In this document: positions 1-64,000 of the stretch, piece by piece
Numbering within the stretch: the stretch's first letter is position 1
How the letters are laid out: every line of letters starts with the position of its first letter
From: a virus
DNA length: 64,000 bases
Strand: one strand, 5' to 3'
Virus record (IMG/VR): IMGVR_UViG_3300010396_000038
Coordinates: 204 to 64,203 of that record
The notes under the pieces: generated by a model
Told to the model about the DNA's origin: nothing
Database searches by the model: none
Seen by the model: only the letters and a program-made list of their open reading frames with translations
Program-made: the position numbers and the translations under genes

Positions 1-1863
1 CTCCCACGCGAGGCGCATGGGCATCTCCGACGCCTTGACCGCGAAGGTCGCGGCGTCGATCTCCTGGTAGGGCGACTGCTCGTACACGTGGTCCGAGAAC
101 GGCAGGAAGCTCACCCCGGACATGCGGTCGAAGTGCCGGTAGACGAACGCGCCGACCTCGAGCCACTCCTCCTCGCGGACGTACACGGTGATGGACGGCT
201 TGTGCTCGCACCAGTGCTCGGCGTACTTGAGCCAGAGCTTGAGCTGGTCGATGGCGGTGACCTGGTCCCTGAGGACGGCGGTCCTGGGGGCCTCGATCGG
301 GAACGAGAACACCCAGTTGTGGTCGTCCATGACGTCGTCCTCGGCCGGGACGCCCTGCGCCCAGAGGAAGTTCGACACGGGGTCGAGCTTCGAGCCGCGG
401 TTGGTCCTGACGTAGTGCCGGCTCCACCTCGGGTGGATGCCGGACGCGGCGTCGACCAGCTGCGACACCGTGCCGGACGGCTTCACGCAGGTGATCGCGG
501 CGGACGGGCTGATCCCGAGCCGGGCCGCCCACTCCTCGTTAGTCCTGATCGCCACTGCCTTGAGGTACTCCTGGATGGCCTCCAGCTGCTCCTTGGTGTC
601 GGTGCCGAAGTCGCTCAGGATCGGGTGGTCCATGATGCCGGTGATGGAGACGCCCAGCAGGCGCTCCTCCTCGCAGTTCTTCCTCCAAGCCGCGCTCAGG
701 TACCGGAAGTCGGTGAACGTGCTCTGGATGGTCCCGAGGATCGTCGCCAGGCGCACCTTGCGCTCCAGGTCGGCCAGCGAGTCGGAGTGCCGCGCGATCA
801 CCTCGGACAGGTTGCAGAACTGCCGGTCCCGCAGGATGATCTCGGAGCACGGGTTCGTCCCGAACTCGTGGTCCGGGTCGCGCCGGCCGTTCGCCGCGGC
901 GATCTTCCGCATGCCGGCGCGGTTCACGATGCCGCGCTCGCCTGACCCGGACCGGATCAGCGACGCCCACTCCTCCATGAACCTGGCGACGGGCGGGCGC
1001 TCCTCCCACACGGCCGAGTTGTTCGCCAGCCTGTACTCGGGGTGCTCGACCCACCACTGCCCGGACTTCGCGTCACGCATCCGGTCGTCGTCCGCGTCCG
1101 ACAGGCTGATGAGCGCCGAGCGGCGCACGCCGCCGGAGACGATCACCGCGCCCACCTTGCACATGATGCCGTGGCACTCGATCGTGTAGAGCTTCCGGCC
1201 CTGGGCGGCCCTGAACACGTCGATGACGTACTGGAACAGCTCCTCGAGCGGCTCCGGCCCCGAGGCCCTGCCGCCGAAGGTCTTGAGCCTCGAGCCGGCG
1301 GGGCGCACCCTCGACGTGTCCCGCTTCGGGATCACGCCGGAGTACAGCAGGTGGATCAGCTGCCTGAGCGCCGATGCCCACCCGATCTTCGAGTCGCGCA
1401 CGACGATCGTCGTGTCCGACTCGTACAGCCTCGGGACCTCCGGGAGCTGGCCGACGTACTTCCGCTCCACGGAGAACCCGACGCCGGTCCCGCAGGCCAG
1501 GATGTAGAGCGCCTCGTCGAAGGCCTGCGGCCTGTTCACGGCGAGGTACGCGCAGTTGTAGCCCGCCACGTTGTCCCTCTCGAGCGCCGCGCCGGCGGTC
1601 ATCACGGCCCTCATCGACCCGAGCGCGCCGCCCGGCTCGTGGGGGGCCGCCATGATCGCCTCGCGTAGCTCGTCGCGCACGTCCCCCAGCGTGGTGCCGT
1701 GCTTGCCGGCCTGCCGCTCCATCTGGTCGAGGTACCTGTCGACCGTCTCCGGCCACGTCTCCCTACGGCCTTCGTCCTCGCGCCACCGAGAGTACTTGCT
1801 CCTGTGGATCTGCTGCTGGTAGAGCGTCGGCAGCTCGCCCCAGCGATCCTCCTCATTACTCAA
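1..1863 (-). CDS. ribonucleotide reductase catalytic subunit, probably class II (B12-dependent, NrdJ-like); C-terminus runs off the window start
   Basis: High-GC3 frame read from TTG at 1863 (RBS AAGGAG 5 nt upstream) down to position 1. Translation carries RNR hallmarks (active-site loop ..FGTNPCSEIIL.., Cys-containing ..CHGIMCKVGA..). No NrdB-like small subunit in the window, hence the class II guess. Absent from the ORF track because there is no in-window stop. Confidence 0.75.
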   Translation of the reverse strand, partial: MSNEEDRWGELPTLYQQQIHRSKYSRWREDEGRRETWPETVDRYLDQMERQAGKHGTTLGDVRDELREAIMAAPHEPGGALGSMRAVMTAGAALERDNVAGYNCAYLAVNRPQAFDEALYILACGTGVGFSVERKYVGQLPEVPRLYESDTTIVVRDSKIGWASALRQLIHLLYSGVIPKRDTSRVRPAGSRLKTFGGRASGPEPLEELFQYVIDVFRAAQGRKLYTIECHGIMCKVGAVIVSGGVRRSALISLSDADDDRMRDAKSGQWWVEHPEYRLANNSAVWEERPPVARFMEEWASLIRSGSGERGIVNRAGMRKIAAANGRRDPDHEFGTNPCSEIILRDRQFCNLSEVIARHSDSLADLERKVRLATILGTIQSTFTDFRYLSAAWRKNCEEERLLGVSITGIMDHPILSDFGTDTKEQLEAIQEYLKAVAIRTNEEWAARLGISPSAAITCVKPSGTVSQLVDAASGIHPRWSRHYVRTNRGSKLDPVSNFLWAQGVPAEDDVMDDHNWVFSFPIEAPRTAVLRDQVTAIDQLKLWLKYAEHWCEHKPSITVYVREEEWLEVGAFVYRHFDRMSGVSFLPFSDHVYEQSPYQEIDAATFAVKASEMPMRLAWE

Positions 1864-1965
1864 TCTTACTCCTTTTCCTGTCGAAAATCACGCCCACCAC
1901 GGGACCGTCCCGCCCGAGGGGGTATAGGGTATCCTACGCCCGTCCCGCCGTCGGCGTACGACCCC

Positions 1966-1986
1966 GGGCGGTAAAATCTGGGGCCG
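1966..1986 (+). promoter_or_regulatory. promoter-like -10 element (TAAAAT 1972..1977) 9 nt upstream of the ATG at 1987, implying a leaderless or near-leaderless transcript; divergent intergenic region also holds tandem GGGTAT repeats (1920..1932)
   Basis: AT-rich hexamer in a GC-rich background. No RBS before ATG 1987. Divergent gene pair: RNR on the - strand, deaminase on the + strand. Confidence 0.35.
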
Positions 1987-2454
1987 ATGACAGACAAACA
2001 AAAGGCATGGGACGAGCGCTTCCTCGAGATGGCGGAGCTCGTCTCCTACTGGTCCAAGGACCCGAGCACGAAGGTCGGGGCGGTGCTGGTCAGGCCGGAC
2101 AGGACGGTCGCCTCGGTGGGCTACAACGGCTTCCCGAGGAACACGTCCGACTCGGACGAGCTGTACTCCGACAGGGAGGAGAAGTACGCCAGGGTGGTGC
2201 ACGCGGAGGTCAACGCGATCCTCCACGCGCGGGAGCCGGCCGACGGCTACACCCTGTACACGTACCCGGCGTCGATCGCACCGACGTGCGACAGCTGCGC
2301 CGGGTTCGCGATCCAGGCGGGCGTGGCGCGGGTAGTGTGCCTGCGCGACGAGGAGTCGGGCTTCGCGGCGAGGTGGCGGCTGCGCTTCGAGCGCGCCCTC
2401 CGCATGTACGAGGAGGCCGGCGTGGAGGTCACGCTGGTCGAGAGGAGGATCTGA
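1987..2454 (+). CDS. dCMP deaminase (cytidine/deoxycytidylate deaminase family)
   Basis: Zinc-binding deaminase motifs HAEVNAI and PCxxC (PTCDSCAGF); 155 aa. Confidence 0.9.
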   Translation: MTDKQKAWDERFLEMAELVSYWSKDPSTKVGAVLVRPDRTVASVGYNGFPRNTSDSDELYSDREEKYARVVHAEVNAILHAREPADGYTLYTYPASIAPTCDSCAGFAIQAGVARVVCLRDEESGFAARWRLRFERALRMYEEAGVEVTLVERRI

Positions 2455-3011
2455 TGCTGTACGTGATCGAGGGCGTCGACAGGACCGGGAAGTCCACGCT
2501 CGCGAACTACCTGAAGCACACCCAGCAGCCGGGGTTCTACGGCGTCGGCGAGGTGATCCACTGGGAGCGGCCGAAGTGCTCGTCGGCGATCGACGAGTAC
2601 GTCCAGCCGCTCATGGACTACGAGCCGGGCGCCGGCAGGACGGTCGTCTGCGACCGGCACTTCCTGGGGGAGCGGGTGTGGCCGCACATCTTCGGGCGCG
2701 AGAGCCTGATGTCGCTGTCCGAGCAGGAGTGCGTCGAGCTGTTCCTGAGAGACCGGGGCGCCGTGTGCGTCCTGGCGACGCGGGAGCCGGGCGACCTCGA
2801 GGCGGCGTGCGCCGACGAGCCGTGCGCCGGGCGCGCGGCGGAGGCGCAGACGATCTTCGAGGTGCAGGCCGCGCTCTCGAGCCTGGCGTGGTGGCCGTGG
2901 CGGCACGGGGACGACCCGACGAGGCTCATCACCTACGCGCAGGCCCAGGAGGAGGACGCGGCTCACCGCCGAGCCTTCGCCCGGGAGGACCGTAGGATTC
3001 GAAACCGATGA
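2454..3011 (+). CDS. thymidylate-kinase-like dNMP kinase (P-loop)
   Basis: N-terminal LYVIEGVDRTGKST resembles the TMK P-loop (IEGxxGxGKTT). DRHF matches the TMK DRH/Y motif. TGATG start/stop overlap with the upstream gene. Confidence 0.65.
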   Translation: MLYVIEGVDRTGKSTLANYLKHTQQPGFYGVGEVIHWERPKCSSAIDEYVQPLMDYEPGAGRTVVCDRHFLGERVWPHIFGRESLMSLSEQECVELFLRDRGAVCVLATREPGDLEAACADEPCAGRAAEAQTIFEVQAALSSLAWWPWRHGDDPTRLITYAQAQEEDAAHRRAFAREDRRIRNR

Positions 3012-3874
3012 GGTTACACCCAACGTCGGTGCCGGACCTTCGGGTCGGGTACACGCAGATAGTAGAAGAGGTGCTCCACAACGGCTCGCCCGCGAGCCCG
3101 CGCGGGTACAGGACCTGGGAGATCGAGGACGCGTGCTTCCAGGTCGAGGACACGACGCGCGTCCTGCCGGTGGGGGTGGGCCGGGGGATCAAGCCGGAGA
3201 TCGGGGCGGCCGAGTCGCTGCTCCTGTGCGCCGGCCTGGCGAGCCCCAGCCTCCTGGTGTCCGCGAGCGGCGCGTTCCGCAGGTTCGTGGACGGCGGGGT
3301 GCTGCACGGGGCCTACGGGCCCCGCGTGCGCCCACAGATGGACACGGTGGTCAGGAGGCTGACCTCCGACCGCGACTCGAGGCAGGCCGTCGTGCAGGTC
3401 TGGGACCCGCTGTACGACCAGACGGACACGCGCGACCTGCCGTGCACGCTGGGCTTCGGGTTCCGCCTGCGCGACGACGGGCTGCACCTGTCGACGACCA
3501 TGCGCTCCCAGGACGTGATCCTGGGGCTGGCGTACGACGGGTTCATGTTCTGCCAGCTGGGCTGGACGGTCGCGAACGTGCTGGGCGTGGAGCTCGCCTC
3601 CTGGCGGCACCACGCGTACAGTCTGCACGTGTACGAGCGCAACCTGGACCTGGCCGAGAGGCTCGGCCCCACGGACGGGGAGACGGACGTCACGGAGCCG
3701 CTGGGCTTCCGGGGCGAGACCTACGAGGAGGCCCGGGGCAGGGCCGAGCTCGTGTACAACACGACGCCCGGCGCCGCCGGGCCGCTGGACCAGTACTCGG
3801 CCGACGAGCGCTGGTACATCACGACGCTGGCCGGCTGCGACAGGCTGACCAGCAAGTCCAACTTCGAGTCCTGA
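3008..3874 (+). CDS. thymidylate synthase (ThyA) family pyrimidine C5-modifying enzyme; specificity residue Asn->Asp suggests a dCMP substrate (hydroxymethylase or methylase)
   Basis: Gap-free alignment by eye to E. coli ThyA: DSRQAVVQVWD / DSRRIIVSAWN, catalytic LPC / APCH, MRSQDVILGLAYD / QRSCDVFLGLPFN. The Asn177 equivalent is Asp. ATGA overlap with the upstream gene. Confidence 0.8.
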   Translation: MRLHPTSVPDLRVGYTQIVEEVLHNGSPASPRGYRTWEIEDACFQVEDTTRVLPVGVGRGIKPEIGAAESLLLCAGLASPSLLVSASGAFRRFVDGGVLHGAYGPRVRPQMDTVVRRLTSDRDSRQAVVQVWDPLYDQTDTRDLPCTLGFGFRLRDDGLHLSTTMRSQDVILGLAYDGFMFCQLGWTVANVLGVELASWRHHAYSLHVYERNLDLAERLGPTDGETDVTEPLGFRGETYEEARGRAELVYNTTPGAAGPLDQYSADERWYITTLAGCDRLTSKSNFES

Positions 3875-3893
3875 CGGGCTCGAGAAAGGTACC

Positions 3894-4103
3894 ATGACCA
3901 AGACGTTCTCTCTGAACGTGACCACCATCATGGCGGCGATCACCACGATCGTCGGCCTGGCTGTGACCCAGGGGTTCATCACGGACCACACGGCGCAGCT
4001 CGTGACGGGGCTGGCGTCGGCGTTCGCGCCGGTGATCATCCTGGTGGCGCACACGTTCTTCCACGCGAACGTGTCGGCCGCCAAGATCCGGGCCGGCAAG
4101 TAG
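3894..4103 (+). CDS. small hydrophobic membrane protein
   Basis: 69 aa, two predicted TM stretches, high GC3. Confidence 0.4.
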   Translation: MTKTFSLNVTTIMAAITTIVGLAVTQGFITDHTAQLVTGLASAFAPVIILVAHTFFHANVSAAKIRAGK

Positions 4104-5893
4104 TGCCGCGCCTGGCCCAAGACGCGAGGGTCACCCTGGTGGACTCTCTGGAGGACGTCCTCGACCTGAGGGCGTGGCTCGGGGAGCGCCGGGACTGGCT
4201 GGGGTGCGACATCGAGACGACCGGGCTCACGCTCGGCCGCGACGAGATCCGCCTGTTCCAGCTGGGCGACCTCCGCAGGGGCTGGGCGCTGCCGTGGGAC
4301 GACTGGAGGGGCGCCGTCAAGGCGTTCCTCCCGTCGTACCGCGGGCGGATAGTCTTCCACAACTCGGCGTTCGACCTGGCGTTCCTGGACATGGACGGCG
4401 TCCACGTCCCTCAGGTGCAAGTCGACGACACGATGGTCATGGCGCACCTCATCAACCCCGCGGGCAGGATCGGGCTGAAGCCGCTCGCGGCGAAGCTCGT
4501 CGGGCCCGAGGCGCTGCTGGGGAAGGACGACCTGACCGACGCCTTCAAGGCCGGGGGCTGGGACTTCGGGACGATCCCGGTCGACCACCCCGCCTACTAC
4601 GTGTACTCCGCGATGGACACCATGCTGACCGCGGCCCTGGCCGAGGAGCTGTGGCCGACGATCGAGGAGAAGTACAGGGAGATCTACGACATCGAGATGG
4701 GCTGCATCCAGGTCCTCGTGCCGGCGCGCATCAAGGGCATGGCGGTCGACCTCGACTACGTCGCCCGGACGCGCGCCCAGTACGTCTCGGACCTCGAGCA
4801 CCTGCGCGTCCAGATCCCGTGCGAGCCCAGCAAGGACCGCCAGATCAGGGACCTGTTCGACGCCAGGGGCCGGGAGATGGGCCGCGGCCCCCTCGGCACG
4901 TGGTGGCCGTTCAGGACCGAGAAGGGCGAGGTCTCCGTCGACGACGACGCGCTCAAGGCCTTCCACGACGACTTCCCGGACATCATGCCGCCGCTCAGGG
5001 AGTGGCGCAAGAAGTCCCGGCTCGTGAGCGCGTACCTGAACAACATCCTGACCATGAACGTGGACTCGGTGCTGCGGTGCAACATCAGGACGCTCGCGGC
5101 CCGGACGGGCCGCATGAGCATCACCGAGCCGGCCCTGCAGACGCTGCCCAGGGGGCGCGCGATCAGGGACGCGTTCGTGGCGCGCGACGGCCACAAGATC
5201 GTGCAGGCCGACTACAAGCAGGCGGAGCTGAGGGTGTTCGCCTGGTACGCGCAGTGCCGGCCGATGATCGAGGCGTTCCAGCGCGACGAGGACCTGCACT
5301 CGTGGGTCGCGGCGCAGGTGTACGCGAACGGCGACATGTCCGGCTTCACGAAGCTCCAGCGCCAGATCTCGAAGAACGTGCAGTTCGCGCGGATCTACGG
5401 CGCGGGCCCGGCGAAGATCGCCGCGACGGCGGGCGTCGAGGTCGAGGCGATCGAGGACTTCATGCGGCAGTACAACAACCTGTTCCCGGAGGCCCAGGAG
5501 TTCATGCAGGGCCTGATGGGCCAGATGCACCAGAGGCTGCGCGAGGGCGAGGCGTACGTGACCACGCGCCTCGGGCGGCGGCTGGTGGTCGACCGGGACA
5601 AGCTGTACTCGGGGCTGAACTACCTCATCCAGTCGACCGCGACGTCGGACGTGATCAAGCTCAAGCTGTGCGAGCTCGACGCCGCGGGCCTGGGCGAGTA
5701 CATCAGGCTCCCGATCCACGACGAGATCCTGTTCGAGGCGCCGGACGAGGACGTCGACGACCTGCTCGAGACGATCCGCAGGGTCATGCCCGAGCGGCAG
5801 CTGTTCGGGGACTGCCCGCTGGAGATCGACACCGACGTGCTGAGCCGCTGGGGGGACCACTACCCCGACCCGGCGCCGAGGCCGCAAGCGTAA
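4103..5893 (+). CDS. polA: DNA polymerase I family (family A) with 3'-5' exonuclease domain
   Basis: Exo motifs DIETTGL and YVYSAMD. Pol motif A DYKQAELRV, motif B RQISKNVQFARIYG, motif C PIHDEILFE. GTG start. Confidence 0.95.
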   Translation: MPRLAQDARVTLVDSLEDVLDLRAWLGERRDWLGCDIETTGLTLGRDEIRLFQLGDLRRGWALPWDDWRGAVKAFLPSYRGRIVFHNSAFDLAFLDMDGVHVPQVQVDDTMVMAHLINPAGRIGLKPLAAKLVGPEALLGKDDLTDAFKAGGWDFGTIPVDHPAYYVYSAMDTMLTAALAEELWPTIEEKYREIYDIEMGCIQVLVPARIKGMAVDLDYVARTRAQYVSDLEHLRVQIPCEPSKDRQIRDLFDARGREMGRGPLGTWWPFRTEKGEVSVDDDALKAFHDDFPDIMPPLREWRKKSRLVSAYLNNILTMNVDSVLRCNIRTLAARTGRMSITEPALQTLPRGRAIRDAFVARDGHKIVQADYKQAELRVFAWYAQCRPMIEAFQRDEDLHSWVAAQVYANGDMSGFTKLQRQISKNVQFARIYGAGPAKIAATAGVEVEAIEDFMRQYNNLFPEAQEFMQGLMGQMHQRLREGEAYVTTRLGRRLVVDRDKLYSGLNYLIQSTATSDVIKLKLCELDAAGLGEYIRLPIHDEILFEAPDEDVDDLLETIRRVMPERQLFGDCPLEIDTDVLSRWGDHYPDPAPRPQA

Positions 5894-5901
5894 GGAGACG
5901 A

Positions 5902-6084
5902 ATGGACTGGAAGATGGTGGAGCTGAAGACGTACGGGGACGAGCCGTTCACGGTGATGCTCCCGTCGATCCCGCACAAGGGGGACCGCGTGGAGTACCTC
6001 GACCAGGCGTACGAGGTGACCCGGCGGACCTTCAGGCACAACGCGCCCGTGAGGCTGTCGGTGACCAAGGCGAGGTCGGCGTGA
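5902..6084 (+). CDS. hypothetical protein (60 aa)
   Basis: RBS AAGGAG 4 nt upstream of the ATG; high GC3. Confidence 0.5.
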   Translation: MDWKMVELKTYGDEPFTVMLPSIPHKGDRVEYLDQAYEVTRRTFRHNAPVRLSVTKARSA

Positions 6085-6266
6085 CGCCCGGGGCTGATTG
6101 CACGTGCGGCAGGCCGGAGCGCGGCCTGACGTGCCGCTGCACCTGCGACGAGTGCGGGGCCGCGGGGCCCCGAGCGCTCCTGTGGGAGGCGTGGGGCGCG
6201 TACCTGGACAAGGACCTGGTCTGCCAGGCCTGCGGCCACGTGCAGGACATATGGGACTGCGGATGA
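6081..6266 (+). CDS. hypothetical Cys-rich small protein (zinc-ribbon-like)
   Basis: GTGA overlap start. CTCG..CRCTCDECG..CQACGH cysteine pattern. High GC3. Confidence 0.4.
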   Translation: MTPGADCTCGRPERGLTCRCTCDECGAAGPRALLWEAWGAYLDKDLVCQACGHVQDIWDCG

Positions 6267-6901
6267 CCGCCCTGGAGATGGTCAAGGACCCCAGGACGAC
6301 GCTGCGCGGCTTCTCGCTCGACGACCTGGCGCGGTTCACGAGGACGGGCGCGTTCGACGCCGACGACTCGCCGGACTATCGCGTGCTCTACGCCGGGAGG
6401 GACGACGTGCACGGCGCGCTGGCGTACCTGCTGGCGCACACGTCCCGGTCGCTGCGCCTGAACATGTTCGGGTACGACGACGAGGAGCTGGACGCCGTCA
6501 TCGAGAACCTGATCGAGAACGAGCACGTCTTCGTGCAGGGCACGCTGGACCGGTCGCAGGCCGGCGGGGCGCACGAGCGCAAGATCCTGGCCGGCTGGCC
6601 GGAGGCGGTGCGCTCGAGCTTCGCGGTGGGCCAGTCCGCCACCCACCAGATCTCGCACACGAAGGGCGGCGTGATCGACGGCCTCGTGGCCTGGGAGGGC
6701 AGCACGAACTGGTCGGCGTCCGGCGAGGGCACCGGCATCGGGCTGCACGGCGGGGCGAACGCCGCGGGCTACAAGGCCCAGAACAACACGCTGGCCGTAC
6801 ACGTCAACCCCGCGGAGGTGCGCCGGTTCCAGGACGAGCTGGACGAGGAGCACGCGGTCGCGCTACAGCAGCAGATCGCGCAGGAGAGGAAGGAGGGATG
6901 A
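6263..6901 (+). CDS. phospholipase D family (HKD motif) nuclease-like protein
   Basis: HTKGGVID matches the HxK(x4)D PLD/Nuc catalytic motif. ATGA overlap start; an alternative ATG lies at 6251. Confidence 0.7.
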   Translation: MTALEMVKDPRTTLRGFSLDDLARFTRTGAFDADDSPDYRVLYAGRDDVHGALAYLLAHTSRSLRLNMFGYDDEELDAVIENLIENEHVFVQGTLDRSQAGGAHERKILAGWPEAVRSSFAVGQSATHQISHTKGGVIDGLVAWEGSTNWSASGEGTGIGLHGGANAAGYKAQNNTLAVHVNPAEVRRFQDELDEEHAVALQQQIAQERKEG

Positions 6902-7065
6902 TGGGAGAGGAAATCTGGGAGTCGTCCTACGAGACCGCCGACTGGATCCTGTCGGTCCTGGGAGACCGGCAGGGCTTCGAGTGGTGGTGGAGCGAGATCG
7001 ACGCGGAGGTCCAGGCGGAGATCAGGACGGAGATCGCGAGGTGCGTGGATGCCTCCGTCCAGTAG
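6898..7065 (+). CDS. hypothetical protein (55 aa, Trp-rich)
   Basis: Start overlaps the upstream stop (GGATGATGG); high GC3. Below the ORF-track length cutoff. Confidence 0.35.
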   Translation: MMGEEIWESSYETADWILSVLGDRQGFEWWWSEIDAEVQAEIRTEIARCVDASVQ

Positions 7066-7288
7066 CCTGGGCAAGATCCGGATCGTAGTGCGGGCGTCGC
7101 CGCCCGGGCTGCGCACGGTGGCCTCGTTCACGCGGCAGGGCCTCGAGGACAAGCTCGAGGCCGGCGACTGGACGGTGGACAGCACCCACGAGCGGACGAT
7201 CCCGATGAGGATCGGGCCCCTCACGTACCACCAGACGCAGCACTACGCGTACGTGGTGCCACGTGCTACAATCTCGAGCCATGACTGA
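7049..7288 (+). CDS. hypothetical protein (79 aa)
   Basis: High GC3; ends in an ATGA-type overlap with the next gene. Confidence 0.4.
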   Translation: MPPSSSLGKIRIVVRASPPGLRTVASFTRQGLEDKLEAGDWTVDSTHERTIPMRIGPLTYHQTQHYAYVVPRATISSHD

Positions 7289-8087
7289 CAAGATAAACCA
7301 GGTCCTCGTCATCGGGGACGTACACGGACACGCCGACAGGCTGCGGGCGCTCCTCGAGCAGGAGCGGCCGCACGAGCGCGGCGCGAGGGTCATCCAGCTG
7401 GGCGACCTCGGGCACTTCGGCGAGCACACCATGGTCGGCGACCTGGAGTGCTGGCGGATGGCGCTAGAGGGCGAGGTCGACACGGTGCTCTGGGGGAACC
7501 ACGACCGCGCGGTCATCGACACGCGCCACATGTTCGGCGGGTACTGCTCACCGCCGCCCGAGACGGTCGAGGTCATCAACCAGGTCGACGGCCAGGGCAG
7601 GCTCAAGCTCGCCGAGGAGGCGCACGGCTGGCTCCTGACGCACGCCGGCCTGCACCCGCAGATCCGGTACATGCCGGAGGCCGGCGAGGTGGACAGGACG
7701 GACCCGCGGGCGCTGGCCGACTGGATCAACACGAACCCGCCCTCGCCGTTCCGGCCCAGGCTGTACGGCGGGTCGCGCAGCATCGTGGATGCGATCGGGC
7801 CGCACCGCGGCGGCGGGTCGACGTTCGGCGGCGTCCTCTGGCGCGACATCCAGGAGAAGCTGTACGACGGGGTCCCGCAGGTCTTCGGACACTCCGCCAA
7901 CCGCAAGCACGCGGTACGCGGCGAGGCCGACAGGTGGTACTGCGTGGACATCGGCGGCAAGGGCGACCGCCCGAGCGAGGACTGCCTGGCGGCCATCTGG
8001 CTGCCGTCGCAGGAGATCGTGCGGGTGGACCTGGACCTGATGACGGAGGAGATCCGCGGGGACCTGTCGGAGAGGGACCTGCTGTGA
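7281..8087 (+). CDS. calcineurin-like metallophosphoesterase (Ser/Thr phosphatase / lambda-PPase fold)
   Basis: Motifs GDVHG, GDLGHFG and GNHD. Confidence 0.8.
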   Translation: MTDKINQVLVIGDVHGHADRLRALLEQERPHERGARVIQLGDLGHFGEHTMVGDLECWRMALEGEVDTVLWGNHDRAVIDTRHMFGGYCSPPPETVEVINQVDGQGRLKLAEEAHGWLLTHAGLHPQIRYMPEAGEVDRTDPRALADWINTNPPSPFRPRLYGGSRSIVDAIGPHRGGGSTFGGVLWRDIQEKLYDGVPQVFGHSANRKHAVRGEADRWYCVDIGGKGDRPSEDCLAAIWLPSQEIVRVDLDLMTEEIRGDLSERDLL

Positions 8088-8521
8088 GACCGCTGCTCCT
8101 GGCCGAGGCGCCGGCGCGCGACGACAACTGGCGGGAGCCGCTCAACGGGCGGGCCGGCCAGAACCTGATGAGGCACCTCGGCGTCGAGCCGACGTACGAG
8201 AACCTCAGGGAGCGGTTCGACGTCCTGAACGCCTCCGAGCGGCTCGAGGACGCGTACCCCTGGTCCGCGCCCGCGGCGAGGCTCCGGTGGACCGTGTGGC
8301 GCCTGCACGAGCCCACAGAGCGCCTCGTCGTGGTGTGCCTCGGCCGGCGCGCGGCGGCCGCGGTCGGCCTGCGGCCCGACCACCCCTGGGGCGAGTGGAC
8401 GGAGGTCGGCGACGACCTCGTCACGGCGCTCCCGCACCCCAGCGGCAGGTGCCGAGTGTACAACGACCCGAACTTCCGCGCGGTCGCCCGCGCGGTGCTG
8501 GAGGAGGCGCTGGATGCGTGA
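8084..8521 (+). CDS. uracil-DNA glycosylase superfamily protein (family-4-like)
   Basis: LLLAEAPA..REPLNGRAGQNLMRHLG resembles the GEAPG..G.PFVGxAG motif; C-terminal HPSGRC resembles the HPS motif. GTGA overlap start. Confidence 0.5.
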   Translation: MRPLLLAEAPARDDNWREPLNGRAGQNLMRHLGVEPTYENLRERFDVLNASERLEDAYPWSAPAARLRWTVWRLHEPTERLVVVCLGRRAAAAVGLRPDHPWGEWTEVGDDLVTALPHPSGRCRVYNDPNFRAVARAVLEEALDA

Positions 8522-8804
8522 CATCAAGATAGTCGACGACACCGACAGCGGCGACTGGCAGGCGATCTACGTGGACGGCGCGCTCCTCTACGAGGACCAC
8601 TACCTCGAGGCGGACCGGGTCCTGGACGTGCTCGGGGTCGGGTTCGAGTACGTCCGCGCCCTCACGGACGACTCGGGCCACTTCCCGAAGAGGTTCGCCG
8701 ACGTGACGACGGAGAGGGAGTCGAGGCGGCGCGAGCTCCTGGAGGAGGCGGAGCGCCTGCGCGAGCAGGCGGAGATCCTCGAGGCGGAGGCGGCGGGTGT
8801 CTAG
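8514..8804 (+). CDS. hypothetical protein (96 aa)
   Basis: High GC3; acidic C-terminal coiled-coil-like segment. Confidence 0.45.
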   Translation: MRDIKIVDDTDSGDWQAIYVDGALLYEDHYLEADRVLDVLGVGFEYVRALTDDSGHFPKRFADVTTERESRRRELLEEAERLREQAEILEAEAAGV

Positions 8805-9495
8805 CGACGGGCTCGGTGACCGCATCAAGCGGTACGAGAACGCGTACAGGCACCACCTGACGCCGAGGTCGTGCGTGGCGGTGCGGGTGGACGGGCGCGC
8901 GTTCCACACCTGGACCAAGCGGTGCGACCGCCCGTTCGACGACAGGCTTCACCGGGCCATGGTGCACGCCACGCGGGCGACGATCGGCGAGATGCAGGGC
9001 GTCAAGCTGGCCTACACCCAGTCGGACGAGGCGTCGTTCCTGCTGACCGACTTCGACACGCACGAGACTCAGGGGTGGTTCGGGTACAACCTGCAGAAGC
9101 TGGCGTCGGTCTCGGCGTCGGCGTTCACCGCGCACTTCAACCAGGCGACGCTGCCCTGGGCCTCGAGGACGCCGGGGCCGGCGACGTTCGACGCCCGCGC
9201 CTTCGTGGTGCCGACGGACGACGCGCCCAACGCGTTCGTCTGGCGGCAGCGGGACTGGGAGCGGAACAGCGTCCAGATGCTTGCGAGGTCGCGGTACTCG
9301 CACGCGGAGCTCCACGGGCTGTCCGCGGACGACGTCAAGCTGGCGCTGACCGCCGACGGGACGCCCTGGGAGGACCTGCCCGACCGGCACAGGCACGGCA
9401 CCTTCGTGACCAGGGACGGCGACGAGATCTGCCGGCGGCTGGAGTACGATGAGATATCGAGGCTGTGCAGCCCGAACCCAGAGGAGGAGTCTTGA
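8797..9495 (+). CDS. Thg1-like protein (tRNA-His guanylyltransferase family, 3'-5' nucleotide polymerase)
   Basis: N-terminal RIKRYE..VAVRVDGRAFHTWTK matches the Thg1 FEYVRxFE..VVRxDGRxFHxFxK. Conserved acidic SDE motif present. GTG start. Confidence 0.7.
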   Translation: MSSDGLGDRIKRYENAYRHHLTPRSCVAVRVDGRAFHTWTKRCDRPFDDRLHRAMVHATRATIGEMQGVKLAYTQSDEASFLLTDFDTHETQGWFGYNLQKLASVSASAFTAHFNQATLPWASRTPGPATFDARAFVVPTDDAPNAFVWRQRDWERNSVQMLARSRYSHAELHGLSADDVKLALTADGTPWEDLPDRHRHGTFVTRDGDEICRRLEYDEISRLCSPNPEEES

Positions 9496-10409
9496 CGATC
9501 AACAGGTCCGGCCAGACGTTCGCGCTCATGGAGGCGCACGACTTCAGCGCGCACGACGTGGGCCGGTTCGCGGTCGAGCGGCAGACGATCTGGCACAAGC
9601 GCACGATCCTCGGCGAGCCCGGGCCGTGGACGGAGGACCCGGCGCTCCAGAGGTTCCACTTCTGCAACGTGCAGCGCGACCTGGACCGAGGGACGGTCTA
9701 CCTCGCGACGCAGCTCGCGGCGCACGCGGGCGCCCCGCGGGCGGAGAGGCTGCTGAACACGGCGATGTACAGGCAGCTGAACAGGCGCGACCTCTGGGAG
9801 TCGGGGGCCGCCGGCTGGATCGCGCCCACCGCCGACGGCGTGCTGGGCGCGTGCGAGGCGCTGGAACGACACCGGCAGGCGGGCAACTCGATCGGCCCCA
9901 CGTCGTGGATGCCGTCGACCGGCACCGTCTCGGGCTGCCTCCGGGAGGTCGGCCTCGGCGTCGTCGAGCACCTGGGCGAGCTGGACGAGCTGTGCGACTC
10001 CGTCACCGACGGCTCCCTCGAGCCGGTGCAGAAGTACATGAAGAAGAACTGCCGGCGCCTGACGGGCATGGTCGGGTTCCAGGTGTGCCTGGACCTGACG
10101 TACACCTACCCGAACCTCTCGGACGACGTCTGGGTGTGGCTGTACGGCGGCCACGAGGACACCGGCTCGCACTGGACCGCGCGCCGGCTGCGCCCCGACA
10201 TGACCACGCTGGAGTGCTGCCGGTGGCTCAGGGACACGCAGGACGCGTGGCTGGCGCCGCACGGCTGGGGCGACGTCGCGTGGGAGGGCAAGCCGAGGCT
10301 GTCCCTGGCGGACGTGGAGCACCTGCTGTGCGAGTACAGGAAGTGGGTGCGGGCGACCCTCACCAGGGGCGCGAAGCGCAAGTACCGCGGGCTCGGGGAG
10401 GGGTCGTGA
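9492..10409 (+). CDS. hypothetical protein, possibly aGPT-pyrophosphorylase-like DNA base-modification enzyme
   Basis: TTG start with RBS GAGGAGGAG and a TTGA overlap. Conserved-looking block EPGPWTEDPALQRFHFCNVQRDLDRGTVYL. Family assignment comes from memory only. Confidence 0.3.
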   Translation: MTINRSGQTFALMEAHDFSAHDVGRFAVERQTIWHKRTILGEPGPWTEDPALQRFHFCNVQRDLDRGTVYLATQLAAHAGAPRAERLLNTAMYRQLNRRDLWESGAAGWIAPTADGVLGACEALERHRQAGNSIGPTSWMPSTGTVSGCLREVGLGVVEHLGELDELCDSVTDGSLEPVQKYMKKNCRRLTGMVGFQVCLDLTYTYPNLSDDVWVWLYGGHEDTGSHWTARRLRPDMTTLECCRWLRDTQDAWLAPHGWGDVAWEGKPRLSLADVEHLLCEYRKWVRATLTRGAKRKYRGLGEGS

Positions 10410-10549
10410 CGAGCAAGGCGCTGATTAGGCTGACGGGCGCGACGGTGGAGGCGGCGAGCCTCCACGGCGGCGCGCTCATCCTCAAGCTGGACAACGGGTC
10501 GACGGTCAAGGTCTCGGGCGAGAACCTGGTCGTCGTGGAGCAGCGGTGA
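10406..10549 (+). CDS. hypothetical protein (47 aa)
   Basis: GTGA overlap start; high GC3. Confidence 0.35.
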   Translation: MTSKALIRLTGATVEAASLHGGALILKLDNGSTVKVSGENLVVVEQR

Positions 10550-10728
10550 AGGCCGAGGAGCGGGAGCGGCTCATGAAGCTGCTCCGCGGGCTCATGCGGT
10601 GCGAGAACATGGGCGACCTGCACGAGCAGATCAACCTCCTGTGCGCGGTCCTGCACCTGCGCAAGCCGGAGGGCAACTTCATGGACGGCTGGTCCGTCGA
10701 CGACTGGAAGCGGGCGAGGAGCGGGTGA
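10546..10728 (+). CDS. hypothetical protein (60 aa)
   Basis: GTGA overlap start. Confidence 0.4.
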   Translation: MKAEERERLMKLLRGLMRCENMGDLHEQINLLCAVLHLRKPEGNFMDGWSVDDWKRARSG

Positions 10729-10807
10729 GCGGCGGCGACTGGGCGATCCTGGTCTCGCTGCTGGTGATCCTCGTCCTGTTCGCGGCGGCGCAGGGGACGG
10801 GCCGGCG

Positions 10808-11284
10808 ATGAGGTACGTGATCTCGCTCGACCCGGGCAAGGACACCGGGATCTGCACCTGGCGCAAGGGCGGCCACCACGACGCGTGGTACGTCCCGTAC
10901 GACGAGGCGCTGGAGTGGGCGGTCGCGGAGATCAGCTCCGACGGCTTCCCGGACCTGGTGGTGGTCGAGGACTTCGTGATCTCCGAGCGGACCGTGAGGT
11001 CCAGCTCCGCCGGCTGGCGTCGCGGCGTCGAGCTGGAGTTCATCGGCGTGGTCCGGTGGATGTGCAGGTGGCACGACGTGGAGTTCCAGCTCCAGAGACC
11101 GGACGAGGTGATGTCGTTCTCCACCGACGCCAAGCTCAGGGCGATGGGTTGGTGGACCAAGGGCAAGGACCACAGCCGGGCGGCGTCACGGCACATGCTC
11201 AGGGCGCTGGTCCTGAGAGGCGTGATAAGCCCGTCCGAGCTCGCCGGCAAGCTCTCGGTAGAGTCCGCAGCGACGATTTACTAG
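10808..11284 (+). CDS. RuvC-like Holliday junction resolvase
   Basis: N-terminal ISLDPGKDTGICTW matches the RuvC GIDPGxxxxG fold. Acidic VVVEDF motif present. ATGA overlap start. Confidence 0.6.
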   Translation: MRYVISLDPGKDTGICTWRKGGHHDAWYVPYDEALEWAVAEISSDGFPDLVVVEDFVISERTVRSSSAGWRRGVELEFIGVVRWMCRWHDVEFQLQRPDEVMSFSTDAKLRAMGWWTKGKDHSRAASRHMLRALVLRGVISPSELAGKLSVESAATIY

Positions 11285-11299
11285 ACGAGGAGGTACCCC

Positions 11300-13081
11300 T
11301 TGGCGCTTGCCAGGATCCAGGGCGACAGGATCGTCCTCGAGTCGGAGTGGCGGGAGCGGGAGCTGTGCAAGATGGTCCCCGGCTGCAAGTGGGACGAGGC
11401 GGCGCGACTGTGGTGGGCGCCGCTGTCGTGGGCGACCTGCGTCGCGCTGCGCGGCGTGTTCGAGGAGCACCTCGAGATCGGCCCGGACCTGAACGCGTGG
11501 GCCGCCACGCAGGTCGAGGAGCGCGTCCGGCCGTGCATGGAGCTCAGGCAGGCCTCCGAGACCGACACCCCGGTGTACGGCAGCGCCGTCTCCGAGCCGA
11601 GGCCGGCGCCCGGGCCCGACGACCTCTTCCTCGAGCCGCGGCAGGCGGTCGCGGTGGAGTTCCTCGCCACGGCGCGCAGGGCGCTGCTCGGCGATGGCAT
11701 GGGCTCCGGCAAGACGATCGAGGCCATCTGCGCGGTCGAGGAGCTGGCGGTCCGCGAGGGCGCCGAGGCCGTCTTCCCGTGCCTCGTGGTCTGCAACAAC
11801 TCGATGGTCTACGGGTGGGAGGAGGAGCTCAACAAGTGGGCGCCCCACCGCTCGACCGCCGTCCTCAAGGGCGGCGCCGCCACGAGGCGCAAGCTGATTG
11901 AGTCTGGGCCGGACTACCTGGTGATCAACTGGGAGAGCCTGGCCGCGCACACGCGGCTCGCGGGCTACGGCTCGATCGCCCTCTCCGACAAGGAGAAGGA
12001 GCCGAAGGAGTTCAACGCGGCCGGGATCAGGACCGTCGTGGCCGACGAGGCGCACCGCGCCAAGAACCCCAAGGCCAAGCAGACGCGCGCCTGGTGGTGG
12101 GTCAGCTGGGAGGCGGACAACTCGATCGCCATGAGCGGCACGCCGACGGACAAGACGCCGGAGAGCCTCTGGTCGATCATGCACGGCGTGGCGCCCGACG
12201 AGTGGCCGGCCAAGAGCCCGTGGGTCGACAGGTACTGCACCAAGTCGTGGGGGTACTTCGGCGGGCTCGAGGTCAACGGGCTGCGCGGCGACACGCGCGA
12301 GGAGCTCTACAAGTACCTCGACCCCAGGTTCATCCGCAGGCCGACTCAGGTGGTCTGCCCGGACATCGCGGAGAAGCTCCCGCCCCAGATCAGGTACGTG
12401 GACCTGCCGCCGAAGCAGCGCAGGGCGTACGACGCGATGAAGAAGGAGATGCTCGCGGAGCTGGAGGCCGGCGTCCTGCTGGCGACCGACCCGATCACGA
12501 AGCTCCTCCGGCTCCACCAGCTGGCGTCGGCGTACGGCGAGGTGGTCGAGGAGACCGTCGACGAGCACGGCAAGCTCCGCCAGACCTACAGGATGGAGGA
12601 CCCGTCGGTCAAGGCCGACGCGCTCCTGGACCTGGTCGAGGAGCTCGACGAGGACCCGGCCGTGATCTTCGCCAGGCACCGGCAGCTGATCGACGTGTGC
12701 GCTGCCAGGCTGGAGAAGGCCGGCGTGCCGTACGGGCTGCTCACGGGCGCCGTGACGCCCCTGGACCGCGCGCAGAACGTGCAGCGGTTCCAGGCCGGCG
12801 AGCTCCCGATCATGCTGTGCACGCTCGGCGCCGGCGCGGAGTCGGTCACGCTGACGCGGGCCCGCCACGTGGGGTTCCTGCAGCGGGGCTCGCTGCTCCA
12901 GAACAAGCAGGCCGAGGACCGGGTGTGGCGCCGGGGCCAGGACAGGCCCGTGCAGCCGATCATCTGGGTGGCCCGGAACACCGTCGAGGAGGCCGTGATC
13001 GAGCGCGGGGGCGACGCCGAGGAGGCGTTCCAGGACGTGGTGCGCGACGAGGAGACCCTGAGGAGGATGCTGACGACATGA
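11300..13081 (+). CDS. SNF2/DEAD-like superfamily 2 helicase
   Basis: Walker A DGMGSGKT, DEAH box (VVADEAHR), and a C-terminal helicase domain with QRxGRxxR-like RVWRRGQ. TTG start with RBS GAGGAGG. Confidence 0.85.
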   Translation: MALARIQGDRIVLESEWRERELCKMVPGCKWDEAARLWWAPLSWATCVALRGVFEEHLEIGPDLNAWAATQVEERVRPCMELRQASETDTPVYGSAVSEPRPAPGPDDLFLEPRQAVAVEFLATARRALLGDGMGSGKTIEAICAVEELAVREGAEAVFPCLVVCNNSMVYGWEEELNKWAPHRSTAVLKGGAATRRKLIESGPDYLVINWESLAAHTRLAGYGSIALSDKEKEPKEFNAAGIRTVVADEAHRAKNPKAKQTRAWWWVSWEADNSIAMSGTPTDKTPESLWSIMHGVAPDEWPAKSPWVDRYCTKSWGYFGGLEVNGLRGDTREELYKYLDPRFIRRPTQVVCPDIAEKLPPQIRYVDLPPKQRRAYDAMKKEMLAELEAGVLLATDPITKLLRLHQLASAYGEVVEETVDEHGKLRQTYRMEDPSVKADALLDLVEELDEDPAVIFARHRQLIDVCAARLEKAGVPYGLLTGAVTPLDRAQNVQRFQAGELPIMLCTLGAGAESVTLTRARHVGFLQRGSLLQNKQAEDRVWRRGQDRPVQPIIWVARNTVEEAVIERGGDAEEAFQDVVRDEETLRRMLTT

Positions 13082-13254
13082 GGGACGACCTGAAGGACCT
13101 GGGGCTGTACGCGCTGGGATCCGCCTACGGCGTGTGCGTCGGGCTCACCGCCGTCGAGGGCGGCGTCGGGTGGACGGTCGCGGGAGTCGCGACCGGGCTC
13201 CTGTCCATCGGGTACGTGATCGCCGTCAGGTGGGGCGACGATGACGAGGGCTAG
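13078..13254 (+). CDS. small membrane protein (58 aa)
   Basis: ATGA overlap start; Gly/Ala-rich TM segments. Confidence 0.4.
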   Translation: MRDDLKDLGLYALGSAYGVCVGLTAVEGGVGWTVAGVATGLLSIGYVIAVRWGDDDEG

Positions 13255-13417
13255 CTCCGCGCGCGTCTGGTTCGTGGTGATGCTCGCCTGCGCGGGGCTG
13301 TGGACGGTCGTGGGAGTGGTCACGCGCGAGGACGGGACGCTGCACTTCCTCGACGGCCTGATCGCCGGAGTAATGTTGATGAACGCCGGGAGGGAGCTCA
13401 GCCGTGTCCGTCGATAG
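13241..13417 (+). CDS. small membrane protein (58 aa)
   Basis: ATGA-type overlap; hydrophobic core VWFVVMLACAGLWTVVGVV. Below the ORF-track cutoff. Confidence 0.35.
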   Translation: MTRASSARVWFVVMLACAGLWTVVGVVTREDGTLHFLDGLIAGVMLMNAGRELSRVRR

Positions 13418-13625
13418 CTCGACTGAGCGCGCGTACGGCCCGACCACGCCGGAGGACGTCGCGCGGCTGCGCAAGGTCTACCCCGTGGAGACCGCGGGGC
13501 GCACGGACGAGTACCTGGCACAGGTGATCGAGGGCGCCAAGGACTGGATCGGGCAGATCAAGTGGTCCTGGACGGTCGTGGCCAGCAGCCACCTACGGAC
13601 CGGGAGGTACAGCCAAAATGGCTAG
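13404..13625 (+). CDS. hypothetical protein (73 aa)
   Basis: GTG start overlapping the upstream gene; high GC3. Confidence 0.4.
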   Translation: MSVDSSTERAYGPTTPEDVARLRKVYPVETAGRTDEYLAQVIEGAKDWIGQIKWSWTVVASSHLRTGRYSQNG

Positions 13626-14661
13626 GGTCGACGTCGAGCGCCTGGACGCGCTCGTGGGCGAGGGCTGGCTCAAGGTCCAGCACCACCCAGAGTTCCCGCT
13701 CAGGATCTACAACTACACGGCGCAGACGCAGTTCAAGCGGCACTGGACGGACCTGACGGTCATGTGCCGCGGGCTGATCGTCACGGACGGCGGCCACGTG
13801 GTCGCGAGGCCGTTCCCCAAGTTCTTCAACCACGACGAGGTCGACGGCCTCCCGGACGAGCCGTTCACCGTGACGGAGAAGCTCGACGGCTCGCTCGGGA
13901 TCATGTTCCCGGGGCCGGACGAGGAGCTCCACGTCGCGTCGCGCGGCAGCTTCGTCTCGGAGCAGGCCAGGATGGGCTCGATCATGCTCGAGGAGTACCT
14001 CGACGAGCACGGCGAGCTCCGCTGGCGCGCCGGCACGACGACGCTGTTCGAGATCATCTACCCGGAGAACCGGATCGTGGTCGACTACGGGGGACGGCGG
14101 GAGCTGGTGTACCTGGCCACGATCGACAACGAGACGGGCGACGACGCCCCGCCCGAGCTGGAGACGCGGTGGGAGGGCGCCAGGGCCCGGACGTACGACT
14201 CGGACGACATCGAGGCGCTCTCGCGGCTGACGGCCCCGAACAGCGAGGGCTTCGTGGCGCGGTTCTCGTCGGGCCTGCGGGTCAAGATCAAGCTGGACGA
14301 GTACGTGCGGCTGCACAGGCTCCGCTCCCAGCTGTCCGCGAGGTACGTCTGGGACTGCCTCAGGAACGGCGAGGACGTCGTCGGCGTGATCGGGCACCTG
14401 CCCGACGAGGTCTACGGGGAGGTGATCAGGGTCCGCGACGAGATCCAGGCGGAGCACGACCTGCTAGTCAAGCGGTGCCGCGCGGTCTTCGAGGGCCGGC
14501 CGACGGCCGACCGAAAGGGGACGGCGCTGTACTTCATAGGGTCGAGGGCCTGCACGAGCGTGCTGTTCGCCATGCTCGACGGTAAGCCGTGGGAGGACCT
14601 GGCGTGGCGCCAGGTCGAGCCCGAGCACAAACCTATCTGGGAGGACGCGGAGTGGGACTGA
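13618..14661 (+). CDS. RNA ligase, T4 Rnl1 family (tRNA repair ligase)
   Basis: RIYNYTAQ..CRGLIV..ARPFPKFFNHDE..TEKLDGSLGIMF aligns with T4 Rnl1 RIFSYNYAS..CRGIMFE..SRPMEKFFNLNE..TKEDGSLVS, including the nucleotidyltransferase motif I lysine. Confidence 0.8.
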   Translation: MARVDVERLDALVGEGWLKVQHHPEFPLRIYNYTAQTQFKRHWTDLTVMCRGLIVTDGGHVVARPFPKFFNHDEVDGLPDEPFTVTEKLDGSLGIMFPGPDEELHVASRGSFVSEQARMGSIMLEEYLDEHGELRWRAGTTTLFEIIYPENRIVVDYGGRRELVYLATIDNETGDDAPPELETRWEGARARTYDSDDIEALSRLTAPNSEGFVARFSSGLRVKIKLDEYVRLHRLRSQLSARYVWDCLRNGEDVVGVIGHLPDEVYGEVIRVRDEIQAEHDLLVKRCRAVFEGRPTADRKGTALYFIGSRACTSVLFAMLDGKPWEDLAWRQVEPEHKPIWEDAEWD

Positions 14662-15161
14662 TACTTGTAGACGTCGAGGCCACCGGCATCTCGCCGCACG
14701 GCGGGGTCATGACGGAGTTCGGCGCGGTCGAGTTCAAGAGCAGGGCGACGTACCACGGCGTGCTGTGGGACGCGGAGCCGGACCCGGAGAACCCCGCCAA
14801 GCCGCGGCTGCTGGAGAGACAGCGCCCGGAGCACAAGCAGTTCGAGCACGAGCACGACGTCATGTCGGCCTTCGAGGGGTGGCTGGGCCGGGTCACGAAG
14901 GGCCGGCCGATCTTCGTGTCGGACAACCCGGCGTACGACTTCATGTGGGTCGCGTGCTACTTCGACAAGACGCTCGGGCGGAACCCGTTCGGGCACTCGG
15001 CGAGGCGCATCGGCGACTTCTACGCCGGCCTGTGCGGGGACTTCCAGCAGACACAGAAATGGAAGAGCCTGCGGGTGACCAAGCACGACCACAACCCCGT
15101 GAATGACGCGATGGGCAACGCCGAGGCGCTCGCGGAGCTGATCCACGTGGCGGAGGCATGA
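14652..15161 (+). CDS. DEDD-family 3'-5' exonuclease (DnaQ/RNase T-like)
   Basis: Exo I motif ILVDVEATG; later DNPAYD and HNPVNDA motifs. GTG start overlapping the upstream gene. Confidence 0.7.
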   Translation: MGLILVDVEATGISPHGGVMTEFGAVEFKSRATYHGVLWDAEPDPENPAKPRLLERQRPEHKQFEHEHDVMSAFEGWLGRVTKGRPIFVSDNPAYDFMWVACYFDKTLGRNPFGHSARRIGDFYAGLCGDFQQTQKWKSLRVTKHDHNPVNDAMGNAEALAELIHVAEA

Positions 15162-15349
15162 TGACGCTCGAGGAGTGGCAGGCGGGCGTCACGGGCGTCG
15201 AGCGGGTCGGCGACGGCTACCGCTACGCGAGCGGCGGCGTGACGTACCACGGGACCGTGGCGGCGCTCAGGACGGTCCTGAGGTCGCTGGACGAGCGCGT
15301 GTGGGCGCCGGCGCTTGGACCGGGACGAACGACGAACGGAGAGACATGA
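15158..15349 (+). CDS. hypothetical protein (63 aa)
   Basis: ATGA overlap start. Confidence 0.4.
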   Translation: MMTLEEWQAGVTGVERVGDGYRYASGGVTYHGTVAALRTVLRSLDERVWAPALGPGRTTNGET

Positions 15350-15819
15350 GCACGATCACGCCGCCCAAGGAGGCGGTTCACGGGCGCAAGTCCGTCTTCC
15401 TGGCGGGCGGCATCACGGGCTGTCCGGACTGGCAGACGGACGCCGTCGACATGCTGGAGAGGGAGCACCACAGGGCCGGGATGGCGGGCGTGCCGTTCGA
15501 CGTGTACAACCCGCGGAGGCCGGACTTCGACACGTCCGACCCCGGCATGACGGTGCAGCAGATCCACTGGGAGCACAGGCACCTGCGCAAGGCGGCCGTG
15601 ATCCTGTTCTGGTTCTGCGCCGAGACCCTGCAGCCGATCTCGCTGTACGAACTCGGTGCGTGGTCCATGACGAACAAGCCGATCGTGGTGGGCTCGCACC
15701 CGGACTACCCGCGCCGGCAGGACGTGGTGATCCAGACGATGCTGTCGCGGCCGGACGCCTACGTCATAGGCGACCTGGAGGAGACCGTGCGGCTGGCCGA
15801 GAGGACGCTGCTCACGTGA
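15346..15819 (+). CDS. nucleoside 2-deoxyribosyltransferase-like / DNPH1-like protein
   Basis: SVFLAGGITGCPDWQ Rossmann-like N-terminus, typical of the NDT/DNPH1 fold. ATGA overlap start. Confidence 0.45.
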   Translation: MSTITPPKEAVHGRKSVFLAGGITGCPDWQTDAVDMLEREHHRAGMAGVPFDVYNPRRPDFDTSDPGMTVQQIHWEHRHLRKAAVILFWFCAETLQPISLYELGAWSMTNKPIVVGSHPDYPRRQDVVIQTMLSRPDAYVIGDLEETVRLAERTLLT

Positions 15820-16049
15820 TGACGGAGGAGCAGATCGAGGAGACGGCCGCGGCCCTGCGGAGGGACGTGGACCGGCTGGAGCTGGAGAGGCTCAGGGCGC
15901 TCTCGGACAAGGGCGCGTACTTCCTGAGGGTGGCGCGCGACGCGTTCGCCGAGATGGGGCACGGCACCGACGTGACCGACCTGGACGAGTTCCTGGACGA
16001 CGCGCGCGAGGTACACGCGACCCTGACGCGCGCCCTGGTGCGGCCGTGA
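15819..16049 (+). CDS. hypothetical protein (76 aa)
   Basis: Start overlaps the upstream stop (GTGATG). Confidence 0.35.
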   Translation: MTEEQIEETAAALRRDVDRLELERLRALSDKGAYFLRVARDAFAEMGHGTDVTDLDEFLDDAREVHATLTRALVRP

Positions 16050-16169
16050 GCTGGCTGACGAGGTGGCTGCTGACCAGGCTGGTGCGCCTGGCGCGGAGGC
16101 GGGTCGAGAAGCTCACCGCCAGGATTTCGGACCCGGGAGGCCCCCGCCGGGTCTAGTAGTATCTTCTCC

Positions 16170-16673
16170 GTGACGAATAACGGAGAGACCAACCCGAAGG
16201 TCGACGCGGCGACCAGGGACGGCAAGGCGCCGCTCGACCTTCTGGAGAACACGGCCGACGAGGCCATCGCCTGGGCGCTCAAGGACGGCGCGACCAAGTA
16301 CGGGAAGCAGAACTACAGGACGATCCCGATCTACATGTCGACGTACGCGGCGGCGATCCGCCGGCACGTCGGCGCGTGGCTCGACGGCGAGGACGACGCC
16401 GCCGACTCGGGACTGCACCACCTCGCCCACGTCGGGGCGAACCTGCACGTCGTGTTCGGCGCGATGGACGCCGGCACGCTCGTGGACGACCGCGGGCCGC
16501 AGGAGCGGTCCCCGGAGCAGGAGGCCCGCTCGACGGCGTCGAACGGGCAGCACTCCCGCGGACTGGGCGCGGAGGGCTGGAGGGAGCGGCTCTACCCCTG
16601 CGCGGACTGCGGTAAGGTCAAGAACGCGCGGCCGGACATGTACTGCGGCGTGTGCGTGGAGGACTATCAATGA
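16170..16673 (+). CDS. dATP/dGTP diphosphohydrolase N-terminal-domain-like protein
   Basis: KAPLDLLENTADEAIAWALKDGATKYGKQNY resembles the K.R.DL.P..AL..VA.VL..GA.KY..NW signature, recalled from memory. C-terminal CxxC..CxxC. Confidence 0.4.
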   Translation: MTNNGETNPKVDAATRDGKAPLDLLENTADEAIAWALKDGATKYGKQNYRTIPIYMSTYAAAIRRHVGAWLDGEDDAADSGLHHLAHVGANLHVVFGAMDAGTLVDDRGPQERSPEQEARSTASNGQHSRGLGAEGWRERLYPCADCGKVKNARPDMYCGVCVEDYQ

Positions 16674-16861
16674 CGGAGCAAGACCTGCACGACGTCAAGG
16701 GGCTCGTGCACTACCTCAACACGGCGCTCGGCCGGCAGCACGAGGGGCAGGACGTCGAGGCCGAGGTCGTCCTGCACAGCAGGAAGACCGGCGACTGGGT
16801 CGGCCGCGTCGCCTACAACGGCGTGGACCAGTACGTCTTCGTGCCGGGTGACGACCGGTGA
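16670..16861 (+). CDS. hypothetical protein (63 aa)
   Basis: ATGA overlap start. Confidence 0.4.
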   Translation: MTEQDLHDVKGLVHYLNTALGRQHEGQDVEAEVVLHSRKTGDWVGRVAYNGVDQYVFVPGDDR

Positions 16862-17430
16862 GCGAGATCGAGCTGTACTCGGGGGAGTACCTGGACCTCG
16901 AGCGCCCGGACCCGAGGCGGATCAACCTGGACGACATCGCGGTGGGGCTCTCGAGGGAGCACCGGTACGCGGGCCAGTCCAGGCTGCCGTACACGGTCGC
17001 GGAGCACGCGTGCCTCGTCCAGAGGCGAGTGCGCGACGAGGGCGGCACCGCGCTGGACCAGCTGGCGGCGCTCCACCACGACGACTCGGAGGCCCTGATC
17101 AAGGACGTCCCGGCGCCGCTGAAGAGGCTGCTGCCGGAGTACAGGGCGGTCGAGACGCGGGTCATGGCGGCGATCCTTACGGCCCTCGGGCTCGACGGCC
17201 TCGGCGTCGACGACGAGATCGTGCACGACGCGGACATGTGGGCGAGGGCGCAGGAGGCGCACGAGCTCATGCCGTCCAGGGGCGTAGGCGTGCACTGGGA
17301 CCTCGAGTACGTCTGGGACGGCAAGTGGCGGCGCCTCGGTCAGGTGGACGCCGACGACGCGCGGGTCCGGTGGCTCGCGACGCACTACCTGCTGATGGCC
17401 ATGTCCGGCCTGAGAAACGTGGAGGTCTGA
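16858..17430 (+). CDS. HD-domain phosphohydrolase (YfbR-like 5'-deoxynucleotidase family)
   Basis: H..EHA..V and LHHDDSEALIKD HD motifs. GTGA overlap start. Confidence 0.65.
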   Translation: MSEIELYSGEYLDLERPDPRRINLDDIAVGLSREHRYAGQSRLPYTVAEHACLVQRRVRDEGGTALDQLAALHHDDSEALIKDVPAPLKRLLPEYRAVETRVMAAILTALGLDGLGVDDEIVHDADMWARAQEAHELMPSRGVGVHWDLEYVWDGKWRRLGQVDADDARVRWLATHYLLMAMSGLRNVEV

Positions 17431-17562
17431 GTTGAAGATCGTAATCTATCACACGAACGGGCACGCCATCTGGCTCGCGCCGTGGGCGAGGGACGTGTTC
17501 CTGGTCTGCCTCGCGATCTGGGTGTTCCTGGTCGCCCTCTCGATCTGGGCGGAGCTGTCCCG

Positions 17563-18516
17563 TTGACCAAGCTCCTGACCAACTCGGAGATGGCGGTCTG
17601 GAGGCGCTGCCGGCGCCGCTGGTGGCTCGGGCAGTACCGCGGGCTGAGGCGCCGCAGCGAGGTCGAGTTCAACCGGCCGACCGGCATCGGGAACCGGGTG
17701 CACGACGCGCTCGCGGACTACTACGACCCGGAGCTCAGGCGCGACCCGGTCACGACGGTCAACATGACCGAGGCCCGGGACCTGGAGACCGCCCCGCAGC
17801 ACGAGGACGACATCCGCAAGGAGTGCGGCCTGGCCCGGCTGATGGTCGAGGGTTACGTCGAGTGGCTCGCCGAGACGGGCGCCGACCAGGCGCTCACGCT
17901 GGTCGAGGCCGAGAGGGCGCGCAAGGCGCCGCTCGGGGCCGACCGAGACGTGACCCTGCTGTCCAAGCTGGACGCGAAGGTGCACCACGACGAGTTCGGG
18001 CAGTTCCTGAACCTGGAGCACAAGACCGTCGGCTCGCTCAAGCAGCACCTGCCGGAGCTCCGGATCAACTCGCAGGTGCTGACCGAGCACCTCGTGGAGT
18101 TCCTGGCGCTGCTCGAGGAGGGTTACTCGCGCGACGAGGCGCAGGGCAGGGCCGGCGGCGTGCTCTTCAACCTGCTGCTGAAGTCGAAGCGGACCGCGCG
18201 GGCGAAGGGACCGTTCTACGACCGGATCCACGTCAAGCACTCGATGTCGGAGCTGAGGCACCACTGGATGCACGTGGTCGCGATCGCGGACGAGATCCGC
18301 GCGACCGAGACGGCGCTCGACGCCGGCGGCGACCCGCACTTCCTCTGCCCGCCGAGCCCGAACTCGGACTGCTCGTGGAGCTGCCCGTTCTTCAGGTTGT
18401 GCCCGAACGTGGACGACGACGCGGACCACGAGGGCCAGATCGCGGACCAGTTCGAGGTCAGGGACCCGCTCGAGAGGTACGCGGGCATACTCGACGAGGG
18501 CGACAGGGCCGCCTAG
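17563..18516 (+). CDS. PD-(D/E)XK nuclease, Cas4/RecB-like exonuclease with C-terminal 4-Cys cluster
   Basis: D..ExK (LLSKLD..NLEHKTV) and C-terminal CPPSPNSDCSWSCPFFRLC. TTGA overlap start. Confidence 0.65.
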   Translation: MTKLLTNSEMAVWRRCRRRWWLGQYRGLRRRSEVEFNRPTGIGNRVHDALADYYDPELRRDPVTTVNMTEARDLETAPQHEDDIRKECGLARLMVEGYVEWLAETGADQALTLVEAERARKAPLGADRDVTLLSKLDAKVHHDEFGQFLNLEHKTVGSLKQHLPELRINSQVLTEHLVEFLALLEEGYSRDEAQGRAGGVLFNLLLKSKRTARAKGPFYDRIHVKHSMSELRHHWMHVVAIADEIRATETALDAGGDPHFLCPPSPNSDCSWSCPFFRLCPNVDDDADHEGQIADQFEVRDPLERYAGILDEGDRAA

Positions 18517-18566
18517 GTAGGATCCTGACGGCCCCGCACGGGGCCGAGAAACAGAGGGAAAGACGC

Positions 18567-19268
18567 TTGAAGAGAAGCTCAACATATCTGATCCACGGCG
18601 AGGCGGGCGTCGGCAAGACGTACCTCCTGGGCTCGATGCCGGCCCCGGTCTGCATCCTGGACCTGGAGGGCCGGGCGAGGTACCTGCCCGCCAAGAAGGT
18701 GCAGTGGGACGTCGACGCCGAGGCCCCTCCGGAGCCCGGCGACTGGACGCACTGCATCGTCACGGCCACGACGTACGACAAGATCGAGCGCGTGTACCAG
18801 TGGCTCCAGTCGGGACAGCACCCGTTCAAGTCGTTCGGGTTCGACTCCCTGACCTTCGGCCAGAAGCGGTACATCTCGAAGATGGCCGGCACGAGCCAGC
18901 TGAAGGAGTACGACTGGGGCGAGGTCCTGCGGGTCCTGGAGACCATGATCCGCGACTGCTGCGACCTGACCCTCCAGCCGCAGAACCCGATCGAGGTGGT
19001 CGCGTTCACCGCCGGCTCCCGGGCCGAGGAGGGCCGGGTCAAGCCGCTCCTGCAGGGCCAGCTGAGGGACACCTCGGCGTACCTGTTCGACGCGGTCGGC
19101 TACCTGCACCTCGGCATGGACTCCACCGGCCAGACGACCAGGAACCTGCTGGTCCAGCCCACGTCGGGCATCGTGGCGAAGGACAACACGGGCCGCCTCG
19201 GCGGGCCGACGATCCTCAACCCGGACATGTCCGAGCTGCACCGGCTCGCCAACACCGAGCTGCCCTAG
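18567..19268 (+). CDS. Sak4-like RecA-fold ATPase (AAA_24-type)
   Basis: Walker A YLIHGEAGVGKT at the N-terminus; size about 230 aa. Sits between the exonuclease and the SSB-like gene. TTG start. Confidence 0.6.
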   Translation: MKRSSTYLIHGEAGVGKTYLLGSMPAPVCILDLEGRARYLPAKKVQWDVDAEAPPEPGDWTHCIVTATTYDKIERVYQWLQSGQHPFKSFGFDSLTFGQKRYISKMAGTSQLKEYDWGEVLRVLETMIRDCCDLTLQPQNPIEVVAFTAGSRAEEGRVKPLLQGQLRDTSAYLFDAVGYLHLGMDSTGQTTRNLLVQPTSGIVAKDNTGRLGGPTILNPDMSELHRLANTELP

Positions 19269-19307
19269 CCCAACACTCAGCCAGAGAAAAACGAACAGGA
19301 AGGAAAC

Positions 19308-19856
19308 ATGTCCGACTTCAACCTCGGAGCAGCACTTCAGAACTATCGCGCGGAGTCCGAGATCACGGTCCTCGACCGTGGCACGTACACGCTCGAGTGC
19401 ACCGCCGCGAAGGTCAAGTCGAGCCAGAAGGGCCCGACCATCACCCCCGTCTACAAGATCGCAGCCGGCCCGCTGGCCGGCAAGCGCGTCATGGCCGGCA
19501 CCATCTCCTTCTCGGAGGCCGCCATGTGGAAGACCGTCCCGATCCTCAACGGGTTCGGGTTCACCACCGAGTACCTCCAGCAGCTGGCCTCCGCGCCCGG
19601 CGCCAACCCGGTCGAGACCATCGCCAGCCAGATGAACGGCAAGGTCATCGAGGCCACCCTGTCGATCGACACCTGGCAGGGCGAGGAGCGCAACAAGCTC
19701 GACAAGGCCAAGGTCGTCGGCGGAGGCGCCGGCGCCCCGCCCGCGCCGGTCTCCGTGGCACCGGTCGCGCCCGCGGCGCCCGTCGCGCCGGCGGCACCCG
19801 CCGCCCCCGCGCAGGACGGCGCCGCACTGCCGCCCCCGCCGGCCCCGGCGTTCTAG
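19308..19856 (+). CDS. putative ssDNA-binding protein with Pro/Ala-rich C-terminal tail ending in Phe
   Basis: Strong RBS GGAAGGAAAC. Position next to the Sak4-like gene. Low-complexity tail PAAPAAPAQDGAALPPPPAPAF. Confidence 0.4.
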   Translation: MSDFNLGAALQNYRAESEITVLDRGTYTLECTAAKVKSSQKGPTITPVYKIAAGPLAGKRVMAGTISFSEAAMWKTVPILNGFGFTTEYLQQLASAPGANPVETIASQMNGKVIEATLSIDTWQGEERNKLDKAKVVGGGAGAPPAPVSVAPVAPAAPVAPAAPAAPAQDGAALPPPPAPAF

Positions 19857-19860
19857 ACGG

Positions 19861-20217
19861 ATGGGGTACCTGAACCAGCAGCTCGCCCAGCAGAGGGGGG
19901 TCTACAACGTGGACCCCCACGCCCTGCTGGGCGAGGACCGGGCGCGGTACGTCAGGGAGAACGTGCTCGCGGCGATCAAGGAGCTCACGGAGGTCCTCGA
20001 CTGCTTCGAGTGGAAGCCCTGGCACCGGGGCATCCCGGGCTACGCGATGGGGATGTCGGTGGAGCCGCGGCAGCACATAGCCGAGGAGCTAGTCGACATC
20101 ATGAAGTTCGTGTTCAACGTCGCGCTGGTGGAGGGCCTGTCGGACGAGGACCTCGAGGCGACGTTCGAGTACAAGGCCCGACGCAACGCCGAGAGGCACG
20201 AGGGCGCGAGGATGTAG
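19861..20217 (+). CDS. all-alpha NTP pyrophosphohydrolase (MazG / dimeric-dUTPase-like)
   Basis: E..E.L..CFEWKPWH motif typical of MazG/HisE-like NTP-PPases; 118 aa. Confidence 0.5.
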   Translation: MGYLNQQLAQQRGVYNVDPHALLGEDRARYVRENVLAAIKELTEVLDCFEWKPWHRGIPGYAMGMSVEPRQHIAEELVDIMKFVFNVALVEGLSDEDLEATFEYKARRNAERHEGARM

Positions 20218-20272
20218 CGGAGGCCGGCGCCTCGCGGGCGCCGGCCCGACCGCCCACACGAGACAGGAAGAT

Positions 20273-21511
20273 ATGTCAGAGATCAACTTCGTAGATTGCC
20301 AGGGCCTCGCGGGTGCGTTCACCCTCGGGACCGTACAGGCGGGGTTCAATCTCGTCCACCGCGTCTCGCTCGAGGGCGGGTTCGGGGACGAGGTCGTGGA
20401 TCGCAACCGCCACCTGCTGGGCGACGGGTGGCGCCAGGACGAGGGCACGCTGCCCGAGGAGTGGGCCAGGGGCGCCGCCGGCGTCGTGTGCGGCACGCCG
20501 CCGTGCGCCGGCTTCTCCATGATGAACACCCGGAACGAGCGCGGACCGGACAACCCGATCAACCACTGCATGGCGAAGCTCGTCGAGTACGGCGCGCTGT
20601 GCTGGGGCGCCGACGGGGAGCGGGGCGCCGAGATCATCTCCTTCGAGTCGGTCCAGGGCGCCTTCAAGAAAGGCCGCGGCCTCATGCAGGCCCTCCGGGA
20701 GCTGGCCGACGAGACCTCGGGCCAGCGGTACGACCTGCACCACGTGATGATGTCGGGCGCGAGCGTCGGCTCGGCGCAGTACCGCCCGAGGTACTACCTC
20801 GTGCTCTCGCGGGTGCCGTTCGGCATCGACGAGCCGCGGCGGGAGGACACGCCTGACGGGCGGGTCGTGACGTACTACGACGCGCTCGCGGACCTCATGG
20901 GCCTCGACCACGAGACCTGGGACGACCAGGCCTACCTCTACGGGCCGGCCAGCGAGTACGCCGCCGCCCTGCGCAGGGCCGACGGCATGGTCGACCAGCA
21001 CTTCGCGAAGGACGGCACGCTGAGCCGGGTCATCCGGGAGGCGTGCGAGCGCGGGATGCAGCCGAAGTGGTACCTGAGCCAGGCGTTCGACTGGCTGGAC
21101 TACCACCCGCCGGAGTTCGCGGGCTCGCGCGGCGTGCGGAAGGTCTCCCGGGAGGGATCGACCTACCGCGGCTTCTCGTGGCCCAGGCGCGTCCCGCCGG
21201 ACAAGAACGGCTGGGTCGTCACGGGCGGTGCGGTGCGCGAGTTCATCCACTGGTCCGAGCCGAGGCTGTTCACCATCCGCGAGCTGACCAGGATGATGGG
21301 GTACCCGGACGACTGGCGCTGGCCGGACAAGACCACCGGCAAGACCGGCGCCCTCATCGGGAAGTGCTGCCCGGTCACGTCCGGTCGCTGGCTGGCGACG
21401 TGGTTCCGGCGCTCGCTCGAGGGGTCCCCGGGCGCCCTGGGCGAGTCGATCGGCGAGCGGGAGTACCTCTACGACTACACGAGGACATTCAAGTCATGGG
21501 AGCAGTCATGA
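20273..21511 (+). CDS. DNA (cytosine-5)-methyltransferase
   Basis: Motif I FVDCQGLAGAFTLG, motif IV GTPPCAGFSMMN (PC), ENV-like FESVQG, QYRPRYYLV (QxRxR). Confidence 0.85.
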   Translation: MSEINFVDCQGLAGAFTLGTVQAGFNLVHRVSLEGGFGDEVVDRNRHLLGDGWRQDEGTLPEEWARGAAGVVCGTPPCAGFSMMNTRNERGPDNPINHCMAKLVEYGALCWGADGERGAEIISFESVQGAFKKGRGLMQALRELADETSGQRYDLHHVMMSGASVGSAQYRPRYYLVLSRVPFGIDEPRREDTPDGRVVTYYDALADLMGLDHETWDDQAYLYGPASEYAAALRRADGMVDQHFAKDGTLSRVIREACERGMQPKWYLSQAFDWLDYHPPEFAGSRGVRKVSREGSTYRGFSWPRRVPPDKNGWVVTGGAVREFIHWSEPRLFTIRELTRMMGYPDDWRWPDKTTGKTGALIGKCCPVTSGRWLATWFRRSLEGSPGALGESIGEREYLYDYTRTFKSWEQS

Positions 21512-22281
21512 GCGACCTCCGAATCGGGGACCACGTCTACCACGAGAGGTACGGGCACGGCGTCGTGGACGGGAACGAGTACTCGAACGGCGTGAGGAAC
21601 GGCCGCGAGCAGCACGTCTTGTTCGACGGCGTGCGCCGGTCGTGCCGGCCGTCGGGCCTGCGGCTGATCGACGCCGACAGGGGGCCGAGGATCCTGGTCA
21701 TCGACATCGAGACGATGGCCAACCTGGTCTGGGCCTGGGGCACCTGGCAGCAGAACATCGCGCCGAACCAGATCGTGGAGCCCAAGCGCACGATCTGCTT
21801 CGCGGCCAAGTGGGCCGGCGAGGACGGGGTCGAGTTCTACTCGGAGTTCCACGACGGCCGAGCGGACATGATCGAGGCGGCCTGGGGCCTGATCGACGAG
21901 GCGGACGCCATCGTCGGGTACAACTCCAAGCGGTTCGACATCAAGCACCTGGGCACGGAGTTCCTGCTGGCGGGCTACAGGCCGCCGAGCCACTTCCAGC
22001 ACATCGACCTGTACCAGATCGCCAAGCGGGAGTTTGCGTTCTCCTCCAACAAGCTGGGGTCGGTCGCCGAGCGGCTGGAGCTCGGGGAGAAGATGGAGCA
22101 CGAGGGCATGAGCCTCTGGACGAAGTGCGAGGGCGGCGACGCCGAGGCCTGGGACCGCATGCGGGCGTACAACGTCCAGGACGTGCTCCTGACCGAGCAG
22201 CTGTTCGACGAGCTCCGGCCCTGGATCCCGCTGCGCGGCACCCAGTCCCAGAAGCGCCTGCGCGAGGTGCTGGGGACGTGA
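21508..22281 (+). CDS. DEDDy 3'-5' exonuclease with small N-terminal beta domain
   Basis: LVIDIETMA, YNSKRFD and YNVQD motifs. ATGA overlap start. Confidence 0.7.
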   Translation: MSDLRIGDHVYHERYGHGVVDGNEYSNGVRNGREQHVLFDGVRRSCRPSGLRLIDADRGPRILVIDIETMANLVWAWGTWQQNIAPNQIVEPKRTICFAAKWAGEDGVEFYSEFHDGRADMIEAAWGLIDEADAIVGYNSKRFDIKHLGTEFLLAGYRPPSHFQHIDLYQIAKREFAFSSNKLGSVAERLELGEKMEHEGMSLWTKCEGGDAEAWDRMRAYNVQDVLLTEQLFDELRPWIPLRGTQSQKRLREVLGT

Positions 22282-22300
22282 CGGGAGTAGGATACCAGGC

Positions 22301-23176
22301 ATGAGCGAGTACACGATAGGCGAGGGCGCGGAGTCGTTCCTGCGCGCGAAGCGCCGGCGGCTGGCCGCGTCCTCCTATGAGTCGTACTCGGCCGTGATCG
22401 CGAAGCTGGTGCGGCACTTCGGGGCGGACACGCCCGTGTCCAGGCTCGAGCCGCCGGACGGCACCGACCTCATGGAGCAGTTCATGGAGGACCACTGGGG
22501 CGAGACCCCGTACGCCTTCAACCGGAACATGAGCGTGGTCCGCGGCCTCATGGAGCACCTGATCCAGCGGGAGCGGCTGCACCGCGACCCGACCAAGCCC
22601 ATCGAGCGGGCGCGGCCCGAGCGGCACGCCAGGACCACGTTCGACCGCGAGACGGTGGACCAGATCCTGGCCGCGGCCGAGGGCCCGCGCGACCGGATCG
22701 CGCTCAGGCTGCTGCTGGTCTACGGCCTGCGTAAGGGCGCCCTGGGCGGGATCCAGCTCGTGTGCTTCGACACCGTCAGGCGGATGGTGTCGTTCAAGAC
22801 CAAGGGCGGGCGCTACCACGCCGTCCCGATCGTCGGGGACGAGCTCTGGGCCGACCTCGCCGAGCTCGGGGGCCACCCCGGGGACTACCTGCTCCACAGG
22901 CGCGGGACGACGAAGGAGCCGATGAGCCCGCACGGCGTGCACCTCTGGTGGTACGCGAGGCTCGCGGACGCCGGCGTGGTGGAGCGGGGGACGACCTCCG
23001 GCCAGCGCATGCACAAGGCGCGGCACACCGCCGGCCAGCGGGTCCTCGACGGGACGGGCAACCTGAAGGCGGCGCAGCGGCTGCTCGGGCACGCCTCGAT
23101 CCAGACGACCGGGGACGTCTACACGGACTGGGACTCGGAGGACCTCCGAGGCACGATGGAGAGTCTCCGGGACTGA
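22301..23176 (+). CDS. int: tyrosine integrase/recombinase
   Basis: R..(K)..ARHTAGQR (HxxR) and LLGHASIQTTGDVY catalytic Tyr motif. Confidence 0.85.
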   Translation: MSEYTIGEGAESFLRAKRRRLAASSYESYSAVIAKLVRHFGADTPVSRLEPPDGTDLMEQFMEDHWGETPYAFNRNMSVVRGLMEHLIQRERLHRDPTKPIERARPERHARTTFDRETVDQILAAAEGPRDRIALRLLLVYGLRKGALGGIQLVCFDTVRRMVSFKTKGGRYHAVPIVGDELWADLAELGGHPGDYLLHRRGTTKEPMSPHGVHLWWYARLADAGVVERGTTSGQRMHKARHTAGQRVLDGTGNLKAAQRLLGHASIQTTGDVYTDWDSEDLRGTMESLRD

Positions 23177-23187
23177 GTCCCGGGGAC
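23163..23187 (+). terminator. stem-loop at the integrase stop codon (GTCTCCGGGAC tga GTCCCGGGGAC, one U-G pair)
   Basis: Inverted repeat read directly from the sequence; the loop is the TGA stop codon. Confidence 0.3.
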
Positions 23188-23199
23188 GACGGCCCCTCA

Positions 23200-23218
23200 C
23201 GTTAGCGTTGGACTAACG
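23200..23218. promoter_or_regulatory. palindromic operator-like motif CGTTAG-CGTTGGA-CTAACG (copy 1)
   Basis: 6-7-6 inverted repeat. A near-identical copy lies at 26890..26908. Sits 13 nt upstream of a TTGCGA -35-like hexamer. Confidence 0.4.
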
Positions 23219-23231
23219 CAGACCGCCGGGG

Positions 23232-23260
23232 TTGCGAGGACCGCGCCGACCCGCAACAAT
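23232..23260 (+). promoter_or_regulatory. promoter-like element TTGCGA-N17-AACAAT upstream of the amidoligase operon
   Basis: Hexamers and spacing read from the sequence. 35 nt upstream of the GTG start at 23296, which has an RBS ACGGAGG. Confidence 0.3.
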
Positions 23261-23295
23261 GCATCCGCAAGCCAATCTGAGCGAACGGAGGTCTG

Positions 23296-24453
23296 GTGCC
23301 GAGCGATACGTGGGTCTACTGGGACAGCAGGTACGACTGCCGTTCCGTCGGCCACTGGCCGAACGCCGTCTACCAGTTCCGGCGCCGGCACCCAGACGGG
23401 TCGACGGGCCCCGCGCTGGCCGGACGCCTCTGCCCGCGCTGCGACAGCGTCCGGCCCCTCGACCGCGACAACTTCTACATCCGGCCCAGCGGGCGCGCGG
23501 AGTACTGCGTCACCTGCCACACCGAGTACTACCAGGAGCGCGCCCGGAACCGGCGCGCGGCCCAGAACCCGGCGCGGCTGCAGTTCGGGGTCGAGATCGA
23601 GTACTCCTTCAAGTCCGGCCGCGTGGACCGGCCCGACCGGGGGACGCTCGCCCAGCTGCTCCGGGAGGCCGGGATCGACTGCCAGGAGCAGAACTACAAC
23701 CACCAGGTCCGGGCCGGCTGGAAGATAGTGCCGGACGCGTCGGTGACGGCGGGCGGCGAGCTCGTCTCCCCGCCGATGCGGTTCGAGGACGGGTCGTTCG
23801 AGCAGATCACCAAGGCGTGCGACGTGCTGCGCGCCGCGGGGTGCACGGCGGACTCGACGTGCGGCCTGCACGTCCACCTGGAGGTCCGCGGGTACGGCCC
23901 GCGCAAGATCAAGGACGTGTACCGGACCTGGTACAACAACCAGGAGACGATCGACCTGACGGTGGCCCGCAGCCGGCGGGACGGGCGGTGGTGCTCGCAC
24001 CTGACGCAGAGCGACATGAGCCGGGTCGAGGGCATCGACCCGACCGAGAACGCGACCAAGACCGGGCTGGCGCGGATCGACCGCTACAAGAACGTCAACG
24101 GCAACTGCTACGGCAGGCAGGGGACGCTCGAGATCCGGCTCCACCAGGGCACAGTCCTCGGGAGCAAGATCGAGCACTGGGTGCGGTTCTGCAAGTCCAC
24201 GTTCACGCTGGCCCACGAGGGGGTCACGGACGAGCAGGCCGGGCTGGGGTCGCTGCTGACGGCGTGCCGGTCCCACGGGCTGCCGGAGGAGTCGGTCGCG
24301 TTCATGCAGAGGCGGGCGCTCCAGCTGTCCACGCCCCGCGGTCGCCGGCCGGAGCCGGAGCCGGCCGGGGTGCTCAACGAGACGCAGCTTTACGTGACGC
24401 GGGCGGACGGCACCACGACGCCCATCGGTGACCTCGCGCTGGTGGGCTCATGA
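23296..24453 (+). CDS. amidoligase (Amidoligase_2 family, GS-like fold)
   Basis: Signature ..ADSTCGLHVHLEV.. plus a conserved Arg/Glu-rich core. GTG start. Confidence 0.7.
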   Translation: MPSDTWVYWDSRYDCRSVGHWPNAVYQFRRRHPDGSTGPALAGRLCPRCDSVRPLDRDNFYIRPSGRAEYCVTCHTEYYQERARNRRAAQNPARLQFGVEIEYSFKSGRVDRPDRGTLAQLLREAGIDCQEQNYNHQVRAGWKIVPDASVTAGGELVSPPMRFEDGSFEQITKACDVLRAAGCTADSTCGLHVHLEVRGYGPRKIKDVYRTWYNNQETIDLTVARSRRDGRWCSHLTQSDMSRVEGIDPTENATKTGLARIDRYKNVNGNCYGRQGTLEIRLHQGTVLGSKIEHWVRFCKSTFTLAHEGVTDEQAGLGSLLTACRSHGLPEESVAFMQRRALQLSTPRGRRPEPEPAGVLNETQLYVTRADGTTTPIGDLALVGS

Positions 24454-24701
24454 TCGAGCTCCTGTGGCCGAACGGCGAGGTGTCGTCCGGCGAGACGTGG
24501 CGGGACGTCGAGGACTCGGTGAGGTCCTCGCAGTGGTCCCCGTACAAGACGCGGGCCGAGTTCAGGCGCGAGATGCGCCGCAGGGCCCTGGTGTGGAGCG
24601 GGCAGACCGTCCGCACCGGCCGGACCTCCGAGTCCTTCATCAAGGCGCTCGGGGCAGTCAACATGTTCATGATCGTGGAGGACGGCGATGTCGCAGAGTA
24701 G
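24450..24701 (+). CDS. hypothetical small protein (83 aa) ending in ..EDGDVAE
   Basis: ATGA overlap start; sandwiched between the amidoligase and the C26 peptidase; acidic C-terminus. Confidence 0.45.
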   Translation: MIELLWPNGEVSSGETWRDVEDSVRSSQWSPYKTRAEFRREMRRRALVWSGQTVRTGRTSESFIKALGAVNMFMIVEDGDVAE

Positions 24702-25632
24702 GAAGACGAGAGAGCGTGGGCCCGAGCGGCCCCGGGTGCTCGTGCTGGAGGCCCTGGCCGGGGGCGCGGACTGCGTGCAGGCGGCCGGCGGGGCGCCGCT
24801 CGACGTGCGCCCGACGGACATCGAGCACGCGGAGGCGATGATCGAGGAGGGCGACTGGCACGGCCTGCTCCTCACGGGCGGCGGCGACGTGGACCCGCGC
24901 ATGTACGGGCAGCGCCCCAAGCCGGAGGTGTACGGCGTCTCGGAGACGCGGGACCTCATAGAGACGTACGCGCTGGAGATGGCCCGGGACAAGGGCGTGC
25001 CGGTGCTGGGCATCTGCCGGGGCAGCCAGCTGATCAACGTCGAGGCGGGCGGGGCCCTCCAGCAGCACATCGACGGCCACCGGGGCGTCGACCACGACGT
25101 GCGCGCCAAGAAGGGTTCGGTCCTGCGCAGGGCCGCCGGCAGCAGCCCGCGGGTCGTGTCCCTGCACCACCAGCAGATCTCCCGCGTGGCCCGGGGCTAC
25201 GTGGTCTCCGGCCGCGCGCCGGACGGCACGGTCGAGGCGATCGAGTCGCGCAACGGGCGCGTCCTGGGCGTGCAGTTCCACCCGGAAATGGACCCGTACG
25301 AGACGTACGCCCAGGGCATCTTCAGGTGGCTCGTGCTCGAGTCGGCGCGGCGCGCCGGGATGCCCGACCCGCCGCTGGGGACCCTCCGGCGCAAGTCGGT
25401 GGCGCCCAGCAGGTACCAGTCGGTGCGCCGCAAGCGCGCGAGCCGGCCGGTCCGGGCGCCCCGGCCGACGTTCGGGCCGGGCGTCCGGGTGTCGTGGATC
25501 TGCCCGCACTGCGGGATCAGGTTCGACAAGGAGCAGGACAAGATCGACCACGTCGAGATCCTGCACGGCCCGGACGCGCAGCTCAGGCGCGCCAGGTTCA
25601 TCGAGAGAGCGACGAAAGGATACGGACGATGA
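24688..25632 (+). CDS. class I glutamine amidotransferase-like peptidase C26 (gamma-glutamyl hydrolase, PuuD-like) fused to a C-terminal C2H2 zinc finger
   Basis: GICRGSQLINV catalytic Cys. VSLHHQQI resembles SFHHQ. HPE His. C-terminal CPHCGIRFDKEQDKIDHVEILH = C-x2-C-x12-H-x4-H. Confidence 0.7.
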   Translation: MSQSRKTRERGPERPRVLVLEALAGGADCVQAAGGAPLDVRPTDIEHAEAMIEEGDWHGLLLTGGGDVDPRMYGQRPKPEVYGVSETRDLIETYALEMARDKGVPVLGICRGSQLINVEAGGALQQHIDGHRGVDHDVRAKKGSVLRRAAGSSPRVVSLHHQQISRVARGYVVSGRAPDGTVEAIESRNGRVLGVQFHPEMDPYETYAQGIFRWLVLESARRAGMPDPPLGTLRRKSVAPSRYQSVRRKRASRPVRAPRPTFGPGVRVSWICPHCGIRFDKEQDKIDHVEILHGPDAQLRRARFIERATKGYGR

Positions 25633-25949
25633 GCAGGAAACTGCACCCGGGCACCGGGAAGGTCGCCGCGGGGAGGCCCAGGACGCGCTGCGGCCTGACG
25701 CCGTCGGACATGCTGGAGAGGTGCGACCGGATGTTCCGGAGGCGCGGCTTCACGGTCAACGAGTTCATCGCCAGGGAGCACTGGCAGCGCACCTCGGGCA
25801 GGGTCGAGGGCGCCCGCGAGCTCCTCCAGGCGCTGGTGCAGGACGGCCTGGTCGGGCGGGGCTCGCGGTGCGACGTCGGGTACTCGACCGAGGTCGAGTA
25901 CGTCGTCCTGGAGGCCGGCCGCCTGGCGGCCGAGGCGCTCCGCGCGTGA
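25629..25949 (+). CDS. hypothetical protein, possibly winged-helix DNA-binding
   Basis: ATGA overlap start; FTVNEFIAREHW..ARELLQALVQDGLV helix-rich segment. Confidence 0.3.
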   Translation: MSRKLHPGTGKVAAGRPRTRCGLTPSDMLERCDRMFRRRGFTVNEFIAREHWQRTSGRVEGARELLQALVQDGLVGRGSRCDVGYSTEVEYVVLEAGRLAAEALRA

Positions 25950-26029
25950 GGGTCTGCGGGTCGTGCGGGCACCCGAGGTCGCACCCGGCCCATTTTCTGG
26001 CGCACTACTCGAACAGGAACGGAGACGGC

Positions 26030-26200
26030 ATGAGCAGGACACTGACGGGAGCACAGGAGAGGACCCTCGACCGCGTCTGCGAGTCGGCGGCCTGCGACAG
26101 GACGCGGGTCATCGGCTGGCTGGCCGGCGGCCCGGTGCTGCGGTTCGACAACGGAGGCCTGGCGATCATCTCGCCGAACGGCCTGATCAACGACCTGTAG
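26030..26200 (+). CDS. hypothetical protein (56 aa)
   Basis: RBS GGAGACGG; high GC3. Confidence 0.4.
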   Translation: MSRTLTGAQERTLDRVCESAACDRTRVIGWLAGGPVLRFDNGGLAIISPNGLINDL

Positions 26201-26211
26201 GAGGTCAGAGC

Positions 26212-26475
26212 ATGAGAAGGAAACTCCCGGAAGGGTACAGGGCCAGGTTCCAGCACATCCGCCGCCGCGAGCCGCGGCGTCCCGGCTTCGCCGAGACGGA
26301 GGGCGGGGTGTCGGCGAAGGGCGGTCTCACGGTGGTCAAGGTCTTCGACCCGGAGGACAACCTGGTGATCACGGCGAAGGCGGTGTGCAACCCGCAGGAC
26401 TCGTTCAACAAGAGGATCGGGCGCGACATCTCGCTCGGGCGAGCGCTCAAGGCGATGGAGGAGCGCGGGCTGTGA
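26212..26475 (+). CDS. hypothetical protein (87 aa)
   Basis: High GC3; conserved-looking VVKVFDPEDNLVITAKAVCNPQDSFNKRIGRDISLGRAL. Confidence 0.4.
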   Translation: MRRKLPEGYRARFQHIRRREPRRPGFAETEGGVSAKGGLTVVKVFDPEDNLVITAKAVCNPQDSFNKRIGRDISLGRALKAMEERGL

Positions 26476-26906
26476 GGGAGCCCGTCGAGGCCGGCCAGCG
26501 GATGGCGTTCTACGGGATCCTCGTGGACGACCGTCAGCTGGCCGAGGTCGGCGCCTACGGCGGGAGGTGCCTGGTCCGGGGCAGGATGTGGGACGTGAGG
26601 CACTTCCCGGGCGTGACCCTGCGCGGCGCCGCCGGGGACGTCGCGCACGCGCGCCTCTGGTCGCCGCCCGCGGACGACCTGGACCGCGCGCTGGTGGTGG
26701 CCGCGCTGGACAACGTCGAGGGCTACACGGGGGACCCGGCGACGTCGATGTACATGCGCCGCTGGGTGAGGCTCGCGTGGCCCGCCGACGAGTGGGCCTG
26801 GGTCTACGAGTGGAACTACGAGACGGACGGCCTGCTGCCCGTGCCGGGCGGGGACTGGCGAGCCTGGACGGGCCGTCCCTGGCCCAAAACGTTAGCGTTA
26901 CACTAA
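26472..26906 (+). CDS. gamma-glutamyl cyclotransferase-like (AIG2/GGCT fold) protein
   Basis: N-terminal AFYGILVDD resembles the YGTL/YGSL motif. Later LDNVEGY resembles LD..EG..Y. GTGA overlap start; an alternative ATG lies at 26502. Confidence 0.5.
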   Translation: MREPVEAGQRMAFYGILVDDRQLAEVGAYGGRCLVRGRMWDVRHFPGVTLRGAAGDVAHARLWSPPADDLDRALVVAALDNVEGYTGDPATSMYMRRWVRLAWPADEWAWVYEWNYETDGLLPVPGGDWRAWTGRPWPKTLALH

Positions 26907-26908
26907 CG
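26890..26908. promoter_or_regulatory. palindromic operator-like motif CGTTAG-CGTTACA-CTAACG (copy 2), overlapping the last codons of the GGCT-like gene
   Basis: 17/19 identical to copy 1. Sits 4 nt upstream of a TTGCGA -35-like hexamer. Confidence 0.4.
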
Positions 26909-26912
26909 GCAG

Positions 26913-26944
26913 TTGCGAACGCGGACCACACGGACTATTATAAT
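26913..26944 (+). promoter_or_regulatory. promoter-like element TTGCGA-N17-TATTATAAT (extended AT-rich -10)
   Basis: The best consensus-like promoter in the window. A leaderless ATG at 26948 or the RBS-preceded ATG at 26984 follows. Confidence 0.45.
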
Positions 26945-26983
26945 CCCATGAGTCAGCGCGACCCCCACAACCCGAAGGAGAGC

Positions 26984-27385
26984 ATGAGCAACGCACTGAA
27001 GGCCGCTGGAGCGGTCCTCGCGACCGTCGTAGTGGTCGCCGCGATCGTCCTCGGCGGCTGGGCCGTCGGATGGTGGTTCACCACCCAGAACACCAACCGG
27101 GAGGCCCACCTCTACCGCAGTTCCTACGGGAACCAGCAGACCCTGCGCGACGCGATCACGGCCGGAATCTCGCAGGTGGCCACCGACACGTCGCAGGTCG
27201 ACGCCACGTCGGGCCAGGAGCAGGCCGACCTCAAGGCCCAGCGCTACGCCCACGTCGGGCAGGTCTGCGCCGAGGCCGCGCAGGTCACGGGCGACCCGCT
27301 GTCGGCCGACCAGCAGGCGTTCGTCTCGACGAACTGTTCCGCGGGCGCGGTGAGCCCGACCTCCCAGTACGCGCCCGGCCGCTAG
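26984..27385 (+). CDS. membrane-anchored protein (N-terminal TM helix)
   Basis: RBS AAGGAGAG. TM segment AVLATVVVVAAIVLGGWAVGWWF. An alternative leaderless start lies at 26948. Confidence 0.5.
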   Translation: MSNALKAAGAVLATVVVVAAIVLGGWAVGWWFTTQNTNREAHLYRSSYGNQQTLRDAITAGISQVATDTSQVDATSGQEQADLKAQRYAHVGQVCAEAAQVTGDPLSADQQAFVSTNCSAGAVSPTSQYAPGR

Positions 27386-27405
27386 GCCGGCACGAAAGGA
27401 ACCAC

Positions 27406-27996
27406 ATGAAGCGCAACCGCACCGCCCTCGCCGTCGCGTCGCTGGCGGTCGTCTTCTCGGTCGCTGCCTGCGGCCACGGCAACGCCACCAACAGGGCCCA
27501 GGTCATCGAGCAGAAGCAGCAGGGCATCGACTCCTACAACCTCGACGTCAACCAGCCGGTCCCCGGCTTCAACCGCTCCGTGATCAGGCAGGAGCTGATC
27601 GACATCCAGACCGCCGAGGCCAACGGGGAGCAGTCCACGACGTTCTTCATGAACTTCTCCGACCACCCCGAGGGGTCGTGCCCGTCGCTCGGCGCCCCGG
27701 TCCCGACCACCGACCAGCTCACCAACCCGGTGCAGGTGCAGAAGGACAACGTCGCGCCGATCTGGAACGGCGGCGGCAACGTCGGCATCGGGCAGGAGGA
27801 CCCGATCGGCGTCTACACCGGCGACTCCAGCGGCACCTGGGTCATGTGCGTGGACACCAACGACGGCAAGGTCGTCCCGCAGTATTGGGAGGGCAACGTC
27901 CGGGTGGTCATGGGCCCCGCCGTCTGGGACTCGGCGACCAACGGCCCGAAGCTCACCGGTGAGCCGTCCAGCCTCTTCCAGAACCTGAAGCACTAA
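27406..27996 (+). CDS. lipoprotein (signal peptide + lipobox VAAC)
   Basis: MKRNRTALAVASLAVVFSVAAC.. signal; RBS GAAAGGAACC. Confidence 0.6.
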   Translation: MKRNRTALAVASLAVVFSVAACGHGNATNRAQVIEQKQQGIDSYNLDVNQPVPGFNRSVIRQELIDIQTAEANGEQSTTFFMNFSDHPEGSCPSLGAPVPTTDQLTNPVQVQKDNVAPIWNGGGNVGIGQEDPIGVYTGDSSGTWVMCVDTNDGKVVPQYWEGNVRVVMGPAVWDSATNGPKLTGEPSSLFQNLKH

Positions 27997-28017
27997 GCGT
28001 CCTCCTCCAGGGACATC

Positions 28018-28088
28018 AGGGGAGTGGTCTAGTGGTACGATGCGGGTCTCCAAAACTCGCGACTCGGGTTCGATTCCCGGCTCCCCTG
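28018..28088 (+). tRNA. tRNA-Trp (anticodon CCA)
   Basis: Cloverleaf built by hand: acceptor AGGGGAG/CTCCCCT, anticodon stem CGGGT/ACTCG with loop CTCCAAA, T-arm TCGGG-TTCGATT-CCCGG. Close to bacterial tRNA-Trp. 3' CCA not encoded. Confidence 0.8.
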
Positions 28089-28123
28089 CTAGCAGTAACG
28101 ACAAGACCGACGAGAGGAACCGC

Positions 28124-28489
28124 ATGCCCTGGCAACGACCGACGTACCTGACCCGCGACGAGATCTTCCTGCAGCTCGCCAGGCGCGGCGTCGCGACCGC
28201 CTCGGCGGAGTTCTCCGGCGGCAACGACGAGGGGTACGTCGAGGACTACGGTCTCTACGACGGGGACGGCGCGGAGGTCGGGTCGATCGCCGAGCACTCC
28301 TACCGCGGTCACCAGGAGCCAGAGGACGAGATGCTGGCCGGCTCGATGAGCGAGGTCCTGACCGAGGCGATCGGCGGGTTCAACGGCGACTTCTCGGTGA
28401 ACGGCACCGTGACGTGGGACGTCCAGGCCCGGACGGTGCGCGTCGACAAGAACGAGACCGTCTGGCAGCACTTCGTCGAGGAGATCTGA
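28124..28489 (+). CDS. hypothetical protein (121 aa)
   Basis: RBS GAGAGGAAC before the ATG; high GC3. Confidence 0.5.
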   Translation: MPWQRPTYLTRDEIFLQLARRGVATASAEFSGGNDEGYVEDYGLYDGDGAEVGSIAEHSYRGHQEPEDEMLAGSMSEVLTEAIGGFNGDFSVNGTVTWDVQARTVRVDKNETVWQHFVEEI

Positions 28490-28490
28490 C

Positions 28491-28874
28491 GTGGCGAACC
28501 CGTACCACCACGCGGTCTCGTCCGCCCGGAAGTGGGGCGGGAAGCCGGAGGACTACCTGCACGTGCACGAGTGGTTCGACGAGACCAAGGGCTGGCTGCC
28601 GGACTTCCGGCACCGCTCGGTCCGTCACCACTCGGAGGGCATCGCGCAGGCGGTGGAGCTGTTCCCGCCGATCCACATCCCGATGAGGCGCAAGGGCGGC
28701 GTGGACCGGATCAAGGTGGTCCCGATCCGGTGGGTGGCCGAGCAGCACGTGACGGAGGACCTCGGGCGGATCCCGACGGCCGCCGACTGGCTGCGGGCGA
28801 TGAGGCCGGAGCCGTGGATGACCAGGGCCAGGAAACTTTCAATCGAGCTGGAGGAAGAGGAGGTGGCGGCGTGA
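28491..28874 (+). CDS. hypothetical protein (127 aa)
   Basis: High GC3; GTG start. Confidence 0.45.
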   Translation: MANPYHHAVSSARKWGGKPEDYLHVHEWFDETKGWLPDFRHRSVRHHSEGIAQAVELFPPIHIPMRRKGGVDRIKVVPIRWVAEQHVTEDLGRIPTAADWLRAMRPEPWMTRARKLSIELEEEEVAA

Positions 28875-29338
28875 CCGTCATGCTGACCGAGGAGCAGGCG
28901 CGTAAGGCGCTCGAGGCCGCCCGCGACGTCGAGGGGCGGGCGGCCGGCGTGCGGCGCCAGGTGGAGGTGTCGCTGCTGAGGGCGATCCTGGCGGGGTACG
29001 CCGAGCGGTACCCGACCATCGCGGGGTTCGCGTTCAGCTCGCACCACGAGTACGATGACCAGTCGAGCTACTACTGGTACACGACCGTGAGGCCGATCAT
29101 GGCGGACGGGTACGAGCCGGAGGACCTGGGCACCGTCCCCGTCTCCGGCTACGGCGACAAGGTCTACCAGTACCCGGTCGCGGACCGGCTGCACGAGCTG
29201 GTGGGCGAGGAGTTCGGGGGCGAGGATGGCGTCAGGGCCTGGCGGTCGCTGATCGGCAAGCCCGTCGTCGGCGAGGTCGACGGCTGGGGCCTCGAGGGCT
29301 CGATCTCGTCCGACGACCTGCGGGACCAGCGGCCGTGA
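28871..29338 (+). CDS. hypothetical protein (155 aa)
   Basis: GTGA overlap start; high GC3. Confidence 0.45.
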   Translation: MTVMLTEEQARKALEAARDVEGRAAGVRRQVEVSLLRAILAGYAERYPTIAGFAFSSHHEYDDQSSYYWYTTVRPIMADGYEPEDLGTVPVSGYGDKVYQYPVADRLHELVGEEFGGEDGVRAWRSLIGKPVVGEVDGWGLEGSISSDDLRDQRP

Positions 29339-29547
29339 GCGAGCTCCAGGAGGTCATCGCCCGCGGCTACATCGGCCGCCTGCAGGACTCGCTGGTAGGG
29401 CTCAAGGACCGCGTCGAGGCGACGCGCGACGGGGTGCCGCTGTGCGAGGCCGCCGCCGAGGAGTTCTCCAAGGCGATCGAGCTGATCGGGCAGGCGGGCG
29501 CCTGCCTCGAGGCGGCCCGGCACCGCACGCTGGGGGTGAGCTCGTGA
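29335..29547 (+). CDS. hypothetical protein (70 aa)
   Basis: GTGA overlap start. Confidence 0.4.
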   Translation: MSELQEVIARGYIGRLQDSLVGLKDRVEATRDGVPLCEAAAEEFSKAIELIGQAGACLEAARHRTLGVSS

Positions 29548-29759
29548 CCGTGGTCAAGGTCAAGCTCTGCCCGCCCTGCGGCGGGTACGAGCCCACGGGG
29601 TCGGGCTTCGCCGACCGGGGCGTCACGCTCGGGCAGTGCGACGGCTGCGGCGGCTCGATGCGGGAGATCCACTGGTTCGACTCCGTCCTGGTGCGGGGCG
29701 GCTGCGGCTGCGCGTTCCAGGCCGGGAGCCGGCACGAGAGCGTGGAGGCGACGGCGTGA
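29544..29759 (+). CDS. hypothetical Cys-rich protein (CPPCGG..CDGCGG..GCGC)
   Basis: GTGA overlap start; paired CxxC motifs suggest a zinc ribbon. Confidence 0.4.
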   Translation: MTVVKVKLCPPCGGYEPTGSGFADRGVTLGQCDGCGGSMREIHWFDSVLVRGGCGCAFQAGSRHESVEATA

Positions 29760-29962
29760 TGGCCAAGATATGCAGGGCCGCCGGCCTCGCGGGCGCGGCC
29801 GGCGTCGCGGCCAGCACCGCGGCGGCGTCGGCGCCGACCCTGCGGGTGATCGCCTACGCGCTGTTCTTCAGGCGGCTGCGCAGGAAGTTCCCGGAACTGT
29901 TCGACGGCGCCGCGGCGTCGGTGTCGGTGTCCAAGGCGCTGGCGGAGGACGGTTACACATGA
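29759..29962 (+). CDS. hypothetical protein (67 aa, Ala-rich)
   Basis: Start overlaps the upstream stop. Confidence 0.35.
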   Translation: MAKICRAAGLAGAAGVAASTAAASAPTLRVIAYALFFRRLRRKFPELFDGAAASVSVSKALAEDGYT

Positions 29963-30420
29963 TGAGCCCCGAGAGCGCGGAGCGCGCGGTCAGAGAGATG
30001 TACGAGGACGAGCGCGACAAGCTGGGCTACCCCGCGATCGAGCACATCGCGAGGGTCGCGCACGCGGTCGACGAGCGGATGCGGTTCGCGGGCGAGCTCA
30101 GGCGGCACGCCGCCGTCGTCGCGTGGCTGCACGACGCGGTCGAGGACGGGCACATGTCGTTCCGCCAGGTGTACGACGAGGTCGACGCGCTGGTGTTCCG
30201 GTGCATGCTGCTCCTGACCCGAGACGGCAAGGGCACGTACATGGACTACATCCGGCGGCTGCGGGACGAGCCGGGCGACGCGGGCAACGTCGTGCGGGTC
30301 GTGAAGGGCTGCGACCTGGACGACAACATGAGCCGGCCCTGCCCGCCGGAGATGACGGGCATGCGCGAGCCGGGCGGTCGGTACTGGCGCGCCAAGCGGG
30401 CGCTGGAGGGCCGGGCGTGA
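29959..30420 (+). CDS. HD-domain protein resembling the (p)ppGpp hydrolase (SpoT/Mesh1-like) domain
   Basis: IEHIARVA..AAVVAWLHDAVEDG resembles AALLHDVVEDT. VKGCDLDDNM resembles VKLADRLHNM. Confidence 0.55.
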   Translation: MMSPESAERAVREMYEDERDKLGYPAIEHIARVAHAVDERMRFAGELRRHAAVVAWLHDAVEDGHMSFRQVYDEVDALVFRCMLLLTRDGKGTYMDYIRRLRDEPGDAGNVVRVVKGCDLDDNMSRPCPPEMTGMREPGGRYWRAKRALEGRA

Positions 30421-30593
30421 GGGCCCGCGAGGTGGTGGACCTCGAGGAGGTCGAGCGCCAGATGGAGCGGGCCTCCGACGCGGAGGTCCTGCGACGGCTC
30501 GTCGTGCACGCCCGCGAGACCGGCCTGTTCGACGACATGATGAAGCTGGCCACGCTGGTCGAGCACTTCAAGGAAAGGGAGGGTCTGACATGA
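30417..30593 (+). CDS. hypothetical protein (58 aa)
   Basis: GTGA overlap start. Confidence 0.35.
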   Translation: MRAREVVDLEEVERQMERASDAEVLRRLVVHARETGLFDDMMKLATLVEHFKEREGLT

Positions 30594-30853
30594 ACGCGCA
30601 GACGCGGTACATCTACGAGCACGTCGGCGAGGGCGAGACCAGGATCGTCACGCACACGAACTGGCTCAAGCTGTCGAGCTGGGGCTACGTCCACGCGATG
30701 GTCAAGGACAGGAAGATCGGCGCCGGCATCTACGTCGTGGTGGACATCGACCCGGCCCAGGCCTCGGCGAAGCACCCGGGCGGCGTCAAGGTCGAGATGT
30801 TCGAGGTGCAGCTGGCGGCACTACCGTTCCAGATGGGAGATCGATCCGAATGA
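30590..30853 (+). CDS. hypothetical protein (87 aa)
   Basis: ATGA overlap start; high GC3. Confidence 0.45.
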   Translation: MNAQTRYIYEHVGEGETRIVTHTNWLKLSSWGYVHAMVKDRKIGAGIYVVVDIDPAQASAKHPGGVKVEMFEVQLAALPFQMGDRSE

Positions 30854-31092
30854 GGCTAGACGGCGACACGCTCGTCCTGAGCGAGAAGAACCTGCTGACC
30901 CTGCTGACGAAGCTCTACACCGGCGGCAGCGAGTGCATGATCGGCGGCCCGGCGGGGTGCCCGATGCGGGCCAAGGCGGAGCCGGACGAGGTCCACTACG
31001 CCAAGCGCCTGCCCGCGGGCAAGATGCACCCGGTCACGGAGCGCATCCTCGCGGCGGTGCGTGAGGCCACCGAGGGGGCGGTCATCCGATGA
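30850..31092 (+). CDS. hypothetical protein (80 aa)
   Basis: ATGA overlap start. Confidence 0.45.
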   Translation: MRLDGDTLVLSEKNLLTLLTKLYTGGSECMIGGPAGCPMRAKAEPDEVHYAKRLPAGKMHPVTERILAAVREATEGAVIR

Positions 31093-31268
31093 CGCCCCTG
31101 GAGCGGGCGGAGGCCGAGCTGCGCGAGCTGATGCACGGGAGCGCGCGGTGGCACTACGCCTTCGCGATGGGGCACGGGTGCTCCATCGGCGAGCAGGACG
31201 AGGTCAGCAGGGCGGTGCGTCGCCGGGACTCGGAGCTCCGGGCGGCCATAGCGGAGCACAAGACGTGA
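31089..31268 (+). CDS. hypothetical protein (59 aa)
   Basis: ATGA overlap start and GTGA overlap end; below the ORF-track cutoff. Confidence 0.35.
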   Translation: MTPLERAEAELRELMHGSARWHYAFAMGHGCSIGEQDEVSRAVRRRDSELRAAIAEHKT

Positions 31269-31555
31269 GGGCCGCACTCGCGATACTCGCGGTCGGCGCC
31301 GTCGTCATCTTCGGGGCGATCGCCCTGGGCGCCGGCCGGGCCGCGTCGGCGCAGCGGCCGGCTCCTCGTGAGTGGTGGGGGCTCGCGGGCCGCGCCAACC
31401 ACGCGTGCTATAGTCACGGCGGCGTGCGACAGCTGTTCGGCCCGACGGGCGGCGGGACCGGGCTCACCTCGGAGACGGACGTCGTCTGCCTCGACGGCTG
31501 GGCCGTCAACGTGGTGCGCGACTCCCAGTACCCGATCTACTACGGCGACCGCTGA
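31265..31555 (+). CDS. membrane protein (96 aa)
   Basis: GTGA overlap start; N-terminal TM helix. Confidence 0.4.
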   Translation: MRAALAILAVGAVVIFGAIALGAGRAASAQRPAPREWWGLAGRANHACYSHGGVRQLFGPTGGGTGLTSETDVVCLDGWAVNVVRDSQYPIYYGDR

Positions 31556-31575
31556 GCGGTCAGACAGGAGAAGAC

Positions 31576-31761
31576 GTGTTCGTACCGTTCCTCATCGCGG
31601 GGCTCATACTCGTGATCGCGGGCCACTCGTGGTTCGCGGCCGCGGCCGCGGTCGGCTGGATCCTCATCGCGGTCTCGGCGGTGATGGTGGTGGTTACGCT
31701 GGCGATCCTGGGCGGCATCGGCTGGATCGCCAGGGAGACGACGAAGGGGACGCGCCGGTGA
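31576..31761 (+). CDS. small membrane protein (61 aa, 2 TM)
   Basis: RBS CAGGAGAAG then GTG; strongly hydrophobic. Confidence 0.45.
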   Translation: MFVPFLIAGLILVIAGHSWFAAAAAVGWILIAVSAVMVVVTLAILGGIGWIARETTKGTRR

Positions 31762-32183
31762 CCCGCGTCCTGACCCCCAACCAGGAGCTCCTCGTCGAGG
31801 AGCTCGAGCGGCTCGACCCGACGGAGCAGTGCTCCGGCATGCTCCGCCGCGGCGACAAGATGTGCGTGCACGGCGTGATCTGCGACCTGTACTCCCGGCT
31901 GACCGGCCGGGGACGGTGGGTCCCGGTGCCGGGCGGCGCGCGGTGCGAGCAGATCTACGCGTTCGAGATCGACGGCCGCGGGGACACGATCGAGGCGCCG
32001 GACGAGGCCCTCGAGTTCTTCGACATCGTGACCGACCCGCCGCCCGGCTCGGAGCTCATCGAGGTGGAGGACGTGATCGGGGACGACGACCTGCTGCTGA
32101 TGCACGAGAACGACGAGCGCGGGCTCACGTTCGCGAACCTGGCCCGGGCGATCCGGACCTGTTCCGGGAAGGTGCGCGAGTAG
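31758..32183 (+). CDS. hypothetical protein (141 aa)
   Basis: GTGA overlap start. Confidence 0.45.
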   Translation: MTRVLTPNQELLVEELERLDPTEQCSGMLRRGDKMCVHGVICDLYSRLTGRGRWVPVPGGARCEQIYAFEIDGRGDTIEAPDEALEFFDIVTDPPPGSELIEVEDVIGDDDLLLMHENDERGLTFANLARAIRTCSGKVRE

Positions 32184-32236
32184 GCGCCGAAAGCGCTTGC
32201 TGAAAGCTGTATTTCAGATCATGAACAGGAGGACGC

Positions 32237-32458
32237 GTGGATTACGAGTACGAGGTGTACACGAGCTGGGAGGGGAGCCGAGGCTGCCGAGTCCCGGTTC
32301 CCGTCACCGCCGGAGACCCGGACGCTGCGGCCCAAGCCCGGCTCGACATGCTGGGGGACCCGGAGAAGTACACCGGGATCGCGGTCGTGGACTCGGTCTG
32401 CGACGAGGTCCACTTCTACACGGTCGAGCCGGAGTACAAGGCGGTGCGGTCGTGCTGA
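32237..32458 (+). CDS. hypothetical protein (73 aa)
   Basis: RBS CAGGAGGA then GTG. Confidence 0.45.
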   Translation: MDYEYEVYTSWEGSRGCRVPVPVTAGDPDAAAQARLDMLGDPEKYTGIAVVDSVCDEVHFYTVEPEYKAVRSC

Positions 32459-32784
32459 ACGTGTCAGACGTGCTCGAGGAGATCGAGATCGGCCTCCACT
32501 ACGCGTTCGACGACGAGGGCGGCTCAGGGGTGGAGAAGGCGGCGCCGGGCGAGGCGGTGTCCCTCGAGCCGTTCGGGATCGACGACGTGGCCGAGGTCGA
32601 GGCGATCGGCCACATCAACGACGACACGCTGGTCCTGGGCCGGCTGTGCGACGACCGGTTCTTCGTCCTCTGGTGGGGACACGACTACACGTTCGTCTGG
32701 GGCGGCGCGCGGGTCTCGAACGACCGGGACACGATCGAGGCCCTCGGGCTGGACAAGTACGAGAGGACGGCGCTGGGACTGTGA
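32455..32784 (+). CDS. hypothetical protein (109 aa)
   Basis: GTG overlapping the upstream stop. Confidence 0.4.
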   Translation: MNVSDVLEEIEIGLHYAFDDEGGSGVEKAAPGEAVSLEPFGIDDVAEVEAIGHINDDTLVLGRLCDDRFFVLWWGHDYTFVWGGARVSNDRDTIEALGLDKYERTALGL

Positions 32785-33221
32785 GCTACTTCGACGAGAT
32801 GGGCGGCCCGCGCTCGATACAGGACTGCATCACGATCAAGCGCGAGGTCGAGGAGACGCTCCGCGACATGGAGCGGTCTTTCAACAGGGGCTCGGTCATG
32901 GATCTTCGCGACCGGCTCGACGCCCTGCGCGACGAGCACCCGACGATCGAGCGGTTCGGGTTCCAGGCGGCCTGGTCCTACGACGACGAGGGCAGCCACT
33001 ACTGGACGGCGCACCCGGTCGTCGAGCCGGGCGAGGACGACGAGCGCTGGGCGAGGCGCAAGAGCGGGTACGGGGACTACGAGGTCTCCGAGTACTGGGA
33101 CGTCACCGAGGACAACTCGCTCTGGAAAGTGTCGATCGACACCTGGGCGGCGGCGGCCGGTGTTGAGGGCGGCGTCGAGGAGGGCAAGACCTACTGGATC
33201 GGAGAGACTGAGAATGGGTAG
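32781..33221 (+). CDS. hypothetical protein (146 aa)
   Basis: GTGA overlap start. Confidence 0.45.
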   Translation: MSYFDEMGGPRSIQDCITIKREVEETLRDMERSFNRGSVMDLRDRLDALRDEHPTIERFGFQAAWSYDDEGSHYWTAHPVVEPGEDDERWARRKSGYGDYEVSEYWDVTEDNSLWKVSIDTWAAAAGVEGGVEEGKTYWIGETENG

Positions 33222-33405
33222 AGCACTGGGAATCATCGGCACGACCCTGGCCGGCGGCGTCGTCGGCCTGTACGCCGGAACGTGGCACGGGGAGCGCACC
33301 GGCGGAGGGGACCTCTTCGGGTTCGGAGCCCTGGTCTCCGGCATGATCGGTGCGATGATCGGGCTCCTCACCGGGCTGGTCGGAGGGTTGGTGCTGTTCC
33401 TATGA
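33214..33405 (+). CDS. Gly-rich small membrane protein (glycine-zipper, holin-like)
   Basis: GIIGTTLAGGVVGLYAG..GALVSGMIGAMIGLLTGLVGGLVLFL. Confidence 0.4.
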   Translation: MGRALGIIGTTLAGGVVGLYAGTWHGERTGGGDLFGFGALVSGMIGAMIGLLTGLVGGLVLFL

Positions 33406-33755
33406 CCGGCGCGAGGAGGATCATCGCAGTCGGCGCCGCGGCGCTCGCCGTCGGCGGGGCCGTGACGGCGTGCGGCCAGTCCAACGACTACCCGACGTGC
33501 CGGCCGCACTCCCAGAAGTGCCGGCAGACGGCGGACGACACGTGGGTGCCGTACTGGTACTACGCGTCGCTGCTCAGGGCGCAGCACACGACGCGCCCGA
33601 CGGCCAAGACGGGGGCGACACCGACCGGCTCGGAGGAGCGGAGCGCCGGCGCGCCGGAGAGCGCGGTCGAGCACTTCTCGGCGCCGAGCGAGTCTGAGCA
33701 CCCATCGGCGCCGTCGGAGCGCGTCGCCCCGTCGGTGCACATCTCGGAGCCGTGA
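33402..33755 (+). CDS. putative lipoprotein (117 aa)
   Basis: ATGA overlap start; signal-like N-terminus with AVTAC lipobox-like Cys. Confidence 0.4.
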   Translation: MTGARRIIAVGAAALAVGGAVTACGQSNDYPTCRPHSQKCRQTADDTWVPYWYYASLLRAQHTTRPTAKTGATPTGSEERSAGAPESAVEHFSAPSESEHPSAPSERVAPSVHISEP

Positions 33756-34177
33756 TGGGGGTCTCGAAACGCACCAAGGAGAAGCTCACGCTCTGGGTCG
33801 AGGACCTCGAGCGGGGCGGGCACCTGCAGACGGGGGGCCAGCTGCACGGGATCGAGGCCGACCGTTGTACGCACAGGTACTGTTGCCTAGGCCGTCTCGC
33901 GGAAGTCGCGATCGCGGACGGCGTCAACATGGTGGTGACCACCCGGGACGAGCGGAGCCTGCCGGGCTCGCCCGAGGGGCTGCCCGTCCGCACGGCCGTC
34001 GGGTACGACGGGGAGTTCGGGTTCGTCCCGGAGCGGGTCTACGAGTGGCTGGACATGTCGGAGAGCCACACCCGCGCGTTCTTCACGTACGCGAAGATGA
34101 ACGACCGAGGTTACCGGTTCCCGGAGATCGCGGAGCAGGTCAGGGCGGACTTCGGTCTCGGGGAGCGTGAGGCGTGA
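33752..34177 (+). CDS. hypothetical protein (141 aa)
   Basis: Start overlaps the upstream stop; high GC3. Confidence 0.45.
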   Translation: MMGVSKRTKEKLTLWVEDLERGGHLQTGGQLHGIEADRCTHRYCCLGRLAEVAIADGVNMVVTTRDERSLPGSPEGLPVRTAVGYDGEFGFVPERVYEWLDMSESHTRAFFTYAKMNDRGYRFPEIAEQVRADFGLGEREA

Positions 34178-34365
34178 ACATCAGGGTGAGGATCGGCACT
34201 TTCTTCGCGGCGAACGCCAGGTACGACGCGGTCGTCTGCCAGGTGGACGACGAGGAGTGGGAGGAGATGAGCGAGAAGGAGCGGGACGACTTCCTGCGCG
34301 AGGTCGCCCAGGACGAGCTCAACAACCAGGTCGACGCGGAGGCGTTCGCGGAGCCCGAGGACTGA
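34174..34365 (+). CDS. hypothetical acidic protein (63 aa)
   Basis: GTGA overlap start. Confidence 0.4.
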   Translation: MNIRVRIGTFFAANARYDAVVCQVDDEEWEEMSEKERDDFLREVAQDELNNQVDAEAFAEPED

Positions 34366-34371
34366 GACGCG

Positions 34372-34445
34372 GCCCCGGTAGCTCAGCAGGACAGAGCGCA
34401 CGCCTCCTAAGCGTGAGGTCGCCGGTTCGAGTCCGGCCCGGGGCG
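34372..34445 (+). tRNA. tRNA-Arg (anticodon CCU)
   Basis: Acceptor GCCCCGG/CCGGGGC, D-arm GCTC-AGCAGGACA-GAGC, anticodon stem CACGC/GCGTG with loop CTCCTAA, T-arm GCCGG-TTCGAGT-CCGGC. Confidence 0.8.
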
Positions 34446-34491
34446 TACAATTGAAGCATGATTCGCATCAAGATAACGATAGGAGACGCGA

Positions 34492-35415
34492 ATGCCAGAT
34501 CACCGCGACGTAGGAGTTGTGGTAGGTAGGTTCCAGGTCCCCGAGCTGCACGACGCGCACAGGAACCTGATCCAGAGGGTGTGCGACTCGCACGGGAAGG
34601 TGCTGATCTTCCTTGGGGTCTCGCCGCTCTGGTCCACGAAGCAGAACCCGCTGGACTTCGAGGCCAGGAAGCAGATGATCCTCGCGGCGTTCCCGCAGGT
34701 GAGCGTCCTGTACGTCAAGGACGTGAACGACGACGCCCTGTGGTCCAAGCGCCTGGACGCGATGATCTCGGACGTGGTCACGCCGGCGCAGTCCGTGCTG
34801 CTGTACGGCGGCCGGGACTCGTTCGTGAGTCGGTACTCCGGCCGCTACCCGACCACGGAGCTGGAGCAGGACACCTGGGTGTCCGGCTCGGTGATCCGCG
34901 ACCAGGTCAGGAGGAGCTCCGTCAAGGCGACGGCCGACTTCCGGGCCGGCGTCGTGTGGGGCGCCTTCTGCAGGTACCCGACCTGCTACCCGACGGTGGA
35001 CGTGGCGATCCTCAACGAGAGCCAGACCAAGATCCTGCTCGGGCGCAAGCCCTACGAGAAGAAGTTCCGCCTGATCGGTGGGTTCGCGGAGCCGGACTCC
35101 GTCTCGTACGAGCAGGACGCCAGGCGCGAGGTGGCCGAGGAGGTCGGCGTCGAGATCACGGACCCGGAGTACATCGGGAGCTTCAAGGTCGACGACTGGC
35201 GGTACCGCGGGGAGACGGACAAGATCAAGACGCTCCTGTTCCTCGCGCGGTACATGCACGGCGTGGTGCGGCCGGGGGACGACATCGTGGAGGCCAGGTG
35301 GTTCCCCGTCGACGAGGCGGACGTCGTGGAGACGCACCGGCGCCTCATGACCGAGGTCAGGTACCACACCGACCGAGCCCGCAAGGCGAAGGTCCAAGAT
35401 ACGGATAAGGACTAG
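34492..35415 (+). CDS. nadM: bifunctional NMN adenylyltransferase / Nudix hydrolase (NadM-Nudix type)
   Basis: N-terminal nucleotidyltransferase GRFQVPELHDAHRNLI (H.AH motif). C-terminal Nudix box REVAEEVGVE. Confidence 0.75.
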   Translation: MPDHRDVGVVVGRFQVPELHDAHRNLIQRVCDSHGKVLIFLGVSPLWSTKQNPLDFEARKQMILAAFPQVSVLYVKDVNDDALWSKRLDAMISDVVTPAQSVLLYGGRDSFVSRYSGRYPTTELEQDTWVSGSVIRDQVRRSSVKATADFRAGVVWGAFCRYPTCYPTVDVAILNESQTKILLGRKPYEKKFRLIGGFAEPDSVSYEQDARREVAEEVGVEITDPEYIGSFKVDDWRYRGETDKIKTLLFLARYMHGVVRPGDDIVEARWFPVDEADVVETHRRLMTEVRYHTDRARKAKVQDTDKD

Positions 35416-35419
35416 GGAC

Positions 35420-36877
35420 ATGGACAACATCATCCTCGCCACGGACAGCTACAAGCTGACGCACTGGCGGCAGTACCCGCCCGGAACGCGGACGGTCTAC
35501 TCGTACCTCGAGAGCCGGGAGGGGGCGGAGTTCCCGGAGACGGTGTTCTTCGGGCTCCAGGCCGTCCTGAACCAGTACCTGCTCGACCCAGTCGAGCCGT
35601 GGATGCTGGTCGAGGCCGTCAACCTGGGCAGGGCGCACTTCGGGGCGGACCTGGTGAACGAGGCCGGCTGGCGGCGGGTCATCGGCGACCACGACGGGTA
35701 CCTGCCCCTCAGGATCCGGGCGGTGCCCGAGGGCACGCCCGTGCCCACGGGCAACGTGCTGATGACGGTCGAGAACACGGACCCGGAGCTACCGTGGCTG
35801 ACGAACGCCGTGGAGAGCCTGCTGACGCACGTCTGGTACCCGTCGACCGTGGCCACGCTGAGCCGCCAGGTCAAGAAGGACATCGCCCACTGGCTCGAGG
35901 CGACGACGGGCTCGACCGACGGCGCGGACCTGATGCTTCAGGACTTCGGGTACCGCGGGGCGGCGACGCACGACGCCGCGGCGATCGGCGGGGCCGCGCA
36001 CCTGGTCAACTTCCTGGGTTCGGACACGCTGCCGGCGATGCTGTTCGCCCAGGAGCACTACGGGGCGTCGTTCGACGGGCTGGCGTACTCCGTGCCGGCG
36101 ACCGAGCACTCGGTCATGACCGCGCGCGGCCGGGACGGCGAGGCGGACGTGGTCCGGCAGCTCCTGGACGCGTACCCGAGCGGGATCCTGTCGGTGGTCG
36201 CGGACAGCTACGACATCTACCGGTTCGTCGAGAAGTACGTGGGCGAGACGTTCAAGGCCCCGATCATGCAGCGAGACGGCACCTTCGTGGTGCGGCCCGA
36301 CTCGCTGACCAAGCACCACTGGACGCCGGAGACGCTCGTCCTGTGGATCGTCCAGAGCCTGGGCGGCAGTTTCGGGTACGAGACGACCCCGCAGGGGTAC
36401 AGGGTCCTGGATCCGCACGTGCGGGTCCTGTGGGGCGACGGGATCGACCGCGAGGGCGTCAGGGCGATCCTCTCGACGCTGGCGGGCGCCGGCTGGGCGG
36501 CCAACAACATGGTGTTCGGCATGGGCGGCGGCCTGCTGCAGAAAGTCAACCGGGACACGCAGCGGTTCGCGTTCAAGTGCTCCGCCATGGAGGACGCGGA
36601 CGGCTGGCGGGACGTCCAGAAGATGCCGCTCGACGCGAGCAAGGTCTCGAAGGCCGGCCGATTCCAGCTAAGCCGGTTCACGGACGAGCACGGCGACCCG
36701 CACTACGACACGCTGCCGCTCGGGACGAGGGTCGCCATGACTGCGGACATCAGGATCGGCCGGCACGGCGACGACCGCCGGAGCACCGAGTCCGACGTGC
36801 TCGAGGACGTCTTCCTGAACGGGGACCTCGAGCGGTACCAGAGGTTCGACGACGTCCGTCGTCGGGCGGCGCTCTGA
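35420..36877 (+). CDS. nadV: nicotinamide phosphoribosyltransferase (NAMPT/NadV)
   Basis: N-terminal NIILATDSYKLTHW signature; 485 aa. Confidence 0.85.
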   Translation: MDNIILATDSYKLTHWRQYPPGTRTVYSYLESREGAEFPETVFFGLQAVLNQYLLDPVEPWMLVEAVNLGRAHFGADLVNEAGWRRVIGDHDGYLPLRIRAVPEGTPVPTGNVLMTVENTDPELPWLTNAVESLLTHVWYPSTVATLSRQVKKDIAHWLEATTGSTDGADLMLQDFGYRGAATHDAAAIGGAAHLVNFLGSDTLPAMLFAQEHYGASFDGLAYSVPATEHSVMTARGRDGEADVVRQLLDAYPSGILSVVADSYDIYRFVEKYVGETFKAPIMQRDGTFVVRPDSLTKHHWTPETLVLWIVQSLGGSFGYETTPQGYRVLDPHVRVLWGDGIDREGVRAILSTLAGAGWAANNMVFGMGGGLLQKVNRDTQRFAFKCSAMEDADGWRDVQKMPLDASKVSKAGRFQLSRFTDEHGDPHYDTLPLGTRVAMTADIRIGRHGDDRRSTESDVLEDVFLNGDLERYQRFDDVRRRAAL

Positions 36878-36878
36878 C

Positions 36879-37070
36879 ATGTTCGACATGAGCTCGCCGG
36901 AGATGATCTCCTGGGAGGTCGCGTACGCGGACCGAGCCTCGTGGTTCGGGACGCTGTGCGACATCCGCAACATACACGAGACGCCCGACCGCGACGACGC
37001 GGCCCGCAGGGCGTCGCACGCGTCCGACGGCCCCACGGGCCGCGACGACGCGCCGCAGACGCTACAATAA
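36879..37070 (+). CDS. hypothetical protein (63 aa)
   Basis: High GC3. Confidence 0.35.
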   Translation: MFDMSSPEMISWEVAYADRASWFGTLCDIRNIHETPDRDDAARRASHASDGPTGRDDAPQTLQ

Positions 37071-37079
37071 GCAGAGAGA

Positions 37080-37104
37080 GGGCCCGGGGCGGTCGCCCCG
37101 GGCC
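37080..37104 (+). terminator. GC-rich stem-loop (GGCCCGGGGCG-gtc-CGCCCCGGGCC), terminator-like, no U-tract
   Basis: Perfect 10-11 bp inverted repeat directly after the NAD-salvage genes and before the RBS AAGGAGGA of the next gene. Confidence 0.45.
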
Positions 37105-37125
37105 TACATACCACAAGGAGGATCG

Positions 37126-37446
37126 ATGAAGTATCTCGTCCCCGCCGTGCTGTGCCTGTGCCTGGCCCTGACCGCCTGCGGTAAGGGCGGGTCGAGCCGA
37201 CTCGCGAACAACCCGCAGGCCAAGGCAGACGAGGCCAAGGCCGCGAAGATCTTCAAGGCCTGCGAGCCGTCCGACCCGACGTCCCTCCGCACGAAGTCGG
37301 GCCGCGTGAAGTTCGAGGACTGCGTGTTTCCGGTCAAGAACCGGACCGCCGGCGCGAAGTGCATCGTCAACGGTCTCATCGGGCACCTCCCGACCAAGGC
37401 CCGCGTCGAGCGCGTCTCCCTGACGTGCATCGGGCGGTACGCATGA
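37126..37446 (+). CDS. lipoprotein (signal + lipobox LTAC)
   Basis: MKYLVPAVLCLCLALTACGKGG. Confidence 0.6.
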   Translation: MKYLVPAVLCLCLALTACGKGGSSRLANNPQAKADEAKAAKIFKACEPSDPTSLRTKSGRVKFEDCVFPVKNRTAGAKCIVNGLIGHLPTKARVERVSLTCIGRYA

Positions 37447-38345
37447 GCGTTTCGCTTCACCGCCGGCTCAGGCCGGCCGCGACGCTCACCGGCACCGCGG
37501 CCTCGGTCAAGGTGAAGGTCGGGGGGCAGAGCCCCGGCCCGCCCTGGGTCTCGTTCCGCAAGAACCCGGCCAAGTGGGCGTTCTACACCGCGCAGACCCG
37601 CGCCTACCAGGTGGCCGTGGCGCACGTCGGCCTGTTCGCGGTGGCGGGCCTCTACTACCTACTGCTACAGACGAGGTACGACGTCGGCCCGGTGCACGTG
37701 TTCCTCAAGCCCTGGTGGGACGGCCTGTTCTCCTGGAAGAACTGGCCCACCATCCGGCACCTGATCCGGGACTGCGGCGAGGGCTTCCTGGGCACCCTAC
37801 TGGCGCTCATGCTGGTGACCAACTACTACAAGATCAAGGACAACGCGGTCAACCGGTTCCTGATCAAGATGTCGTCCGGCTGGACGATCCTCCTCGCGCC
37901 GCTCGTCATCATCCTCGCCGCGGTGCCGGGGTTCCTGCTCGGGTACGGCGTGATCGAGGGCCTGCGGCTGGTGCTCCACGCCCACACGCTCAACCCGACC
38001 CTGTCCGCGCACCCGTCGTTCGTCGCCAAGCTGTACGCGGACGACACCGACGCGAAGATCGTCGGCGTCTTCGGCGGCCTGCTGTTCGGGCACACCGCCG
38101 CGCGCCCCGTCTTCGCGACGATCCTGCGGTTCTTCGCTACCCGCCGGGTGGCCCGCGGCAAGCGGGACCGGGTCTGGCAGCCCGTGTACTTCCGGGCGCT
38201 CGTCAGGCAGACGGCCCTGGCGGGCACCGCGGCGGCCGTGGCGAAGACCCACGGCGCGCTCACCAAGCTGGGGGTCACGGTCGCCGTGGTCGCCCTGCTC
38301 GGGTTCGCCTACGAGGGGTACTACGTGATCCACCACTTCGCCTAG
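37443..38345 (+). CDS. polytopic membrane protein (about 300 aa)
   Basis: ATGA overlap start; multiple hydrophobic helices. Confidence 0.5.
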   Translation: MSVSLHRRLRPAATLTGTAASVKVKVGGQSPGPPWVSFRKNPAKWAFYTAQTRAYQVAVAHVGLFAVAGLYYLLLQTRYDVGPVHVFLKPWWDGLFSWKNWPTIRHLIRDCGEGFLGTLLALMLVTNYYKIKDNAVNRFLIKMSSGWTILLAPLVIILAAVPGFLLGYGVIEGLRLVLHAHTLNPTLSAHPSFVAKLYADDTDAKIVGVFGGLLFGHTAARPVFATILRFFATRRVARGKRDRVWQPVYFRALVRQTALAGTAAAVAKTHGALTKLGVTVAVVALLGFAYEGYYVIHHFA

Positions 38346-38358
38346 GTAGGGTAGGGAC

Positions 38359-38559
38359 ATGGCCAAGAACAAGAAGGCGGCGGACGACACGTCCGCGAAG
38401 GCGAGCGGCTCAGCCGTGATGCGCTGCGGCGTCGGCGCGTGCCGGGCCGGCCCGGCGGCGGAGTACCAGGACGCGCGGTACGGGCCCGGCAACCGGGTCC
38501 ACAACCGGACCAAGTCCAAGTGGACCTGCTCGGTCTGCGGCAACCAGAAGGGCGCGTAA
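38359..38559 (+). CDS. small basic Cys-containing protein (66 aa; C..C..CSVC zinc-ribbon-like)
   Basis: RBS GGTAGGGAC then ATG. Confidence 0.4.
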   Translation: MAKNKKAADDTSAKASGSAVMRCGVGACRAGPAAEYQDARYGPGNRVHNRTKSKWTCSVCGNQKGA

Positions 38560-38565
38560 CGCAGA

Positions 38566-38595
38566 AGAGGCCCCCGGCGTGAGCCGGGGGCCTCT
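38566..38595. terminator. bidirectional terminator-like hairpin (13-bp perfect GC-rich stem, loop GTGA) at the convergence point of + and - strand gene blocks
   Basis: AGAGGCCCCCGGC gtga GCCGGGGGCCTCT read directly from the sequence. Confidence 0.55.
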
Positions 38596-38624
38596 CTCGT
38601 CCTGCGGGGAACTGCGCCGTGTTT

Positions 38625-39470
38625 CTAGAGCGCCCGGACGATGTGGTTGAGCGCCAGGTAGGGCTGCATGTTGTTGTGGCCGCCGCCCGACCCCGCGCTG
38701 TTCGTGCCGGTGATGCCGGTCGACCCGCTCGCGGTGTTGCCGAGGGAGACGATCTCGGCGCCGGAGAAGGCGCCGATCGAGGGGATGATCGAGGAGCCCG
38801 AGAACGGGTTGACCCCGAACCCGACCCAGGTGCGGCCGAGGTTGTCCACCGGGACGGAGTTCCCGCCGAAGGTGTGGAAGTGCGTGGGGTCGGTGATGGT
38901 GTGGGAGTGCGACTGGAGGTCAGCGGCGACCGTCTCCGCGCCGCCCGTCGACCCGAGGGCGCGGTTGCTGAGCCCGGAGCCCTGGCCGGCGCCGACGATC
39001 GCCCGGCTCTTCGGGTTGGGGATGTTGAACGTGGTAGAGCCGTCGCCCGAGCCGTACGTGGTGCCGCAGAGCCCGAAGAGCCCCGAGTAGGTGCTCCGGC
39101 TCACGGCGCGGCCGTCCAGGACGAGCCACCTGATGGTGCCGTCCGGGTCGACCGGGTCGGACGACCCGACGTACGGCTGCACGGCCCCGACGGGCGGGCT
39201 GCCGGTGCCCGAGCCGCCCCCGCCCGACGGCTGGCCGGTGGGCACCCAGACCCAGGTGGTGCCCGTGTCCAGGAACCAGAGGGTGGTGTCGGTCGCGTAG
39301 TAGACTCGGCCCGCGAGGCTGGCCGCCGGCCGGTTCGTGAAGAGCCCCGACGAGAAGGTCACCGCGTTGTCGAGCGTCGCCGCCGCCGCCTGCGCGGTGG
39401 CCGGGTAGGACGACACGTTGTCGGTGCCGACCGGGTATACGATTCCGAGTCTGGATGTCGTTCCAGGCAA
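38625..39470 (-). CDS. tail fibre protein with C-terminal tail-collar domain
   Basis: C-terminal GGGHNNMQPYLALNHIV is the classic tail-collar-domain ending; Gly/Ser/Thr-rich fibre body. Confidence 0.7.
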   Translation of the reverse strand: MPGTTSRLGIVYPVGTDNVSSYPATAQAAAATLDNAVTFSSGLFTNRPAASLAGRVYYATDTTLWFLDTGTTWVWVPTGQPSGGGGSGTGSPPVGAVQPYVGSSDPVDPDGTIRWLVLDGRAVSRSTYSGLFGLCGTTYGSGDGSTTFNIPNPKSRAIVGAGQGSGLSNRALGSTGGAETVAADLQSHSHTITDPTHFHTFGGNSVPVDNLGRTWVGFGVNPFSGSSIIPSIGAFSGAEIVSLGNTASGSTGITGTNSAGSGGGHNNMQPYLALNHIVRAL

Positions 39471-39483
39471 AGCAGCAGCCTCC

Positions 39484-40089
39484 TTACGGCTGGGACTGGA
39501 AGACGCCGTTCCAGGTCTGGGTCTCGGCGTTCCATGTGTGGATGGCGGTGTTCCAGGCCCAGCCCTGGAGCGCCTCGTACGTGACCTGGATGCCCGCCGG
39601 CTTGGCGGCCTCGACCTCGTTGATCAGGTCCTGCAGGTTGGTGAGGAGCTGGGACTGCTGCACGGCCAGGATGACGTGGTACGCGTCGGGGGTGCCGTTG
39701 TTGGCCGTCCTCTCGATCAGGGTCACGGCCTGGGACCCCGTGAGGTGCTTGGCCGCCCCGTACATCATCGCGGCCGGCGTCCCGCGGGTCAGGTTGTTCG
39801 CGTTCAGGATCTCGGCCCTGGCCGTCGCGTCGTCCGTCCCGGGCGCCACGGTGGCGCCGATGAACTGCGCCAGGAACGGCAGGAACGCGGTCGGGCAGGC
39901 GTCCGGGTCGAGCAGCGTCGACCACCCCGCGGAGTAGTCCGGGTCGTCCGGGTCGCCCTGGTCCATCACGATCGAGTACGTGAGCTCGAACATCTGGCTG
40001 AGCGCTGTCAGGTAGTCTGTGGCGTCGCCGTTGACCCAGGGCTCGTAGTCGGCGAGGACGGACTCCGTGAACGTCGATTCCTGGGACAT
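39484..40089 (-). CDS. hypothetical tail-associated protein (201 aa)
   Basis: Position within the tail module; high GC3. Confidence 0.4.
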   Translation of the reverse strand: MSQESTFTESVLADYEPWVNGDATDYLTALSQMFELTYSIVMDQGDPDDPDYSAGWSTLLDPDACPTAFLPFLAQFIGATVAPGTDDATARAEILNANNLTRGTPAAMMYGAAKHLTGSQAVTLIERTANNGTPDAYHVILAVQQSQLLTNLQDLINEVEAAKPAGIQVTYEALQGWAWNTAIHTWNAETQTWNGVFQSQP

Positions 40090-40090
40090 G

Positions 40091-41353
40091 CTAGTTCAGC
40101 ACCGTGAAGGCGGTCAGGGGGAGCTGGGCGGCGGTCGTGATCGGCAGGGGGAACGGCCCCGGCATCACCAGGTCGGCCGTCCCCGTCGGCCCCGGCGAGA
40201 ACCCGATGGCCAGCGTGCCGGTCTCCACGAACAGGACGCCGGCCGACTGGGTGATGGTCGCCAGGATCTTGCCGATGTTGATGGTGGGCGTGTTGCTCCA
40301 CAACGTCCCGACTCCCGTCGACGACGGCGACGGGTACGGGTTGTTCCCGGGCCAGGTCGCCGGGCTCAGGAGGTTCAGGAGCGCCGTCTGGATGTTCTGC
40401 TGGACCGCCTGGACGGTGAAGGCGGTGTCCCGGAACACGGAGCACGTCACGTAGACGGGCGTGTAGGTCGGGGACACCACGTTGACGATGAAGTTGACCT
40501 CGCGGAAGCCGGCGATCCAGGACTGGATCGCGGAGAGGGTGTCGCTGTTGAGCGCGACGCCGTTGACGTCCGTCACGGCGACCGTGACCTCCCGCTCGTT
40601 CCCGTAGGTCCCGGTGCCGCCGGCCATCGACGACCAGCCCGGGCCGACCGGGAACTGCGGGTCGTACCCGTCGACGGCGGTCGCGCGGCCGACCTCCTGC
40701 TGGTCGGTCTCGACCGCGGGCTGGAAGTCCAGCACGAACGCGGCGTAGTCGCTCGCGGTGATCGGCCTCGGGGCCATCAGCTGGAGCTGGGCCGCGAGCC
40801 GGACCTGGTACTGGTCGGCGGTCTCGGCGTCGATGCCGCCGGCGGCCGGGGCCACGAGCGACACGGAGCTCACCCAGTCGATCTGCTGGTTGACGACCAC
40901 GCTCTGGGCGCCGGCGCCGTTGGGCTCGGAGCCCGGCGTGATCGAGAAGATCGGGAACGTCACGGACGTCTGCCCGGATGGCACCGCCTGGTCGAGCGAC
41001 GTCACGAAGCCGAAGGTGTTGTCGAGGAGGAACTGCGTGCCCGCCGGCAGGGTGTAGCCGGCCGCGTCGGTGGTGGCCAGCGTGACCTGCGCCTGGGACG
41101 ACGTGCCCTGTAGGGGCTGCACCCCGACGAGGTTCATGCCGTACTGCCTGAACAGGTCGTTGGCGCCCTGGGAGGCCTGGTACGCGACGTCGGACGCCCA
41201 CGCCGCGAAGATCACGGCCTGGATGTACTCGAGGTTCCCGGCCGACGGGGTGTAGCCCGGGAAGATCGACTGCATGTAGGTCAGCCACTGCTGGAGGAGG
41301 GCCTGAGGACTGACCGTCAGGCCGAGGTCGGTCAGCTGGAAGAAGGTGCTCAA
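40091..41353 (-). CDS. minor tail / baseplate-like protein (420 aa)
   Basis: Position and size; weak resemblance to baseplate J-like proteins, not verified. Confidence 0.35.
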   Translation of the reverse strand: MSTFFQLTDLGLTVSPQALLQQWLTYMQSIFPGYTPSAGNLEYIQAVIFAAWASDVAYQASQGANDLFRQYGMNLVGVQPLQGTSSQAQVTLATTDAAGYTLPAGTQFLLDNTFGFVTSLDQAVPSGQTSVTFPIFSITPGSEPNGAGAQSVVVNQQIDWVSSVSLVAPAAGGIDAETADQYQVRLAAQLQLMAPRPITASDYAAFVLDFQPAVETDQQEVGRATAVDGYDPQFPVGPGWSSMAGGTGTYGNEREVTVAVTDVNGVALNSDTLSAIQSWIAGFREVNFIVNVVSPTYTPVYVTCSVFRDTAFTVQAVQQNIQTALLNLLSPATWPGNNPYPSPSSTGVGTLWSNTPTINIGKILATITQSAGVLFVETGTLAIGFSPGPTGTADLVMPGPFPLPITTAAQLPLTAFTVLN

Positions 41354-41365
41354 GGGGCCTCCGTG

Positions 41366-43987
41366 CTACTGGTTGATGGGTGGGCTGGCGGCGTTGACGC
41401 CCAGGTAGACGTTCCAGTTCCCGTACGTGCCGTCCGGCACGAGCGTGGAGATCGCCTCCTGGTTGGCGCGCGGCTCCCAGCGCAGTACGGACGAGGTGAG
41501 CGCCTGCATGTCGAGCGGGGCCTCCTGGAACGCGAAGTCCGGGATGCCGAACGACGGGGCCTCGGGGAACTCCCCGATCGTGCACGCGGCGATCGCGTTG
41601 ACGCAGGACAGTACGTCTCCGTCGGTGTCCTGCTGGACGACGTACGCGCCGTCGTTGGACGTGATCTGCCCGTTGGTGCCGCCGTGCGGCGACCCGTGCC
41701 GTATCCTGAAGGGCCAGGAGAAGTGGGGCACCGACACGCCGGACACGAGGTTCTGCGTCGCGACGGTCGACACCGACGACGGGGTCGACGGCGCGGCGTA
41801 GACGAACGTCAGCGGGGCGGCGATCACCGTCCCGCCGGGCGTGGACACGGCCACGGCGTAGTAGTAGGTCTGGCCCACGACCAGGTTCGTCACGACGGCG
41901 GTCACGGTCTGCGACAGGAACTGCGGCGTCGGCACGACTGGGACGGACGTGCTGAGCCCGGGCTGCGCGGACCACTTGTACCCGGGCGTGTCGCCGTCGA
42001 AGTACGGCTGGATCCCGGCCCCCGCGGTGACCATCACGGCGTCCATCCACCACGTGGTCGGGTAGCTGAAGACCTCCGTCGGGTGGAAGACGCCGCAGCT
42101 GACGCCCACCGTGGTCGGGTTCGTCCCGTCGGACTCGAAGGTGACGTTGACCTGCTGCCACTCGGTAGTCTGGGTGAACTCGAGCGCCACGTTGGCGGAG
42201 GCCGCCGCGGTGCCGGGACCCGCGAAGAGGTACAGCGGCCGCCCGGGGCTGCTCCCGAGGACCCAGGCGGAGAGGGTGTACGTGCCGGCGGGCAGCGTGC
42301 TCAGGTAGATCTCCGCGCCCTGAGGGCCCGCTGCGTTCGGGTTGGTCGACACCTGGAGGGACTGCGAGCCGATGAACGCCTCCGTGTTCACCGCGCTGAT
42401 CTCGGACGCGCCCTCGATGAAGTAGTCCGCCTCTACGGGCTGGGACCAGCTGCTCGCCGACAGCTGCGCCGACGCCCCGGTCGGGTCGTACCGCATCGAC
42501 GGGTCCGGCACGTAGTTGGTCAGGCTCCCCGCGGCGGGGGGCGTGAAGCTCTGCGCCGGCGCGGTCCCGACGTTGGTGGACGTGCTGTCGCCGGGGGTCC
42601 CGGTCCAGTAGCACCCCGCGGAGTCGCCGTCGAAGTACGCCGGCGTGCCGGCGCCGGGCGAGACCATGGCGTCGTCGATCAGGAACGTCGTGGACGCGGC
42701 GCTCAGGAGGTTGACGAACAGGGTCGCGGTCCCGGTGGTGGCGGCCGTGAACGACGCGGCGTACGTGGTCCAGGCGGAGGCGGTGGTGCTGGCCACGACC
42801 GTGTGCGTCGCGAAGAGGCCCTGGTTCTCGCCGACCAGCACCTGCAGCGCGGAGGTCCCCGCCGTCAGCTTGACGCTGATCGACGCGTAGTACGTCTGCC
42901 CGGCGGTGACCGGGATGTCGGCCGCCGCGGCGCCCGAGTGGAGGGTCCCGCCCCCGGTGGGGTAGAACAGCGCCGCGACCGAGGTCCACAGGGCCCCCGA
43001 CGCCGCCGTCAGGGCGGGCTGGGTCGTGCCGGAGACGGTCGTGTTCTCCATGACGAGGCCGTCGCCGAACTGGTTGCTCGAGTACGTGAACCCGGAGGTC
43101 CCGCCCGACGAGACGGACCCGTTGCTGAAGGTCCAGCCCCAGTAGAGCTCGTTGCCCCCGGAGCTCGGGGTCAGCGACGACATGGTCGGCGTCCCGCTTG
43201 ACTGGCCGCCGTTGCCGCTGACGTCGACGCTCCACCCGGTGGACGACGAGGCCGTGAACGAGTCGACGGTGAACTCCGACGACGAGGTCCCGCCGTCCGT
43301 TGTGGTGATCGAGACGGTCGAGGTCCCTGGCGTCGTGACGACGCCCCACCACATGTAGCCGTACAGGAAGCTGGCCGAGTTGACGTTGTCCGTGACCTTC
43401 TGCCAGGTCGTCACGCCGCCGCCGGACACGCCGGTGACGGCGGTCCCGGAGTTCGAGTACCGGCCGCCGATGACCACGAGGTCGCCCGCAGTGGCGGTGG
43501 TGACGGAGACGGACGTCCCTGACGCGTTCTTCGGGAAGCCGGCCACCCTGGCGATCGCGCCCGCGGACGTGGGGCACACGACCTGGCACGACTTGGTCCC
43601 CGTGAAGCGGTCCGCGGCGGTCACCGTGATCGTGGACCCGGAGGCCAGCCACCCGCCCCCGGACGGGTGCGTGGACGACCAGGCGACCGCCGCGGAGCCG
43701 ACGGTGTCGTGCTCGAATGAGGGGTTGAGGATCAGGTTGGTCAGCGCCGTGGTCTGGCCGAACTGCGGGGTGGTGCCGTAGACGAACCACCAGGTGCCGT
43801 TCTGGCCCTCGGTGTTCACGGACCCCGTCAGCGTCACATCGATGGGCGCCGCCGGCGAGCCCGCGACCCCCACCGACGACCCGACCGTCACCGCGCTGGG
43901 CGGTGGCAGCGCGGTGCCGCCCGCGGTGACGGCTAGGTGCCTGGGCGGCCGCTGCGGCGTGCCGAGTACCCTGCGGGGGAGGGGCAT
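41366..43987 (-). CDS. large minor tail protein with three carbohydrate-binding-module-like repeats
   Basis: Three repeats open with NPSFE..W / NYVPDPS.. and close with AYFDGD / PYFDGD, in the CBM4_9 style; 873 aa. Confidence 0.45.
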   Translation of the reverse strand: MPLPRRVLGTPQRPPRHLAVTAGGTALPPPSAVTVGSSVGVAGSPAAPIDVTLTGSVNTEGQNGTWWFVYGTTPQFGQTTALTNLILNPSFEHDTVGSAAVAWSSTHPSGGGWLASGSTITVTAADRFTGTKSCQVVCPTSAGAIARVAGFPKNASGTSVSVTTATAGDLVVIGGRYSNSGTAVTGVSGGGVTTWQKVTDNVNSASFLYGYMWWGVVTTPGTSTVSITTTDGGTSSSEFTVDSFTASSSTGWSVDVSGNGGQSSGTPTMSSLTPSSGGNELYWGWTFSNGSVSSGGTSGFTYSSNQFGDGLVMENTTVSGTTQPALTAASGALWTSVAALFYPTGGGTLHSGAAAADIPVTAGQTYYASISVKLTAGTSALQVLVGENQGLFATHTVVASTTASAWTTYAASFTAATTGTATLFVNLLSAASTTFLIDDAMVSPGAGTPAYFDGDSAGCYWTGTPGDSTSTNVGTAPAQSFTPPAAGSLTNYVPDPSMRYDPTGASAQLSASSWSQPVEADYFIEGASEISAVNTEAFIGSQSLQVSTNPNAAGPQGAEIYLSTLPAGTYTLSAWVLGSSPGRPLYLFAGPGTAAASANVALEFTQTTEWQQVNVTFESDGTNPTTVGVSCGVFHPTEVFSYPTTWWMDAVMVTAGAGIQPYFDGDTPGYKWSAQPGLSTSVPVVPTPQFLSQTVTAVVTNLVVGQTYYYAVAVSTPGGTVIAAPLTFVYAAPSTPSSVSTVATQNLVSGVSVPHFSWPFRIRHGSPHGGTNGQITSNDGAYVVQQDTDGDVLSCVNAIAACTIGEFPEAPSFGIPDFAFQEAPLDMQALTSSVLRWEPRANQEAISTLVPDGTYGNWNVYLGVNAASPPINQ

Positions 43988-43991
43988 GCTG

Positions 43992-44585
43992 CTACGCGAT
44001 GCCCTGGTTGAGCAGCTCGACGGTGAACATCACGACCTGGATCGAGTTGGACGTGCTCGCGGCGGACCACTGGGCCCCCACGGTCATGATCTTGGAGACC
44101 GAGGTGTCGACGGTCACGAGCCCGCCGGTCGAGGTCGAGATGTTGGGGATGGTGACCGACGCGTTCTGGTTGCCGCTGCCGAAGTTGTTGAGGAACAGGC
44201 ACGACCCGAGCGTGCGGACGCTGCCGGATGTGCCCACGGACTCGACCCTCGTCAGGGTCTTCATCTCCCAGGGGAAGTTCGTCACGGCGCCGGTCCCGAG
44301 GAGGAACAGGGAGGACACCCCGCCCAGGAGGGTGCCCGCGACGCCGCCGTAGTAGAGCCCGACGCTGAGCGAGGGGCCCGACGAGGACGTCGAGTAGATG
44401 CCGTTTACGGTGGTGCGCAGGACCATCCCCTGCTGCAGGGACGCCGGGCTGATGGTGAAGGCCTGGCCCCCGGAGCTGCCGCCGGGGGTGATGTCGGTCA
44501 GGGCGGTGCTGTTGGACAGCGCCGTGCCGGGGCCGGTCGCGTTGACCTGCCCCGTGTTCAGTAGCTGCTCGAATGTGTTGTTCAT
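43992..44585 (-). CDS. tail-region paralog B1 (197 aa)
   Basis: Paralogous to 44601..45146. Shared GI(Y/F)ST..GP(S/T)L..GLY.GGVAG..LG and VTNFPW blocks. Confidence 0.5.
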   Translation of the reverse strand: MNNTFEQLLNTGQVNATGPGTALSNSTALTDITPGGSSGGQAFTISPASLQQGMVLRTTVNGIYSTSSSGPSLSVGLYYGGVAGTLLGGVSSLFLLGTGAVTNFPWEMKTLTRVESVGTSGSVRTLGSCLFLNNFGSGNQNASVTIPNISTSTGGLVTVDTSVSKIMTVGAQWSAASTSNSIQVVMFTVELLNQGIA

Positions 44586-44600
44586 CTCTGGGTCTCCTGT

Positions 44601-45146
44601 CTAGGCCAGCTGCTCGACCGCGAACTGGGTGCACTGGATCGAGTTCGAGGCGGACGAGGTGCCCCACTGGGCGCCGAGGGTGAGCGTCTGCGACGCCCCG
44701 GTGTTCACGCTGTTCCCAGTGCTGCTCAGGGTGCCGCTGACGACCGTGGTCCACGGCCCGTTGACGGCCCCGGCGCAGAAGATGGTCCCCGTGGCGCCGA
44801 CCGTCGCGACGCGGAGCATCGCGTTCAGGTACCACGGGAAGTTGGTGACGCTGGACTGGGCCGTGGCGGCGGCGACGGTGGCGCCCAGGACGACCCCGGC
44901 GACCCCGCCGAGGTACAGCCCCATCACCAGCGTCGGCGTGCCGGTGGTCGAGAAGATCCCGCCGGCGATCACCCTGAACTGCTGGCCGGGCTGGAACGTG
45001 TCCAGCGGGAAGGTCACGGCCTGCCCGGCCGCGTTGGCGCCGGGGGAGATGTCGGTGAGCGTTGTGCTGCTGGCCAGGGCGACGCCCGAGTTGAGCTGGC
45101 TGTACTGGCCGCCGTTGTACAGCGCCGAGTATCCGTTGTACGTCAA
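44601..45146 (-). CDS. tail-region paralog B2 (181 aa)
   Basis: TTG start with RBS GAAGGAG. The upstream part of ORF 44601..45299 is low-complexity and non-coding. Confidence 0.5.
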   Translation of the reverse strand: MTYNGYSALYNGGQYSQLNSGVALASSTTLTDISPGANAAGQAVTFPLDTFQPGQQFRVIAGGIFSTTGTPTLVMGLYLGGVAGVVLGATVAAATAQSSVTNFPWYLNAMLRVATVGATGTIFCAGAVNGPWTTVVSGTLSSTGNSVNTGASQTLTLGAQWGTSSASNSIQCTQFAVEQLA

Positions 45147-45469
45147 GGTATGCTCCTTCGTGGGGTGGGGGTAGGCTGGCCCTCGAGTGGGAGGGACGGG
45201 CCCACAGTCGGCATCGGCACCTCGGTGTCGCTCCTGTGGACGTACCAGTTCCTGCGGGGGTCCCCCGGGAAGGGCTCGGCCACGGCCCCGCAGTGGCACT
45301 CGCAGTCGTCCTCGAGCACGTGCTCGCGGGGGTCGCCACGGAAGGACGCGTGCACGTCCCTCTTGGTGAGGTCGACCACCCAGTACTGATTCCCCAGCCT
45401 TTCGGCGAGGTTGCCGGAGTGGTCGGGGTCGATGTCCTTGAGCCAGTAGGCTGCGTTCTCGGTGTTCAC
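45143..45469 (-). CDS. small Cys/His-containing protein (108 aa; ..DDCECHCG..)
   Basis: GTG start with RBS GGGAGG. GTGA and TTGA overlaps with neighbours. High GC3. Confidence 0.4.
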   Translation of the reverse strand: MNTENAAYWLKDIDPDHSGNLAERLGNQYWVVDLTKRDVHASFRGDPREHVLEDDCECHCGAVAEPFPGDPRRNWYVHRSDTEVPMPTVGPSLPLEGQPTPTPRRSIP

Positions 45470-45900
45470 GGGACCTCCCAGAGCGACGACGTGCCGCCGT
45501 CGTTGGAGTCGAAGGTTATGGAGCTCCCGGACGAGACGAAGATCCCGGCCTGGAAGCTGTGCGTGCCGGGCGTGAGGAAGTCGGAGTACCACACGTACGT
45601 GAACCGCTCGTGGTACGACGCGTACGCGTAGTACATCTTGCCCCACGACACGCCGTGGACGATCTGGCTGTTGGTCTCGACCATCCCCTGCACGTTGGAG
45701 ATCCCGCTGCAGTAGGACGTGAACGAGGTCTGCCCCAGCGCGTACGCGCCGTTCGGGTTCTTGATCGTGATCGTGTGGTTGAACAGGTTGACGAAGAAGG
45801 CGGTGTACGTCCCGGACCAGCCGCCCCACGTGTTCTGGACGTCGTAGCCGAGCGGCCGCTCGCACGCCTGCAGCCCGCCGAGGATGATCTCGCTCGACAT
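45466..45900 (-). CDS. tail-region paralog A3 (144 aa)
   Basis: N-terminal MSSEIILGG..CE..LG..NTWGGWSGTY and C-terminal FLTPG.HS..GI.V..G..FD.NDGGT. Shared with 45900..46328 and 46325..46762. Confidence 0.5.
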   Translation of the reverse strand: MSSEIILGGLQACERPLGYDVQNTWGGWSGTYTAFFVNLFNHTITIKNPNGAYALGQTSFTSYCSGISNVQGMVETNSQIVHGVSWGKMYYAYASYHERFTYVWYSDFLTPGTHSFQAGIFVSSGSSITFDSNDGGTSSLWEVP

Positions 45901-46328
45901 CAGGGCCTCTCCAGCGAGATGAACGTCCCGCCGTCGTTCGCGTCGAACGTGACCGTCCCGCCGTTGACGTAGATCCCGACCAGTATGCTGTGCGAGCCCG
46001 GGGTGAGGAACGCGTACCAGTTGAACGACCACGGCGTGTGCTCGCTCGCGTTGTTGAAGAACTGCAGCCCCCAGACCGTGGGCCCGCCGCCGTCCACCTC
46101 GGTGGCGCCCTGGAAGGTCGTGCCCGGGACCCCCGTGTAGCACGTGAGGGTCGCGGCCCCGGAGACGTACGAGCCCGCTCCGTCGGACACCGTGAGCGAG
46201 ACGTTCGCCAGCGTGACGAACACCCCGGCGCCGTACGTCCCGCTCCAGCCGCCCCAGGTGTTGGCGCCGCCGAGGCCGAGGCCGTGCTCGCAGACCTGGG
46301 TGCCGCCGAGGATGATCTCCGAGGTCAC
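45900..46328 (-). CDS. tail-region paralog A2 (142 aa)
   Basis: As above; GTG start. Confidence 0.5.
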   Translation of the reverse strand: MTSEIILGGTQVCEHGLGLGGANTWGGWSGTYGAGVFVTLANVSLTVSDGAGSYVSGAATLTCYTGVPGTTFQGATEVDGGGPTVWGLQFFNNASEHTPWSFNWYAFLTPGSHSILVGIYVNGGTVTFDANDGGTFISLERP

Positions 46329-46762
46329 GCGATCTCCCAGCAGAACGAGTCCCCGGCCTGGTTGGCGGACTGGAAGTTGACCGTGCCCGCGGCCACCCAG
46401 ACCCCGATGCCGATCGTGTGCGCCACCGGCGTGAGGACGGGCGTGCTCCAGCTGAAGTCGAACTCGAACCACCTGGAGGTGCTGGTGTTGAAGTAGAAGA
46501 GCCCGTAGACCGTCTGGGTGCCGCCGTCGACGGTCACGCTCCCCTGCATCTCGGTTCCCGACCCGCCGCTGTTGTTGCAGGTGAACGTCGACCGCCCGAC
46601 GACCCGGCCCCCCGCCGGGTTCGTGACGGTGATGGTGTGCGAGAAGAGCCCCACCAGCTGCGCGGCGCTGAACGACCCGGCCCAGCCCGTGCCGGAGTCG
46701 TTACCGGTGAAGCCCGCCGGGTGGGTCGTGATCTGGGCGGTCCCCAGGATTATCTCGGGCAC
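46325..46762 (-). CDS. tail-region paralog A1 (145 aa)
   Basis: As above; GTG start 4 nt after the upstream stop. The rest of ORF 46325..48193 is off-frame overlap. Confidence 0.5.
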   Translation of the reverse strand: MPEIILGTAQITTHPAGFTGNDSGTGWAGSFSAAQLVGLFSHTITVTNPAGGRVVGRSTFTCNNSGGSGTEMQGSVTVDGGTQTVYGLFYFNTSTSRWFEFDFSWSTPVLTPVAHTIGIGVWVAAGTVNFQSANQAGDSFCWEIA

Positions 46763-46764
46763 GT

Positions 46765-47505
46765 TCAGTTCGCCTGCTGGAAGGTTATGCCGGACAGCGA
46801 CAGGTAGGACATGCCCCCGGCGGGGACGTACTGGGGCACCGAGCCGGAGACGTTCAGGACGCCGGTGGCGAGGGCGTCGACCCTGACGGTCATCGGGCCC
46901 ATGCTCCCGTCGTACCCCTGCATCGTGAAGAGCTCGTTCCCGGCGGGCCTGAAGCCGGCGGGGAGCGTCGCGATGGGGTCGTTGAGGCTGTAGGCCGCGG
47001 ACTTGGCCACCAGCCCGCGGACGCGCACCCACCCGGACTGGTCGATGCAGTACTGGCCGGCGGTCCACGTCGGGGCGTTGTAGTCGCTCCAGCTGGTGGC
47101 GTACGGCAGCGCGTGCCACGTCGGCCTGACCGTGGTCACGGGCGTCAGGCCGCCGAGGACGGTGTGAACCGTCGGGTTCGGGTACTCGCCGGTCAGGTCT
47201 CCGCCGGCGGGCCCGAGCTCGGGGTCGGTGCCGCCGAGGGTCTTGCCCCACCAGACGCACCGGAAGGTCTCCTGGTCGTCCTTGACGATGAGGGCCTCGT
47301 CGCCCTGCTGGGGCAGGTTCGAGCCGTGGCAGGCCGGCCAGTCCCAGACGGTGAAGTTGAGGTCCGGGTTCCAGAGGGGGATCGTCAGGTACATCGGCTC
47401 GGCGAAGCTCAGGGGCGCCTGCTGGCGCAGGGACACCATCGCCTGCATGACGTTCGGCTGGGCCTGGCCCACCGCGTTCGGGAGCAGGTTCAGTACGTTG
47501 GCCAT
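46765..47505 (-). CDS. minor tail protein (246 aa)
   Basis: Position; high GC3. Confidence 0.45.
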   Translation of the reverse strand: MANVLNLLPNAVGQAQPNVMQAMVSLRQQAPLSFAEPMYLTIPLWNPDLNFTVWDWPACHGSNLPQQGDEALIVKDDQETFRCVWWGKTLGGTDPELGPAGGDLTGEYPNPTVHTVLGGLTPVTTVRPTWHALPYATSWSDYNAPTWTAGQYCIDQSGWVRVRGLVAKSAAYSLNDPIATLPAGFRPAGNELFTMQGYDGSMGPMTVRVDALATGVLNVSGSVPQYVPAGGMSYLSLSGITFQQAN

Positions 47506-47514
47506 CCTGGCCTC

Positions 47515-49227
47515 CTACGGGTAACCGGGCGGGTTCGTCCCGTGCACGCCCCCGGCCTGCAGGACGCCCGACGGGGCACCCAGCGCGACCAGGAGCCTGT
47601 TGGCGCTGGCGCCGGCCGCCGACGTCCAGTCGCCGGGGTCGCTCCCCGGGAACTGCTGGTTGAGGGACGCCGCGAGCGTGGTCCCGCCGTCGCCGGTCGA
47701 CCAGCCCATCTCCGAGTTCGGGGACGCGTCGTGCAGGGTGCCGATCGGGTCGCCCGCCTTGACGAGCTGGCCGCTGCTCACCAGCGGGGTGATGTTCTCG
47801 GCGTAGTACCAGTGCTTCCCGGCGAACTTGCCGGACGTGATGGCGAGCTCGATGAACGCGCCGCCCGGCCACCCGGAGTTCGAGGTGGAGCCGATCTTGC
47901 CGTCCGCGATCGCCACCAGGGTGCCGGAACCGGCGTAGTCGACGCCCATGTCGACGCGCTTGGGCGTGAGGCCCTGGATCTTCTGGAGCGGGTTGGCCAT
48001 GCCCTTGAGGGCGCCCTTGGTGAGGACGTTGCCGCCGCCGGGGGCGGCGACCGGCGTGCCCTTCTGGAACTGGTTGGTCTGGCCGGTGGCGCCGCCCTCG
48101 GCCTCGGCCTCCGTGAGGGCCTGGATGCCGGGCACGAGCGTGATGTCCGAGTAGATCTTGAAGACGGATCGGATGCAGTCGCCCACCATCCACAGGCCGT
48201 CGCCCGGCCCGCAGCCGGACAGCATGATCGTGTCACCGCCGCGGACCTGGTCGATGTCGCAGATCAGCTGGAGGTTGGCCTCCACCGGGCTCGTCACCTT
48301 GGCGAGGGTCGACTTGCGCTGGGTGCGACCCTTCCGCTTGTGCGTGGCGGTGTACTGGAAGGCGGTGTTGTCCCAGCAGAAGTCGAGGTGGAGGATCCGG
48401 TCGGCGTCGCGCCACCGGTCGAGCGTCACGACCGGGGATTGCGACATCAGGTCGGCGCCGTCGGCCAGGTACAGGACCTCGCCGTCGGAGAAGATGTACC
48501 ACTGCCGGTCCTGGGCGAGCCTGTTGATCGCCGTCCACACGTCCTCGTTGGGGTTCGACACGTCGCCGACGTAGAAGGGCGTCGTGGGGCCGGCATGGAG
48601 GTTGGCGGACGTGCCCTTGCCGGCGACCTGGATCAGGCCGTTGGAGCCGGCCTTGGCGATCGCCTGGGCCTCGGCGACGCCCTTGGCGATGGGCCAGCCC
48701 TGGCTCTCGTACTGGGTGCTGATGCCCTGGCTGTCGAACGGGATCGCGGCGGTGACCTGCGACCCGAGCACGGCGACGTTGGTGTACTTCGTCGCGGCCT
48801 TGATGCCGCCCCCGGCCTGGAAGCCGTTGCCCCCCTTGTACCAGAAGGTGGCCATCGGGACGGCCGACGACGTGACCTGGCCGAACACGCTGGTGGCGCC
48901 GCCGAGGATGCCCCCGTAGCCCGCCGAGTTCGGCCCCAGGTCCGTGCCCATGGAGCTCTCGTAGATCGAGTCGAAGAGGCAGGCCACGATCGCGACGCCG
49001 GGCGCCTTCAGGCCCTGGCCGATGCCGATGATGGTGTTCGCGCAGTCCTGCTGGACCTTGTTCATCGGCTTGCCCTTGACCGTCAGGCCGGAGCCGTACT
49101 GCGCCTTGGAGCGGTTGGCGGGGTTGCCCGTGAGCACCGACGGCGTGTTCGGCGCCCTGACCGTGTGGTTGGGGGTTCCCCCGAGCCCGGGGCTCAGCGG
49201 GTTGAGGATCGCGGGCGGAACTGCCAT
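47515..49227 (-). CDS. tail-associated lysin: N-terminal lysozyme-like region plus C-terminal M23 (LytM) peptidase
   Basis: VDMGVDYAGSGTLVAIADGKI..HWYYAENI..LVKAGDPIGTL fits the M23 metallopeptidase motifs. Confidence 0.55.
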   Translation of the reverse strand: MAVPPAILNPLSPGLGGTPNHTVRAPNTPSVLTGNPANRSKAQYGSGLTVKGKPMNKVQQDCANTIIGIGQGLKAPGVAIVACLFDSIYESSMGTDLGPNSAGYGGILGGATSVFGQVTSSAVPMATFWYKGGNGFQAGGGIKAATKYTNVAVLGSQVTAAIPFDSQGISTQYESQGWPIAKGVAEAQAIAKAGSNGLIQVAGKGTSANLHAGPTTPFYVGDVSNPNEDVWTAINRLAQDRQWYIFSDGEVLYLADGADLMSQSPVVTLDRWRDADRILHLDFCWDNTAFQYTATHKRKGRTQRKSTLAKVTSPVEANLQLICDIDQVRGGDTIMLSGCGPGDGLWMVGDCIRSVFKIYSDITLVPGIQALTEAEAEGGATGQTNQFQKGTPVAAPGGGNVLTKGALKGMANPLQKIQGLTPKRVDMGVDYAGSGTLVAIADGKIGSTSNSGWPGGAFIELAITSGKFAGKHWYYAENITPLVSSGQLVKAGDPIGTLHDASPNSEMGWSTGDGGTTLAASLNQQFPGSDPGDWTSAAGASANRLLVALGAPSGVLQAGGVHGTNPPGYP

Positions 49228-49231
49228 GCGC

Positions 49232-50140
49232 CTAGAGGGTCGGGCCCAGCGGGTTGAGGATGCCGGTCGGCACGCCGGTCAGCAGCGGGTTGCTCGGGGC
49301 GAGGACCTGCGAGCCGCCGAAGGTGCTGTTGGTCAGCGAGATGTCGGTGGGCGGCAGGAGCGGGTTGCCGCCCGGGGGGTTGCCGCCCGTGAGGCGGTCC
49401 TTGTCCTTGACGCCGCCCTTCTTGTTCTTGCGCTGGTTCGGGTAGATCTGGGACAGCGGAGTGCTCTCGTCCTGCGTGAGGTCCTGCGCCGAGAAGACGA
49501 ACTGGTCCGGCGAGCCCGGGGAGAGGTCGAACAGCGTCTGGAACTTCACGCCGGGGACCGCGGTCTTCGCGCAGCGCTCGATGAACTCCGCCCTGGTCTC
49601 GTTGACCCGGGAGGTGGCGATGCTGGGGTCGCTGGTGTTGTCGTGGTTCCGGCACTCGGACACGATCTTGTCCTCGAAGGTGAGGACGAGGTTCGGACCG
49701 GAGAGGTCGGTGCTCGGCTTCAGCTGGCAGAGCGTCCAGACCTGGTCTGACTGCCCCGGAGGGAACTGGATGTCGATCGGGGGCCAGAGGTAACCCTCCT
49801 CGTCGACGTCGAAGAACGCGGCGCCGTTGGCGTCCCGCCTGAGCAGCAGCCAGAGCGGGTCGACCAGGTGCACCTCGAGGAACGCCGAGCCCTGCACGGT
49901 GGTCTCGATGATCACGTCGGCGACGTACTGCTCCAGGTCGATGACGCGGAGCGCGGGCTGGTACTTGGCGCGCTGCTGGTTGAACTGCTCCGCGATGGTC
50001 TGCGACACGGCGCTGACCTTGCGCGCCCCGAGGTTCGACAGCTGGATGTCCAGGAGCCCGGACGGGTCCGAGACCGAGATGACGTCGAGCGCCGTCGACT
50101 TGAGGCTGTTGTAGATCGGAACCGTGCTGGAGGACGCCAT
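49232..50140 (-). CDS. minor tail protein (302 aa)
   Basis: Position downstream of the tape measure gene. Confidence 0.45.
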   Translation of the reverse strand: MASSSTVPIYNSLKSTALDVISVSDPSGLLDIQLSNLGARKVSAVSQTIAEQFNQQRAKYQPALRVIDLEQYVADVIIETTVQGSAFLEVHLVDPLWLLLRRDANGAAFFDVDEEGYLWPPIDIQFPPGQSDQVWTLCQLKPSTDLSGPNLVLTFEDKIVSECRNHDNTSDPSIATSRVNETRAEFIERCAKTAVPGVKFQTLFDLSPGSPDQFVFSAQDLTQDESTPLSQIYPNQRKNKKGGVKDKDRLTGGNPPGGNPLLPPTDISLTNSTFGGSQVLAPSNPLLTGVPTGILNPLGPTL

Positions 50141-50141
50141 G

Positions 50142-51104
50142 CTACACCTGGTGCTGCGGGACCCAGACCGCGTGGCCGTGGGGGATGTGGACGCGCTTGC
50201 TCTTGCCCTTGAGCTTCATCTTGGTGCCCAGGATCGGGTTGTTCTTCGGGTCGTCCATGATGCGGCCCGCGAGGATGTCGACGTACATGGCGTGCACGTC
50301 GGGCGCGGCGGCGATCAGGAGCGGGTCGTCGCGCTTCGGCTTGGACGTGTAGTAGCTGCCCTTGGAGTTGGTGACGTGCGTCCCGGCGCCGGAGAAGCCC
50401 TCGAACGCCATCAGGCCGACGGACGCGTCCTGGTAGACCCGGTAGCCCGAGTCGTTGCGCCAGGCCGACCCCCAGCTGATGCCGTTGTGGACCACCCACG
50501 GCCAGAGGCTCGGGTCGGACAGGTTCCCGCCGATGTTGGCGGTCTGCTGGTACTGGAACGGGACCAGCGGGGACGAGGTGCCGTCGCCCTGGTAGGTGTT
50601 CACGTACACGTAGGGGCTCTGGCCCGCGGCGAAGTGCGCGCCGGCCATCCACTCCAGGGTGCCGATGTCGTCCTCGACCGACTGGCCGGCGGCGTCGCTG
50701 GTGTCCCAGCCGTTCGCCGTCCAGACGCCGAACCGGATCGAGACGGTCATCTGCGCGGCGTCGTAGCCGTCGAAGATAGTCACGGCGCGGCGCAGCGGCC
50801 GCATCTCGGTGTGCCACTTGGCGTACCCGCCGGTGATCTTGGGCGGTTGGTCGCCGACCAGGGCGGCGAACCCGCGCGGCGTCGCGGTCCCGTAGTACCC
50901 CCGGAAGTTGACATAGAGGGAGTTCGTGGTGGCGACCTTCAGGCCGCCGGTGTTGGCGCTCCCGCCGGAGGTGACCTTCTTGGGCGGGAGGAGCGGGTGC
51001 TGGGAGGGCGTCGTGAGCGCCCCGCCCAGCGCCTCCGGGTCCTGGGACGGCGTGATCAGCGCTGCCGGCAGCCCTGTCGCGGCGGTGTGCTTGTGGTTGG
51101 ACAC
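50142..51104 (-). CDS. distal-tail-like minor tail protein (320 aa)
   Basis: First gene after the tape measure gene, the typical Dit position. Confidence 0.4.
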   Translation of the reverse strand: MSNHKHTAATGLPAALITPSQDPEALGGALTTPSQHPLLPPKKVTSGGSANTGGLKVATTNSLYVNFRGYYGTATPRGFAALVGDQPPKITGGYAKWHTEMRPLRRAVTIFDGYDAAQMTVSIRFGVWTANGWDTSDAAGQSVEDDIGTLEWMAGAHFAAGQSPYVYVNTYQGDGTSSPLVPFQYQQTANIGGNLSDPSLWPWVVHNGISWGSAWRNDSGYRVYQDASVGLMAFEGFSGAGTHVTNSKGSYYTSKPKRDDPLLIAAAPDVHAMYVDILAGRIMDDPKNNPILGTKMKLKGKSKRVHIPHGHAVWVPQHQV

Positions 51105-51106
51105 GG

Positions 51107-53092
51107 CTACGCCACGGACGGTCCGGACGTGCCGGTCATGAGCGAGCCGCCGACCAGCGAGCTCGGCCCGCGCGCGGCGCGCTGGAGGGTGTACTGGACG
51201 ACCGCCTGCGCGATCTGCCTGGCGTCGAGCTTGATGTTGACCACCCCCGGCACGATGTTGATCTGCTGGCCGCCCCCGGCCCCGTCGACGTGCATGTCGC
51301 GGGCGAGCATGGAGGCGAAGCCGGGCAGGTTCCCGGCGCCCAGCTGCCCGAGCGCGGGCGAGCCGATCTGGTTGGCCATCGCGGAGTTGAGGACGTACTC
51401 ACCGGGCGACAGCCAGCCCGGGATCGTGTCGGAGCCTACCGGCCCGCCGGCTGCGTAGTAGTGCGCCCTGACCGGGCCCCCGGTGTGGAGGAGGCCGAAC
51501 GTGGCGCTGTGCAGGAGGTTGCCGCCGAAGTGGGCGATCTTCCCCGGGATCTTGACGATCGACTCGAGGACCTTGTACACGTCCTTGCCGCCGTCCTTGA
51601 TCTTCTTCCAGAGGCGCTCGAAGAAGTGCTCCACCGTGTGCCAGGCGCCGACGACCCAGCCCGCGGCCGCCGACATAGCCGACCCGATCGCGCGGCCGGC
51701 GGCGAAGACGGCGTTCTTGACCGTGCTGAAGTGCGTGACGAGCATCAGGACGCCGATCGAGAGCGCCGTGATGATGGCCATGCCGGGGATCGCGTCGAGG
51801 GCCGCGGCGAACAGGCCCGCGGACACGGCGGCCTCGTCCTCCGCCACCGAGAGGCCCAGCTCTGCCGCCGCGATCCCTCTGATGCTGTCGGCCGTGTAGA
51901 CCCCGGTCGCCGCCAGCTGCTTCATCCGGATGTCGAGCGCCTCCTGCTCAGCGGCCGTGAGGCCCGTGGTCTTCCCGAAGACGCTCATGACCGCGTCGCC
52001 GACCTTGGTCGAGACGGTGAAGACCTTCATCGCGATCTCGCCCAGCTTGAGGCTGCGGGCGAACATCCTGGCGCCTCCGACCGCCAGCCGCGCGAACGCG
52101 ACCGAGCCCAGGAACGTGACCGCGGCCGCGAGGGCGAGCACCACGGACTTGTGCTTCCCCATCTCCCCGAGGACCGCCGACAGCGCCTGGAGACCGACCT
52201 TGACGATCGGGAGGACCTTCTCGCCTACCTGGCCGAGGGTCTCCTCGAGGGTGTTCTTGAGATTCGTCAGCTGGCCCTGGATGCTCTTGTTGTACGCCGC
52301 GTCCGCCTGACCGAACTTCTGGCGGACGGCGGTGAGGACCTTCTGCGACGTGGCGAGCTTGTCGGCGGTCTGCGCGGCCTCCAGCTGGGCAGGGGTGATC
52401 GCGTTCATGATCTCCTGCTGCTGGAGCCAGGCCGACCGGTGGTTGGCCATGACGTACTTCGACTGCTCCTCGAGCGTGAGGTTGAGCTCCTTGTGGGCCT
52501 GCTCGAGTTGGAAGACGTGCGTCTTGACCGGCTCGATGATGCCGGTGTACTGCTGGAGGCGCTTGACGTTGCCGATCAGCGCCTGCTGGACGTACCGCTG
52601 GACGCTCGCGAAGTTCAGGTGGGCACCGCGGCTGAGCTCGACCGCCGCCTGGTTGGCGTTGATCGCGGCGTCCGCGTTCTTCGTCACCCTGACGAAGTTC
52701 GCGATGGAGTTGATCTCCTGGTCTCGGGCGAACCCGCCGTGCTCGGTCGACTGGACCGCCGCGTCCTCGACCTTCTTGTACGCGGCCTCGCCCGTCAGGC
52801 CGACCTGGTCCATCGCGGACTTGAGCTGCATCTGCTGCTCCTGCAGCCGCATGCCGGACTCGACCAGGTCCTTGACGCCGATCGCCGCCCCGGTGAGCCC
52901 GACGGCAGCCCCCAGGCCCTTGAGGCCCTTGGTGAACATGCCGATGCCGCCCATGGCGCTCGACTTGGTCTCGTCGTCGGTCCGCTTGACCTGCTTACCG
53001 AACTTGTTCGTCTCGGCGGACAGCTCTCGAAGCTGGGCGCGGGCGACCCTCGCCCCGTCGATGATCACCTCGAGCTTCAGCTTCTCGGCCAT
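51107..53092 (-). CDS. tape measure protein (661 aa)
   Basis: Long alpha-helical Ala/Gln-rich protein with internal TM-like segments, directly after the G/GT pair. Confidence 0.75.
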   Translation of the reverse strand: MAEKLKLEVIIDGARVARAQLRELSAETNKFGKQVKRTDDETKSSAMGGIGMFTKGLKGLGAAVGLTGAAIGVKDLVESGMRLQEQQMQLKSAMDQVGLTGEAAYKKVEDAAVQSTEHGGFARDQEINSIANFVRVTKNADAAINANQAAVELSRGAHLNFASVQRYVQQALIGNVKRLQQYTGIIEPVKTHVFQLEQAHKELNLTLEEQSKYVMANHRSAWLQQQEIMNAITPAQLEAAQTADKLATSQKVLTAVRQKFGQADAAYNKSIQGQLTNLKNTLEETLGQVGEKVLPIVKVGLQALSAVLGEMGKHKSVVLALAAAVTFLGSVAFARLAVGGARMFARSLKLGEIAMKVFTVSTKVGDAVMSVFGKTTGLTAAEQEALDIRMKQLAATGVYTADSIRGIAAAELGLSVAEDEAAVSAGLFAAALDAIPGMAIITALSIGVLMLVTHFSTVKNAVFAAGRAIGSAMSAAAGWVVGAWHTVEHFFERLWKKIKDGGKDVYKVLESIVKIPGKIAHFGGNLLHSATFGLLHTGGPVRAHYYAAGGPVGSDTIPGWLSPGEYVLNSAMANQIGSPALGQLGAGNLPGFASMLARDMHVDGAGGGQQINIVPGVVNIKLDARQIAQAVVQYTLQRAARGPSSLVGGSLMTGTSGPSVA

Positions 53093-53096
53093 CCGG

Positions 53097-53761
53097 TCAC
53101 CTCCTGGCCATCTCGGCCCTCGCGTCGATGACCTTCTCGGTCACCGTGGAGACGAACAGCAGGAAGTCCTGGTCGTCCGTCTCGAACAGCTCGCGGAGGG
53201 TCACGCCCGTGACCCCCGCCAGCGACATCGCTGCTGCCAGCTCGGCTAGGCCGAGTCCGAGCTGGCCTCTGATTCCCCCTGGAGGGTCTTGTCCAGCCGG
53301 TCGTTGATCTGCCTCGACCGGGCGTCGTACGCGGCGTAGTGGAGCACCACGTCGGTCGCGTCCGGGACGATGGACAGCAGCGCGAGCCTGCCGCCGCTCC
53401 CCTCGGGGAGCTCGTCCTGCCCGACCCCGAACAGCTCGCGCGCAGCGTCGGCGCTGTAGCCGTGCCCGGTGGGGATCAGGGTGTCCTCCTTGCCGTCCCA
53501 GTCCTCCGGGACGCCGTACAGGCCCAGGCACGCGTTGACGAGGCTGTCGGCCGCGACCGCGATCTCGCTCTCCGGCTGGTCCGGGTTGTCGGCCTGCTTC
53601 ATGCCGATGCGCCGGATGGTCCGGTAGTCGAGCGCGCGGTACTTCGCCACGATGAGCCCCTCGTACCCCGGCACGGGCATGAAGAACGGCTCCTTGGCCA
53701 GGAGCGCGCCCCGCCTGTTGGCGAGGCGCCCCTTGAGGGTTGCGTTGTTGGTTCCGTCCAA
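53097..53761 (-). CDS. tail assembly chaperone GT-like product made by a putative -1 programmed frameshift near 53273..53279 (CAG GGG GAA)
   Basis: Conserved G/GT overlapping-ORF arrangement. G5A2 run 25 nt before the G stop. The -1 frame continues as a coding-looking ..LAELAAAMSLAGVTGVTLRELFETDD.. to a stop at 53097. Confidence 0.4.
53246..53761 (-). CDS. tail assembly chaperone (G-like)
   Basis: Upstream of the tape measure gene; overlapped by a second ORF (53097..53531) in the -1 frame. Confidence 0.55.
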   Translation of the reverse strand: MDGTNNATLKGRLANRRGALLAKEPFFMPVPGYEGLIVAKYRALDYRTIRRIGMKQADNPDQPESEIAVAADSLVNACLGLYGVPEDWDGKEDTLIPTGHGYSADAARELFGVGQDELPEGSGGRLALLSIVPDATDVVLHYAAYDARSRQINDRLDKTLQGESEASSDSA

Positions 53762-53790
53762 GTTACTTCCTCCTTGATCGTCCCGTCAGG

Positions 53791-55305
53791 CTAGGAGCCG
53801 GTGTTCTGCGACACGGTGGTCGTGGAGCTGGCCGGCACGGCCTGCGTGATCGGGACGCTGTTGATGACGATCTGGACCAGCTGCGCGAACGGCGACATGC
53901 GCACGTTCAGGATCGCGTTGAGCTGCCCCAGCTGCTCCGTCGCCGGGTTGTTGACCCCGACGCCCGTGTTGATCGAGTAGGCGGTCCCGTTCCCCGCGTT
54001 CCCGTACAGCGCGCCCACGGACCAGAACCCGTTGAGCATGTTGTCGAGGGCGCTCGCGAAGCTCACGATGTCCGACCCCTGGCCGTCCAGCTGGCTGAAC
54101 AGGTAGGGCTCCGCGACGATCTGGGCCGCGGCGGTGATGGCCATCCGCAGGCGGCAGTGGTTGAACTGCCAGTAGATGGCGTCGGAAGTGGGCAGGATCG
54201 AGGTGACGAACCCGAAGTTCTCGAAGTTCCCGAAGCGGGTCGCGAACGTGTTGATGCCGGCGCTGTTGAGCGTCGACACGTCGGTCGGGCTGTACGTCTC
54301 GGTGATGCCGGAGACCAGCGTGAAGGACCCGCTGCAGTACTGCAGGGGGTACGAGGCGCCGGCCGCGGCCTGGTTCGGGTTGCCGGTCGAGTCGACCCTC
54401 GCGCAGAGCGCCGCGATCACGGGGCTCGGCGGGATGGACCGGGTCGTGCCGGGGACCGTGCCGGGGGCGGACAGGTTGCCGGCCCAGAAGCCGATCGGGC
54501 CCGCGCCGGGCGAGTTGTAGGTCGAGCCGATGTCGCCGACCGCCGTGGCGGCGGAGATGCCGTCGTCCATGTCGCAGATGCCGACCCTGTTGGTCGCGGT
54601 GGCCGCGGCGCCGATGGCGGACCAGATGCCGGCCATCGTGGTGTTCGTGACGCCCGGCGCCCAGATCTGGCCCGGGCCGAGCGACGGCGGGAACGAGTTC
54701 AGCGCGGTCTGCCAGTTGGCGATCGTGGCGTGCGTCCTGTCGTCCGTGCCGCCCGACATGGACGCCGCGGACGCCGTCTTGGGCAGCGTCGCGTACGCCC
54801 CGAGCGGGTAGATGTTGACGTACGGGATGCTCGCCGCCCAGGCCTGGGCCGCGGCCTTCGAGGCCAGCGACGGGCTCGTCGCGAGCTGGTTCCCGAAGGT
54901 GTCGGTCAGGGAGATCGTGTAGGCGGCGCCCGTGTTGGTCACGGACACCTGGATGGCGTTGCCGTAGTTGCCGACGTACTCGGCGTTGACCAGCAGCGAC
55001 GCGCTGGAGTTGGCGTCCTGCAGGACGATCGACGCGGCGGACGCGGCGGGCCCTACGACGCGGGTGAAGTAGGCCGTCTGGCCGCCCTCGCGGAAGTACA
55101 CGTCGAGCGCGTCGTAGACCGTCGTGTTCGTGCCCGAGCGGGGGCCGACGGCCGCCGCGGCGCCGGCGAGGGACTGGATCGTGACCGGGGTCCCGGAGGG
55201 CCCCCAGTCGGACAGGCCGACGACGAACGAGTTCGCGGTGTTGTAGGGGTTGAGGGTGGCGGCTGGGGTCTCCGAGGAGGAGACGATAGTCCCAATCTGG
55301 CTCAT
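53791..55305 (-). CDS. major tail protein candidate (504 aa; could be sheath-like)
   Basis: Strong RBS AGGAGGA; sits immediately upstream of the chaperone genes. Confidence 0.45.
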   Translation of the reverse strand: MSQIGTIVSSSETPAATLNPYNTANSFVVGLSDWGPSGTPVTIQSLAGAAAAVGPRSGTNTTVYDALDVYFREGGQTAYFTRVVGPAASAASIVLQDANSSASLLVNAEYVGNYGNAIQVSVTNTGAAYTISLTDTFGNQLATSPSLASKAAAQAWAASIPYVNIYPLGAYATLPKTASAASMSGGTDDRTHATIANWQTALNSFPPSLGPGQIWAPGVTNTTMAGIWSAIGAAATATNRVGICDMDDGISAATAVGDIGSTYNSPGAGPIGFWAGNLSAPGTVPGTTRSIPPSPVIAALCARVDSTGNPNQAAAGASYPLQYCSGSFTLVSGITETYSPTDVSTLNSAGINTFATRFGNFENFGFVTSILPTSDAIYWQFNHCRLRMAITAAAQIVAEPYLFSQLDGQGSDIVSFASALDNMLNGFWSVGALYGNAGNGTAYSINTGVGVNNPATEQLGQLNAILNVRMSPFAQLVQIVINSVPITQAVPASSTTTVSQNTGS

Positions 55306-55377
55306 TTCAGCGTCCTCCTAGAGACGGTTACCAGGGGCTTGGCGGGATGGGGGCCATGAGCCCCGGTGGGGGTGATG

Positions 55378-55677
55378 CTAGGTGGTCCTCAGGGCGCTGG
55401 GGGCCACGACGATCGGGATGTCGAACGTCGCGGCCTCGACCGCGCCGCCGCCCTGCCAGCAGTAGAGCCACTGGCCGGGCGTGTCGAGGATGAGGTCGAG
55501 GGTGTAGGTTCCGGTGAGGACGCGCTTGACCTGGTCGGCCGCGAGCGTGTACTGGGTCGCGGCGAACTGCCCGGGCGCCTTCACGAACACGGTCACGGTG
55601 GTGGGGTCCGCGGCGGCGCCGGCCGAGCCCGTGAACTCGCCGGTCAGCCGGACCTCGGTCCCGAGCGGGTAGGCCAT
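55378..55677 (-). CDS. hypothetical structural protein (99 aa)
   Basis: High GC3; TAGATG junction with the upstream gene. Confidence 0.4.
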   Translation of the reverse strand: MAYPLGTEVRLTGEFTGSAGAAADPTTVTVFVKAPGQFAATQYTLAADQVKRVLTGTYTLDLILDTPGQWLYCWQGGGAVEAATFDIPIVVAPSALRTT

Positions 55678-57243
55678 CTAGAGGACCACCCAGTTCCAGG
55701 ACGGCGCGGCAGAGTAGGTCAGCGTGATCGTCTTGCCGGAGGGCACGACCACGGTGCCCGACGTGACGCCCGTGGCGGTCCCGTCGACGGCGACCGCGGT
55801 CACGGTGCCCCCGCTGACGGTCACGGCGCAGTCGCGCCAGAACGGGTTGGTCAGCGCCACGGTGGTGGCGGGGACGGACGGGGCGGCGACGTGCCCACGC
55901 TCCTGGTAGAAGGCGGTGACCCGCGCGTTCCCGGCGCCGTTGACGAGCGGCACGCCGCCCGTGTTGTTGATGTTCCCGACCCAGATCACGCCGCTGAGGT
56001 AGTTGTCGGGGTCGTTGATGTCCCAGGTGCCGGTGACCTCGGTGTCCATGTGGGCGACGGTGAAGGGGAACGTCGGCACCGTCGACGAGGACTCCAGGAT
56101 CGAGGCGTCGATCGCCGAGATGCACGCCTCCGCCGACAGGTACTCGATGTGCGCGCCGTGCGTCAGGGAGTTGGAGCCCAGCTGCGGCGCGGGCATGACA
56201 CCGGACTTGCAGTAGATCATCCGTAGCGACTTCGCGTTGAAGTGGTCGGGGGCGGAGACGCCCACCGGCCACGCGTAGATCGTGAGGGTCCCGACCTCCT
56301 GGTAGTCGTTGTTGTTGATCCCGGGCATGTAGACGCCGACGCCCTGGCCGTTGAGGCCGCCCGTCTGGGAGTCCTGGTTGGCGGGCACGTCGAAGGTGTA
56401 GAGCCCGACGCCGTCCAGGCTGGCGCAGGCCACGCAGCGGAGGTCGAAGCCGTTCTGGCTCGGGTTGGTCGCGGTCACCAGCGACATGTTCCTCACCGCG
56501 AGGTGCATGTTCGACCAGACGTTGTTGCTCTGGTGCCAGCCGGCCGGGTACCCGAAGGTGCCGAAGGCGGTGGTGTTCGGCCCGGCGATCACCGACGGGA
56601 AGCCGTAGCTGGAGTCGTTGGCCTGCGCGTAGAGTGTGGAGAACAGGCACGCCCCGGGGAGGTGGGGGGTCGTCTGGGCCCAGTGCGTGGGCGCGGCGCA
56701 GTCGGACGGGCCCGAGATCTCCAGCACGAACTTGTCGTTCGGCACCGGCGCGACGATCGGCAGCGGGATCTGGGCGTTGCCGTAGTACATGACGTGTTCC
56801 TTGGTGGTCGCCCCCGCGATCATGTAGATGCCCTCGCTGAGGGCCACCCTGCCGGCGCTGAGGCCGGCCGCCTGGGCGGACTGCACGACGTTCGCGACGG
56901 CGGCCTTGACCGCCGCGGTGTCGTCGGTCCCGTAGACGGCGTTCGCGCTCGCGGTCGCGTTGATGGTGGCCCCGTCCCGGGCAGTGATCGCGACGTGGTG
57001 AGCGTCGGTGAACGTGACGATGTTTGCGAACACGGTCGTCGGGGAGCCGTTGAGCGTGTTCCCGGCGTTGATCGCGACGACCTTGCCGACGTCGCCGGCG
57101 GTGAAGGTGGTCAGCGCGGAGGACAGCACCGGGCCGGCCGTGATCGTCGCGTCGGTGATGAGCTTACCGTCGCGCTTGGCGCCGTGGGCCTCGGGCGTGT
57201 CGACGACGGCCAGGCCGCCCTGCTGAAGGATCTCGGGGCTCAT
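55678..57243 (-). CDS. pectate-lyase-fold (beta-helix) tailspike/depolymerase-like protein, paralog 3
   Basis: N-terminal DTPEAHGAKRDGKLITDATI..GTDDTAAVKAAV fits the Pectate_lyase_3 motif. Conserved C-terminus APSVPATTVALTNPFWRD..PSWNWVVL. The real start is the ATGA-overlap ATG at 57243, not the 952-aa ORF. Confidence 0.6.
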   Translation of the reverse strand: MSPEILQQGGLAVVDTPEAHGAKRDGKLITDATITAGPVLSSALTTFTAGDVGKVVAINAGNTLNGSPTTVFANIVTFTDAHHVAITARDGATINATASANAVYGTDDTAAVKAAVANVVQSAQAAGLSAGRVALSEGIYMIAGATTKEHVMYYGNAQIPLPIVAPVPNDKFVLEISGPSDCAAPTHWAQTTPHLPGACLFSTLYAQANDSSYGFPSVIAGPNTTAFGTFGYPAGWHQSNNVWSNMHLAVRNMSLVTATNPSQNGFDLRCVACASLDGVGLYTFDVPANQDSQTGGLNGQGVGVYMPGINNNDYQEVGTLTIYAWPVGVSAPDHFNAKSLRMIYCKSGVMPAPQLGSNSLTHGAHIEYLSAEACISAIDASILESSSTVPTFPFTVAHMDTEVTGTWDINDPDNYLSGVIWVGNINNTGGVPLVNGAGNARVTAFYQERGHVAAPSVPATTVALTNPFWRDCAVTVSGGTVTAVAVDGTATGVTSGTVVVPSGKTITLTYSAAPSWNWVVL

Positions 57244-58574
57244 AGCAGAATCCAGCTCCAGCTCGGAGTTTCGATGTATGTCAGCGTGATCGCCTTCCCG
57301 GACGGCACGACGTAGGTGCCGGGCACCACCGACATGCTCTCGCCGTCGACCTGGACGCCGGTCAGCCCGGAGCCGCCTACCGTAACGGCCGCATCCCGCC
57401 AGAACGGGTTGGTGAGGGCCGCGGTCGTCGCCGGGACGGCCGGGGCGGCGACCGCGCCGGGCGCCTGGGCCCCGTTGGCCCACTTGGCGCGCGCGGAGCC
57501 GTTGACGATCGGGGGCAGCCCGGGTCCAGTCTTGCCGTCGGACGCCGCGCCCGCGCCCGAGCCGTTGTTGCGGCGCACGCCCAGGCAGCCGCCGGTCAGG
57601 TAGTTGTTGGCGTCGTTGACGTGGTACCGGGTCGATGCTCCGGAGCCCGTGCCATCCTCGATGTCCCAGGTGCCGATGTCGAGCTGGCACATCTCGGACC
57701 CTGACACGACAGTCCCCGCCGTGGACAGGTGGTCCTGGCAGGCCTCGGTGGACAGGTAGTCGATGCGGGCCACGTCGAACTGGCCTCCCTGGAACCAGAC
57801 GCCCGACCCGCAGTAGACGATCCCCGCGCGGCTGACGTGCGTGTGCTCGCCCGGGATCAGGCCGTTGGCGTACCCCTCGATCGACAGCGTGCCGACCTCG
57901 CAGTTGTCGTTGTTGCCGACCTGCGGCATGCGCAGGGCGACGCCGCCGGCGCTGGGGAAGGTGGTGAAGCTGCCCGGGACGATGTTGCCGCTGAAGGCCA
58001 TCGACGGGATGTTGCACTCGGCGATGCACTGCAGGTCCACGCCGACGTGGAGCGGATCGGTGTAGTTGCTCACCACCGACAGCCCGTCGATGACGACGAG
58101 CATGTTGGAGAACCCACCGTCGGTGCTGCCGAGCTGCTGTACCGTCGGGCCGCCGATGACCGACGCGGCCCCCAGGCCGGAGTCGAAGGAGGCGTTGAGG
58201 TTGGTGAGGATCGTCGCCCCGGCCTTCTGCACGCTGGTCTGCTGCCAGTGGGGGAACGGGGCGGCCGCGGAGGGGCAGCGCAGCACCAGCACGAACTTCT
58301 GCGCGGTGGAGGCGACCTGCGGGAGGGGGATCTGCGCGCGCCCGAGCTGGCTGGTGTCGAGCGCGCCGCTGACGAAATAGACGCCGGCGCTGAGCCACAC
58401 CTCGGCGTAGTTGGTGCCGTTGGCCTGCGCGACCGAGACGGCGTTGGAGATCGCGGCCTTGATCGCCGCGGTGTCGTCCGTGGTCCCGTCGCGCTTGGCC
58501 CCGTGGTTCTCGGGGAGGTCGACGGTGCACGGCCACGCGTCGGCCAGCTCGGCGGTCGCGATGTTGAGCGTCAT
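57240..58574 (-). CDS. pectate-lyase-fold tailspike/depolymerase-like protein, paralog 2
   Basis: VDLPENHGAKRDGTTDDTAAIKAAI, and the same conserved C-terminal domain (APAVPATTAALTNPFWRD..PSWSWILL). Confidence 0.6.
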   Translation of the reverse strand: MTLNIATAELADAWPCTVDLPENHGAKRDGTTDDTAAIKAAISNAVSVAQANGTNYAEVWLSAGVYFVSGALDTSQLGRAQIPLPQVASTAQKFVLVLRCPSAAAPFPHWQQTSVQKAGATILTNLNASFDSGLGAASVIGGPTVQQLGSTDGGFSNMLVVIDGLSVVSNYTDPLHVGVDLQCIAECNIPSMAFSGNIVPGSFTTFPSAGGVALRMPQVGNNDNCEVGTLSIEGYANGLIPGEHTHVSRAGIVYCGSGVWFQGGQFDVARIDYLSTEACQDHLSTAGTVVSGSEMCQLDIGTWDIEDGTGSGASTRYHVNDANNYLTGGCLGVRRNNGSGAGAASDGKTGPGLPPIVNGSARAKWANGAQAPGAVAAPAVPATTAALTNPFWRDAAVTVGGSGLTGVQVDGESMSVVPGTYVVPSGKAITLTYIETPSWSWILL

Positions 58575-60475
58575 AGTATCACCCACTCCCAGGTCAGGGT
58601 TCCAGTATAGGTGACCGTCACGCTCTTACCCGTCGGCACCGCGAACGGCTGCCCCGGCGGCCACGCGCCCCCGTCGACCGAGACGGCTGTCACAGACCCG
58701 CCGGTGACGGCGACGAAGGCGTCGCGGTAGACGGGCGCCGAGGGCGAGCCGGACGCGGGGACCGACGGGGGCGAGGCCATCGCCCCCGGGCCGTACGCGC
58801 TGTCGAAGATCTTCAGGTACTTACAGCCGATGATGTGCGCCGAGTCGATCGGTGTGGCGCCGGCGCGGTGGACGAACACCTGGCCGGTCAGCGTGTTCGA
58901 GACGTCGGTGATGAGGGCGTGACCGGTGTTCTCCTCGTCGAGCATGTTGACGTTGATGCAGCCGCCGTCGTCGCTGTAGAGGCAGTTGTAGCAGGCCTCG
59001 ACGCTCGCGTAGTTGACGACCGCCCCGTGGTTCAGGGGCTGGAACTGGGAGACGACGATCCCGTCGGCGCAGTAGATGGCGCGGATGCTGTTCGCGACCG
59101 TGTGCTCGCCCAGCACCACGCCGAGGCACACCGACTCGCACGAGTACTGGCCGATCTCGTTGTGGTCGTTGTTGTTGTTGCCCGGCATCTGGAGCCCGAA
59201 CGACCACGAGCTGCTCTGGTAGCCGCCGCCAGCCGACTCGAGACTCGGGACCGTGAAGCACATCACCCCGAGGCTCTTGACGTTGGCCTCCGCGACGCCG
59301 ATCAGGTCGACCCCGGCGACCGCCGGGTCGCGCGGGAGCATGACCCCCAGGCCGTCGATCACGACCATCATGTTCGACCACAGGTTCGCGTTCGCCGGGC
59401 CGTACCCACCGAACACGTTGGGGCCGCCGACCACGCACTCGGCGCCCGCCGAGTTCGTCCCCGAGTTGTAGGTCGAGCACAGGAACGCGCCGGCCGCCTG
59501 CGGGCTGGTCTGCTGCCAGTGCGGCAGGGCGGAGCCCTCCGACACGCCCCTCAGCACGCACACCATCTTCATCGGGCCCACCGCGTGGACGGGCAGCGTG
59601 ACCTGCGCGTTCCCGCTCCGGCCCGTTGACGGGGCGCCGGAGACCATGTAGATGCCCCTCGAGAACCACACCTCGTAGTAGTAGGACCCGTTCGCGACCG
59701 CGGCCGCGTCGGCCGAGTCGATCGCCGCCTGGATCGCGGCCGTGTCGTCGGTCCCGTACACCGCGAACGTCGACGCGAAGTCCGCAGTCGTGCTGGCCAG
59801 GACGACGTTGTGCGAGTCCGTGACCGACGAGACGGTCGTGATCAGCGTGGTGCCGGTCGACGGGTTGCAGACCATGACGTGCTTGCCCACGTCCCCCGAC
59901 ACGAACGCGGCGGTCGAGCACGTGAGCGTGTTCGACGAGTGCGTGATCGTCACCCCCGTCAGCACCGTGCCGTCGCGCTTCGCGCCGTGGTTCTCGGGCA
60001 GGTCGACCGCGTACGGCATCGCCGCCGCGAGCTGCGCGGTCGTCGGGGCGCCGCCGGCCGCGGCCCGGTTCTCCCACTTGCTCGCGGCCGTCACGTACGT
60101 GAGGACCTGCCCGTCGGACGGGCTCGTCTCCGAGACGTCCGTCAGGCCGGCCAGCGTCGTCGAGCCGCCGGTGATCTGCCCGAAGGTGGCCGCGTCGGTG
60201 GAGGCGGTCCCCGGCGCCAGGCCGGTGATCTTGTGGCCGTTCATCGGCACGTCGGCCGCGGTCGGGTTCGCGATCGCGATCGCCGACAGGTCGGAGCTGA
60301 CCGCGCCGCCGCCCTCGTAGGGCAGGGCCGTCCAGGCCGTGCCGCCGTTGCCGATCTTGAACTTCCCGGTGTCTACCTCGTAGCCGGGCTCCCCGACGGA
60401 GAGGATCGGGTTGCTGGTGGCCCACTGCGCCGCGGTGCCGCGACGGAACTGGATCGTGGCGAGCTCGGTGGTCAA
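58571..60475 (-). CDS. pectate-lyase-fold tailspike/depolymerase-like protein, paralog 1, with HylP-type N-terminal virion-attachment domain
   Basis: N-terminal IQFRRGTAAQWATSNPILSVGEPGYEVDTGKFKIGNGGTAWTALPY resembles phage hyaluronidase HylP LRVQFKRMKAAEWARSDVILLESEIGFETDTGFARAGDG. Then VDLPENHGAKRDG..DDTAAIQAAI and the shared C-terminal domain. Confidence 0.65.
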   Translation of the reverse strand: MTTELATIQFRRGTAAQWATSNPILSVGEPGYEVDTGKFKIGNGGTAWTALPYEGGGAVSSDLSAIAIANPTAADVPMNGHKITGLAPGTASTDAATFGQITGGSTTLAGLTDVSETSPSDGQVLTYVTAASKWENRAAAGGAPTTAQLAAAMPYAVDLPENHGAKRDGTVLTGVTITHSSNTLTCSTAAFVSGDVGKHVMVCNPSTGTTLITTVSSVTDSHNVVLASTTADFASTFAVYGTDDTAAIQAAIDSADAAAVANGSYYYEVWFSRGIYMVSGAPSTGRSGNAQVTLPVHAVGPMKMVCVLRGVSEGSALPHWQQTSPQAAGAFLCSTYNSGTNSAGAECVVGGPNVFGGYGPANANLWSNMMVVIDGLGVMLPRDPAVAGVDLIGVAEANVKSLGVMCFTVPSLESAGGGYQSSSWSFGLQMPGNNNNDHNEIGQYSCESVCLGVVLGEHTVANSIRAIYCADGIVVSQFQPLNHGAVVNYASVEACYNCLYSDDGGCINVNMLDEENTGHALITDVSNTLTGQVFVHRAGATPIDSAHIIGCKYLKIFDSAYGPGAMASPPSVPASGSPSAPVYRDAFVAVTGGSVTAVSVDGGAWPPGQPFAVPTGKSVTVTYTGTLTWEWVIL

Positions 60476-61284
60476 GGCGTCCCTCCGTCAATGTCTGTAT
60501 CAGGCTGCGCGGGCGGCGTGCCGCCGTCGTACGAGTCGACGACGCCGCCGGCCGCGGGGCCGCCGTCCAGGCCGGTCACCGCCGGCGCCGACAGGTCGTC
60601 GGCGATCGGGAAGGCGTCGACCTCGATGCCGACCGCGTCCACGACCGTGAGGTCGCCCGGCGCCGCGTACGGGTTCTGAGCCGGCGTCCGCGGGCCGGCG
60701 GCCGCGGTCACCACGTTGGCGATCATCGCGTTCACGACGAACTGCGCGCGGCAGACGCGGCGCTCGTCCGGGAACGGGAAGACCGTCCTGGGGTACTCGA
60801 CCATCCAGGTGTCGTAGCTCACGGACGAGCCGTCGGGCCAGGCGCCGAGGCCGCCGTGCTGGAGCATGGCGGCGCAGGCGGCCATCCCGAGCATGTCGGC
60901 GTACCCGCGGGCGGAGTCCTCCTCGAGGGGGCCGAGCGACGGCATCGTGGCGCCCGAGTACTGGACGTTGACGCCGACCGCGAGCTCGAACTCCTGGACG
61001 TAGGTGCCAGAGGCGTCGACCCTCATCGGCGCGCCGAACGGCTGCGCGTTCACGATGAAGGTCGGCGTCCAGGACGCCTCCCAGGTGTTGAAGTCGAGGC
61101 CGCCCCGGTAGGACAGGCTCGGGTCCGGCGGCATCGGGATCGTGCGCGGCTCGAGGCCTCCCTGCCGCTCGATCTCGCCGACGTACGTCGGGACCCAGGT
61201 CTCTAGGAACGAGACGATCGCGATCTCGACGTCGCGTCGGGTGACCAGCCGCCCGAAGAGGGCGCCGGGGTCGGTGGTCGGCAT
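60472..61284 (-). CDS. hypothetical structural protein (270 aa)
   Basis: ATGA overlap with the downstream gene; first gene after tRNA-Glu. Confidence 0.45.
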   Translation of the reverse strand: MPTTDPGALFGRLVTRRDVEIAIVSFLETWVPTYVGEIERQGGLEPRTIPMPPDPSLSYRGGLDFNTWEASWTPTFIVNAQPFGAPMRVDASGTYVQEFELAVGVNVQYSGATMPSLGPLEEDSARGYADMLGMAACAAMLQHGGLGAWPDGSSVSYDTWMVEYPRTVFPFPDERRVCRAQFVVNAMIANVVTAAAGPRTPAQNPYAAPGDLTVVDAVGIEVDAFPIADDLSAPAVTGLDGGPAAGGVVDSYDGGTPPAQPDTDIDGGTP

Positions 61285-61302
61285 TCGCCTCCCTTAGGTG
61301 AG

Positions 61303-61375
61303 CACCCCGTGCCGGATTCGAACCGACGACCTCCTGGCTGAGAACCAGGCGTCCTCGCCGCTAGACCAACGGGGC
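61303..61375 (-). tRNA. tRNA-Glu (anticodon CUC)
   Basis: Reverse complement gives acceptor GCCCCGT/ACGGGGT, D-region GGTCTAGCGGCGAGGAC typical of tRNA-Glu, anticodon stem CCTGG/CCAGG with loop TTCTCAG, T-arm GTCGG-TTCGAAT-CCGGC. Confidence 0.75.
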
Positions 61376-61384
61376 GTGGATGCT

Positions 61385-62032
61385 TTAGAAGCCCGTGCAG
61401 CGCCGCATGAGCAGCGCGAAGGCGGGCTGGCCGCGGCGGCCGTTGTGCTCGACCCAGCCGTAACGGAAGCCGTCCGCGGCGTAGGTGAGCTTCCAGACCG
61501 TCTCGTAGTCCCGGCAGAACCAGGACTCGACGATGTCGGCCGTGAGGTTGTGCTCGTGCGCCTCGTGCGGGTGCGTGAGCGCGTTGTTCTCGGCGCAGAG
61601 GATCGCGACGTAGCCGCCGGGCTTCATGGCGTCCTGGATGCGCATGGCGGCCGCGAGGGGGCTCTGGACGTGGTCCAGGCTGTTGGTCGCGATCGCGAGG
61701 TCGAACTTCTCGAGCGGCTCCTCCCAGACGAACTGCTCGGCGTACTGGCCGACGTGGTCTGGGCAGGGCGCGATCTTGCGGTACTCCGCGGACAGCGGGT
61801 CGATCACGATCCTGCTCTTGAAGGGCAGGATGTCCGATAGCGGCAGCGGCCCGCCGCCGATCTCCAGCACGCACATGTTCGACGTGTCGAGCTTGTCCAG
61901 GAGCAGCGCCTTGGCCATGCCGTAGTGCCGCATCCGCTCGCGGCGGAGCTTCTCGGCCTGGCGCTCGGGGTCGTCCATGACCCAGGTGGCGGCCTCGGCC
62001 TCGAGCGTCCTGCGGAGCCTGTCCCGGCTCAC
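61385..62032 (-). CDS. class I SAM-dependent methyltransferase
   Basis: Motif I VLEIGGGPLP; GTGA overlap start. The N-terminal part of ORF 61385..62212 is off-frame. Confidence 0.6.
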   Translation of the reverse strand: MSRDRLRRTLEAEAATWVMDDPERQAEKLRRERMRHYGMAKALLLDKLDTSNMCVLEIGGGPLPLSDILPFKSRIVIDPLSAEYRKIAPCPDHVGQYAEQFVWEEPLEKFDLAIATNSLDHVQSPLAAAMRIQDAMKPGGYVAILCAENNALTHPHEAHEHNLTADIVESWFCRDYETVWKLTYAADGFRYGWVEHNGRRGQPAFALLMRRCTGF

Positions 62033-62391
62033 GACGCTAGGAGTACTGGGATGTTCATGAATGGGTCCAGGTGGTAGGCCAGCGACACGCGGTGCGAGCC
62101 GTCGGCGATGATCAGGCCCTCGTCGTGGGTCACGAGCAGCGGCGGGTGCAGCCTCTTGCCGGACAGGGCCTTCAGGAGCCCCCGCTTGACGCCGGGGTCG
62201 TCCCAACCCCACGGCACGCCGCCCGACGCGCGGACGATGTCGTTCGCCCGGCGCTCGACGACGCCGTTCCGGCGGAGCGCCCGGATCCTCGCGACGGCCT
62301 GCTTCTCGTCCCAGAACAGGGTCAGGTAGTTCAGCGCCGCGTCGAAGTTCGACTGGTTCACGCGGTTCGTGAAGATCTGCAGCTCGCTCAA
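62029..62391 (-). CDS. hypothetical protein (120 aa)
   Basis: TTGA overlap start; high GC3 only in this sub-segment of ORF 62029..62916. Confidence 0.4.
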   Translation of the reverse strand: MSELQIFTNRVNQSNFDAALNYLTLFWDEKQAVARIRALRRNGVVERRANDIVRASGGVPWGWDDPGVKRGLLKALSGKRLHPPLLVTHDEGLIIADGSHRVSLAYHLDPFMNIPVLLAS

Positions 62392-63443
62392 GAGTACCGC
62401 CCCGCGATCTCCTCGTAGATGCTGACGAGACTGCGGGACATCCGCCAACCGGGGTGGTCGCCCTCGAACTGCCTGTTCGAGCTGACCCACCAGCGGTGGT
62501 CGCCTGTCCGGGGCTCGGGGTCGTACTTGGGCCGCCAGCCCTCGTTCCCCGTCAGGCGCGTGAAGGCGCCGATGGCCTCCACCATGGAGCAGGCGTTGTC
62601 CCGCCCGCCGCCGATGTTGTAGACCTTGTGGCCGTGCGGCCCGTCGTGGTACGCCAGGAACGCCGACACCAGGTCCTGCGCGTGAATGTTGCACCGGACC
62701 TGGAGGCCGTCGTAGCCGAAGATCTTGTAGGGCAGGTCGCGCGCCACGCACTTCCCGAGGTACGCCAGGAACCCGTGGAGCTCCACGCCCGCGTGGTCGG
62801 CGCCCGTGAGGCAACCGGGGCGGAAGACCCCGACCTTCATCCCGAAGTACCTGCCGTACTCCTGCGCCACCAGGTCGGCCGAGGCCTTGCTCGCCCCGAA
62901 CAGGGAGTGCAGGCACTGGTCGATCGACATGTCCGGCGTGATCCCGTCGTAGAACCTGTGCGACTGGACCAGGTCCAGCCTGTCCGTGCCGCGGGGGCGC
63001 CTGAGCGGCAGCCTGTTCGGGTTGTCGCCGTAGACCTTGCTCGTAGAGCAGTGGATCACGGTCGCCGCCGGCGCGTGCAGGCGGGTCGCCTCGAGCACGT
63101 TCAGCGTCCCGACCGCGTTCACCCCGAAGTCGGTCATCGGCTCGCGGGCGGCCCAGTCGTGCGACGGCTGCGCCGCGCAGTGCACCACGATCTCGGGGGT
63201 GATCTCCTCCATCAGGGAGGTCATGCGCTCCCCGTCCCGGATGTCGAACCTGCGCCAGTGGAACGCGGCCCGCAGCTCCTCGAGGAGGTCGTACGTGGTC
63301 GCCTGCGTGCTGCCGTCGGGCCCGAAGAAGTACTTCCGCATGTCGTTGTCCACGCCCCAGACGTGGAACCCCCGGGACGCCAGCTGCCGGCAGGCCTCCG
63401 AGCCGATCAGGCCGGCCGAGCCCGTGACGACGGCACGCCTCAA
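62388..63443 (-). CDS. NAD-dependent epimerase/dehydratase (extended SDR)
   Basis: VVTGSAGLIGS Rossmann motif and YGASKASAD (YxxxK). Confidence 0.75.
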   Translation of the reverse strand: MRRAVVTGSAGLIGSEACRQLASRGFHVWGVDNDMRKYFFGPDGSTQATTYDLLEELRAAFHWRRFDIRDGERMTSLMEEITPEIVVHCAAQPSHDWAAREPMTDFGVNAVGTLNVLEATRLHAPAATVIHCSTSKVYGDNPNRLPLRRPRGTDRLDLVQSHRFYDGITPDMSIDQCLHSLFGASKASADLVAQEYGRYFGMKVGVFRPGCLTGADHAGVELHGFLAYLGKCVARDLPYKIFGYDGLQVRCNIHAQDLVSAFLAYHDGPHGHKVYNIGGGRDNACSMVEAIGAFTRLTGNEGWRPKYDPEPRTGDHRWWVSSNRQFEGDHPGWRMSRSLVSIYEEIAGRYS

Positions 63444-63829
63444 CGAACCAGGTCCAGGTCGCCGTCCAGCACTCGGTCGACGTGCGCGGTCGTCCTGCCG
63501 GTGCGGTGGTCCGTGACCCGCCGGTCGACCACGTGGTAGGTCCGGATGCGCTCGGTCGAGCCCGCCGGGGCAGGGCCTACCTCGTCGCCGGCGACCTGCA
63601 CCCCGAGCCAGCGCCTGAACGCAACGCTCTCGGCCATCCGCCGCCACGCGATCTTCGCGTTCTGGCCCTGCTTGCGCTCGTCGCGGCTCTCGCCGCGCGC
63701 GCCCGACGGGGGGTGGATGAACCGCACGCCCGTGTCGCGCTTGTTCTGGTTCTGGCCGCCCTTGCCGCCGCAGCGGAAGGTCTGCCTGACGCAGTCGTCG
63801 GCGGTCACCCGGAGCAGTAGCTCGCGCAT
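63440..63829 (-). CDS. GGQ-domain mini release factor / peptidyl-tRNA hydrolase (RF-1 domain only)
   Basis: FRCGGKGGQNQNKRDTGVRFIHPPSG..ESRDERKQGQNAKIAWRRM..ERIRTYHVVDRRVTDHRTG..LDGDLD aligns with class I RF domain 3 ([63 protein letters not shown]). No codon-recognition (PCRF) domains. Confidence 0.7.
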   Translation of the reverse strand: MRELLLRVTADDCVRQTFRCGGKGGQNQNKRDTGVRFIHPPSGARGESRDERKQGQNAKIAWRRMAESVAFRRWLGVQVAGDEVGPAPAGSTERIRTYHVVDRRVTDHRTGRTTAHVDRVLDGDLDLVR

Positions 63830-63838
63830 GCTGCCCCT

Positions 63839-64000
63839 ACTGGCTCTTGTACCAGGGCGTCGCCGCGCCGACGTCGTCGGCCGACGGGAAGTTCGTCCCG
63901 TCGAAGCGCCAGGCCCGGTCGTCGAGGTACAGCTCCGCGTTCGGCTTCTCCACGGGGATGGTGATGCACCCCATGGCCCGCGGCGAGACGCCGTTCTCGA
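63839..64000 (-). CDS. hypothetical protein, C-terminal fragment (gene continues beyond the window end)
   Basis: High-GC3 frame ending ..DDVGAATPWYKSQ* with a TAG at 63839..63841. Confidence 0.4.

Follow-up and report, generated by a model that had tools for sequence, protein, structure and literature searches.

The ThyA-family gene at 3008-3874 on the plus strand raises the question of which nucleotide its product modifies, what it makes, and whether that product reaches the phage DNA. An earlier note had placed the gene inside a T4-like set whose members would synthesize a C5-modified pyrimidine nucleotide and exclude the canonical one. We examined the gene and its surroundings in the window, the whole 64,000-nucleotide stretch analyzed here, which is half of a 128-kb contig. 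Pfam scans covered the called plus-strand open reading frames of at least 100 amino acids and ten large minus-strand frames.

Family and active-site residues of the ThyA homolog

The open reading frame begins with ATG, encodes 288 amino acids, obtained a codon-bias gene caller score of 156 with a GC3 of 0.96, and overlaps at its start the upstream kinase gene (2454-3011) by 4 bp. The protein matched the Pfam family Thymidylat_synt (PF00303) with 54.6 bits against a gathering cut-off of 24.3 (E-value 1e-14), with residues 15-217 covered, and fell into the PHROG 'thymidylate synthase' families. A MAFFT alignment with E. coli ThyA was free of gaps from Cys146 to Tyr209 (64 columns, 17 identities), an interval in which query and E. 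coli numbering coincide. The gap-free alignment described in the earlier note is limited to this core, because one indel lies upstream of it, between Arg126 and Cys146. The key residues of the protein are Glu69 (58 in E. coli), Tyr103 (94), Arg125 (126), Asp143, Cys146, Thr147, Arg166, Ser167, Asp169, Asp177, His207 and Tyr209, and the catalytic set (Cys146, Glu58, Tyr94, Arg166, Asp169, His207 and Tyr209 in E. coli numbering, which is used below) is complete in the query and near-invariant across 265 homologs. The query motif LGLAYD pairs with LGLPFN of ThyA, which sets an Asp (codon GAC, 3536-3538) at the position of Asn177. The same Asp was found in all 265 nearest homologs retrieved by two independent database searches, and a HMMER alignment to the sequence of the MilA crystal structure, independent of MAFFT, likewise paired it with an Asp of MilA. 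All three comparisons thus agree with the exchange at the specificity site that the earlier note had described, and the alignment against ThyA, T4 gp42, SPO1 gp29 and XP12 that it had proposed returned Asp177 together with retention of the folate-holding Asp169.

Published work on the family links N177D to the use of dCMP, L143D/E to hydroxymethylation and D169N to a 5-hydroxy product (PMC13326640), names sites 177 and 147 as the best discriminators of modified-cytosine viral contigs (PMC8670742), and associates Ser167 and Arg126 with deoxyribonucleotides and Ala and Lys at the same sites with ribonucleotides (PMC5175136). At these positions the query (R126-D143-T147-S167-D169-D177) is identical to T4 gp42 in six of six residues, and 247 of the 265 nearest homologs carry exactly this signature. 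By contrast, E. coli ThyA has Leu143, His147 and Asn177, SPO1 gp29 and the M6-like Ab19 have Asn147 and Asn177, the RB69-like enzymes and that of Thanatos have Glu143 and Asn169, MilA has Lys126 and Ala167, and XP12 has Asn143 and Pro147. The rule for site 143 is correlational, the methylase of XP12 carrying Asn there and not Leu.

The query therefore combines the features of a dCMP hydroxymethylase, namely Asp177, an acidic Asp143 with Asp169 kept, and Ser167 with Arg125 (Arg126 in E. coli). Among characterized enzymes it is nearest to SPO1 gp29 (33% identity over 216 aa, phmmer 2e-24) and to MilA (32% over 200 aa), a CMP 5-hydroxymethylase that was also the top solved-structure match (PDB 5b6d, 2e-16), while identity was 25-26% to E. 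coli ThyA and XP12 and 25% over 136 aa to T4 gp42 (phmmer 1e-5). Because gp42 is this distant and SPO1 gp29 and MilA are closer, the protein is, judged from its sequence, a functional analog inside the hydroxymethylase branch and not a gp42 ortholog; with just 25% identity to gp42, the assignment as a dCMP hydroxymethylase rests on convergent signature residues and on clade placement. The earlier note had given the product as 5-hm-dC, 5-m-dC or a derivative. The cytosine-type Asp enzyme agrees with this, and the choice narrows to 5-hm-dC because of Asp143, Asp169, Ser167 and Arg126 and because the nearest characterized relatives are hydroxymethylases. In our view gene 3008-3874 quite likely encodes a folate-dependent deoxycytidylate 5-hydroxymethyltransferase that opens a route for 5-hydroxymethylcytosine (hmC) into DNA, and since its active-site residues match those of enzymes making 5-hydroxymethyl-dCMP, the phage DNA probably contains this base.

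Neighboring genes and the predicted route into DNA

Directly upstream, 2454-3011 (+) encodes a TMK-like P-loop nucleotide kinase with GxxxxGKS and DRH motifs, a candidate 5-hm-dCMP kinase. Its matches to TMK families were weak or under the curated cut-offs (Pfam 6e-4, TIGR00041 6e-6, PHROG 761 3e-5), and a PDB search by sequence alone gave nothing significant. The AF2 model (pLDDT 87) matched YorR (TM 0.67), PPK2s and thymidylate kinases among PDB structures in Foldseek, and as modeled the protein adopts an NMP-kinase fold. On its other side lie a dCMP deaminase (1987-2454, +; HAE and C-x-x-C zinc motifs, Pfam dCMP_cyt_deam_1 2.5e-18, PHROG 174 2e-43) and a class II (B12-type) ribonucleotide reductase (RNR) on the minus strand (1-1863), which is cut by the window start (Pfam Ribonuc_red_lgC, RNR-II_ins_dom and RNR_Alpha). 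The ThyA gene is followed by a DNA polymerase I with 3'-5' exonuclease and PolA domains (4103-5893, +; the identical gene of locus L016 has PF01612 and PF00476). The order of P-loop kinase, Asp-type ThyA and DNA polymerase I is kept in four of four metagenomic relatives examined, with kinase homologs directly upstream of ThyA in L001, L002, L004 and L019 and a polymerase gene following ThyA in all relatives examined. A module of kinase, Asp-type ThyA, dCMP deaminase and polymerase is likewise present in the cultured or assembled actinophages Gordonia phage GodonK and DSL-LC01; in the window and in L019 the deaminase gene directly neighbors that of the kinase-ThyA pair, and in DSL-LC01 and GodonK it is found near ThyA. 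Such a conserved kinase-ThyA-polymerase order is what one would expect if a modified dCTP were made before replication. A megablast search of 1987-5893 against 50,697 phage records returned zero matches, and the phage is thus without a near relative among sequenced ones.

In the chemistry that we propose, Cys146 would attack C6 of dCMP, as the conserved residues suggest, and Asp177 and Thr147 would read the N3/N4 face of cytosine, where thymidylate synthase uses Asn177 and His147 for uracil. Ser167 and Arg126 would select the 2'-deoxy sugar, and methylene-THF, held by Asp169 and Gly173, would donate the one-carbon unit. Since Asp143 takes the place of the water-excluding Leu143 of thymidylate synthase in the pocket, the exocyclic methylene would presumably be quenched by water, with 5-hm-dCMP and THF as products, as opposed to the 5-methyl-dCMP and DHF that would arise by hydride transfer. 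The translationally coupled kinase could then form the diphosphate and a host NDP kinase 5-hm-dCTP, which the phage PolA would incorporate, while the RNR and the dCMP deaminase would feed and balance the nucleotide pools. More speculatively, dCTP may be lowered by one of two all-alpha NTP pyrophosphatase-like proteins.

The small all-alpha MazG/dimeric-dUTPase-like NTP pyrophosphatase at 19861-20217 (+; Pfam dUTPase_2 5e-5, PHROG dUTPase and NTP-PPase families) is a candidate dCTPase or dUTPase with homologs in L019 (70% identity) and DSL-LC01 (38%). Its top PDB match was dCTP pyrophosphatase 1 (DCTPP1), at an E-value of 0.05 too weak for the protein to be named a dCTPase, and this name was dropped. 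Upstream of it are a MazZ-like protein with a dATP/dGTP diphosphohydrolase N-terminal domain (16170-16673, +; Pfam dGTP_diPhyd_N 6e-22, PHROG 801), kept in L002 and L019, a deoxyribonucleoside 5'-monophosphate phosphatase (16858-17430, +; PHROG 318 6e-46), HD-type according to the earlier note and without a match at E<=0.01 in the Pfam scan, and a nucleoside 2-deoxyribosyltransferase-like protein of the DNPH1/NDT superfamily (15346-15819, +; Pfam Nuc_deoxyri_tr2 2e-22; PDB 4mcj, an uncharacterized protein, 1e-6). The uracil-DNA-glycosylase-superfamily gene at 8084-8521 (+; Pfam UDG 2.5e-5; homologs in L001, L002 and L019) belongs to the conserved replication module of the clade. A 2-aminoadenine (Z) genome was considered and rejected because the MazZ-like N-terminal domain was the only element of it present; PurZ/DatZ genes were not detected by the Pfam scans of frames of at least 100 aa in this window. 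Pfam or PHROG matches recovered every neighbor that the earlier note had named (dCMP deaminase, TMK-like kinase, RNR, MazG-like protein, 5'-nucleotidase, NDT-like protein and dGTP_diPhyd_N protein). Its reading of these genes as one modified-nucleotide pathway is supported by the conserved kinase-ThyA-polymerase order, but several of the downstream genes, such as those for the MazZ-like protein and the HD phosphatase, are part of the clade's general module and not of a dedicated operon.

Alternative products, extent of replacement and decoration

Other activities of the family have to be weighed against hydroxymethylation of dCMP. An XP12-type methyltransferase would form 5-methyl-dCMP by hydride transfer from THF and lead to 5-methylcytosine in DNA; engineered ThyA N177D makes 5-methyl-dCMP with Asp177 alone, as cited in PMC8670742, and XP12, too, has a dCMP deaminase alongside its enzyme. 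We regard this product as improbable, since residue 143 is Asp in the query as in all tested hydroxymethylases and Asn in XP12, residue 147 is Thr and not Pro, XP12 ranks with the references farthest from the query (25%, phmmer 5e-12, compared with 2e-24 for SPO1 gp29), and DHFR, encoded two genes from the methylase in XP12, was not found among the window's frames of at least 100 aa. It is harder still to believe that the gene specifies an ordinary thymidylate synthase producing dTMP, as GenBank and IMG annotate its homologs: membership in Pfam Thymidylat_synt and the database names speak for it, but Asn177, His147 and Leu143 are all swapped (Asp177, Thr147, Asp143), Asn177 occurs in none of the 265 homologs, and every NCBIfam equivalog cut-off is missed by a wide margin (the best, TIGR03283, with 66.8 against 174.55; others with 30-41 against 108-427, e.g. 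41 against 327). A flavin-dependent 5-hydroxy-dCMP synthase of the RB69 gp48 / DLP3 gp80 type would have Asp177, an acidic residue 143 and Thr147 in common with the query; the exchange D169N is missing, however, with Asp169 invariant in 265 of 265 homologs where the RB69-like NBG1 and Thanatos have Asn, and this activity is hardly credible. Finally, MilA as the best solved-structure match, an NDT/DNPH1-superfamily gene 11.5 kb downstream that might act as MilB, and bacterial homologs in Streptomyces and Micromonospora could point to a CMP (ribonucleotide) hydroxymethylase like MilA/BcmA in a small-molecule or RNA pathway. This is very unlikely given that the query has Ser and Arg in place of the ribo-specific Ala167 and Lys126 and that its gene is flanked by nucleotide kinase and DNA polymerase genes as part of a replication module.

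A different fate of the same product is suggested by the HMUDK_hel-family protein at 9492-10409 (+), which may read or modify 5-hydroxymethylpyrimidine in DNA. A PDB search with its sequence alone gave nothing significant, and its helix-hairpin-helix DNA-glycosylase / amino-acid:DNA-transferase fold was, like the kinase fold, obtained by comparison of AF2 models. Its homologs lie mostly beside Asn-type dUMP hydroxymethylases (Ab19, L020, L021, L025, L026, ViI and SP10), and a search for related loci with the HMUDK_hel alignment returned seven loci, two with a nearby ThyA, both Asn-type and too few for statistics. 5-hm-dCMP could thus be an intermediate that the adjacent deaminase turns into 5-hm-dUMP, with thymine replaced or decorated. 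dCMP deaminases can take 5-substituted dCMP as substrate, and both the position of the deaminase gene near ThyA here and in relatives and the company of the HMUDK_hel homologs favor such a route. Yet phages with 5-hydroxymethyluracil (hmU) simply use an Asn177 enzyme (5 of 5 hmU-type loci examined), the deaminase appears to be a generic pool-balancing gene because it also adjoins Asn-type (Ab19) and methylase-type (XP12) enzymes, and neither the 5-HMUDK kinase domain (PF18748) nor the ADDT transferase (PF18724) was detected in the Pfam scans of the window (frames of at least 100 aa); we hold conversion to hmU to be unlikely. The same scans yielded no ThyX or Asn-type ThyA, TET/JBP oxygenase or T4-type glucosyltransferase. 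From the set that marks thymidine hypermodification (5-HMUDK, ADDT/aGPT-Pplase2, and an Asn177 enzyme or TET/JBP), the window holds HMUDK_hel alone, with a ThyA that is Asp-type.

If, as we favor, hmC is the base that enters DNA, it might be decorated later. In Microbacterium phage Koji, independently, an Asp-type ThyA occurs together with a P-loop kinase next to it and with an HMUDK_hel gene, and this combination gives a hint that the kinase/transferase chemistry may exist in a form directed at 5-hmC. In addition, about six glycosyltransferases or sugar-nucleotide enzymes are clustered just past the right end of the window. That this myovirus lineage decorates 5-hmC after replication by means of the HMUDK_hel protein, which is otherwise encoded chiefly by thymidine-hypermodifying phages, and/or the glycosyltransferase cluster, as a cytosine counterpart of thymidine hypermodification, is conceivable but rather doubtful; if true, the modification would reach about one base in three in DNA of ~70% GC. 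As candidate hypermodification enzymes we also considered the products of the amidoligase, GATase and gamma-glutamyl-cyclotransferase-like genes at 23296-26906, but set them aside as unlinked because these genes are 20 kb distant and were not seen in the 10-kb ThyA flanks of any relative.

As to the extent of replacement, a C5-cytosine DNA methyltransferase at 20273-21511 (+; Pfam DNA_methylase 6e-13) is conserved in the closest relative (71% identical to the L019 homolog) and hard to square with complete hmC substitution, which is argued against because the methylase would be left without a substrate in its own genome. A gp56-type dCTPase was not identified in the window, where just the two all-alpha NTP pyrophosphatase-like candidates were found. 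Neither complete replacement nor exclusion of the canonical nucleotide, both implied by the earlier note, is shown by these genes.

Comparison with known systems

The nearest named relatives are the 'thymidylate synthase' genes of GodonK-like phages and of Actinomycetia phage DSL-LC01 (33-40% identity), which agree with the query in all six signature residues and in the module formed by the kinase, ThyA, dCMP deaminase and PolA genes; near its ThyA, DSL-LC01 also has genes for a glycosyltransferase and a UDP-galactopyranose mutase as well as one that is MazG-like. A literature search found no DNA-modification data for these phages. If our reading is true, large high-GC actinophage-like myoviruses, cultured Gordonia phages included, replace cytosine with 5-hydroxymethylcytosine, and a systematic mis-annotation as thymidylate synthase would be corrected, with the signature serving as a simple, checkable rule for substrate and product in the ThyA family. 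Cytosine hydroxymethylation in phage DNA is a known anti-restriction trick, and such replacement would alter how the genomes behave toward restriction enzymes, CRISPR nucleases, sequencing chemistries and cloning.

MilA from Streptomyces rimofaciens, which hydroxymethylates a cytosine nucleotide, has Asp177, Asp143 and Thr147 in common with the query, but its ribose-selecting Ala176 and Lys133 (E. coli 167 and 126) are Ser and Arg here, and it serves antibiotic biosynthesis and not phage DNA replication. The dUMP hydroxymethylases of the SPO1 gp29 and M6/ViI type share Asp143, Asp169, Ser167 and Arg126 with the query and have an HMUDK_hel-family gene in the same genomes; they differ by the uracil-type Asn177 and Asn147, where the query has the cytosine-type Asp177 and Thr147, and by a 5-hmdU DNA kinase and an amino-acid:DNA transferase that the window lacks. 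The Asp177-type thymidylate-synthase homologs of the modified-cytosine contigs recovered by MetaGPA (eLife 2021), likewise from uncultured viruses, have Asp at 177 and a residue other than His at 147 as in the query; a carbamoyltransferase was not found here.

A predicted functional parallel is T4, whose gp42 agrees with the query in the six diagnostic residues and in the catalytic Cys, Glu, Tyr, His and Tyr, and works with the gp1 dNMP kinase, the Cd deaminase and the gp56 dCTPase. Kinase and dCMP deaminase are partners here as well, and the predicted logic, a modified dCMP made before replication, is alike. The description of the gene set as T4-like holds by analogy and not as homology, given the distance to gp42 and that homologs of gp56, td, frd and the alpha/beta-glucosyltransferases were not found in the window; moreover, the polymerase is of family A here and of family B in T4, and the window, unlike the T4 system, carries a C5-DNA methylase. 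Compared with these systems, the gene is predicted to encode a known kind of enzyme in an actinophage-like, high-GC uncultured lineage in which it is routinely labeled 'thymidylate synthase', while a new hypermodification of hmC would be compatible with the HMUDK_hel protein and the glycosyltransferase cluster close by, and the co-occurrence of a glycosylase-fold HMUDK_hel protein with an Asp-type ThyA marks a concrete place to search for hmC-based modifications of cytosine.

Residue signature and enzyme assignment

The ThyA-family ORF at 3008-3874 (+), hereafter the query, encodes 288 aa, and its ATG start has a 4-bp overlap with the stop of the preceding gene. Its product is far over the gathering score of Pfam Thymidylat_synt, matches several PHROG 'thymidylate synthase' families and falls well under every cut-off of the NCBIfam thymidylate-synthase equivalogs. 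In the alignment with E. coli ThyA, whose numbering is used throughout, LGLAYD of the query lies opposite LGLPFN, which puts an Asp, encoded by GAC at 3536-3538, at residue 177. The earlier note had described this alignment as gap-free, which holds from Cys146 to Tyr209, where residue numbers are identical, but not between Arg126 and Cys146, where there is one indel. Its claim of Asp at the equivalent of ThyA Asn177 was borne out, since a HMMER alignment to the MilA crystal-structure sequence, independent of MAFFT, likewise placed Asp177 opposite an Asp of MilA, and all 265 homologs pooled from two different searches carry Asp177.

Position 177 sets the base, with Asn for uracil and Asp for cytosine; Asp177-type ThyA homologs rank first as markers of viral contigs with modified cytosine, and position 147 is the second-best discriminator (PMC8670742). 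The type of product correlates with the residue at 143 (methyl with Leu, hydroxymethyl with Asp or Glu), and Asn169 marks the flavin-dependent 5-hydroxy-dCMP synthases (PMC13326640). Enzymes acting on 2'-deoxy substrates have Ser167 and Arg126, in place of which the CMP-preferring MilA and BcmA have Ala and Lys (PMC5175136). The query was aligned with E. coli ThyA, a MilA segment and references from annotated phage records, including T4 gp42, SPO1 gp29, XP12, an RB69-like Mosigvirus and Shewanella phage Thanatos. At positions 126, 143, 147, 167, 169 and 177 it reads R-D-T-S-D-D, and among these reference enzymes only the dCMP hydroxymethylase T4 gp42 is equal at all six. The corresponding residues are R-L-H-S-D-N in E. 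coli thymidylate synthase, R-D-N-S-D-N in the dUMP hydroxymethylases of SPO1 (gp29) and the M6-like phage Ab19, R-N-P-S-D-D in the dCMP methylase of XP12, R-E-T-S-N-D in the 5-hydroxy-dCMP synthases of RB69-like NBG1 and Thanatos, and K-D-T-A-D-D in the CMP hydroxymethylase MilA. The exact signature of the query recurs in 247 of the 265 homologs.

The closest characterised enzymes are SPO1 gp29 (33% identity over 216 aa) and MilA (32% over 200 aa), both hydroxymethylases, compared to 25-26% identity with E. coli ThyA, XP12 and T4 gp42. By sequence, the query is thus placed in the hydroxymethylase branch, with cytosine-type base-reading and deoxy-type sugar-reading residues, a combination that makes a dCMP hydroxymethylase its fairly likely identity. 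The interpretation of the surrounding genes as a set producing a C5-modified pyrimidine was largely right, and the residue signature and overall similarity narrow it to 5-hm-dCMP synthesis. Concerning the alternative of a methylase, XP12 carries a DHFR gene two genes from its dCMP methylase, while no DHFR was found in the 64-kb window. Since the hydroxymethylase reaction regenerates THF, this absence, seen for half a genome, is weak evidence in favor of a hydroxymethylase. As dCMP hydroxymethylases are textbook enzymes and Asp177-type ThyA is an already known marker, the query joins an already known enzyme type.

Genome context and actinophage relatives

G+C content is about 70% along the whole window, and no near-identical match was present among 50,697 deposited phage genomes. 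Genes called by a purpose-written script scoring codon bias form a tightly packed map with frequent 4-bp start/stop overlaps, consisting of a single gene at 1-1863 (-), a block from 1987 to 38559 (+) and a block from 38625 to the window end (-). The latter contains contractile-tail genes (baseplate J, P2 gpI, tail collar) and a weak, below-threshold match to the tail-sheath Gp18 domain. Since proteins identical to window products are encoded on a 128,203 bp JGI contig, the window covers roughly half the genome of an uncultured myovirus that is large and high in GC. At 22301-23176 (+), a tyrosine recombinase (Phage_integrase family, 1.5e-15) lies within the replication/nucleotide block of this otherwise lytic-style-looking phage. 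A NUDIX/cytidylyltransferase-like protein (34519-35415, +) precedes a nicotinamide phosphoribosyltransferase (NAMPT_N plus NAPRTase; 35420-36877, +), and the two look like a phage NAD+ salvage pair. The three tRNA genes are Trp-CCA (28018-28089, +), Arg-CCT (34372-34445, +) and Glu-CTC (61302-61375, -). A Thg1-like 3'-5' nucleotidyltransferase (8797-9495, +) and a T4-type RNA ligase (13618-14661, +), together with RtcB and a CCA-adding enzyme in three metagenomic relatives (L001, L002, L004), suggest a tRNA-repair toolkit.

Among named phages, Actinomycetia phage DSL-LC01 and the GodonK group of Gordonia phages come closest by protein similarity. The ThyA homologs of DSL-LC01 (within region L006 10976-23500) and GodonK (within region L007 8028-12840), deposited as 'thymidylate synthase', share the six-residue signature of the query, and their Asp177, Asp143 and Thr147 indicate that they are probably dCMP hydroxymethylases. 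A few kb downstream in DSL-LC01, a glycosyltransferase, a UDP-galactopyranose mutase and a MazG-like gene suggest glycosylated hmC. Because our literature search found no report of hmC in actinophages and the cultured relatives are labelled 'thymidylate synthase', the hydroxymethylase prediction for the query is useful and cheap to test, if unsurprising.

Candidate genes for further modification

A protein encoded at 9492-10409 (+) matches Pfam HMUDK_hel at 1e-31, and its homologs include ViI gp160, the C-terminal part of the SP10 5-hmdU DNA kinase gp186, an Ab19 gene beside the dUMP hydroxymethylase, and gp52 of Microbacterium phage Koji. These phage groups are those known for thymidine hypermodification (PMC5889632, PMC8989533). 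Distant HMUDK_hel members lie in classic clusters with an Asn-type ThyA, an ADDT transferase and a kinase domain, whereas in the window phage, its closest relative (L019) and Koji the partner is an Asp-type ThyA, a pairing that suggests that the family handles 5-hydroxymethylpyrimidines in general. In Koji (MG925345; L015 1364-5220), the P-loop 'Ploopntkinase3' gp53 overlaps gp52, and the 'thymidylate synthase' gp47 has the R-D-T-S-D-D dCMP-hydroxymethylase signature. Koji independently combines a cytosine-type enzyme with a kinase and a helical domain that are split over two genes. As the kinase and transferase of thymidine hypermodification are absent from the window, no pathway can be written for the HMUDK_hel protein. 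The stretch 23296-26906 (+) groups an Amidoligase_2 gene (23296-24453) and a peptidase C26/class-I glutamine amidotransferase gene (24736-25632) with a small ORF and, at 26472-26906, an ORF weakly resembling gamma-glutamyl-cyclotransferase; amidoligase and amidotransferase genes co-occur with thymidine hypermodification genes (PMC8989533).

Just past the right end of the window, in the same genome (L018 1-10000), about six glycosyltransferases of GT2 and GT1 types are clustered with two methyltransferases, among them a Methyltransf_24 gene. Contiguous with this cluster are a Methyltransf_23 gene (61385-62032, -), an NAD-dependent epimerase/dehydratase (62388-63443, -) and an RF-1-domain protein (63440-63829, -). 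Phage enzymes of both GT-A and GT-B types glycosylate 5-hmC in DNA (bioRxiv 10.1101/2023.12.21.572611), and the cluster could act on hmC-DNA or, since it adjoins tail-fibre genes, just as well on virion proteins. Hypermodification based on hmC, via the HMUDK_hel protein or the glycosyltransferases, would be more novel than the hydroxymethylase itself; the evidence permits it without strongly supporting it. The genome, predicted to make 5-hm-dCTP, also encodes a C5-cytosine DNA methyltransferase (20273-21511, +) with a 71% identical homolog in the closest relative. If hmC fully replaced cytosine, this enzyme would have no substrate there and serve no purpose; either the replacement is perhaps partial, or other DNA may be its target.

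The kinase-ThyA-polymerase module

Upstream of the query lie a dCMP deaminase (1987-2454, +) and, directly adjacent, a P-loop protein of 185 aa (2454-3011, +) that carries GxxxxGKS and DRH motifs. With B. subtilis YorR, PPK2 enzymes and thymidylate kinases as structural matches, its AlphaFold model (pLDDT 87) shows the fold of a nucleotide-monophosphate kinase. Downstream follows a family-A DNA polymerase. Four metagenomic relatives, with a ThyA 50-55% identical, keep the order kinase, ThyA(Asp), PolA, and DSL-LC01 and GodonK have kinase, ThyA(Asp), dCMP deaminase, PolA. Beyond the polymerase are a weak PLD-like protein (6251-6901, +), a calcineurin-like metallophosphoesterase (7281-8087, +) and a UDG-superfamily protein (8084-8521, +); relatives keep the latter two, adjoining RuvC-like and SNF2 helicase genes. 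The neighbours named in the earlier note are all present, namely a class II RNR, an NDT/DNPH1-like protein, a MazZ-like domain protein, a dNMP phosphatase and a small protein of MazG/dimeric-dUTPase type. Among solved structures the last of these is closest to dCTP pyrophosphatase 1, a match (E 0.05) too weak to demonstrate the exclusion of dCTP. Several of these genes were found again in relatives.

The arrangement of kinase, ThyA and PolA is that expected if the modified monophosphate were phosphorylated by the kinase and then used by the phage's own polymerase. The same logic is followed by RB69 with gp48 and its kinase (PMC13326640), and by T4, where the hydroxymethylase gp42 is joined by the kinase gp1. 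The query is predicted to share the function of gp42 without being its ortholog.

Follow-up and report, generated by a model that had tools for sequence, protein, structure and literature searches.

An Rnl1-like RNA ligase and an overlapping Cap18-like exonuclease gene in an uncultivated phage

The window analyzed here, a 64,000-nucleotide stretch of viral DNA (IMG/VR record IMGVR_UViG_3300010396_000038, positions 204 to 64,203), encodes an RNA ligase and, overlapping its 3' end, an exonuclease (Table 1). With a probability of roughly 0.6, the best explanation for the ligase is a competent Rnl1-type ATP-dependent enzyme with a subfamily-specific helical C-terminal domain that most likely serves RNA repair. 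It is one more example of a very large, already annotated Rnl1-like subfamily with a distinct C-domain, common in actinobacterial phages, and it brings a useful correction: the tRNA specificity of the T4 enzyme is not to be assumed, as that property sits in a domain with no detectable counterpart here. Of the two genes, the exonuclease attracts more interest: hundreds of phages have one closely akin to a CBASS regulator that is reported to cut 2'-5' linkages. Bacterial relatives of it are found in RtcB/RlaP and AbiE operons, and there are three candidate uses for a phage, namely RNA-end repair, undoing of toxin-added nucleotides, and silencing of cyclic-nucleotide immunity. A preliminary description had read the pair as a tRNA-repair ligase with an adjacent nuclease that might process the RNA ends, an interpretation that is partly supported.

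Table 1. Coordinates of the ligase, the exonuclease, and two other candidate repair genes in the window
Feature	Position	Strand	Details
Calcineurin/ApaH-like metallophosphoesterase; candidate 3'-end healing enzyme	7263..8087	+	PF00149 7.5e-12; weak ApaH match
Thg1-like 3'-5' nucleotidyltransferase; possible further RNA-repair member, tentative	8797..9495	+	PF04446 8.7e-29, 100.5 bits
Rnl1-like ATP-dependent RNA ligase gene	13618..14661	+	347 aa, ATG start
Adenylyltransferase domain, ~residues 1-238	13618..14331	+	Rnl1-type N sub-module and nucleotidyltransferase motifs I, III, IV, V
Lys88 codon, predicted AMP acceptor	13879..13881	+	Motif I; invariant in homologue alignment
All-helical C-terminal domain, ~residues 239-347 (110 aa), subfamily-specific	14332..14658	+	Model: helices 241-343
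Cap18-like DEDDh 3'-5' exonuclease gene	14652..15161	+	169 aa from GTG 14652; GGAGGA 14640-14645

The ligase and its active site

The 347-aa ligase frame is exactly as first described, and a GGGAGG Shine-Dalgarno sequence lies 10 nt 5' of its ATG. Its only Pfam match is PF09511 (RNA_lig_T4_1; E = 3e-18, 66.9 bits against a cut-off of 28.3), spanning profile positions 2–227 of 227, which bears out the profile search that had been proposed as a check. PHROG 562 (T4 gp63/Rnl1) matches at 2e-59. Sequence matches in the PDB are to T4 Rnl1 entries only (2C5U, 5TT6, and 9DO4; E ~5e-14), and T4 RNA ligase 1 is also the best fold match of the predicted structure, a confident model. E-values of this order, here and for the exonuclease below, exclude chance as the source of the family matches. 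The fungal Trl1 ligase domain (Rnl6 clade; 6N67/6N0T) is less similar to the window ligase than T4 Rnl1 is; Trl1 has its own C-domain, requires a 2'-PO4, and carries kinase and CPD domains in the same polypeptide (PMC6379707).

The earlier claim of a motif-by-motif match to T4 Rnl1 describes a real correspondence, but the strings quoted for it (RIFSYNY, CRGIMF, and RPMEKFFN) are those of T4 itself; at the aligned positions the window encodes RIYNYT, CRGLIV, RPFPKFFN, and EKLDGSL. The adenylation lysine of the KxDGSL motif was correctly picked out, as K88 in EKLDGSL aligns to T4 Lys99. In an alignment whose T4 reference sequence was checked against NC_000866, residues K88, D90, G91, E145, E210, G211, K223, and K225 correspond to T4 K99, D101, G102, E159, E227, G228, K240, and K242 and are invariant in 49 homologues. 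R51, K68, F69, and F70 are likewise conserved, and the roles of their T4 counterparts are described in PMC6379707. Every essential position of T4 Rnl1 is kept, and is invariant in the 49 homologues, with the exception of K119, where the window ligase has Arg. On these comparisons, this uncultivated high-GC phage encodes a relative of T4 RNA ligase 1 that is unremarkable but intact and is predicted to seal RNA.

The annotation of PHROG 562, "RNA ligase and tail fiber protein attachment catalyst," raises the question of a structural role. T4 gp63 also acts in tail-fibre attachment, a function for which we know of no sequence signature. The ligase homologue could then act mainly non-catalytically in fibre attachment, with the exonuclease working in DNA replication or recombination. 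The phage, a myovirus, has genes for sheath, baseplate, and fibres, and one ligase homologue (P0005) is located among tail genes. The exonuclease block holds a SNF2 helicase, PolA, and nucleotide-metabolism genes, and PolA, ThyA, or SNF2 are frequent in viral exonuclease loci. The strict conservation of all catalytic residues argues for enzymatic use of the ligase, whose gene belongs to the early/DNA-metabolism block and is encoded on the opposite strand from the tail genes. We regard the structural role as very improbable.

A C-terminal domain without detectable similarity to that of T4 Rnl1

Identity to T4 Rnl1 is ~26–33% and limited to ligase residues 27–238. The C-terminal domain of T4 Rnl1 (residues 255–374) confers tRNA specificity. 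No match to it was found with the ligase C-domain in hhalign (probability 0.15%), and the ligase C-domain alone has no match to PHROG 562, against 3.6e-34 for the T4 C-domain alone. A PDB profile search with this domain gave nothing significant. The strict Rnl1 family is represented by the NCBIfam equivalog TIGR02308, and the Shuman-lab clades are defined by which domain is attached to the NTase core. The ligase scores 61.3 bits with TIGR02308 (cut-off 242.25; T4 Rnl1 itself 634.5) over profile positions 31–258 of 373 only. By this score it is not a T4 RnlA ortholog. The designation as an Rnl1-family tRNA-repair ligase thus stands for the Rnl1-type adenylyltransferase domain but not for the equivalog (61 versus 242 bits). 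Since the tRNA-specificity domain is not detectably conserved, a tRNA substrate cannot be transferred from T4 by homology.

Relatives of the ligase and the missing kinase

The subfamily is common, with more than 7000 homologs, and in Streptomyces and Arthrobacter phages its members carry the annotation "RNA ligase." Ligases of these high-GC actinobacterial phages (Seahorse gp81; the Streptomyces BE cluster, such as StarPlatinum gp211) belong to the same subfamily, with 36–42% identity across both domains, to query residue ~338. In Arthrobacter phage Seahorse, gp81 overlaps the polynucleotide kinase gp82, and Streptomyces phage StarPlatinum has its ligase and a polynucleotide kinase within a tRNA/tmRNA array. 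A T4-Pnkp homologue occurs within 10 kb of the ligase, mostly directly downstream, in 11 of 80 related viral (IMG/VR) loci and is absent within that distance from the other 69. This neighborhood, together with Seahorse, supports an RNA-repair role for the subfamily. The closest bacterial homologues of the ligase (~50% identical) stand alone, with no repair partner beside them, and our literature search returned no biochemical data on the subfamily.

The pairing of some subfamily members with Pnkp suggests a repair scheme like that of T4, in which the remaining half of the genome would supply a Pnkp to heal the 2',3'-cyclic-phosphate/5'-OH ends left by anticodon nucleases of the PrrC/RloC type and the ligase would reseal the anticodon loop, as the preliminary description had it. 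A 128-kb contig is recorded for the ligase protein, so that the window and its flank cover about half of the genome, and absence of Pnkp from the phage as a whole is therefore not proven. Unlike T4, the window has no pseT adjoining or near the ligase: phmmer with T4 PseT against all window ORFs gave no match at E ≤ 10, and no Pnkp was found in the 7.3 kb past the 3' end of the window either, a total of 71 kb of sequence. The position directly after the ligase, where Seahorse has its annotated kinase (StarPlatinum has one nearby), is taken here by the Cap18-like exonuclease. With the tRNA-specificity domain also not detectably conserved, we consider a T4-style scheme possible but doubtful.

Under the preferred reading, an Rnl1-type ligase active in RNA repair, the conserved residues suggest that Lys88 would attack ATP to form ligase-AMP, that the AMP would be moved to a 5'-phosphate RNA end, and that a 3'-OH end would then attack and seal the break. 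The most likely role would be to mend host or phage RNA, most plausibly tRNA, cut by host defence nucleases. The analysis establishes the fold, the catalytic residues, and the family relationships of the two window proteins, while substrate, biological role, and any cooperation between them are inferred. The ligase could directly seal 5'-P/3'-OH nicks made by metal-dependent nucleases, or it could depend on a different phosphoesterase or on a Pnkp gene lying beyond the window. The ends produced by P2-OLD and PARIS AriB are 5'-P/3'-OH, and T4 Rnl1 needs no partner to reseal a single OLD nick (PMC12445682; PMC12409363), which makes sealing without healing feasible.

A DEDDh exonuclease resembling Cap18

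The adjacent, overlapping DEDD exonuclease of the preliminary description has the expected DEDDh residues and ends at 15161; its start is better placed further downstream. The longest reading frame begins at GTG 14589 (190 aa) and would overlap the ligase by 73 nt. GTG 14652 is favored by homologues, by the gene called on an ENA contig of nearly the same sequence, and by the GGAGGA located 6 nt upstream; from this start the gene overlaps the end of the ligase gene by 10 nt. Among the 697 family representatives there are 63 aligned sequences, and D7, E9, D96, H147, and D152 (the Exo I D-x-E, the Exo II D, and the Exo III H-x4-D) are invariant in all 63. The AlphaFold model has a pLDDT of 96, its top Foldseek match is 7T2S, and the fold matches Cap18, RNase T, DnaQ, and TREX.

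Cap18 is by far the closest solved relative. A profile of the exonuclease matches 7T2S (Cap18 of E. coli upec-117) at E = 3.3e-30 over its full length, with the next match at 1e-8; hhalign gives 99.8%, BLASTP gives 27% identity (E = 4e-12), and PADLOC model PDLC00753, a CBASS-type "Effector exonuclease," matches at 2.5e-13. The Pfam Rv2179c-like match is sub-threshold (18.7 versus 27 bits). Cap18 is a full-length DEDDh homologue of 187 aa, against 169 aa here, and the N-x3-D, NPFG, and H-x4-D motifs are common to both. The downstream gene encodes a true DEDDh exonuclease that belongs to the Cap18 family, so that its nearest likeness is to a nuclease of bacterial CBASS immunity and not to an enzyme proven to trim RNA ends. 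The DnaQ-like gp196 in the StarPlatinum tRNA array was considered as a relative and ruled out for lack of homology.

Members of the Cap18/CBASS-Exo clade are reported to cleave pA[2'-5']pG and suppress cGAMP synthesis; residues F120, V55, and P15 provide 2'-5' selectivity in VcExo, and the characterized relative SmExo is inactive on ordinary RNA or DNA (preprint 10.1101/2025.03.04.641389). A phage copy could blunt CBASS, independently of the ligase, by hydrolyzing the linear, 2'-5'-linked intermediates that cGAS-like cyclases make, or other 2'-5' signals, and this phage has further counter-defence genes, an NAD+ salvage pair and a C5 methylase. Identity to Cap18 is just 27%, however, and whereas Cap18 belongs to a CBASS operon with CdnC, HORMA, and TRIP13, the window exonuclease is a phage gene beside an RNA ligase. 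None of these three partners was found near 80 bacterial relatives with the upec-117 queries, of which CdnC was the sole CD-NTase, so that divergent CD-NTases could escape. Closer relatives of the exonuclease sit in RNA-repair or AbiE operons, and we judge the blunting of CBASS to be rather improbable.

Neighborhoods of the exonuclease

The pairing of ligase and exonuclease is not conserved. An exonuclease homologue was found near none of the 80 related ligase loci, and only one of 80 viral exonuclease loci has an Rnl1 nearby. The overlap between the two genes says little because all genes from 13241 to 15819 overlap one another; the exonuclease would be co-transcribed and probably translationally coupled, as would every gene in its block. 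The two proteins may be functional partners.

Tight bacterial operons link exonuclease homologues to other enzymes. RlaP-Exo-RtcB operons occur in nine Chitinophagaceae/Bacteroidota loci and AbiEi-AbiEii-Exo operons in four Atribacterota/CPR MAGs, with homologues 46–52% identical to the window exonuclease (46–49% for the RlaP/RtcB-flanked copies of Chitinophagaceae). These operons come from two or three lineages only. The window differs from the RtcB/RlaP RNA-repair operons of the Burroughs and Aravind concept in having neither gene, as searches over all of its ORFs found no RtcB or RlaP, and neither turned up in the 7.3 kb past its 3' end; in the literature searched, such operons are not described as having a DEDDh exonuclease among their standard parts (PMC7824862, PMC12776372). 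The bacterial operons keep a role at RNA 3' ends possible for the window exonuclease.

RtcB, RlaP, Pnkp, or Rnl1 lies within 2 kb in 7 of 80 viral exonuclease loci, against none of 80 dCMP-deaminase control loci. An enrichment of RNA-repair genes was significant against that control (P = 0.0015) and was rejected because it disappeared against the more stringent NAMPT control (P = 0.16 and 0.91), where a repair gene is present in 14 of 80 loci and within 2 kb in 3. Control scans that used single ThyA-like and NAMPT sequences found no relatives. As a post hoc observation, repair genes are spaced more tightly around the exonuclease, within 2 kb in 7 of 9 loci compared to 3 of 14 for NAMPT.

The two enzymes could act jointly, with the exonuclease trimming damaged or wrongly extended RNA 3' ends to a clean 3'-OH for ligation or CCA rebuilding. 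Such a role would cover ragged nuclease products as well as nucleotides added by AbiEii/MenT toxins, which extend tRNA acceptor ends according to passages in PMC10435456 and PMC7450476; RlaP puts one or two nucleotides, often wrong ones, on RNA 3' ends (PMC12776372). The 10-nt overlap, the two kinds of tight operon, the 7-to-0 count against dCMP deaminase, and RNase T as the nearest canonical fold are in keeping with joint action. Set against these are the near absence of each gene from the loci of the other, the loss of significance with the NAMPT control, the few lineages behind the operons, the overlap of the entire block, and the inactivity of SmExo on ordinary nucleic acid. Joint action is a tentative reading and not the one we favor.

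Every tight partner of the exonuclease (CD-NTase, RlaP, and AbiEii) is a nucleotidyltransferase, which suggests a speculative and rather unlikely extension. The exonuclease may be a phage "eraser" of nucleotides added by host defence nucleotidyltransferases, acting on AbiEii/MenT 3' extensions of tRNA, on linear 2'-5' intermediates of CBASS cyclases, or on both. With the ligase for internal nicks and the Thg1-like polymerase for 5' ends, it would form a kinase-free, three-ended tRNA maintenance kit.

Other genes in the window

The window also contains three tRNA genes, the only matches in an Rfam scan, and a stand-alone GGQ/RF-1 domain protein. Thg1 is counted among phage RNA-repair enzymes, and Thg1-like, tRNA, and GGQ-domain genes are parts of phage RNA-repair repertoires (PMC7824862); this context fits a role in RNA and translation rescue. 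Among 16 phage Thg1-like loci, RlaP is present in six, Pnkp in two, and RtcB in one, with no Rnl1 within 10 kb. In one related ligase locus (L008), a Thg1-like gene is directly 3' of the ligase. A conserved toolkit of metallophosphoesterase, HMUDK-like "kinase," Thg1, and Rnl1 was considered and rejected, as homologues of the metallophosphoesterase and of Thg1 each recur near the ligase in one locus of 80 only, the 16 Thg1 loci have no Rnl1 within 10 kb, and the HMUDK_hel protein is without a Walker A motif. The metallophosphoesterase has no PDB sequence match.

No deposited genome is close to this phage, as a megablast of positions 11–18 kb found nothing similar among 50,697 phage records. 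The best matches of its PolA are to actinophages, at ~34% identity.

RNA ligase

The ligase ORF stood as the preliminary description had called it. It has an ATG start, a Shine-Dalgarno-like GGGAGG located 10 nt upstream, and a third-position GC of 0.93–0.97 that marks it as coding; GC is ~70% across the whole window. Its assignment to RNA_lig_T4_1 was borne out by profile search, in which PF09511 is the single Pfam match (E = 3e-18; 66.9 bits, cut-off 28.3) and covers all 227 positions. PHROG 562, the T4 gp63 family, was matched at 2e-59, and sequence searches of solved structures found T4 Rnl1 entries only. An AlphaFold model built from a 49-homologue alignment (pLDDT 94) was compared with the PDB using Foldseek. 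T4 Rnl1 ranked first (4e-19), followed by fungal Trl1-LIG, archaeal Rnl3, and Naegleria Rnl5, with DNA ligases at only about 1e-3. The top profile match is thus Rnl1 and not a DNA ligase or capping enzyme family.

The correspondence to T4 motifs noted in the preliminary description holds, but the letters quoted there are T4's own; the window ligase has RIYNYT, CRGLIV, RPFPKFFN, and EKLDGSL at these places. Residues of T4 Rnl1 (reference sequence identical to NC_000866) were mapped onto the window ligase by global alignment. R54 corresponds to R51, K75 to K68, F77 to F70, K99 to K88 (the predicted adenylation lysine), D101 to D90, G102 to G91, K119 to R109, E159 to E145, E227/G228 to E210/G211, and K240/K242 to K223/K225. 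All mapped positions are invariant across 49 aligned homologues that share 42%–54% identity with the window ligase. In T4 Rnl1, R54, K75, and F76 have ATP-binding roles (PMC6379707). Judged by its sequence, the window protein is an RNA ligase whose adenylyltransferase domain is of the Rnl1 type and whose active site is apparently intact, and we place the probability that it is active at roughly 0.9.

What defines an RNA ligase clade is the domain joined to its nucleotidyltransferase core, and T4 Rnl1 owes its tRNA anticodon loop specificity to its C-domain (PMC6379707). The hhalign alignment of the family to T4 Rnl1 ends at T4 residue 255. Profile comparison with the last 110 residues gave no significant match in the PDB, to T4 Rnl1 or any other entry, and a probability of 0.15% on alignment to T4 residues 246–374. 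The T4 C-domain on its own matches PHROG 562 at 3.6e-34, whereas the window C-domain on its own does not match it. Against the NCBI equivalog TIGR02308, the ligase scores 61 bits (cut-off 242), over profile positions 31–258 only. Both C-domains are all-helical, and a full-length Foldseek alignment to T4 Rnl1 has a TM of 0.53, so the two domains may yet be structurally equivalent. The window ligase is not an ortholog of T4 RnlA, falling far below the TIGR02308 cut-off and having a C-domain with no detectable sequence match. Because the T4 C-domain is not detectably conserved, a tRNA substrate cannot be carried over from T4.

The ligase belongs to a known, widely annotated kind. Of 8000 scored candidates, 7309 proteins match at E ≤ 1e-5. 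Matches occur in 1821 phage records, only 180 of which have at least 80% query coverage (the same C-domain); most of the 180 come from phages of Streptomyces and Arthrobacter, in which the gene is annotated as "RNA ligase." Eleven of 80 related IMG/VR loci have a T4-Pnkp homologue no more than 10 kb from the ligase, and in most of the 11 it begins only a few bases from the ligase stop codon. In Arthrobacter phage Seahorse, the gp81 ligase overlaps the gp82 "polynucleotide kinase," and Streptomyces phage StarPlatinum carries both genes inside a tRNA gene array with a tmRNA. By association, these linkages speak well for a function of the subfamily in heal-and-seal repair of RNA. The opposite is suggested by other contexts: homologues with ~50% identity are lone genes on 0.5–0.8 Mb bacterial contigs, the closest homologue (178-kb contig) has no repair gene as a neighbor, and a 51%-identical homologue in locus L164 stands alone on the plus strand among minus-strand tail-tube and tail genes. 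The L164 placement resembles a moron insertion.

Repair partners and neighborhood

A search for T4 PseT in all window ORFs of at least 40 aa gave no match even at E ≤ 10, and RtcB and RlaP queries had no match in the window. A Logan contig matching the window (1 mismatch in 7357 nt) continues 7.3 kb beyond its 3' end; this extension has glycosyltransferases and methyltransferases and no kinase. The ligase protein is recorded on a 128-kb contig, so about half of the genome is outside view. A Pnkp encoded there could supply ends for the ligase, which we hold to be a less probable arrangement than direct sealing of 5'-phosphate/3'-OH nicks. Sealing without healing would be biochemically reasonable, since P2-OLD (PMC12445682) and PARIS AriB (PMC12409363) leave 5'-phosphate/3'-OH ends and T4 Rnl1 alone reseals a single OLD nick in tRNA (PMC12445682). 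We lean toward a role for the ligase in repair of nuclease-damaged RNA, probably tRNA.

Genes for an SNF2 helicase, PolA, a ThyA-like protein, and a dCMP deaminase are found 5' of the ligase, and a deoxyribosyltransferase-like protein, a MazZ-like protein, and an HD phosphatase 3' of the ligase-exonuclease pair. Successive genes between 13404 and 15819 overlap by 8, 10, 4, and 4 nt. Overlaps are therefore the local rule, and the one between ligase and exonuclease is no special signal. The phage is a myovirus with sheath, baseplate, and fiber genes, and its PolA shares only ~34% identity with the closest PolA of an actinophage.

Exonuclease

The downstream ORF ends at 15161, as first described. 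Its longest form begins at GTG 14589; GTG 14652 is favored because homologues begin at the equivalent position, the gene called on a nearly identical ENA contig begins there, and GGAGGA lies 6 nt upstream. The family has 697 representatives (E ≤ 1e-3). D7, E9, D96, H147, and D152 are invariant in 63 sequences (a DEDDh signature), and NPFG and an SDNPAFD block are also conserved. In profile searches of the PDB, the best match was 7T2S (E = 3.3e-30, full length), the entry of Cap18, a CBASS nuclease from E. coli upec-117. The PolC exonuclease domain was second (1e-8, half length), and RNase T scored 3e-5. Foldseek of the model (pLDDT 96) also puts 7T2S first. Kinship with Cap18 was also detected by BLASTP (27% identity, E = 4e-12) and hhalign (probability 99.8%), and PADLOC PDLC00753 ("Effector, exonuclease") was matched at 2.5e-13. 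A preprint on the CBASS-associated Exo clade describes a Serratia member as inactive on DNA or RNA, and clade members including the upec-117 protein as cutting pA[2'-5']pG and 2'-5' oligoadenylate, which holds back cGAMP synthesis; phage homologues are unmentioned in the passages searched (10.1101/2025.03.04.641389).

No exonuclease homologue occurs in the 80 ligase loci, even by HMM at E ≤ 1, and an Rnl1 gene is present in one of 80 viral exonuclease loci (L161, from a 345-kb phage). In L161, the exonuclease homologue, RlaP, Pnkp, and NAMPT are all within 10 kb of the ligase. The L161 ligase ORF (710 aa) is interrupted after motif I by a LAGLIDADG endonuclease domain, as it would be by an intein or homing element. 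RtcB, RlaP, Pnkp, or Rnl1 is present in 9 of 80 viral exonuclease loci, within 2 kb in seven, compared to 0 of 80 dCMP-deaminase control loci (P = 0.0015). A stricter control was built from loci of NAMPT, which is likewise an accessory gene in large phages; 14 of 80 have a repair gene (3 of 80 within 2 kb), and the exonuclease enrichment is not significant (P = 0.16).

The nearest bacterial relatives are 46%–70% identical. Among the Pfam families counted in the ORFs that flank them, RtcB comes first, and Fic and other conflict-system genes also occur there. Tight RlaP-Exo-RtcB operons were identified in nine Chitinophagaceae/Bacteroidota loci and AbiEi-AbiEii-Exo three-gene operons in four Atribacterota/CPR MAGs; neither arrangement was described in the literature searched. 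RlaP extends RNA 3' ends by one or two nucleotides (PMC12776372), and AbiEii/MenT toxins are reported to lengthen tRNA acceptor ends (PMC10435456, PMC7450476). With the two operon types, an RNA 3'-end role stays credible. The bacterial operons come from few lineages, and phage loci do not single out RNA repair. Trimming of RNA 3' ends in cooperation with ligation is a tentative reading, and use as a Cap18-like 2'-5' phosphodiesterase against CBASS is distinctly unlikely; the remaining probability falls to DNA metabolism or another role. A Cap18-family exonuclease in the slot that Pnkp occupies beside the ligase in relatives is a candidate pairing, unusual among the sampled loci, and the phage exonuclease family is the part worth experiments.

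Coordinates of features in the window and in related loci
Feature	Position	Strand	Remarks
Ligase	13618-14661	+	347 aa; ATG start, stop at 14661
Exonuclease	14652-15161	+	169 aa; GTG start; 10-nt overlap with ligase
Companion genes of PF18723 protein	1987-2454, 3008-3874, 8084-8521, 23296-24453, 24688-25632		
Metallophosphoesterase, calcineurin/ApaH-like	7263-8087	+	
Thg1-like 3'-5' nucleotidyltransferase	8797-9495	+	PF04446, 100.5 bits
5-hmdU DNA kinase helical domain protein	9465-10409	+	PF18723, 110 bits
Nucleoside 2-deoxyribosyltransferase-like protein	15346-15819	+	
MazZ-like dATP/dGTP diphosphohydrolase N-domain protein	16170-16673	+	
HD dNMP phosphatase	16858-17430	+	
C5 cytosine DNA methyltransferase	20273-21511	+	
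Tyrosine recombinase	22301-23176	+	
tRNA-Trp-CCA	28018-28089	+	ARAGORN and Rfam
tRNA-Arg-CCT	34372-34445	+	ARAGORN and Rfam
NMN-adenylyltransferase-like/NUDIX protein	34492-35415	+	after tRNA-Arg(CCT)
NAMPT	35420-36877	+	after NMN-adenylyltransferase-like/NUDIX gene
tRNA-Glu-CTC	61302-61375	-	ARAGORN and Rfam
RF-1/GGQ protein	63440-63829	-	129 aa; PF00472, 57 bits
L164 ligase homologue	10001-11017	+	
L161 Rnl1-like ORF	11327-13456		
Tight exonuclease operons, L250, L253, L255, L257, L259, L260, L263	about 6.9-10.1 kb each		
Tight exonuclease operon, L229	6472-8441		
Tight exonuclease operon, L228	1691-3742		

Other genes in the window

The Thg1-like enzyme may serve in tRNA 5' end repair. Repair genes near 16 phage Thg1-like loci include RlaP (6), Pnkp (2), and RtcB (1), and in one locus (L008) an Rnl1-like ligase is directly followed by the Thg1-like gene. 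The metallophosphoesterase has no PDB relative by sequence. CthPnkp and lambda phosphatases heal RNA 3'-phosphate ends, and the window enzyme could be a candidate healer of such ends; no tie to the ligase was found. The stand-alone RF-1/GGQ protein, with weak PrfH/ArfB similarity, is probably a peptidyl-tRNA hydrolase rescuing stalled ribosomes, and this putative activity would suit a phage prepared for tRNA damage.

The PF18723 protein consists of the helical domain only, with no Walker A. Together with its companions (a dCMP deaminase, a ThyA-like enzyme, a UDG-like protein, an amidoligase, and a Peptidase_C26/GATase), it resembles a set of genes for thymidine hypermodification. The run of nucleotide-pool enzymes 3' of the exonuclease hints at non-canonical DNA bases. 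The C5 methyltransferase and tyrosine recombinase may indicate a temperate phage or a mobile cassette. The NMN-adenylyltransferase-like/NUDIX protein and NAMPT form a pair for NAD+ salvage, such as phages use against NAD-depleting defences, and the same pair is present in locus L023.

Follow-up and report, generated by a model that had tools for sequence, protein, structure and literature searches.

Phage gene neighborhoods that combine an Amidoligase_2 enzyme with an amidotransferase and an AIG2/GGCT protein were predicted by Iyer, Abhiman, Burroughs, and Aravind (Mol Biosyst 2009). Cassettes of Pseudomonas phages PA11/O4 and LUZ24/UFV-P2, phiEco32, and Pseudoalteromonas RIO-1/HP1 pair Amidoligase_2 with a protein of glutamine amidotransferase fold within early gene blocks, and several PA11/O4-, LUZ24-, phiEco32-, and RIO-1-type phages also carry an AIG2/GGCT protein; these cassettes further encode a second amidotransferase and two more ligases, one of COOH-NH2 and one of ATP-grasp (RimK-like) type (multi-ligase “peptidoglycan modification” cassettes; Hardies et al. 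2013, PMC5498523, PMC3890496). The logic of a GS-fold gamma-glutamyl-amine ligase acting with a C26 gamma-glutamyl-amide hydrolase is found in PuuA/PuuD of Escherichia coli, PauA/SpuA of Pseudomonas aeruginosa, and GlnA3/GlnA4 of Streptomyces. In butirosin synthesis, a gamma-glutamyl protecting group is added by an ATP-dependent ligase, BtrJ (an ATP-grasp enzyme whose substrate is bound to an acyl-carrier-protein), and later stripped by an AIG2/GGCT-fold cyclotransferase, BtrG.

The cassette analyzed here, from the genome of a large, uncultured, high-GC phage, is, judged from its sequence, a one-ligase version of this already known, predicted phage amidoligase cassette. Its features within the window (the whole 64-kb stretch of DNA that was analyzed) are as follows.

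23200..23218, no strand: palindrome copy 1, CGTTAG-N7-CTAACG then TTGCGA, in the recombinase-ligase intergenic gap
23296..24453, plus strand: predicted ATP-dependent carboxylate-amine ligase, 385 aa (Pfam Amidoligase_2, 7.9e-26)
24450..24701, plus strand: 83-aa putative ligase partner ending in EDGDVAE; joined to the ligase gene by an ATGA stop/start overlap
24688..25632, plus strand: PuuD/SpuA-like cysteine hydrolase of class-I amidotransferase fold (Peptidase_C26, aa 27-200; PF07722, 1.3e-46)
25629..25949, plus strand: 106-aa protein (GC-frame plot); start overlaps the C26 stop (ATGA)
26030..26200, plus strand: 56-aa conserved protein, opening the second coupled block (GC-frame plot)
26212..26475, plus strand: 87-aa protein, weakly Rv2632c-like (PF08962, E 0.0029, 18 bits, cutoff 25)
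26472..26906, plus strand: GGCT/GGACT (AIG2)-like gamma-glutamyl cyclotransferase-fold protein (profile matches to PHROG and YtfP)
26890..26941, plus strand: palindrome copy 2 (26890-26908) and a sigma-70-like promoter for the next gene, at the downstream end of the cassette

The earlier note had described a compact cassette of four genes; because GC-frame analysis reveals three further coding ORFs (25629-25949, 26030-26200, and 26212-26475) downstream of the C26 gene and ahead of the GGCT-like gene, the cassette comprises seven genes in two translationally coupled blocks separated by an 80-nt gap. Stop and start codons overlap at the ligase/83-aa, 83-aa/C26, and C26/106-aa junctions, and the minus-strand ORFs across the region, which lack coding-type GC3, were regarded as shadow ORFs. 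A weak terminator-like hairpin lies at 25977-25990, inside the gap upstream of the 26030-26200 gene. The sequence GTTAG-N7-CTAAC occurs only twice in the window, once at each end of the cassette (shuffled expectation, 0.00), and the copy at 23200..23218 is a candidate operator or boundary element. The only promoter-like site within 22800-27600 (shuffles gave 0.2) is TTGCGA-17-TATTAT at 26913-26941, directly 3' of palindrome copy 2. The cassette neighbors early DNA-metabolism genes and is followed by membrane-protein and lipoprotein genes. Gene order is kept in three diverged relatives, and ligase, small protein, C26, winged-helix-like protein, a protein of ~60 aa, and GGCT follow one another in loci L004 and L010, with ligase identities of 36 to 48%.

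The CGLHVH signature previously read in the ligase is present (as CGLHVHLE) within an Amidoligase_2 domain (aa 94-301) that is preceded by a disordered N terminus, a CxxC...CxxC zinc ribbon (C46, C49, C71, and C74; about nt 23431-23517), and a basic helix. Structurally, the enzyme is nearer YbdK, GS, and GCL than PafA, and closest to YbdK/GCS2 rather than to GS type I, which distinguishes it from the ligases of the PuuA/PauA/GlnA3 pathways. No demonstrated activity for any Amidoligase_2 member was found in the searchable literature, and the acyl donor of the ligase need not be glutamate.

The hydrolase likewise bears out its earlier assignment, matching Peptidase_C26 at 159.6 bits and containing GICRGSQ, HHQ, and FHPE, with GICRG and FHPE kept in its orthologues. 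Its closest solved relatives were Lin1909 (3fij, 7.8e-25), a set of structures titled “probable glutamine amidotransferase” (7d4r/7d53/7d50, 4.5e-18) that we take to be P. aeruginosa SpuA, and PuuD (6vtv, 1.7e-11). PuuD gave the only full-length NCBIfam alignment, with 50 bits against an equivalog cutoff of 266, and the protein fell under all NCBIfam equivalog cutoffs. The C-terminal extension holds the segment CPHCGIRFDKEQDKIDHVEILH, which fits C-x2-C-x12-H-x4-H (aa about 271-293; nt about 25498-25566), and the four ligand positions are kept in 3 of 4 orthologues; to call this a eukaryote-like C2H2 zinc finger, as had been done, overstates a subthreshold pattern match (zf-C2H2_4, E 0.031, 15.4 bits against a Pfam cutoff of 27).

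The third family was recovered by other routes. Whereas the ligase and hydrolase assignments stood in Pfam, the GGCT-like ORF had no Pfam match even at an E value of ≤10, and its assignment came through profiles and an orthologue only: it matched PHROG 2520 (phrog_2520, “gamma-glutamyl cyclotransferase”) at 1.4e-4, a profile of five orthologues matched YtfP (1xhs, 2.5e-8) and YkqA (2qik, 4e-5), and the protein is 43 to 50% identical to its orthologues in L004 and L010, the latter of which carries PF06094. Its N terminus retains the (F)YG(I)L motif, and the glutamate of LDxxEG is also kept. The GTG start at 26472 overlaps the stop codon before it, with an alternative ATG at 26502.

The three families had been said to co-occur in phages, and they do. 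In the Arthrobacter phages Kovu (where genes 96-98 carry the annotations GGCT, amidoligase, and GATase) and Ottawa (genes 64-67) and in Bacillus phage 035JT001 (genes 41-45, with amidoligase and GGCT present), the same ligase family lies beside GGCT-like and amidotransferase-fold genes, and Pseudomonas phage O4 and LUZ24-like phages carry larger versions. The small partner also occurs in Ottawa (gene 67) and 035JT001 (gene 42), annotated as hypothetical in both; no member of its family was detected in the O4 cassette at an E value of ≤1. The O4 amidotransferase-fold protein is 31% identical to the C26 protein of the window, whereas the Arthrobacter phages encode a class-II (Ntn, MCG...) amidotransferase instead. 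Ligase identity is only 31 to 36%. The Arthrobacter phage ligases lack the zinc ribbon at the N terminus of the present one (alignments begin near residue 96), no C2H2-pattern finger was seen in these phages, and zinc modules are likewise absent from the multi-ligase cassettes. By orthologue comparison, the ribbon on the ligase and the finger pattern on the hydrolase are specific to the present clade and would set it apart from the known cassettes. The set is not a common host operon, with only 9 loci among 185,579 species genomes.

We tentatively favor, with a probability of about 45%, a make-and-break cycle for a gamma-glutamyl amide or amine, the chemistry, direction, and substrate of which we infer from fold and family. 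The GS/GCL-fold ligase would use ATP to convert a glutamate-type carboxylate to an acyl-phosphate and couple it to a primary amine, working with the 83-aa protein as a noncatalytic specificity or regulatory subunit; the PuuD/SpuA-like Cys-His-Glu hydrolase would return the amide to glutamate and amine, and the GGACT-like cyclotransferase would convert it to 5-oxoproline and amine. A polyamine-like amine is the most likely target class by analogy, because the closest characterized relatives of both removal enzymes use gamma-glutamyl amines (such as those of polyamines, GABA, or epsilon-lysine). The zinc ribbon and C2H2-pattern finger of this clade suggest that the chemistry may take place on or beside nucleic acid. 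The same add-then-remove logic operates in butirosin synthesis, but the phage cassette has no carrier protein or aminoglycoside genes; unlike the PuuA/PauA pathways, it sits in a phage rather than a catabolic context, and the oxidase and dehydrogenase steps are absent. Counting against such a cycle, two gamma-glutamyl-removing enzymes look redundant, the C26 fold also serves as an ammonia-supplying glutaminase, and 30 of 75 distinct Amidoligase_2 loci had none of the partner genes within the flanks examined.

The usual reading in the literature, that such enzymes remodel the cell envelope or host metabolites by altering the stem-peptide linkages of peptidoglycan or comparable host molecules that contain glutamate (for instance, in superinfection block or recycling), seems unlikely here. 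It is the published prediction for the related multi-ligase cassette of phiEco32, PA11, RIO-1, LUZ24, and Pseudoalteromonas phages (PMC5498523 and PMC11318856, both of which cite Iyer et al. 2009 and Hardies et al. 2013), and the downstream membrane-protein and lipoprotein genes are consistent with it; yet the present cassette has neither the ATP-grasp nor the COOH-NH2 ligase, none of the three enzyme sequences has an evident signal peptide or membrane segment, zinc-finger modules are unexpected for cell-wall enzymes, and the placement is among early DNA-metabolism genes.

Action of the trio on hypermodified DNA bases, as proposed in the earlier note, is possible but rather improbable. The ligase would gamma-glutamylate an amine-bearing, 5-hmdU-derived thymidine or mono-protect a diamine before its installation, and the C26 and GGCT-like enzymes would remove the glutamyl group on DNA, a deprotection for which BtrG would be a precedent by analogy. 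The phage encodes a dCMP deaminase, a dNMP phosphatase, a MazZ-like pyrophosphohydrolase, a divergent ThyA-like enzyme (Pfam, 54.6 bits; under all NCBIfam thymidylate synthase equivalog cutoffs), and a 5-hmdU DNA kinase helical-domain protein (1.7e-31) that matches M6/YuA, PaMx11, and ViI-type hypermodifying phages; the clade-specific zinc modules would also suit work on DNA, and amidoligase and glutaminotransferase Pfam matches are reported, with no function assigned, among 5-HMUDK contigs (Lee et al. 2021, PMC8989533). However, the kinase-family gene lies 13 kb from the cassette with replication genes between, neither a Walker-A kinase nor an aGPT-Pplase was found in the window, and the trio also occurs in phages not known for thymidine hypermodification. 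Co-occurrence gave no support: an HMUDK homologue lay within ±7 kb in 0 of 99 Amidoligase_2 loci, Amidoligase_2, the small protein, C26, and GGCT-like genes lay within ±10 kb in 0 of 80 HMUDK loci (a GAT-II gene in only 2), and no local link between 5-hmdU pathway genes and the cassette appeared in these 179 other loci.

It is more doubtful still that the C26 protein is a glutaminase channeling ammonia to a ligase that, as in MurT/GatD, amidates a carboxylate, with a separate role for the GGCT-like protein. The C26 protein does match GATase (3.5e-18) and GMP synthase subunit A, and in other phages a class-II (Ntn) amidotransferase accompanies the ligase instead (17 of 99 loci, compared with 10 that have C26), a swap for a nonhomologous enzyme that suggests a shared glutaminase-type role. 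Against this, the Peptidase_C26 score is far above that of GATase (66.4 bits), stand-alone gamma-glutamyl-amide hydrolases give the best full-length matches, Ntn amidotransferase folds also serve as peptidases, and ammonia-using GS-fold ligases need no glutaminase partner.

The 83-aa ORF ending in EDGDVAE was confirmed between amidoligase and hydrolase, but the Pup-like substrate role suggested for it (or a LysW-like one), in which the amidoligase would join its C-terminal Glu to a target and the hydrolase would set it free, is highly improbable: the last residue is E in just 11% (17/155) of family representatives (D, 10%; K, 10%), the closest homologues end in R, D, or A, no Glu, Asp, or Lys position is conserved above about 60% among the 155, the protein lacks a GGQ/GGE or EDWGE motif, its predicted structure is a compact domain rather than a disordered tag (beta-beta-alpha-alpha-alpha-beta with a short disordered acidic tail; pLDDT, 87), the ligase resembles PafA less than it does YbdK, GS, and GCL in structure, and, in contrast to pupylation, removal would fall to C26 and GGCT-fold enzymes and not to a Dop paralogue, with no proteasome genes seen. 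Within the favored make-and-break cycle, adjacency to the ligase instead suggests a noncatalytic partner, a specificity or regulatory subunit; small proteins are known to regulate GS-fold enzymes, as do cyanobacterial IF7/IF17 and archaeal sP26. By homology searches, the small-protein family is new, widespread, and without annotation (~1,850 clusters), with a single Arg as its only near-invariant polar residue. Of 75 distinct Amidoligase_2 loci, 32 contained a detected member, which directly follows the ligase in 25 of these, and the pairing spans phages, Actinomycetota, Desulfovibrio, Bacillota, Bacteroidota, and archaeal contigs.

As for the small ORFs between hydrolase and cyclotransferase, the 87-aa protein had no homologue in 90 loci and is absent from the syntenic relatives, and the 106-aa protein, without a Pfam or PHROG match, is possibly of winged-helix type, as judged by eye. 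The latter corresponds to the central domain of 249- to 278-aa proteins at the equivalent position in relatives (51% identity to L004:4851-5600 and 32% to L010:4671-5507), and the 56-aa protein shares 43 to 44% identity with its positional counterparts in those two loci.

The cassette at 23296-26906 (+) is a minimal version of the Amidoligase_2 cassettes that are widespread and routinely annotated in phages and were predicted in 2009: a single ligase is accompanied by one small partner and a pair of removal enzymes, and most of the genes are translationally coupled. The earlier note had described four compact, contiguous genes for an amidoligase, an 83-amino-acid (aa) protein that could be a Pup-like substrate, a gamma-glutamyl hydrolase, and a cyclotransferase; its family assignments stood and its observation was largely right, but neither the compactness nor the Pup-like idea did. 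Between the hydrolase and cyclotransferase genes, GC-frame analysis together with the sequence revealed three more open reading frames.

Additional open reading frames inside the cassette (GC-frame analysis and sequence)
25629-25949, +, 106-aa protein
26030-26200, +, 56-aa protein
26212-26475, +, 87-aa protein

Two of these three have counterparts at the same position in relatives. The cassette thus enlarged consists of two coupled blocks: the first, with overlapping stop and start codons, encodes the ligase, the small protein, the Peptidase_C26 (C26) hydrolase, and the 106-aa protein, and the second encodes the 56-aa protein, the 87-aa protein, and the GGCT-like protein, with an 80-nt gap containing a weak hairpin between them. 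The palindrome CGTTAG-N7-CTAACG occurs in only two copies in the 64 kb, one at each end of the cassette (at 23200-23218 and from 26890), and TTGCGA follows both; in the downstream copy, this TTGCGA is part of an adjoining promoter-like TTGCGA-17-TATTAT, and the two elements together span 26890-26941. The 106-aa product, possibly of the winged-helix type, is a candidate binder of this palindrome. The gene order of ligase, small protein, C26, winged-helix-like protein, ~60-aa protein, and GGCT is shared with related loci L004 and L010/L009, at ligase identities of 36 to 48%. Long minus-strand open reading frames across the cassette region were rejected as high-GC shadows.

An apparently intact tyrosine recombinase gene (22301-23176, +; Phage_integrase, 1.5e-15) lies amid early replication genes and, in all close relatives, stands directly 5' of the ligase gene with strong conservation (E down to 8e-154). 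It was considered as a component of the system, preceding the ligase in L004, L006, L009, and L010, and was rejected: the synteny extends more widely (exonuclease, DUF6915, and others), so the adjacency reflects shared ancestry and the recombinase was not counted. Just upstream of it lie genes for a C5 cytosine DNA methyltransferase and an RNase H-fold/PolB-exo-like exonuclease (20273-21511 and 21475-22281, +). Downstream of the cassette, a DUF6915 protein (28491-28874, +; 1.7e-38) and two flanking genes for unknown proteins are kept in L004 (DUF6915 at 7187-7570), while the membrane protein (26948-27385) and lipoprotein (~27400-27996) encoded between the cassette and the DUF6915 gene are found in the window and not in L004.

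All three proposed enzyme families could be assigned. The ligase gene (23296-24453) encodes an Amidoligase_2 protein (PF12224; 91.9 bits against a cut-off of 22, E = 7.9e-26, profile positions 2-243 of 245) that carries the noted CGLHVH signature as CGLHVHLE, and the conserved acidic, His, and Arg motifs are those of a glutamine synthetase (GS)-like catalytic fold. Its N terminus bears a conserved zinc ribbon (C46, C49, C71, C74) and, after it, a basic helix; at the PHROG level, this ribbon is similar to those in phage HNH and EndoVII proteins. The hydrolase (24688-25632) matches Peptidase_C26 at 1.3e-46 (159.6 bits; cut-off, 20.5) with a Cys-His-Glu triad and the GICRGSQ, HHQ, and FHPE motifs, of which GICRG, HHQ, and FHPE are kept in four orthologues. 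Among solved structures, those closest to it are Lin1909, 7d4r/7d53 (deposited as "probable glutamine amidotransferase" and presumably SpuA of Pseudomonas aeruginosa), and PuuD, which hydrolyzes gamma-glutamyl-GABA. No named enzyme (PuuD, GMP synthase subunit A, or others) could be recognized as its orthologue, the best NCBIfam score being ~50 bits against cut-offs of 198 to 266.

The C2H2 finger claimed for the hydrolase C terminus holds as a pattern and falls short of Pfam thresholds. The segment CPHCGIRFDKEQDKIDHVEILH fits C-x2-4-C-x12-H-x3-5-H, with an exact spacing of C-x2-C-x12-H-x4-H and a hydrophobic core, and all four ligands are present in three of the four orthologues (the window, L004, and L010), the finger being degenerate in L005 (second Cys lost). 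No finger profile gave a significant match (zf-C2H2_4, E = 0.031, 15.4 bits against a cut-off of 27; zf-C2H2, E = 0.11).

Assignment of the GGCT/AIG2-like protein (26472-26906) rests on three indirect lines, with no Pfam family reported even at E ≤ 10: a match to phrog_2520 (1.4e-4), an L010 orthologue (43% identical) that bears PF06094, and a five-sequence profile that matches the GGCT-fold proteins YtfP (2.5e-8) and YkqA (4e-5). The protein keeps the N-terminal YGxL motif (as FYGIL) and the glutamate of LDxxEG (as LDNVEG), which we take to be catalytic. Enzymes of the GGACT type convert a gamma-glutamyl amine to 5-oxoproline and the amine.

The 83-aa open reading frame (24450-24701) is a real coding sequence (GC3 of 0.93, with an orthologue 65% identical), yet the proposal that it is ligated through its C-terminal Glu could not be upheld, as that residue is not conserved and the protein is predicted to be folded. 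Of 155 family representatives, 17 (11%) end in E, 10% in D, 10% in K, and 9% in R; the closest homologues terminate in R, D, or A, and no family-wide GGQ/GGE or EDWGE C-terminal motif was found; no Glu, Asp, or Lys position of the family is conserved above ~60%. AlphaFold2, run on an alignment of 17 database proteins, predicted a compact beta-beta-alpha-alpha-alpha-beta domain (pLDDT of 87) with disorder limited to the last three residues. The conserved positions are instead R45 (97%), L67 (97%), F63 (93%), and three glycines. Cys ligands for a LysW-type zinc ribbon are absent from the protein, and its matches in BFVD were all uncharacterized proteins of ~80 aa, the family as a whole comprising ~1,850 clusters with none annotated.

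Of the first 90 Amidoligase_2 loci, 31 had a member of the 83-aa protein family by a local iterative search, and after deduplication 32 of 75 with enough downstream sequence had one; in 25 of these 32 it is the very next gene after the ligase, and in most of the remainder it comes after a class-II (Ntn) amidotransferase (GAT-II). Six of nine bacterial and archaeal genome loci carry it (Actinomycetota, Desulfovibrio, Bacillota, Bacteroidota, and a Methanosarcinales MAG); as for the other three, two contigs stop at the ligase gene and one has ~450 bp beyond it. Locus L005 (ligase at 5577-7750) has the small partner gene at 3740-3982, ~1.6 kb 5' of the ligase and not between ligase and C26. We take the 83-aa protein for a ligase partner without catalytic function and not for a tag. 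Small regulators of GS-fold enzymes are known (IF7/IF17 and sP26), and the family may be an obligate subunit for a large class of GS-fold ligases; no member was found in the multi-ligase cassette of Pseudomonas phage O4. Such a role changes the design of in vitro reconstitution, in which ligase and small protein should be expressed together, and a large unannotated family of ligase-partner small proteins comes to be recognized as a by-product of the analysis.

Co-occurrence of the three enzyme families in phages, as the earlier note had it, is already on record in annotations of Arthrobacter, Bacillus, and Pseudomonas phages. Genes 96 to 98 of Arthrobacter phage Kovu are annotated as gamma-glutamyl cyclotransferase, amidoligase, and glutamine amidotransferase, and the neighbor genes are the same in Arthrobacter phage Ottawa and Bacillus phage 035JT001. 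The cassettes of Pseudomonas phages O4/PA11 and LUZ24/UFV-P2 differ in being larger, with extra ATP-grasp and COOH-NH2 ligases. What is new in the locus analyzed here is the single ligase, the enzymes bearing zinc modules, and the C26 hydrolase in place of the Ntn amidotransferase. In the literature, the cassette idea goes back to Iyer et al. (2009) and Hardies et al. (2013); the usual label for the related cassette is peptidoglycan modification or superinfection exclusion (PMC5498523, PMC11318856); our searches of the literature found neither an experimental test of the cassette nor a demonstrated activity for any Amidoligase_2 member. A common host operon was also considered and rejected, since 185,579 species, each represented by one genome, yielded 9 related loci. 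A defense-system reading was rejected, as none of 8 proteins matched PADLOC models at E ≤ 0.01.

The simplest reading of the sequences is a make-and-break cycle, in which a gamma-glutamyl amine would be formed by the ligase and split again by the C26 and GGCT-like enzymes. In a rival reading, the C26 protein would act as a glutaminase and supply the ligase with ammonia; in its favor, other phages swap C26 for an Ntn amidotransferase (17 loci versus 10), and against it, the C26 score of the hydrolase is much above its GATase score. As to the target of a make-and-break cycle, a polyamine or a cell wall precursor, if true, would settle a 15-year-old substrate question. The added zinc modules hint at the site of the chemistry. 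The trio of ligase, GAT-II, and GGCT-like protein may be recurrently associated with DNA-acting proteins. In the circularly permuted genome of Kovu (L001, L091), the right-end GGCT/amidoligase/GAT-II trio adjoins left-end genes for ParB-like nuclease-domain proteins, a PAPS reductase-like protein, and an acetyltransferase, and in Ottawa (L002) ParB-like nuclease genes lie just 3' of the trio.

A target on DNA was considered in the light of the nucleotide-pool genes of the phage and a helical-domain protein of the 5-hmdU DNA kinase (HMUDK) family.

Nucleotide-metabolism and HMUDK-family features in the window
1975-2454, +, dCMP deaminase
2996-3874, +, divergent ThyA-like enzyme, possible dUMP hydroxymethylase (Pfam, 54.6 bits)
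9465-10409, +, HMUDK helical-domain protein (PF18723, 1.7e-31)
15142-15819, +, nucleoside 2-deoxyribosyltransferase-like protein
16074-16673, +, MazZ-like dATP/dGTP diphosphohydrolase N-terminal domain
16852-17430, +, dNMP 5'-phosphatase

The ThyA-like enzyme scores under every thymidylate synthase equivalog cut-off of NCBIfam. The HMUDK match covers the helical domain only, with no Walker-A motif in this protein or its neighboring genes; the protein has homologues in YuA/M6, PaMx11, ViI-like, and SP10-like phages, all known to hypermodify thymidine. Thymidine is probably replaced or hypermodified in this phage. Directly 5' of the HMUDK-family gene, and overlapping it, is a gene for a Thg1-like tRNA-His guanylyltransferase homologue (8707-9495, +; Pfam, 1.2e-28; phrog_4717, 4.9e-83), where phage YuA has a P-loop kinase gene (gp13).

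With its zinc-ribbon ligase and finger-bearing hydrolase acting on DNA, the cassette could perform reversible gamma-glutamylation of the free amine on a 5-hmdU-derived hypermodified thymidine or mono-protection of a diamine; in the latter variant, the single free end of a glutamyl-capped diamine would attack 5-phosphomethyl-dU. Besides the zinc modules and the genes listed here, this idea draws on amidoligase and glutaminotransferase Pfam matches among 5-HMUDK contigs (Lee et al. 2021, PMC8989533). Yet we consider it improbable: the cassette lies 13 kb from the kinase-family gene, neither a Walker-A kinase nor an aGPT-Pplase match was found among the open reading frames scanned in the window (half of the 128-kb genome), and no physical or phyletic linkage of the cassette to HMUDK or aGPT-Pplase genes was supported. 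An HMUDK homologue lay within ±7 kb in 0 of 99 ligase loci, the ligase, small protein, C26, and GGCT-like genes lay within ±10 kb in 0 of 80 HMUDK loci, and a search of close relatives for HMUDK returned none. Should the DNA reading nonetheless be true, it would provide the first example of a "glutamyl-capped" DNA base, give Amidoligase_2 its first assigned function, and add a new step to thymidine hypermodification. A GAT-II homologous to the Arthrobacter phage type lies near HMUDK in 2 of 80 viral loci, both without Amidoligase_2: in L105 (3297-4046) it starts 13 bp past the kinase-family match, and in L114 (6611-7339) it is ~2.7 kb upstream of the match.

The wider window, with a G+C content of ~70%, carries replication and nucleotide-metabolism genes of phage type on the + strand from ~2 to 39 kb, including those for PolA, an SNF2 helicase, an RNA ligase, a PD-(D/E)XK nuclease, and a C5 methyltransferase, and tail and baseplate genes on the − strand from 39.5 kb on. 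The ligase protein is recorded on one JGI contig only, of 128 kb; because a megablast search of the cassette against 50,697 GenBank phage records gave zero matches and the best PolA match, from actinophages, is ~34% identical, we conclude that the phage is large and uncultured and that its host is probably an actinobacterium. An NMNAT-like and NUDIX protein (34492-35415, +) followed by a nicotinamide phosphoribosyltransferase (35420-36877, +) looks like an NAD+ reconstitution pathway of the phage, which we presume to be counter-defense of the NARP2 type.
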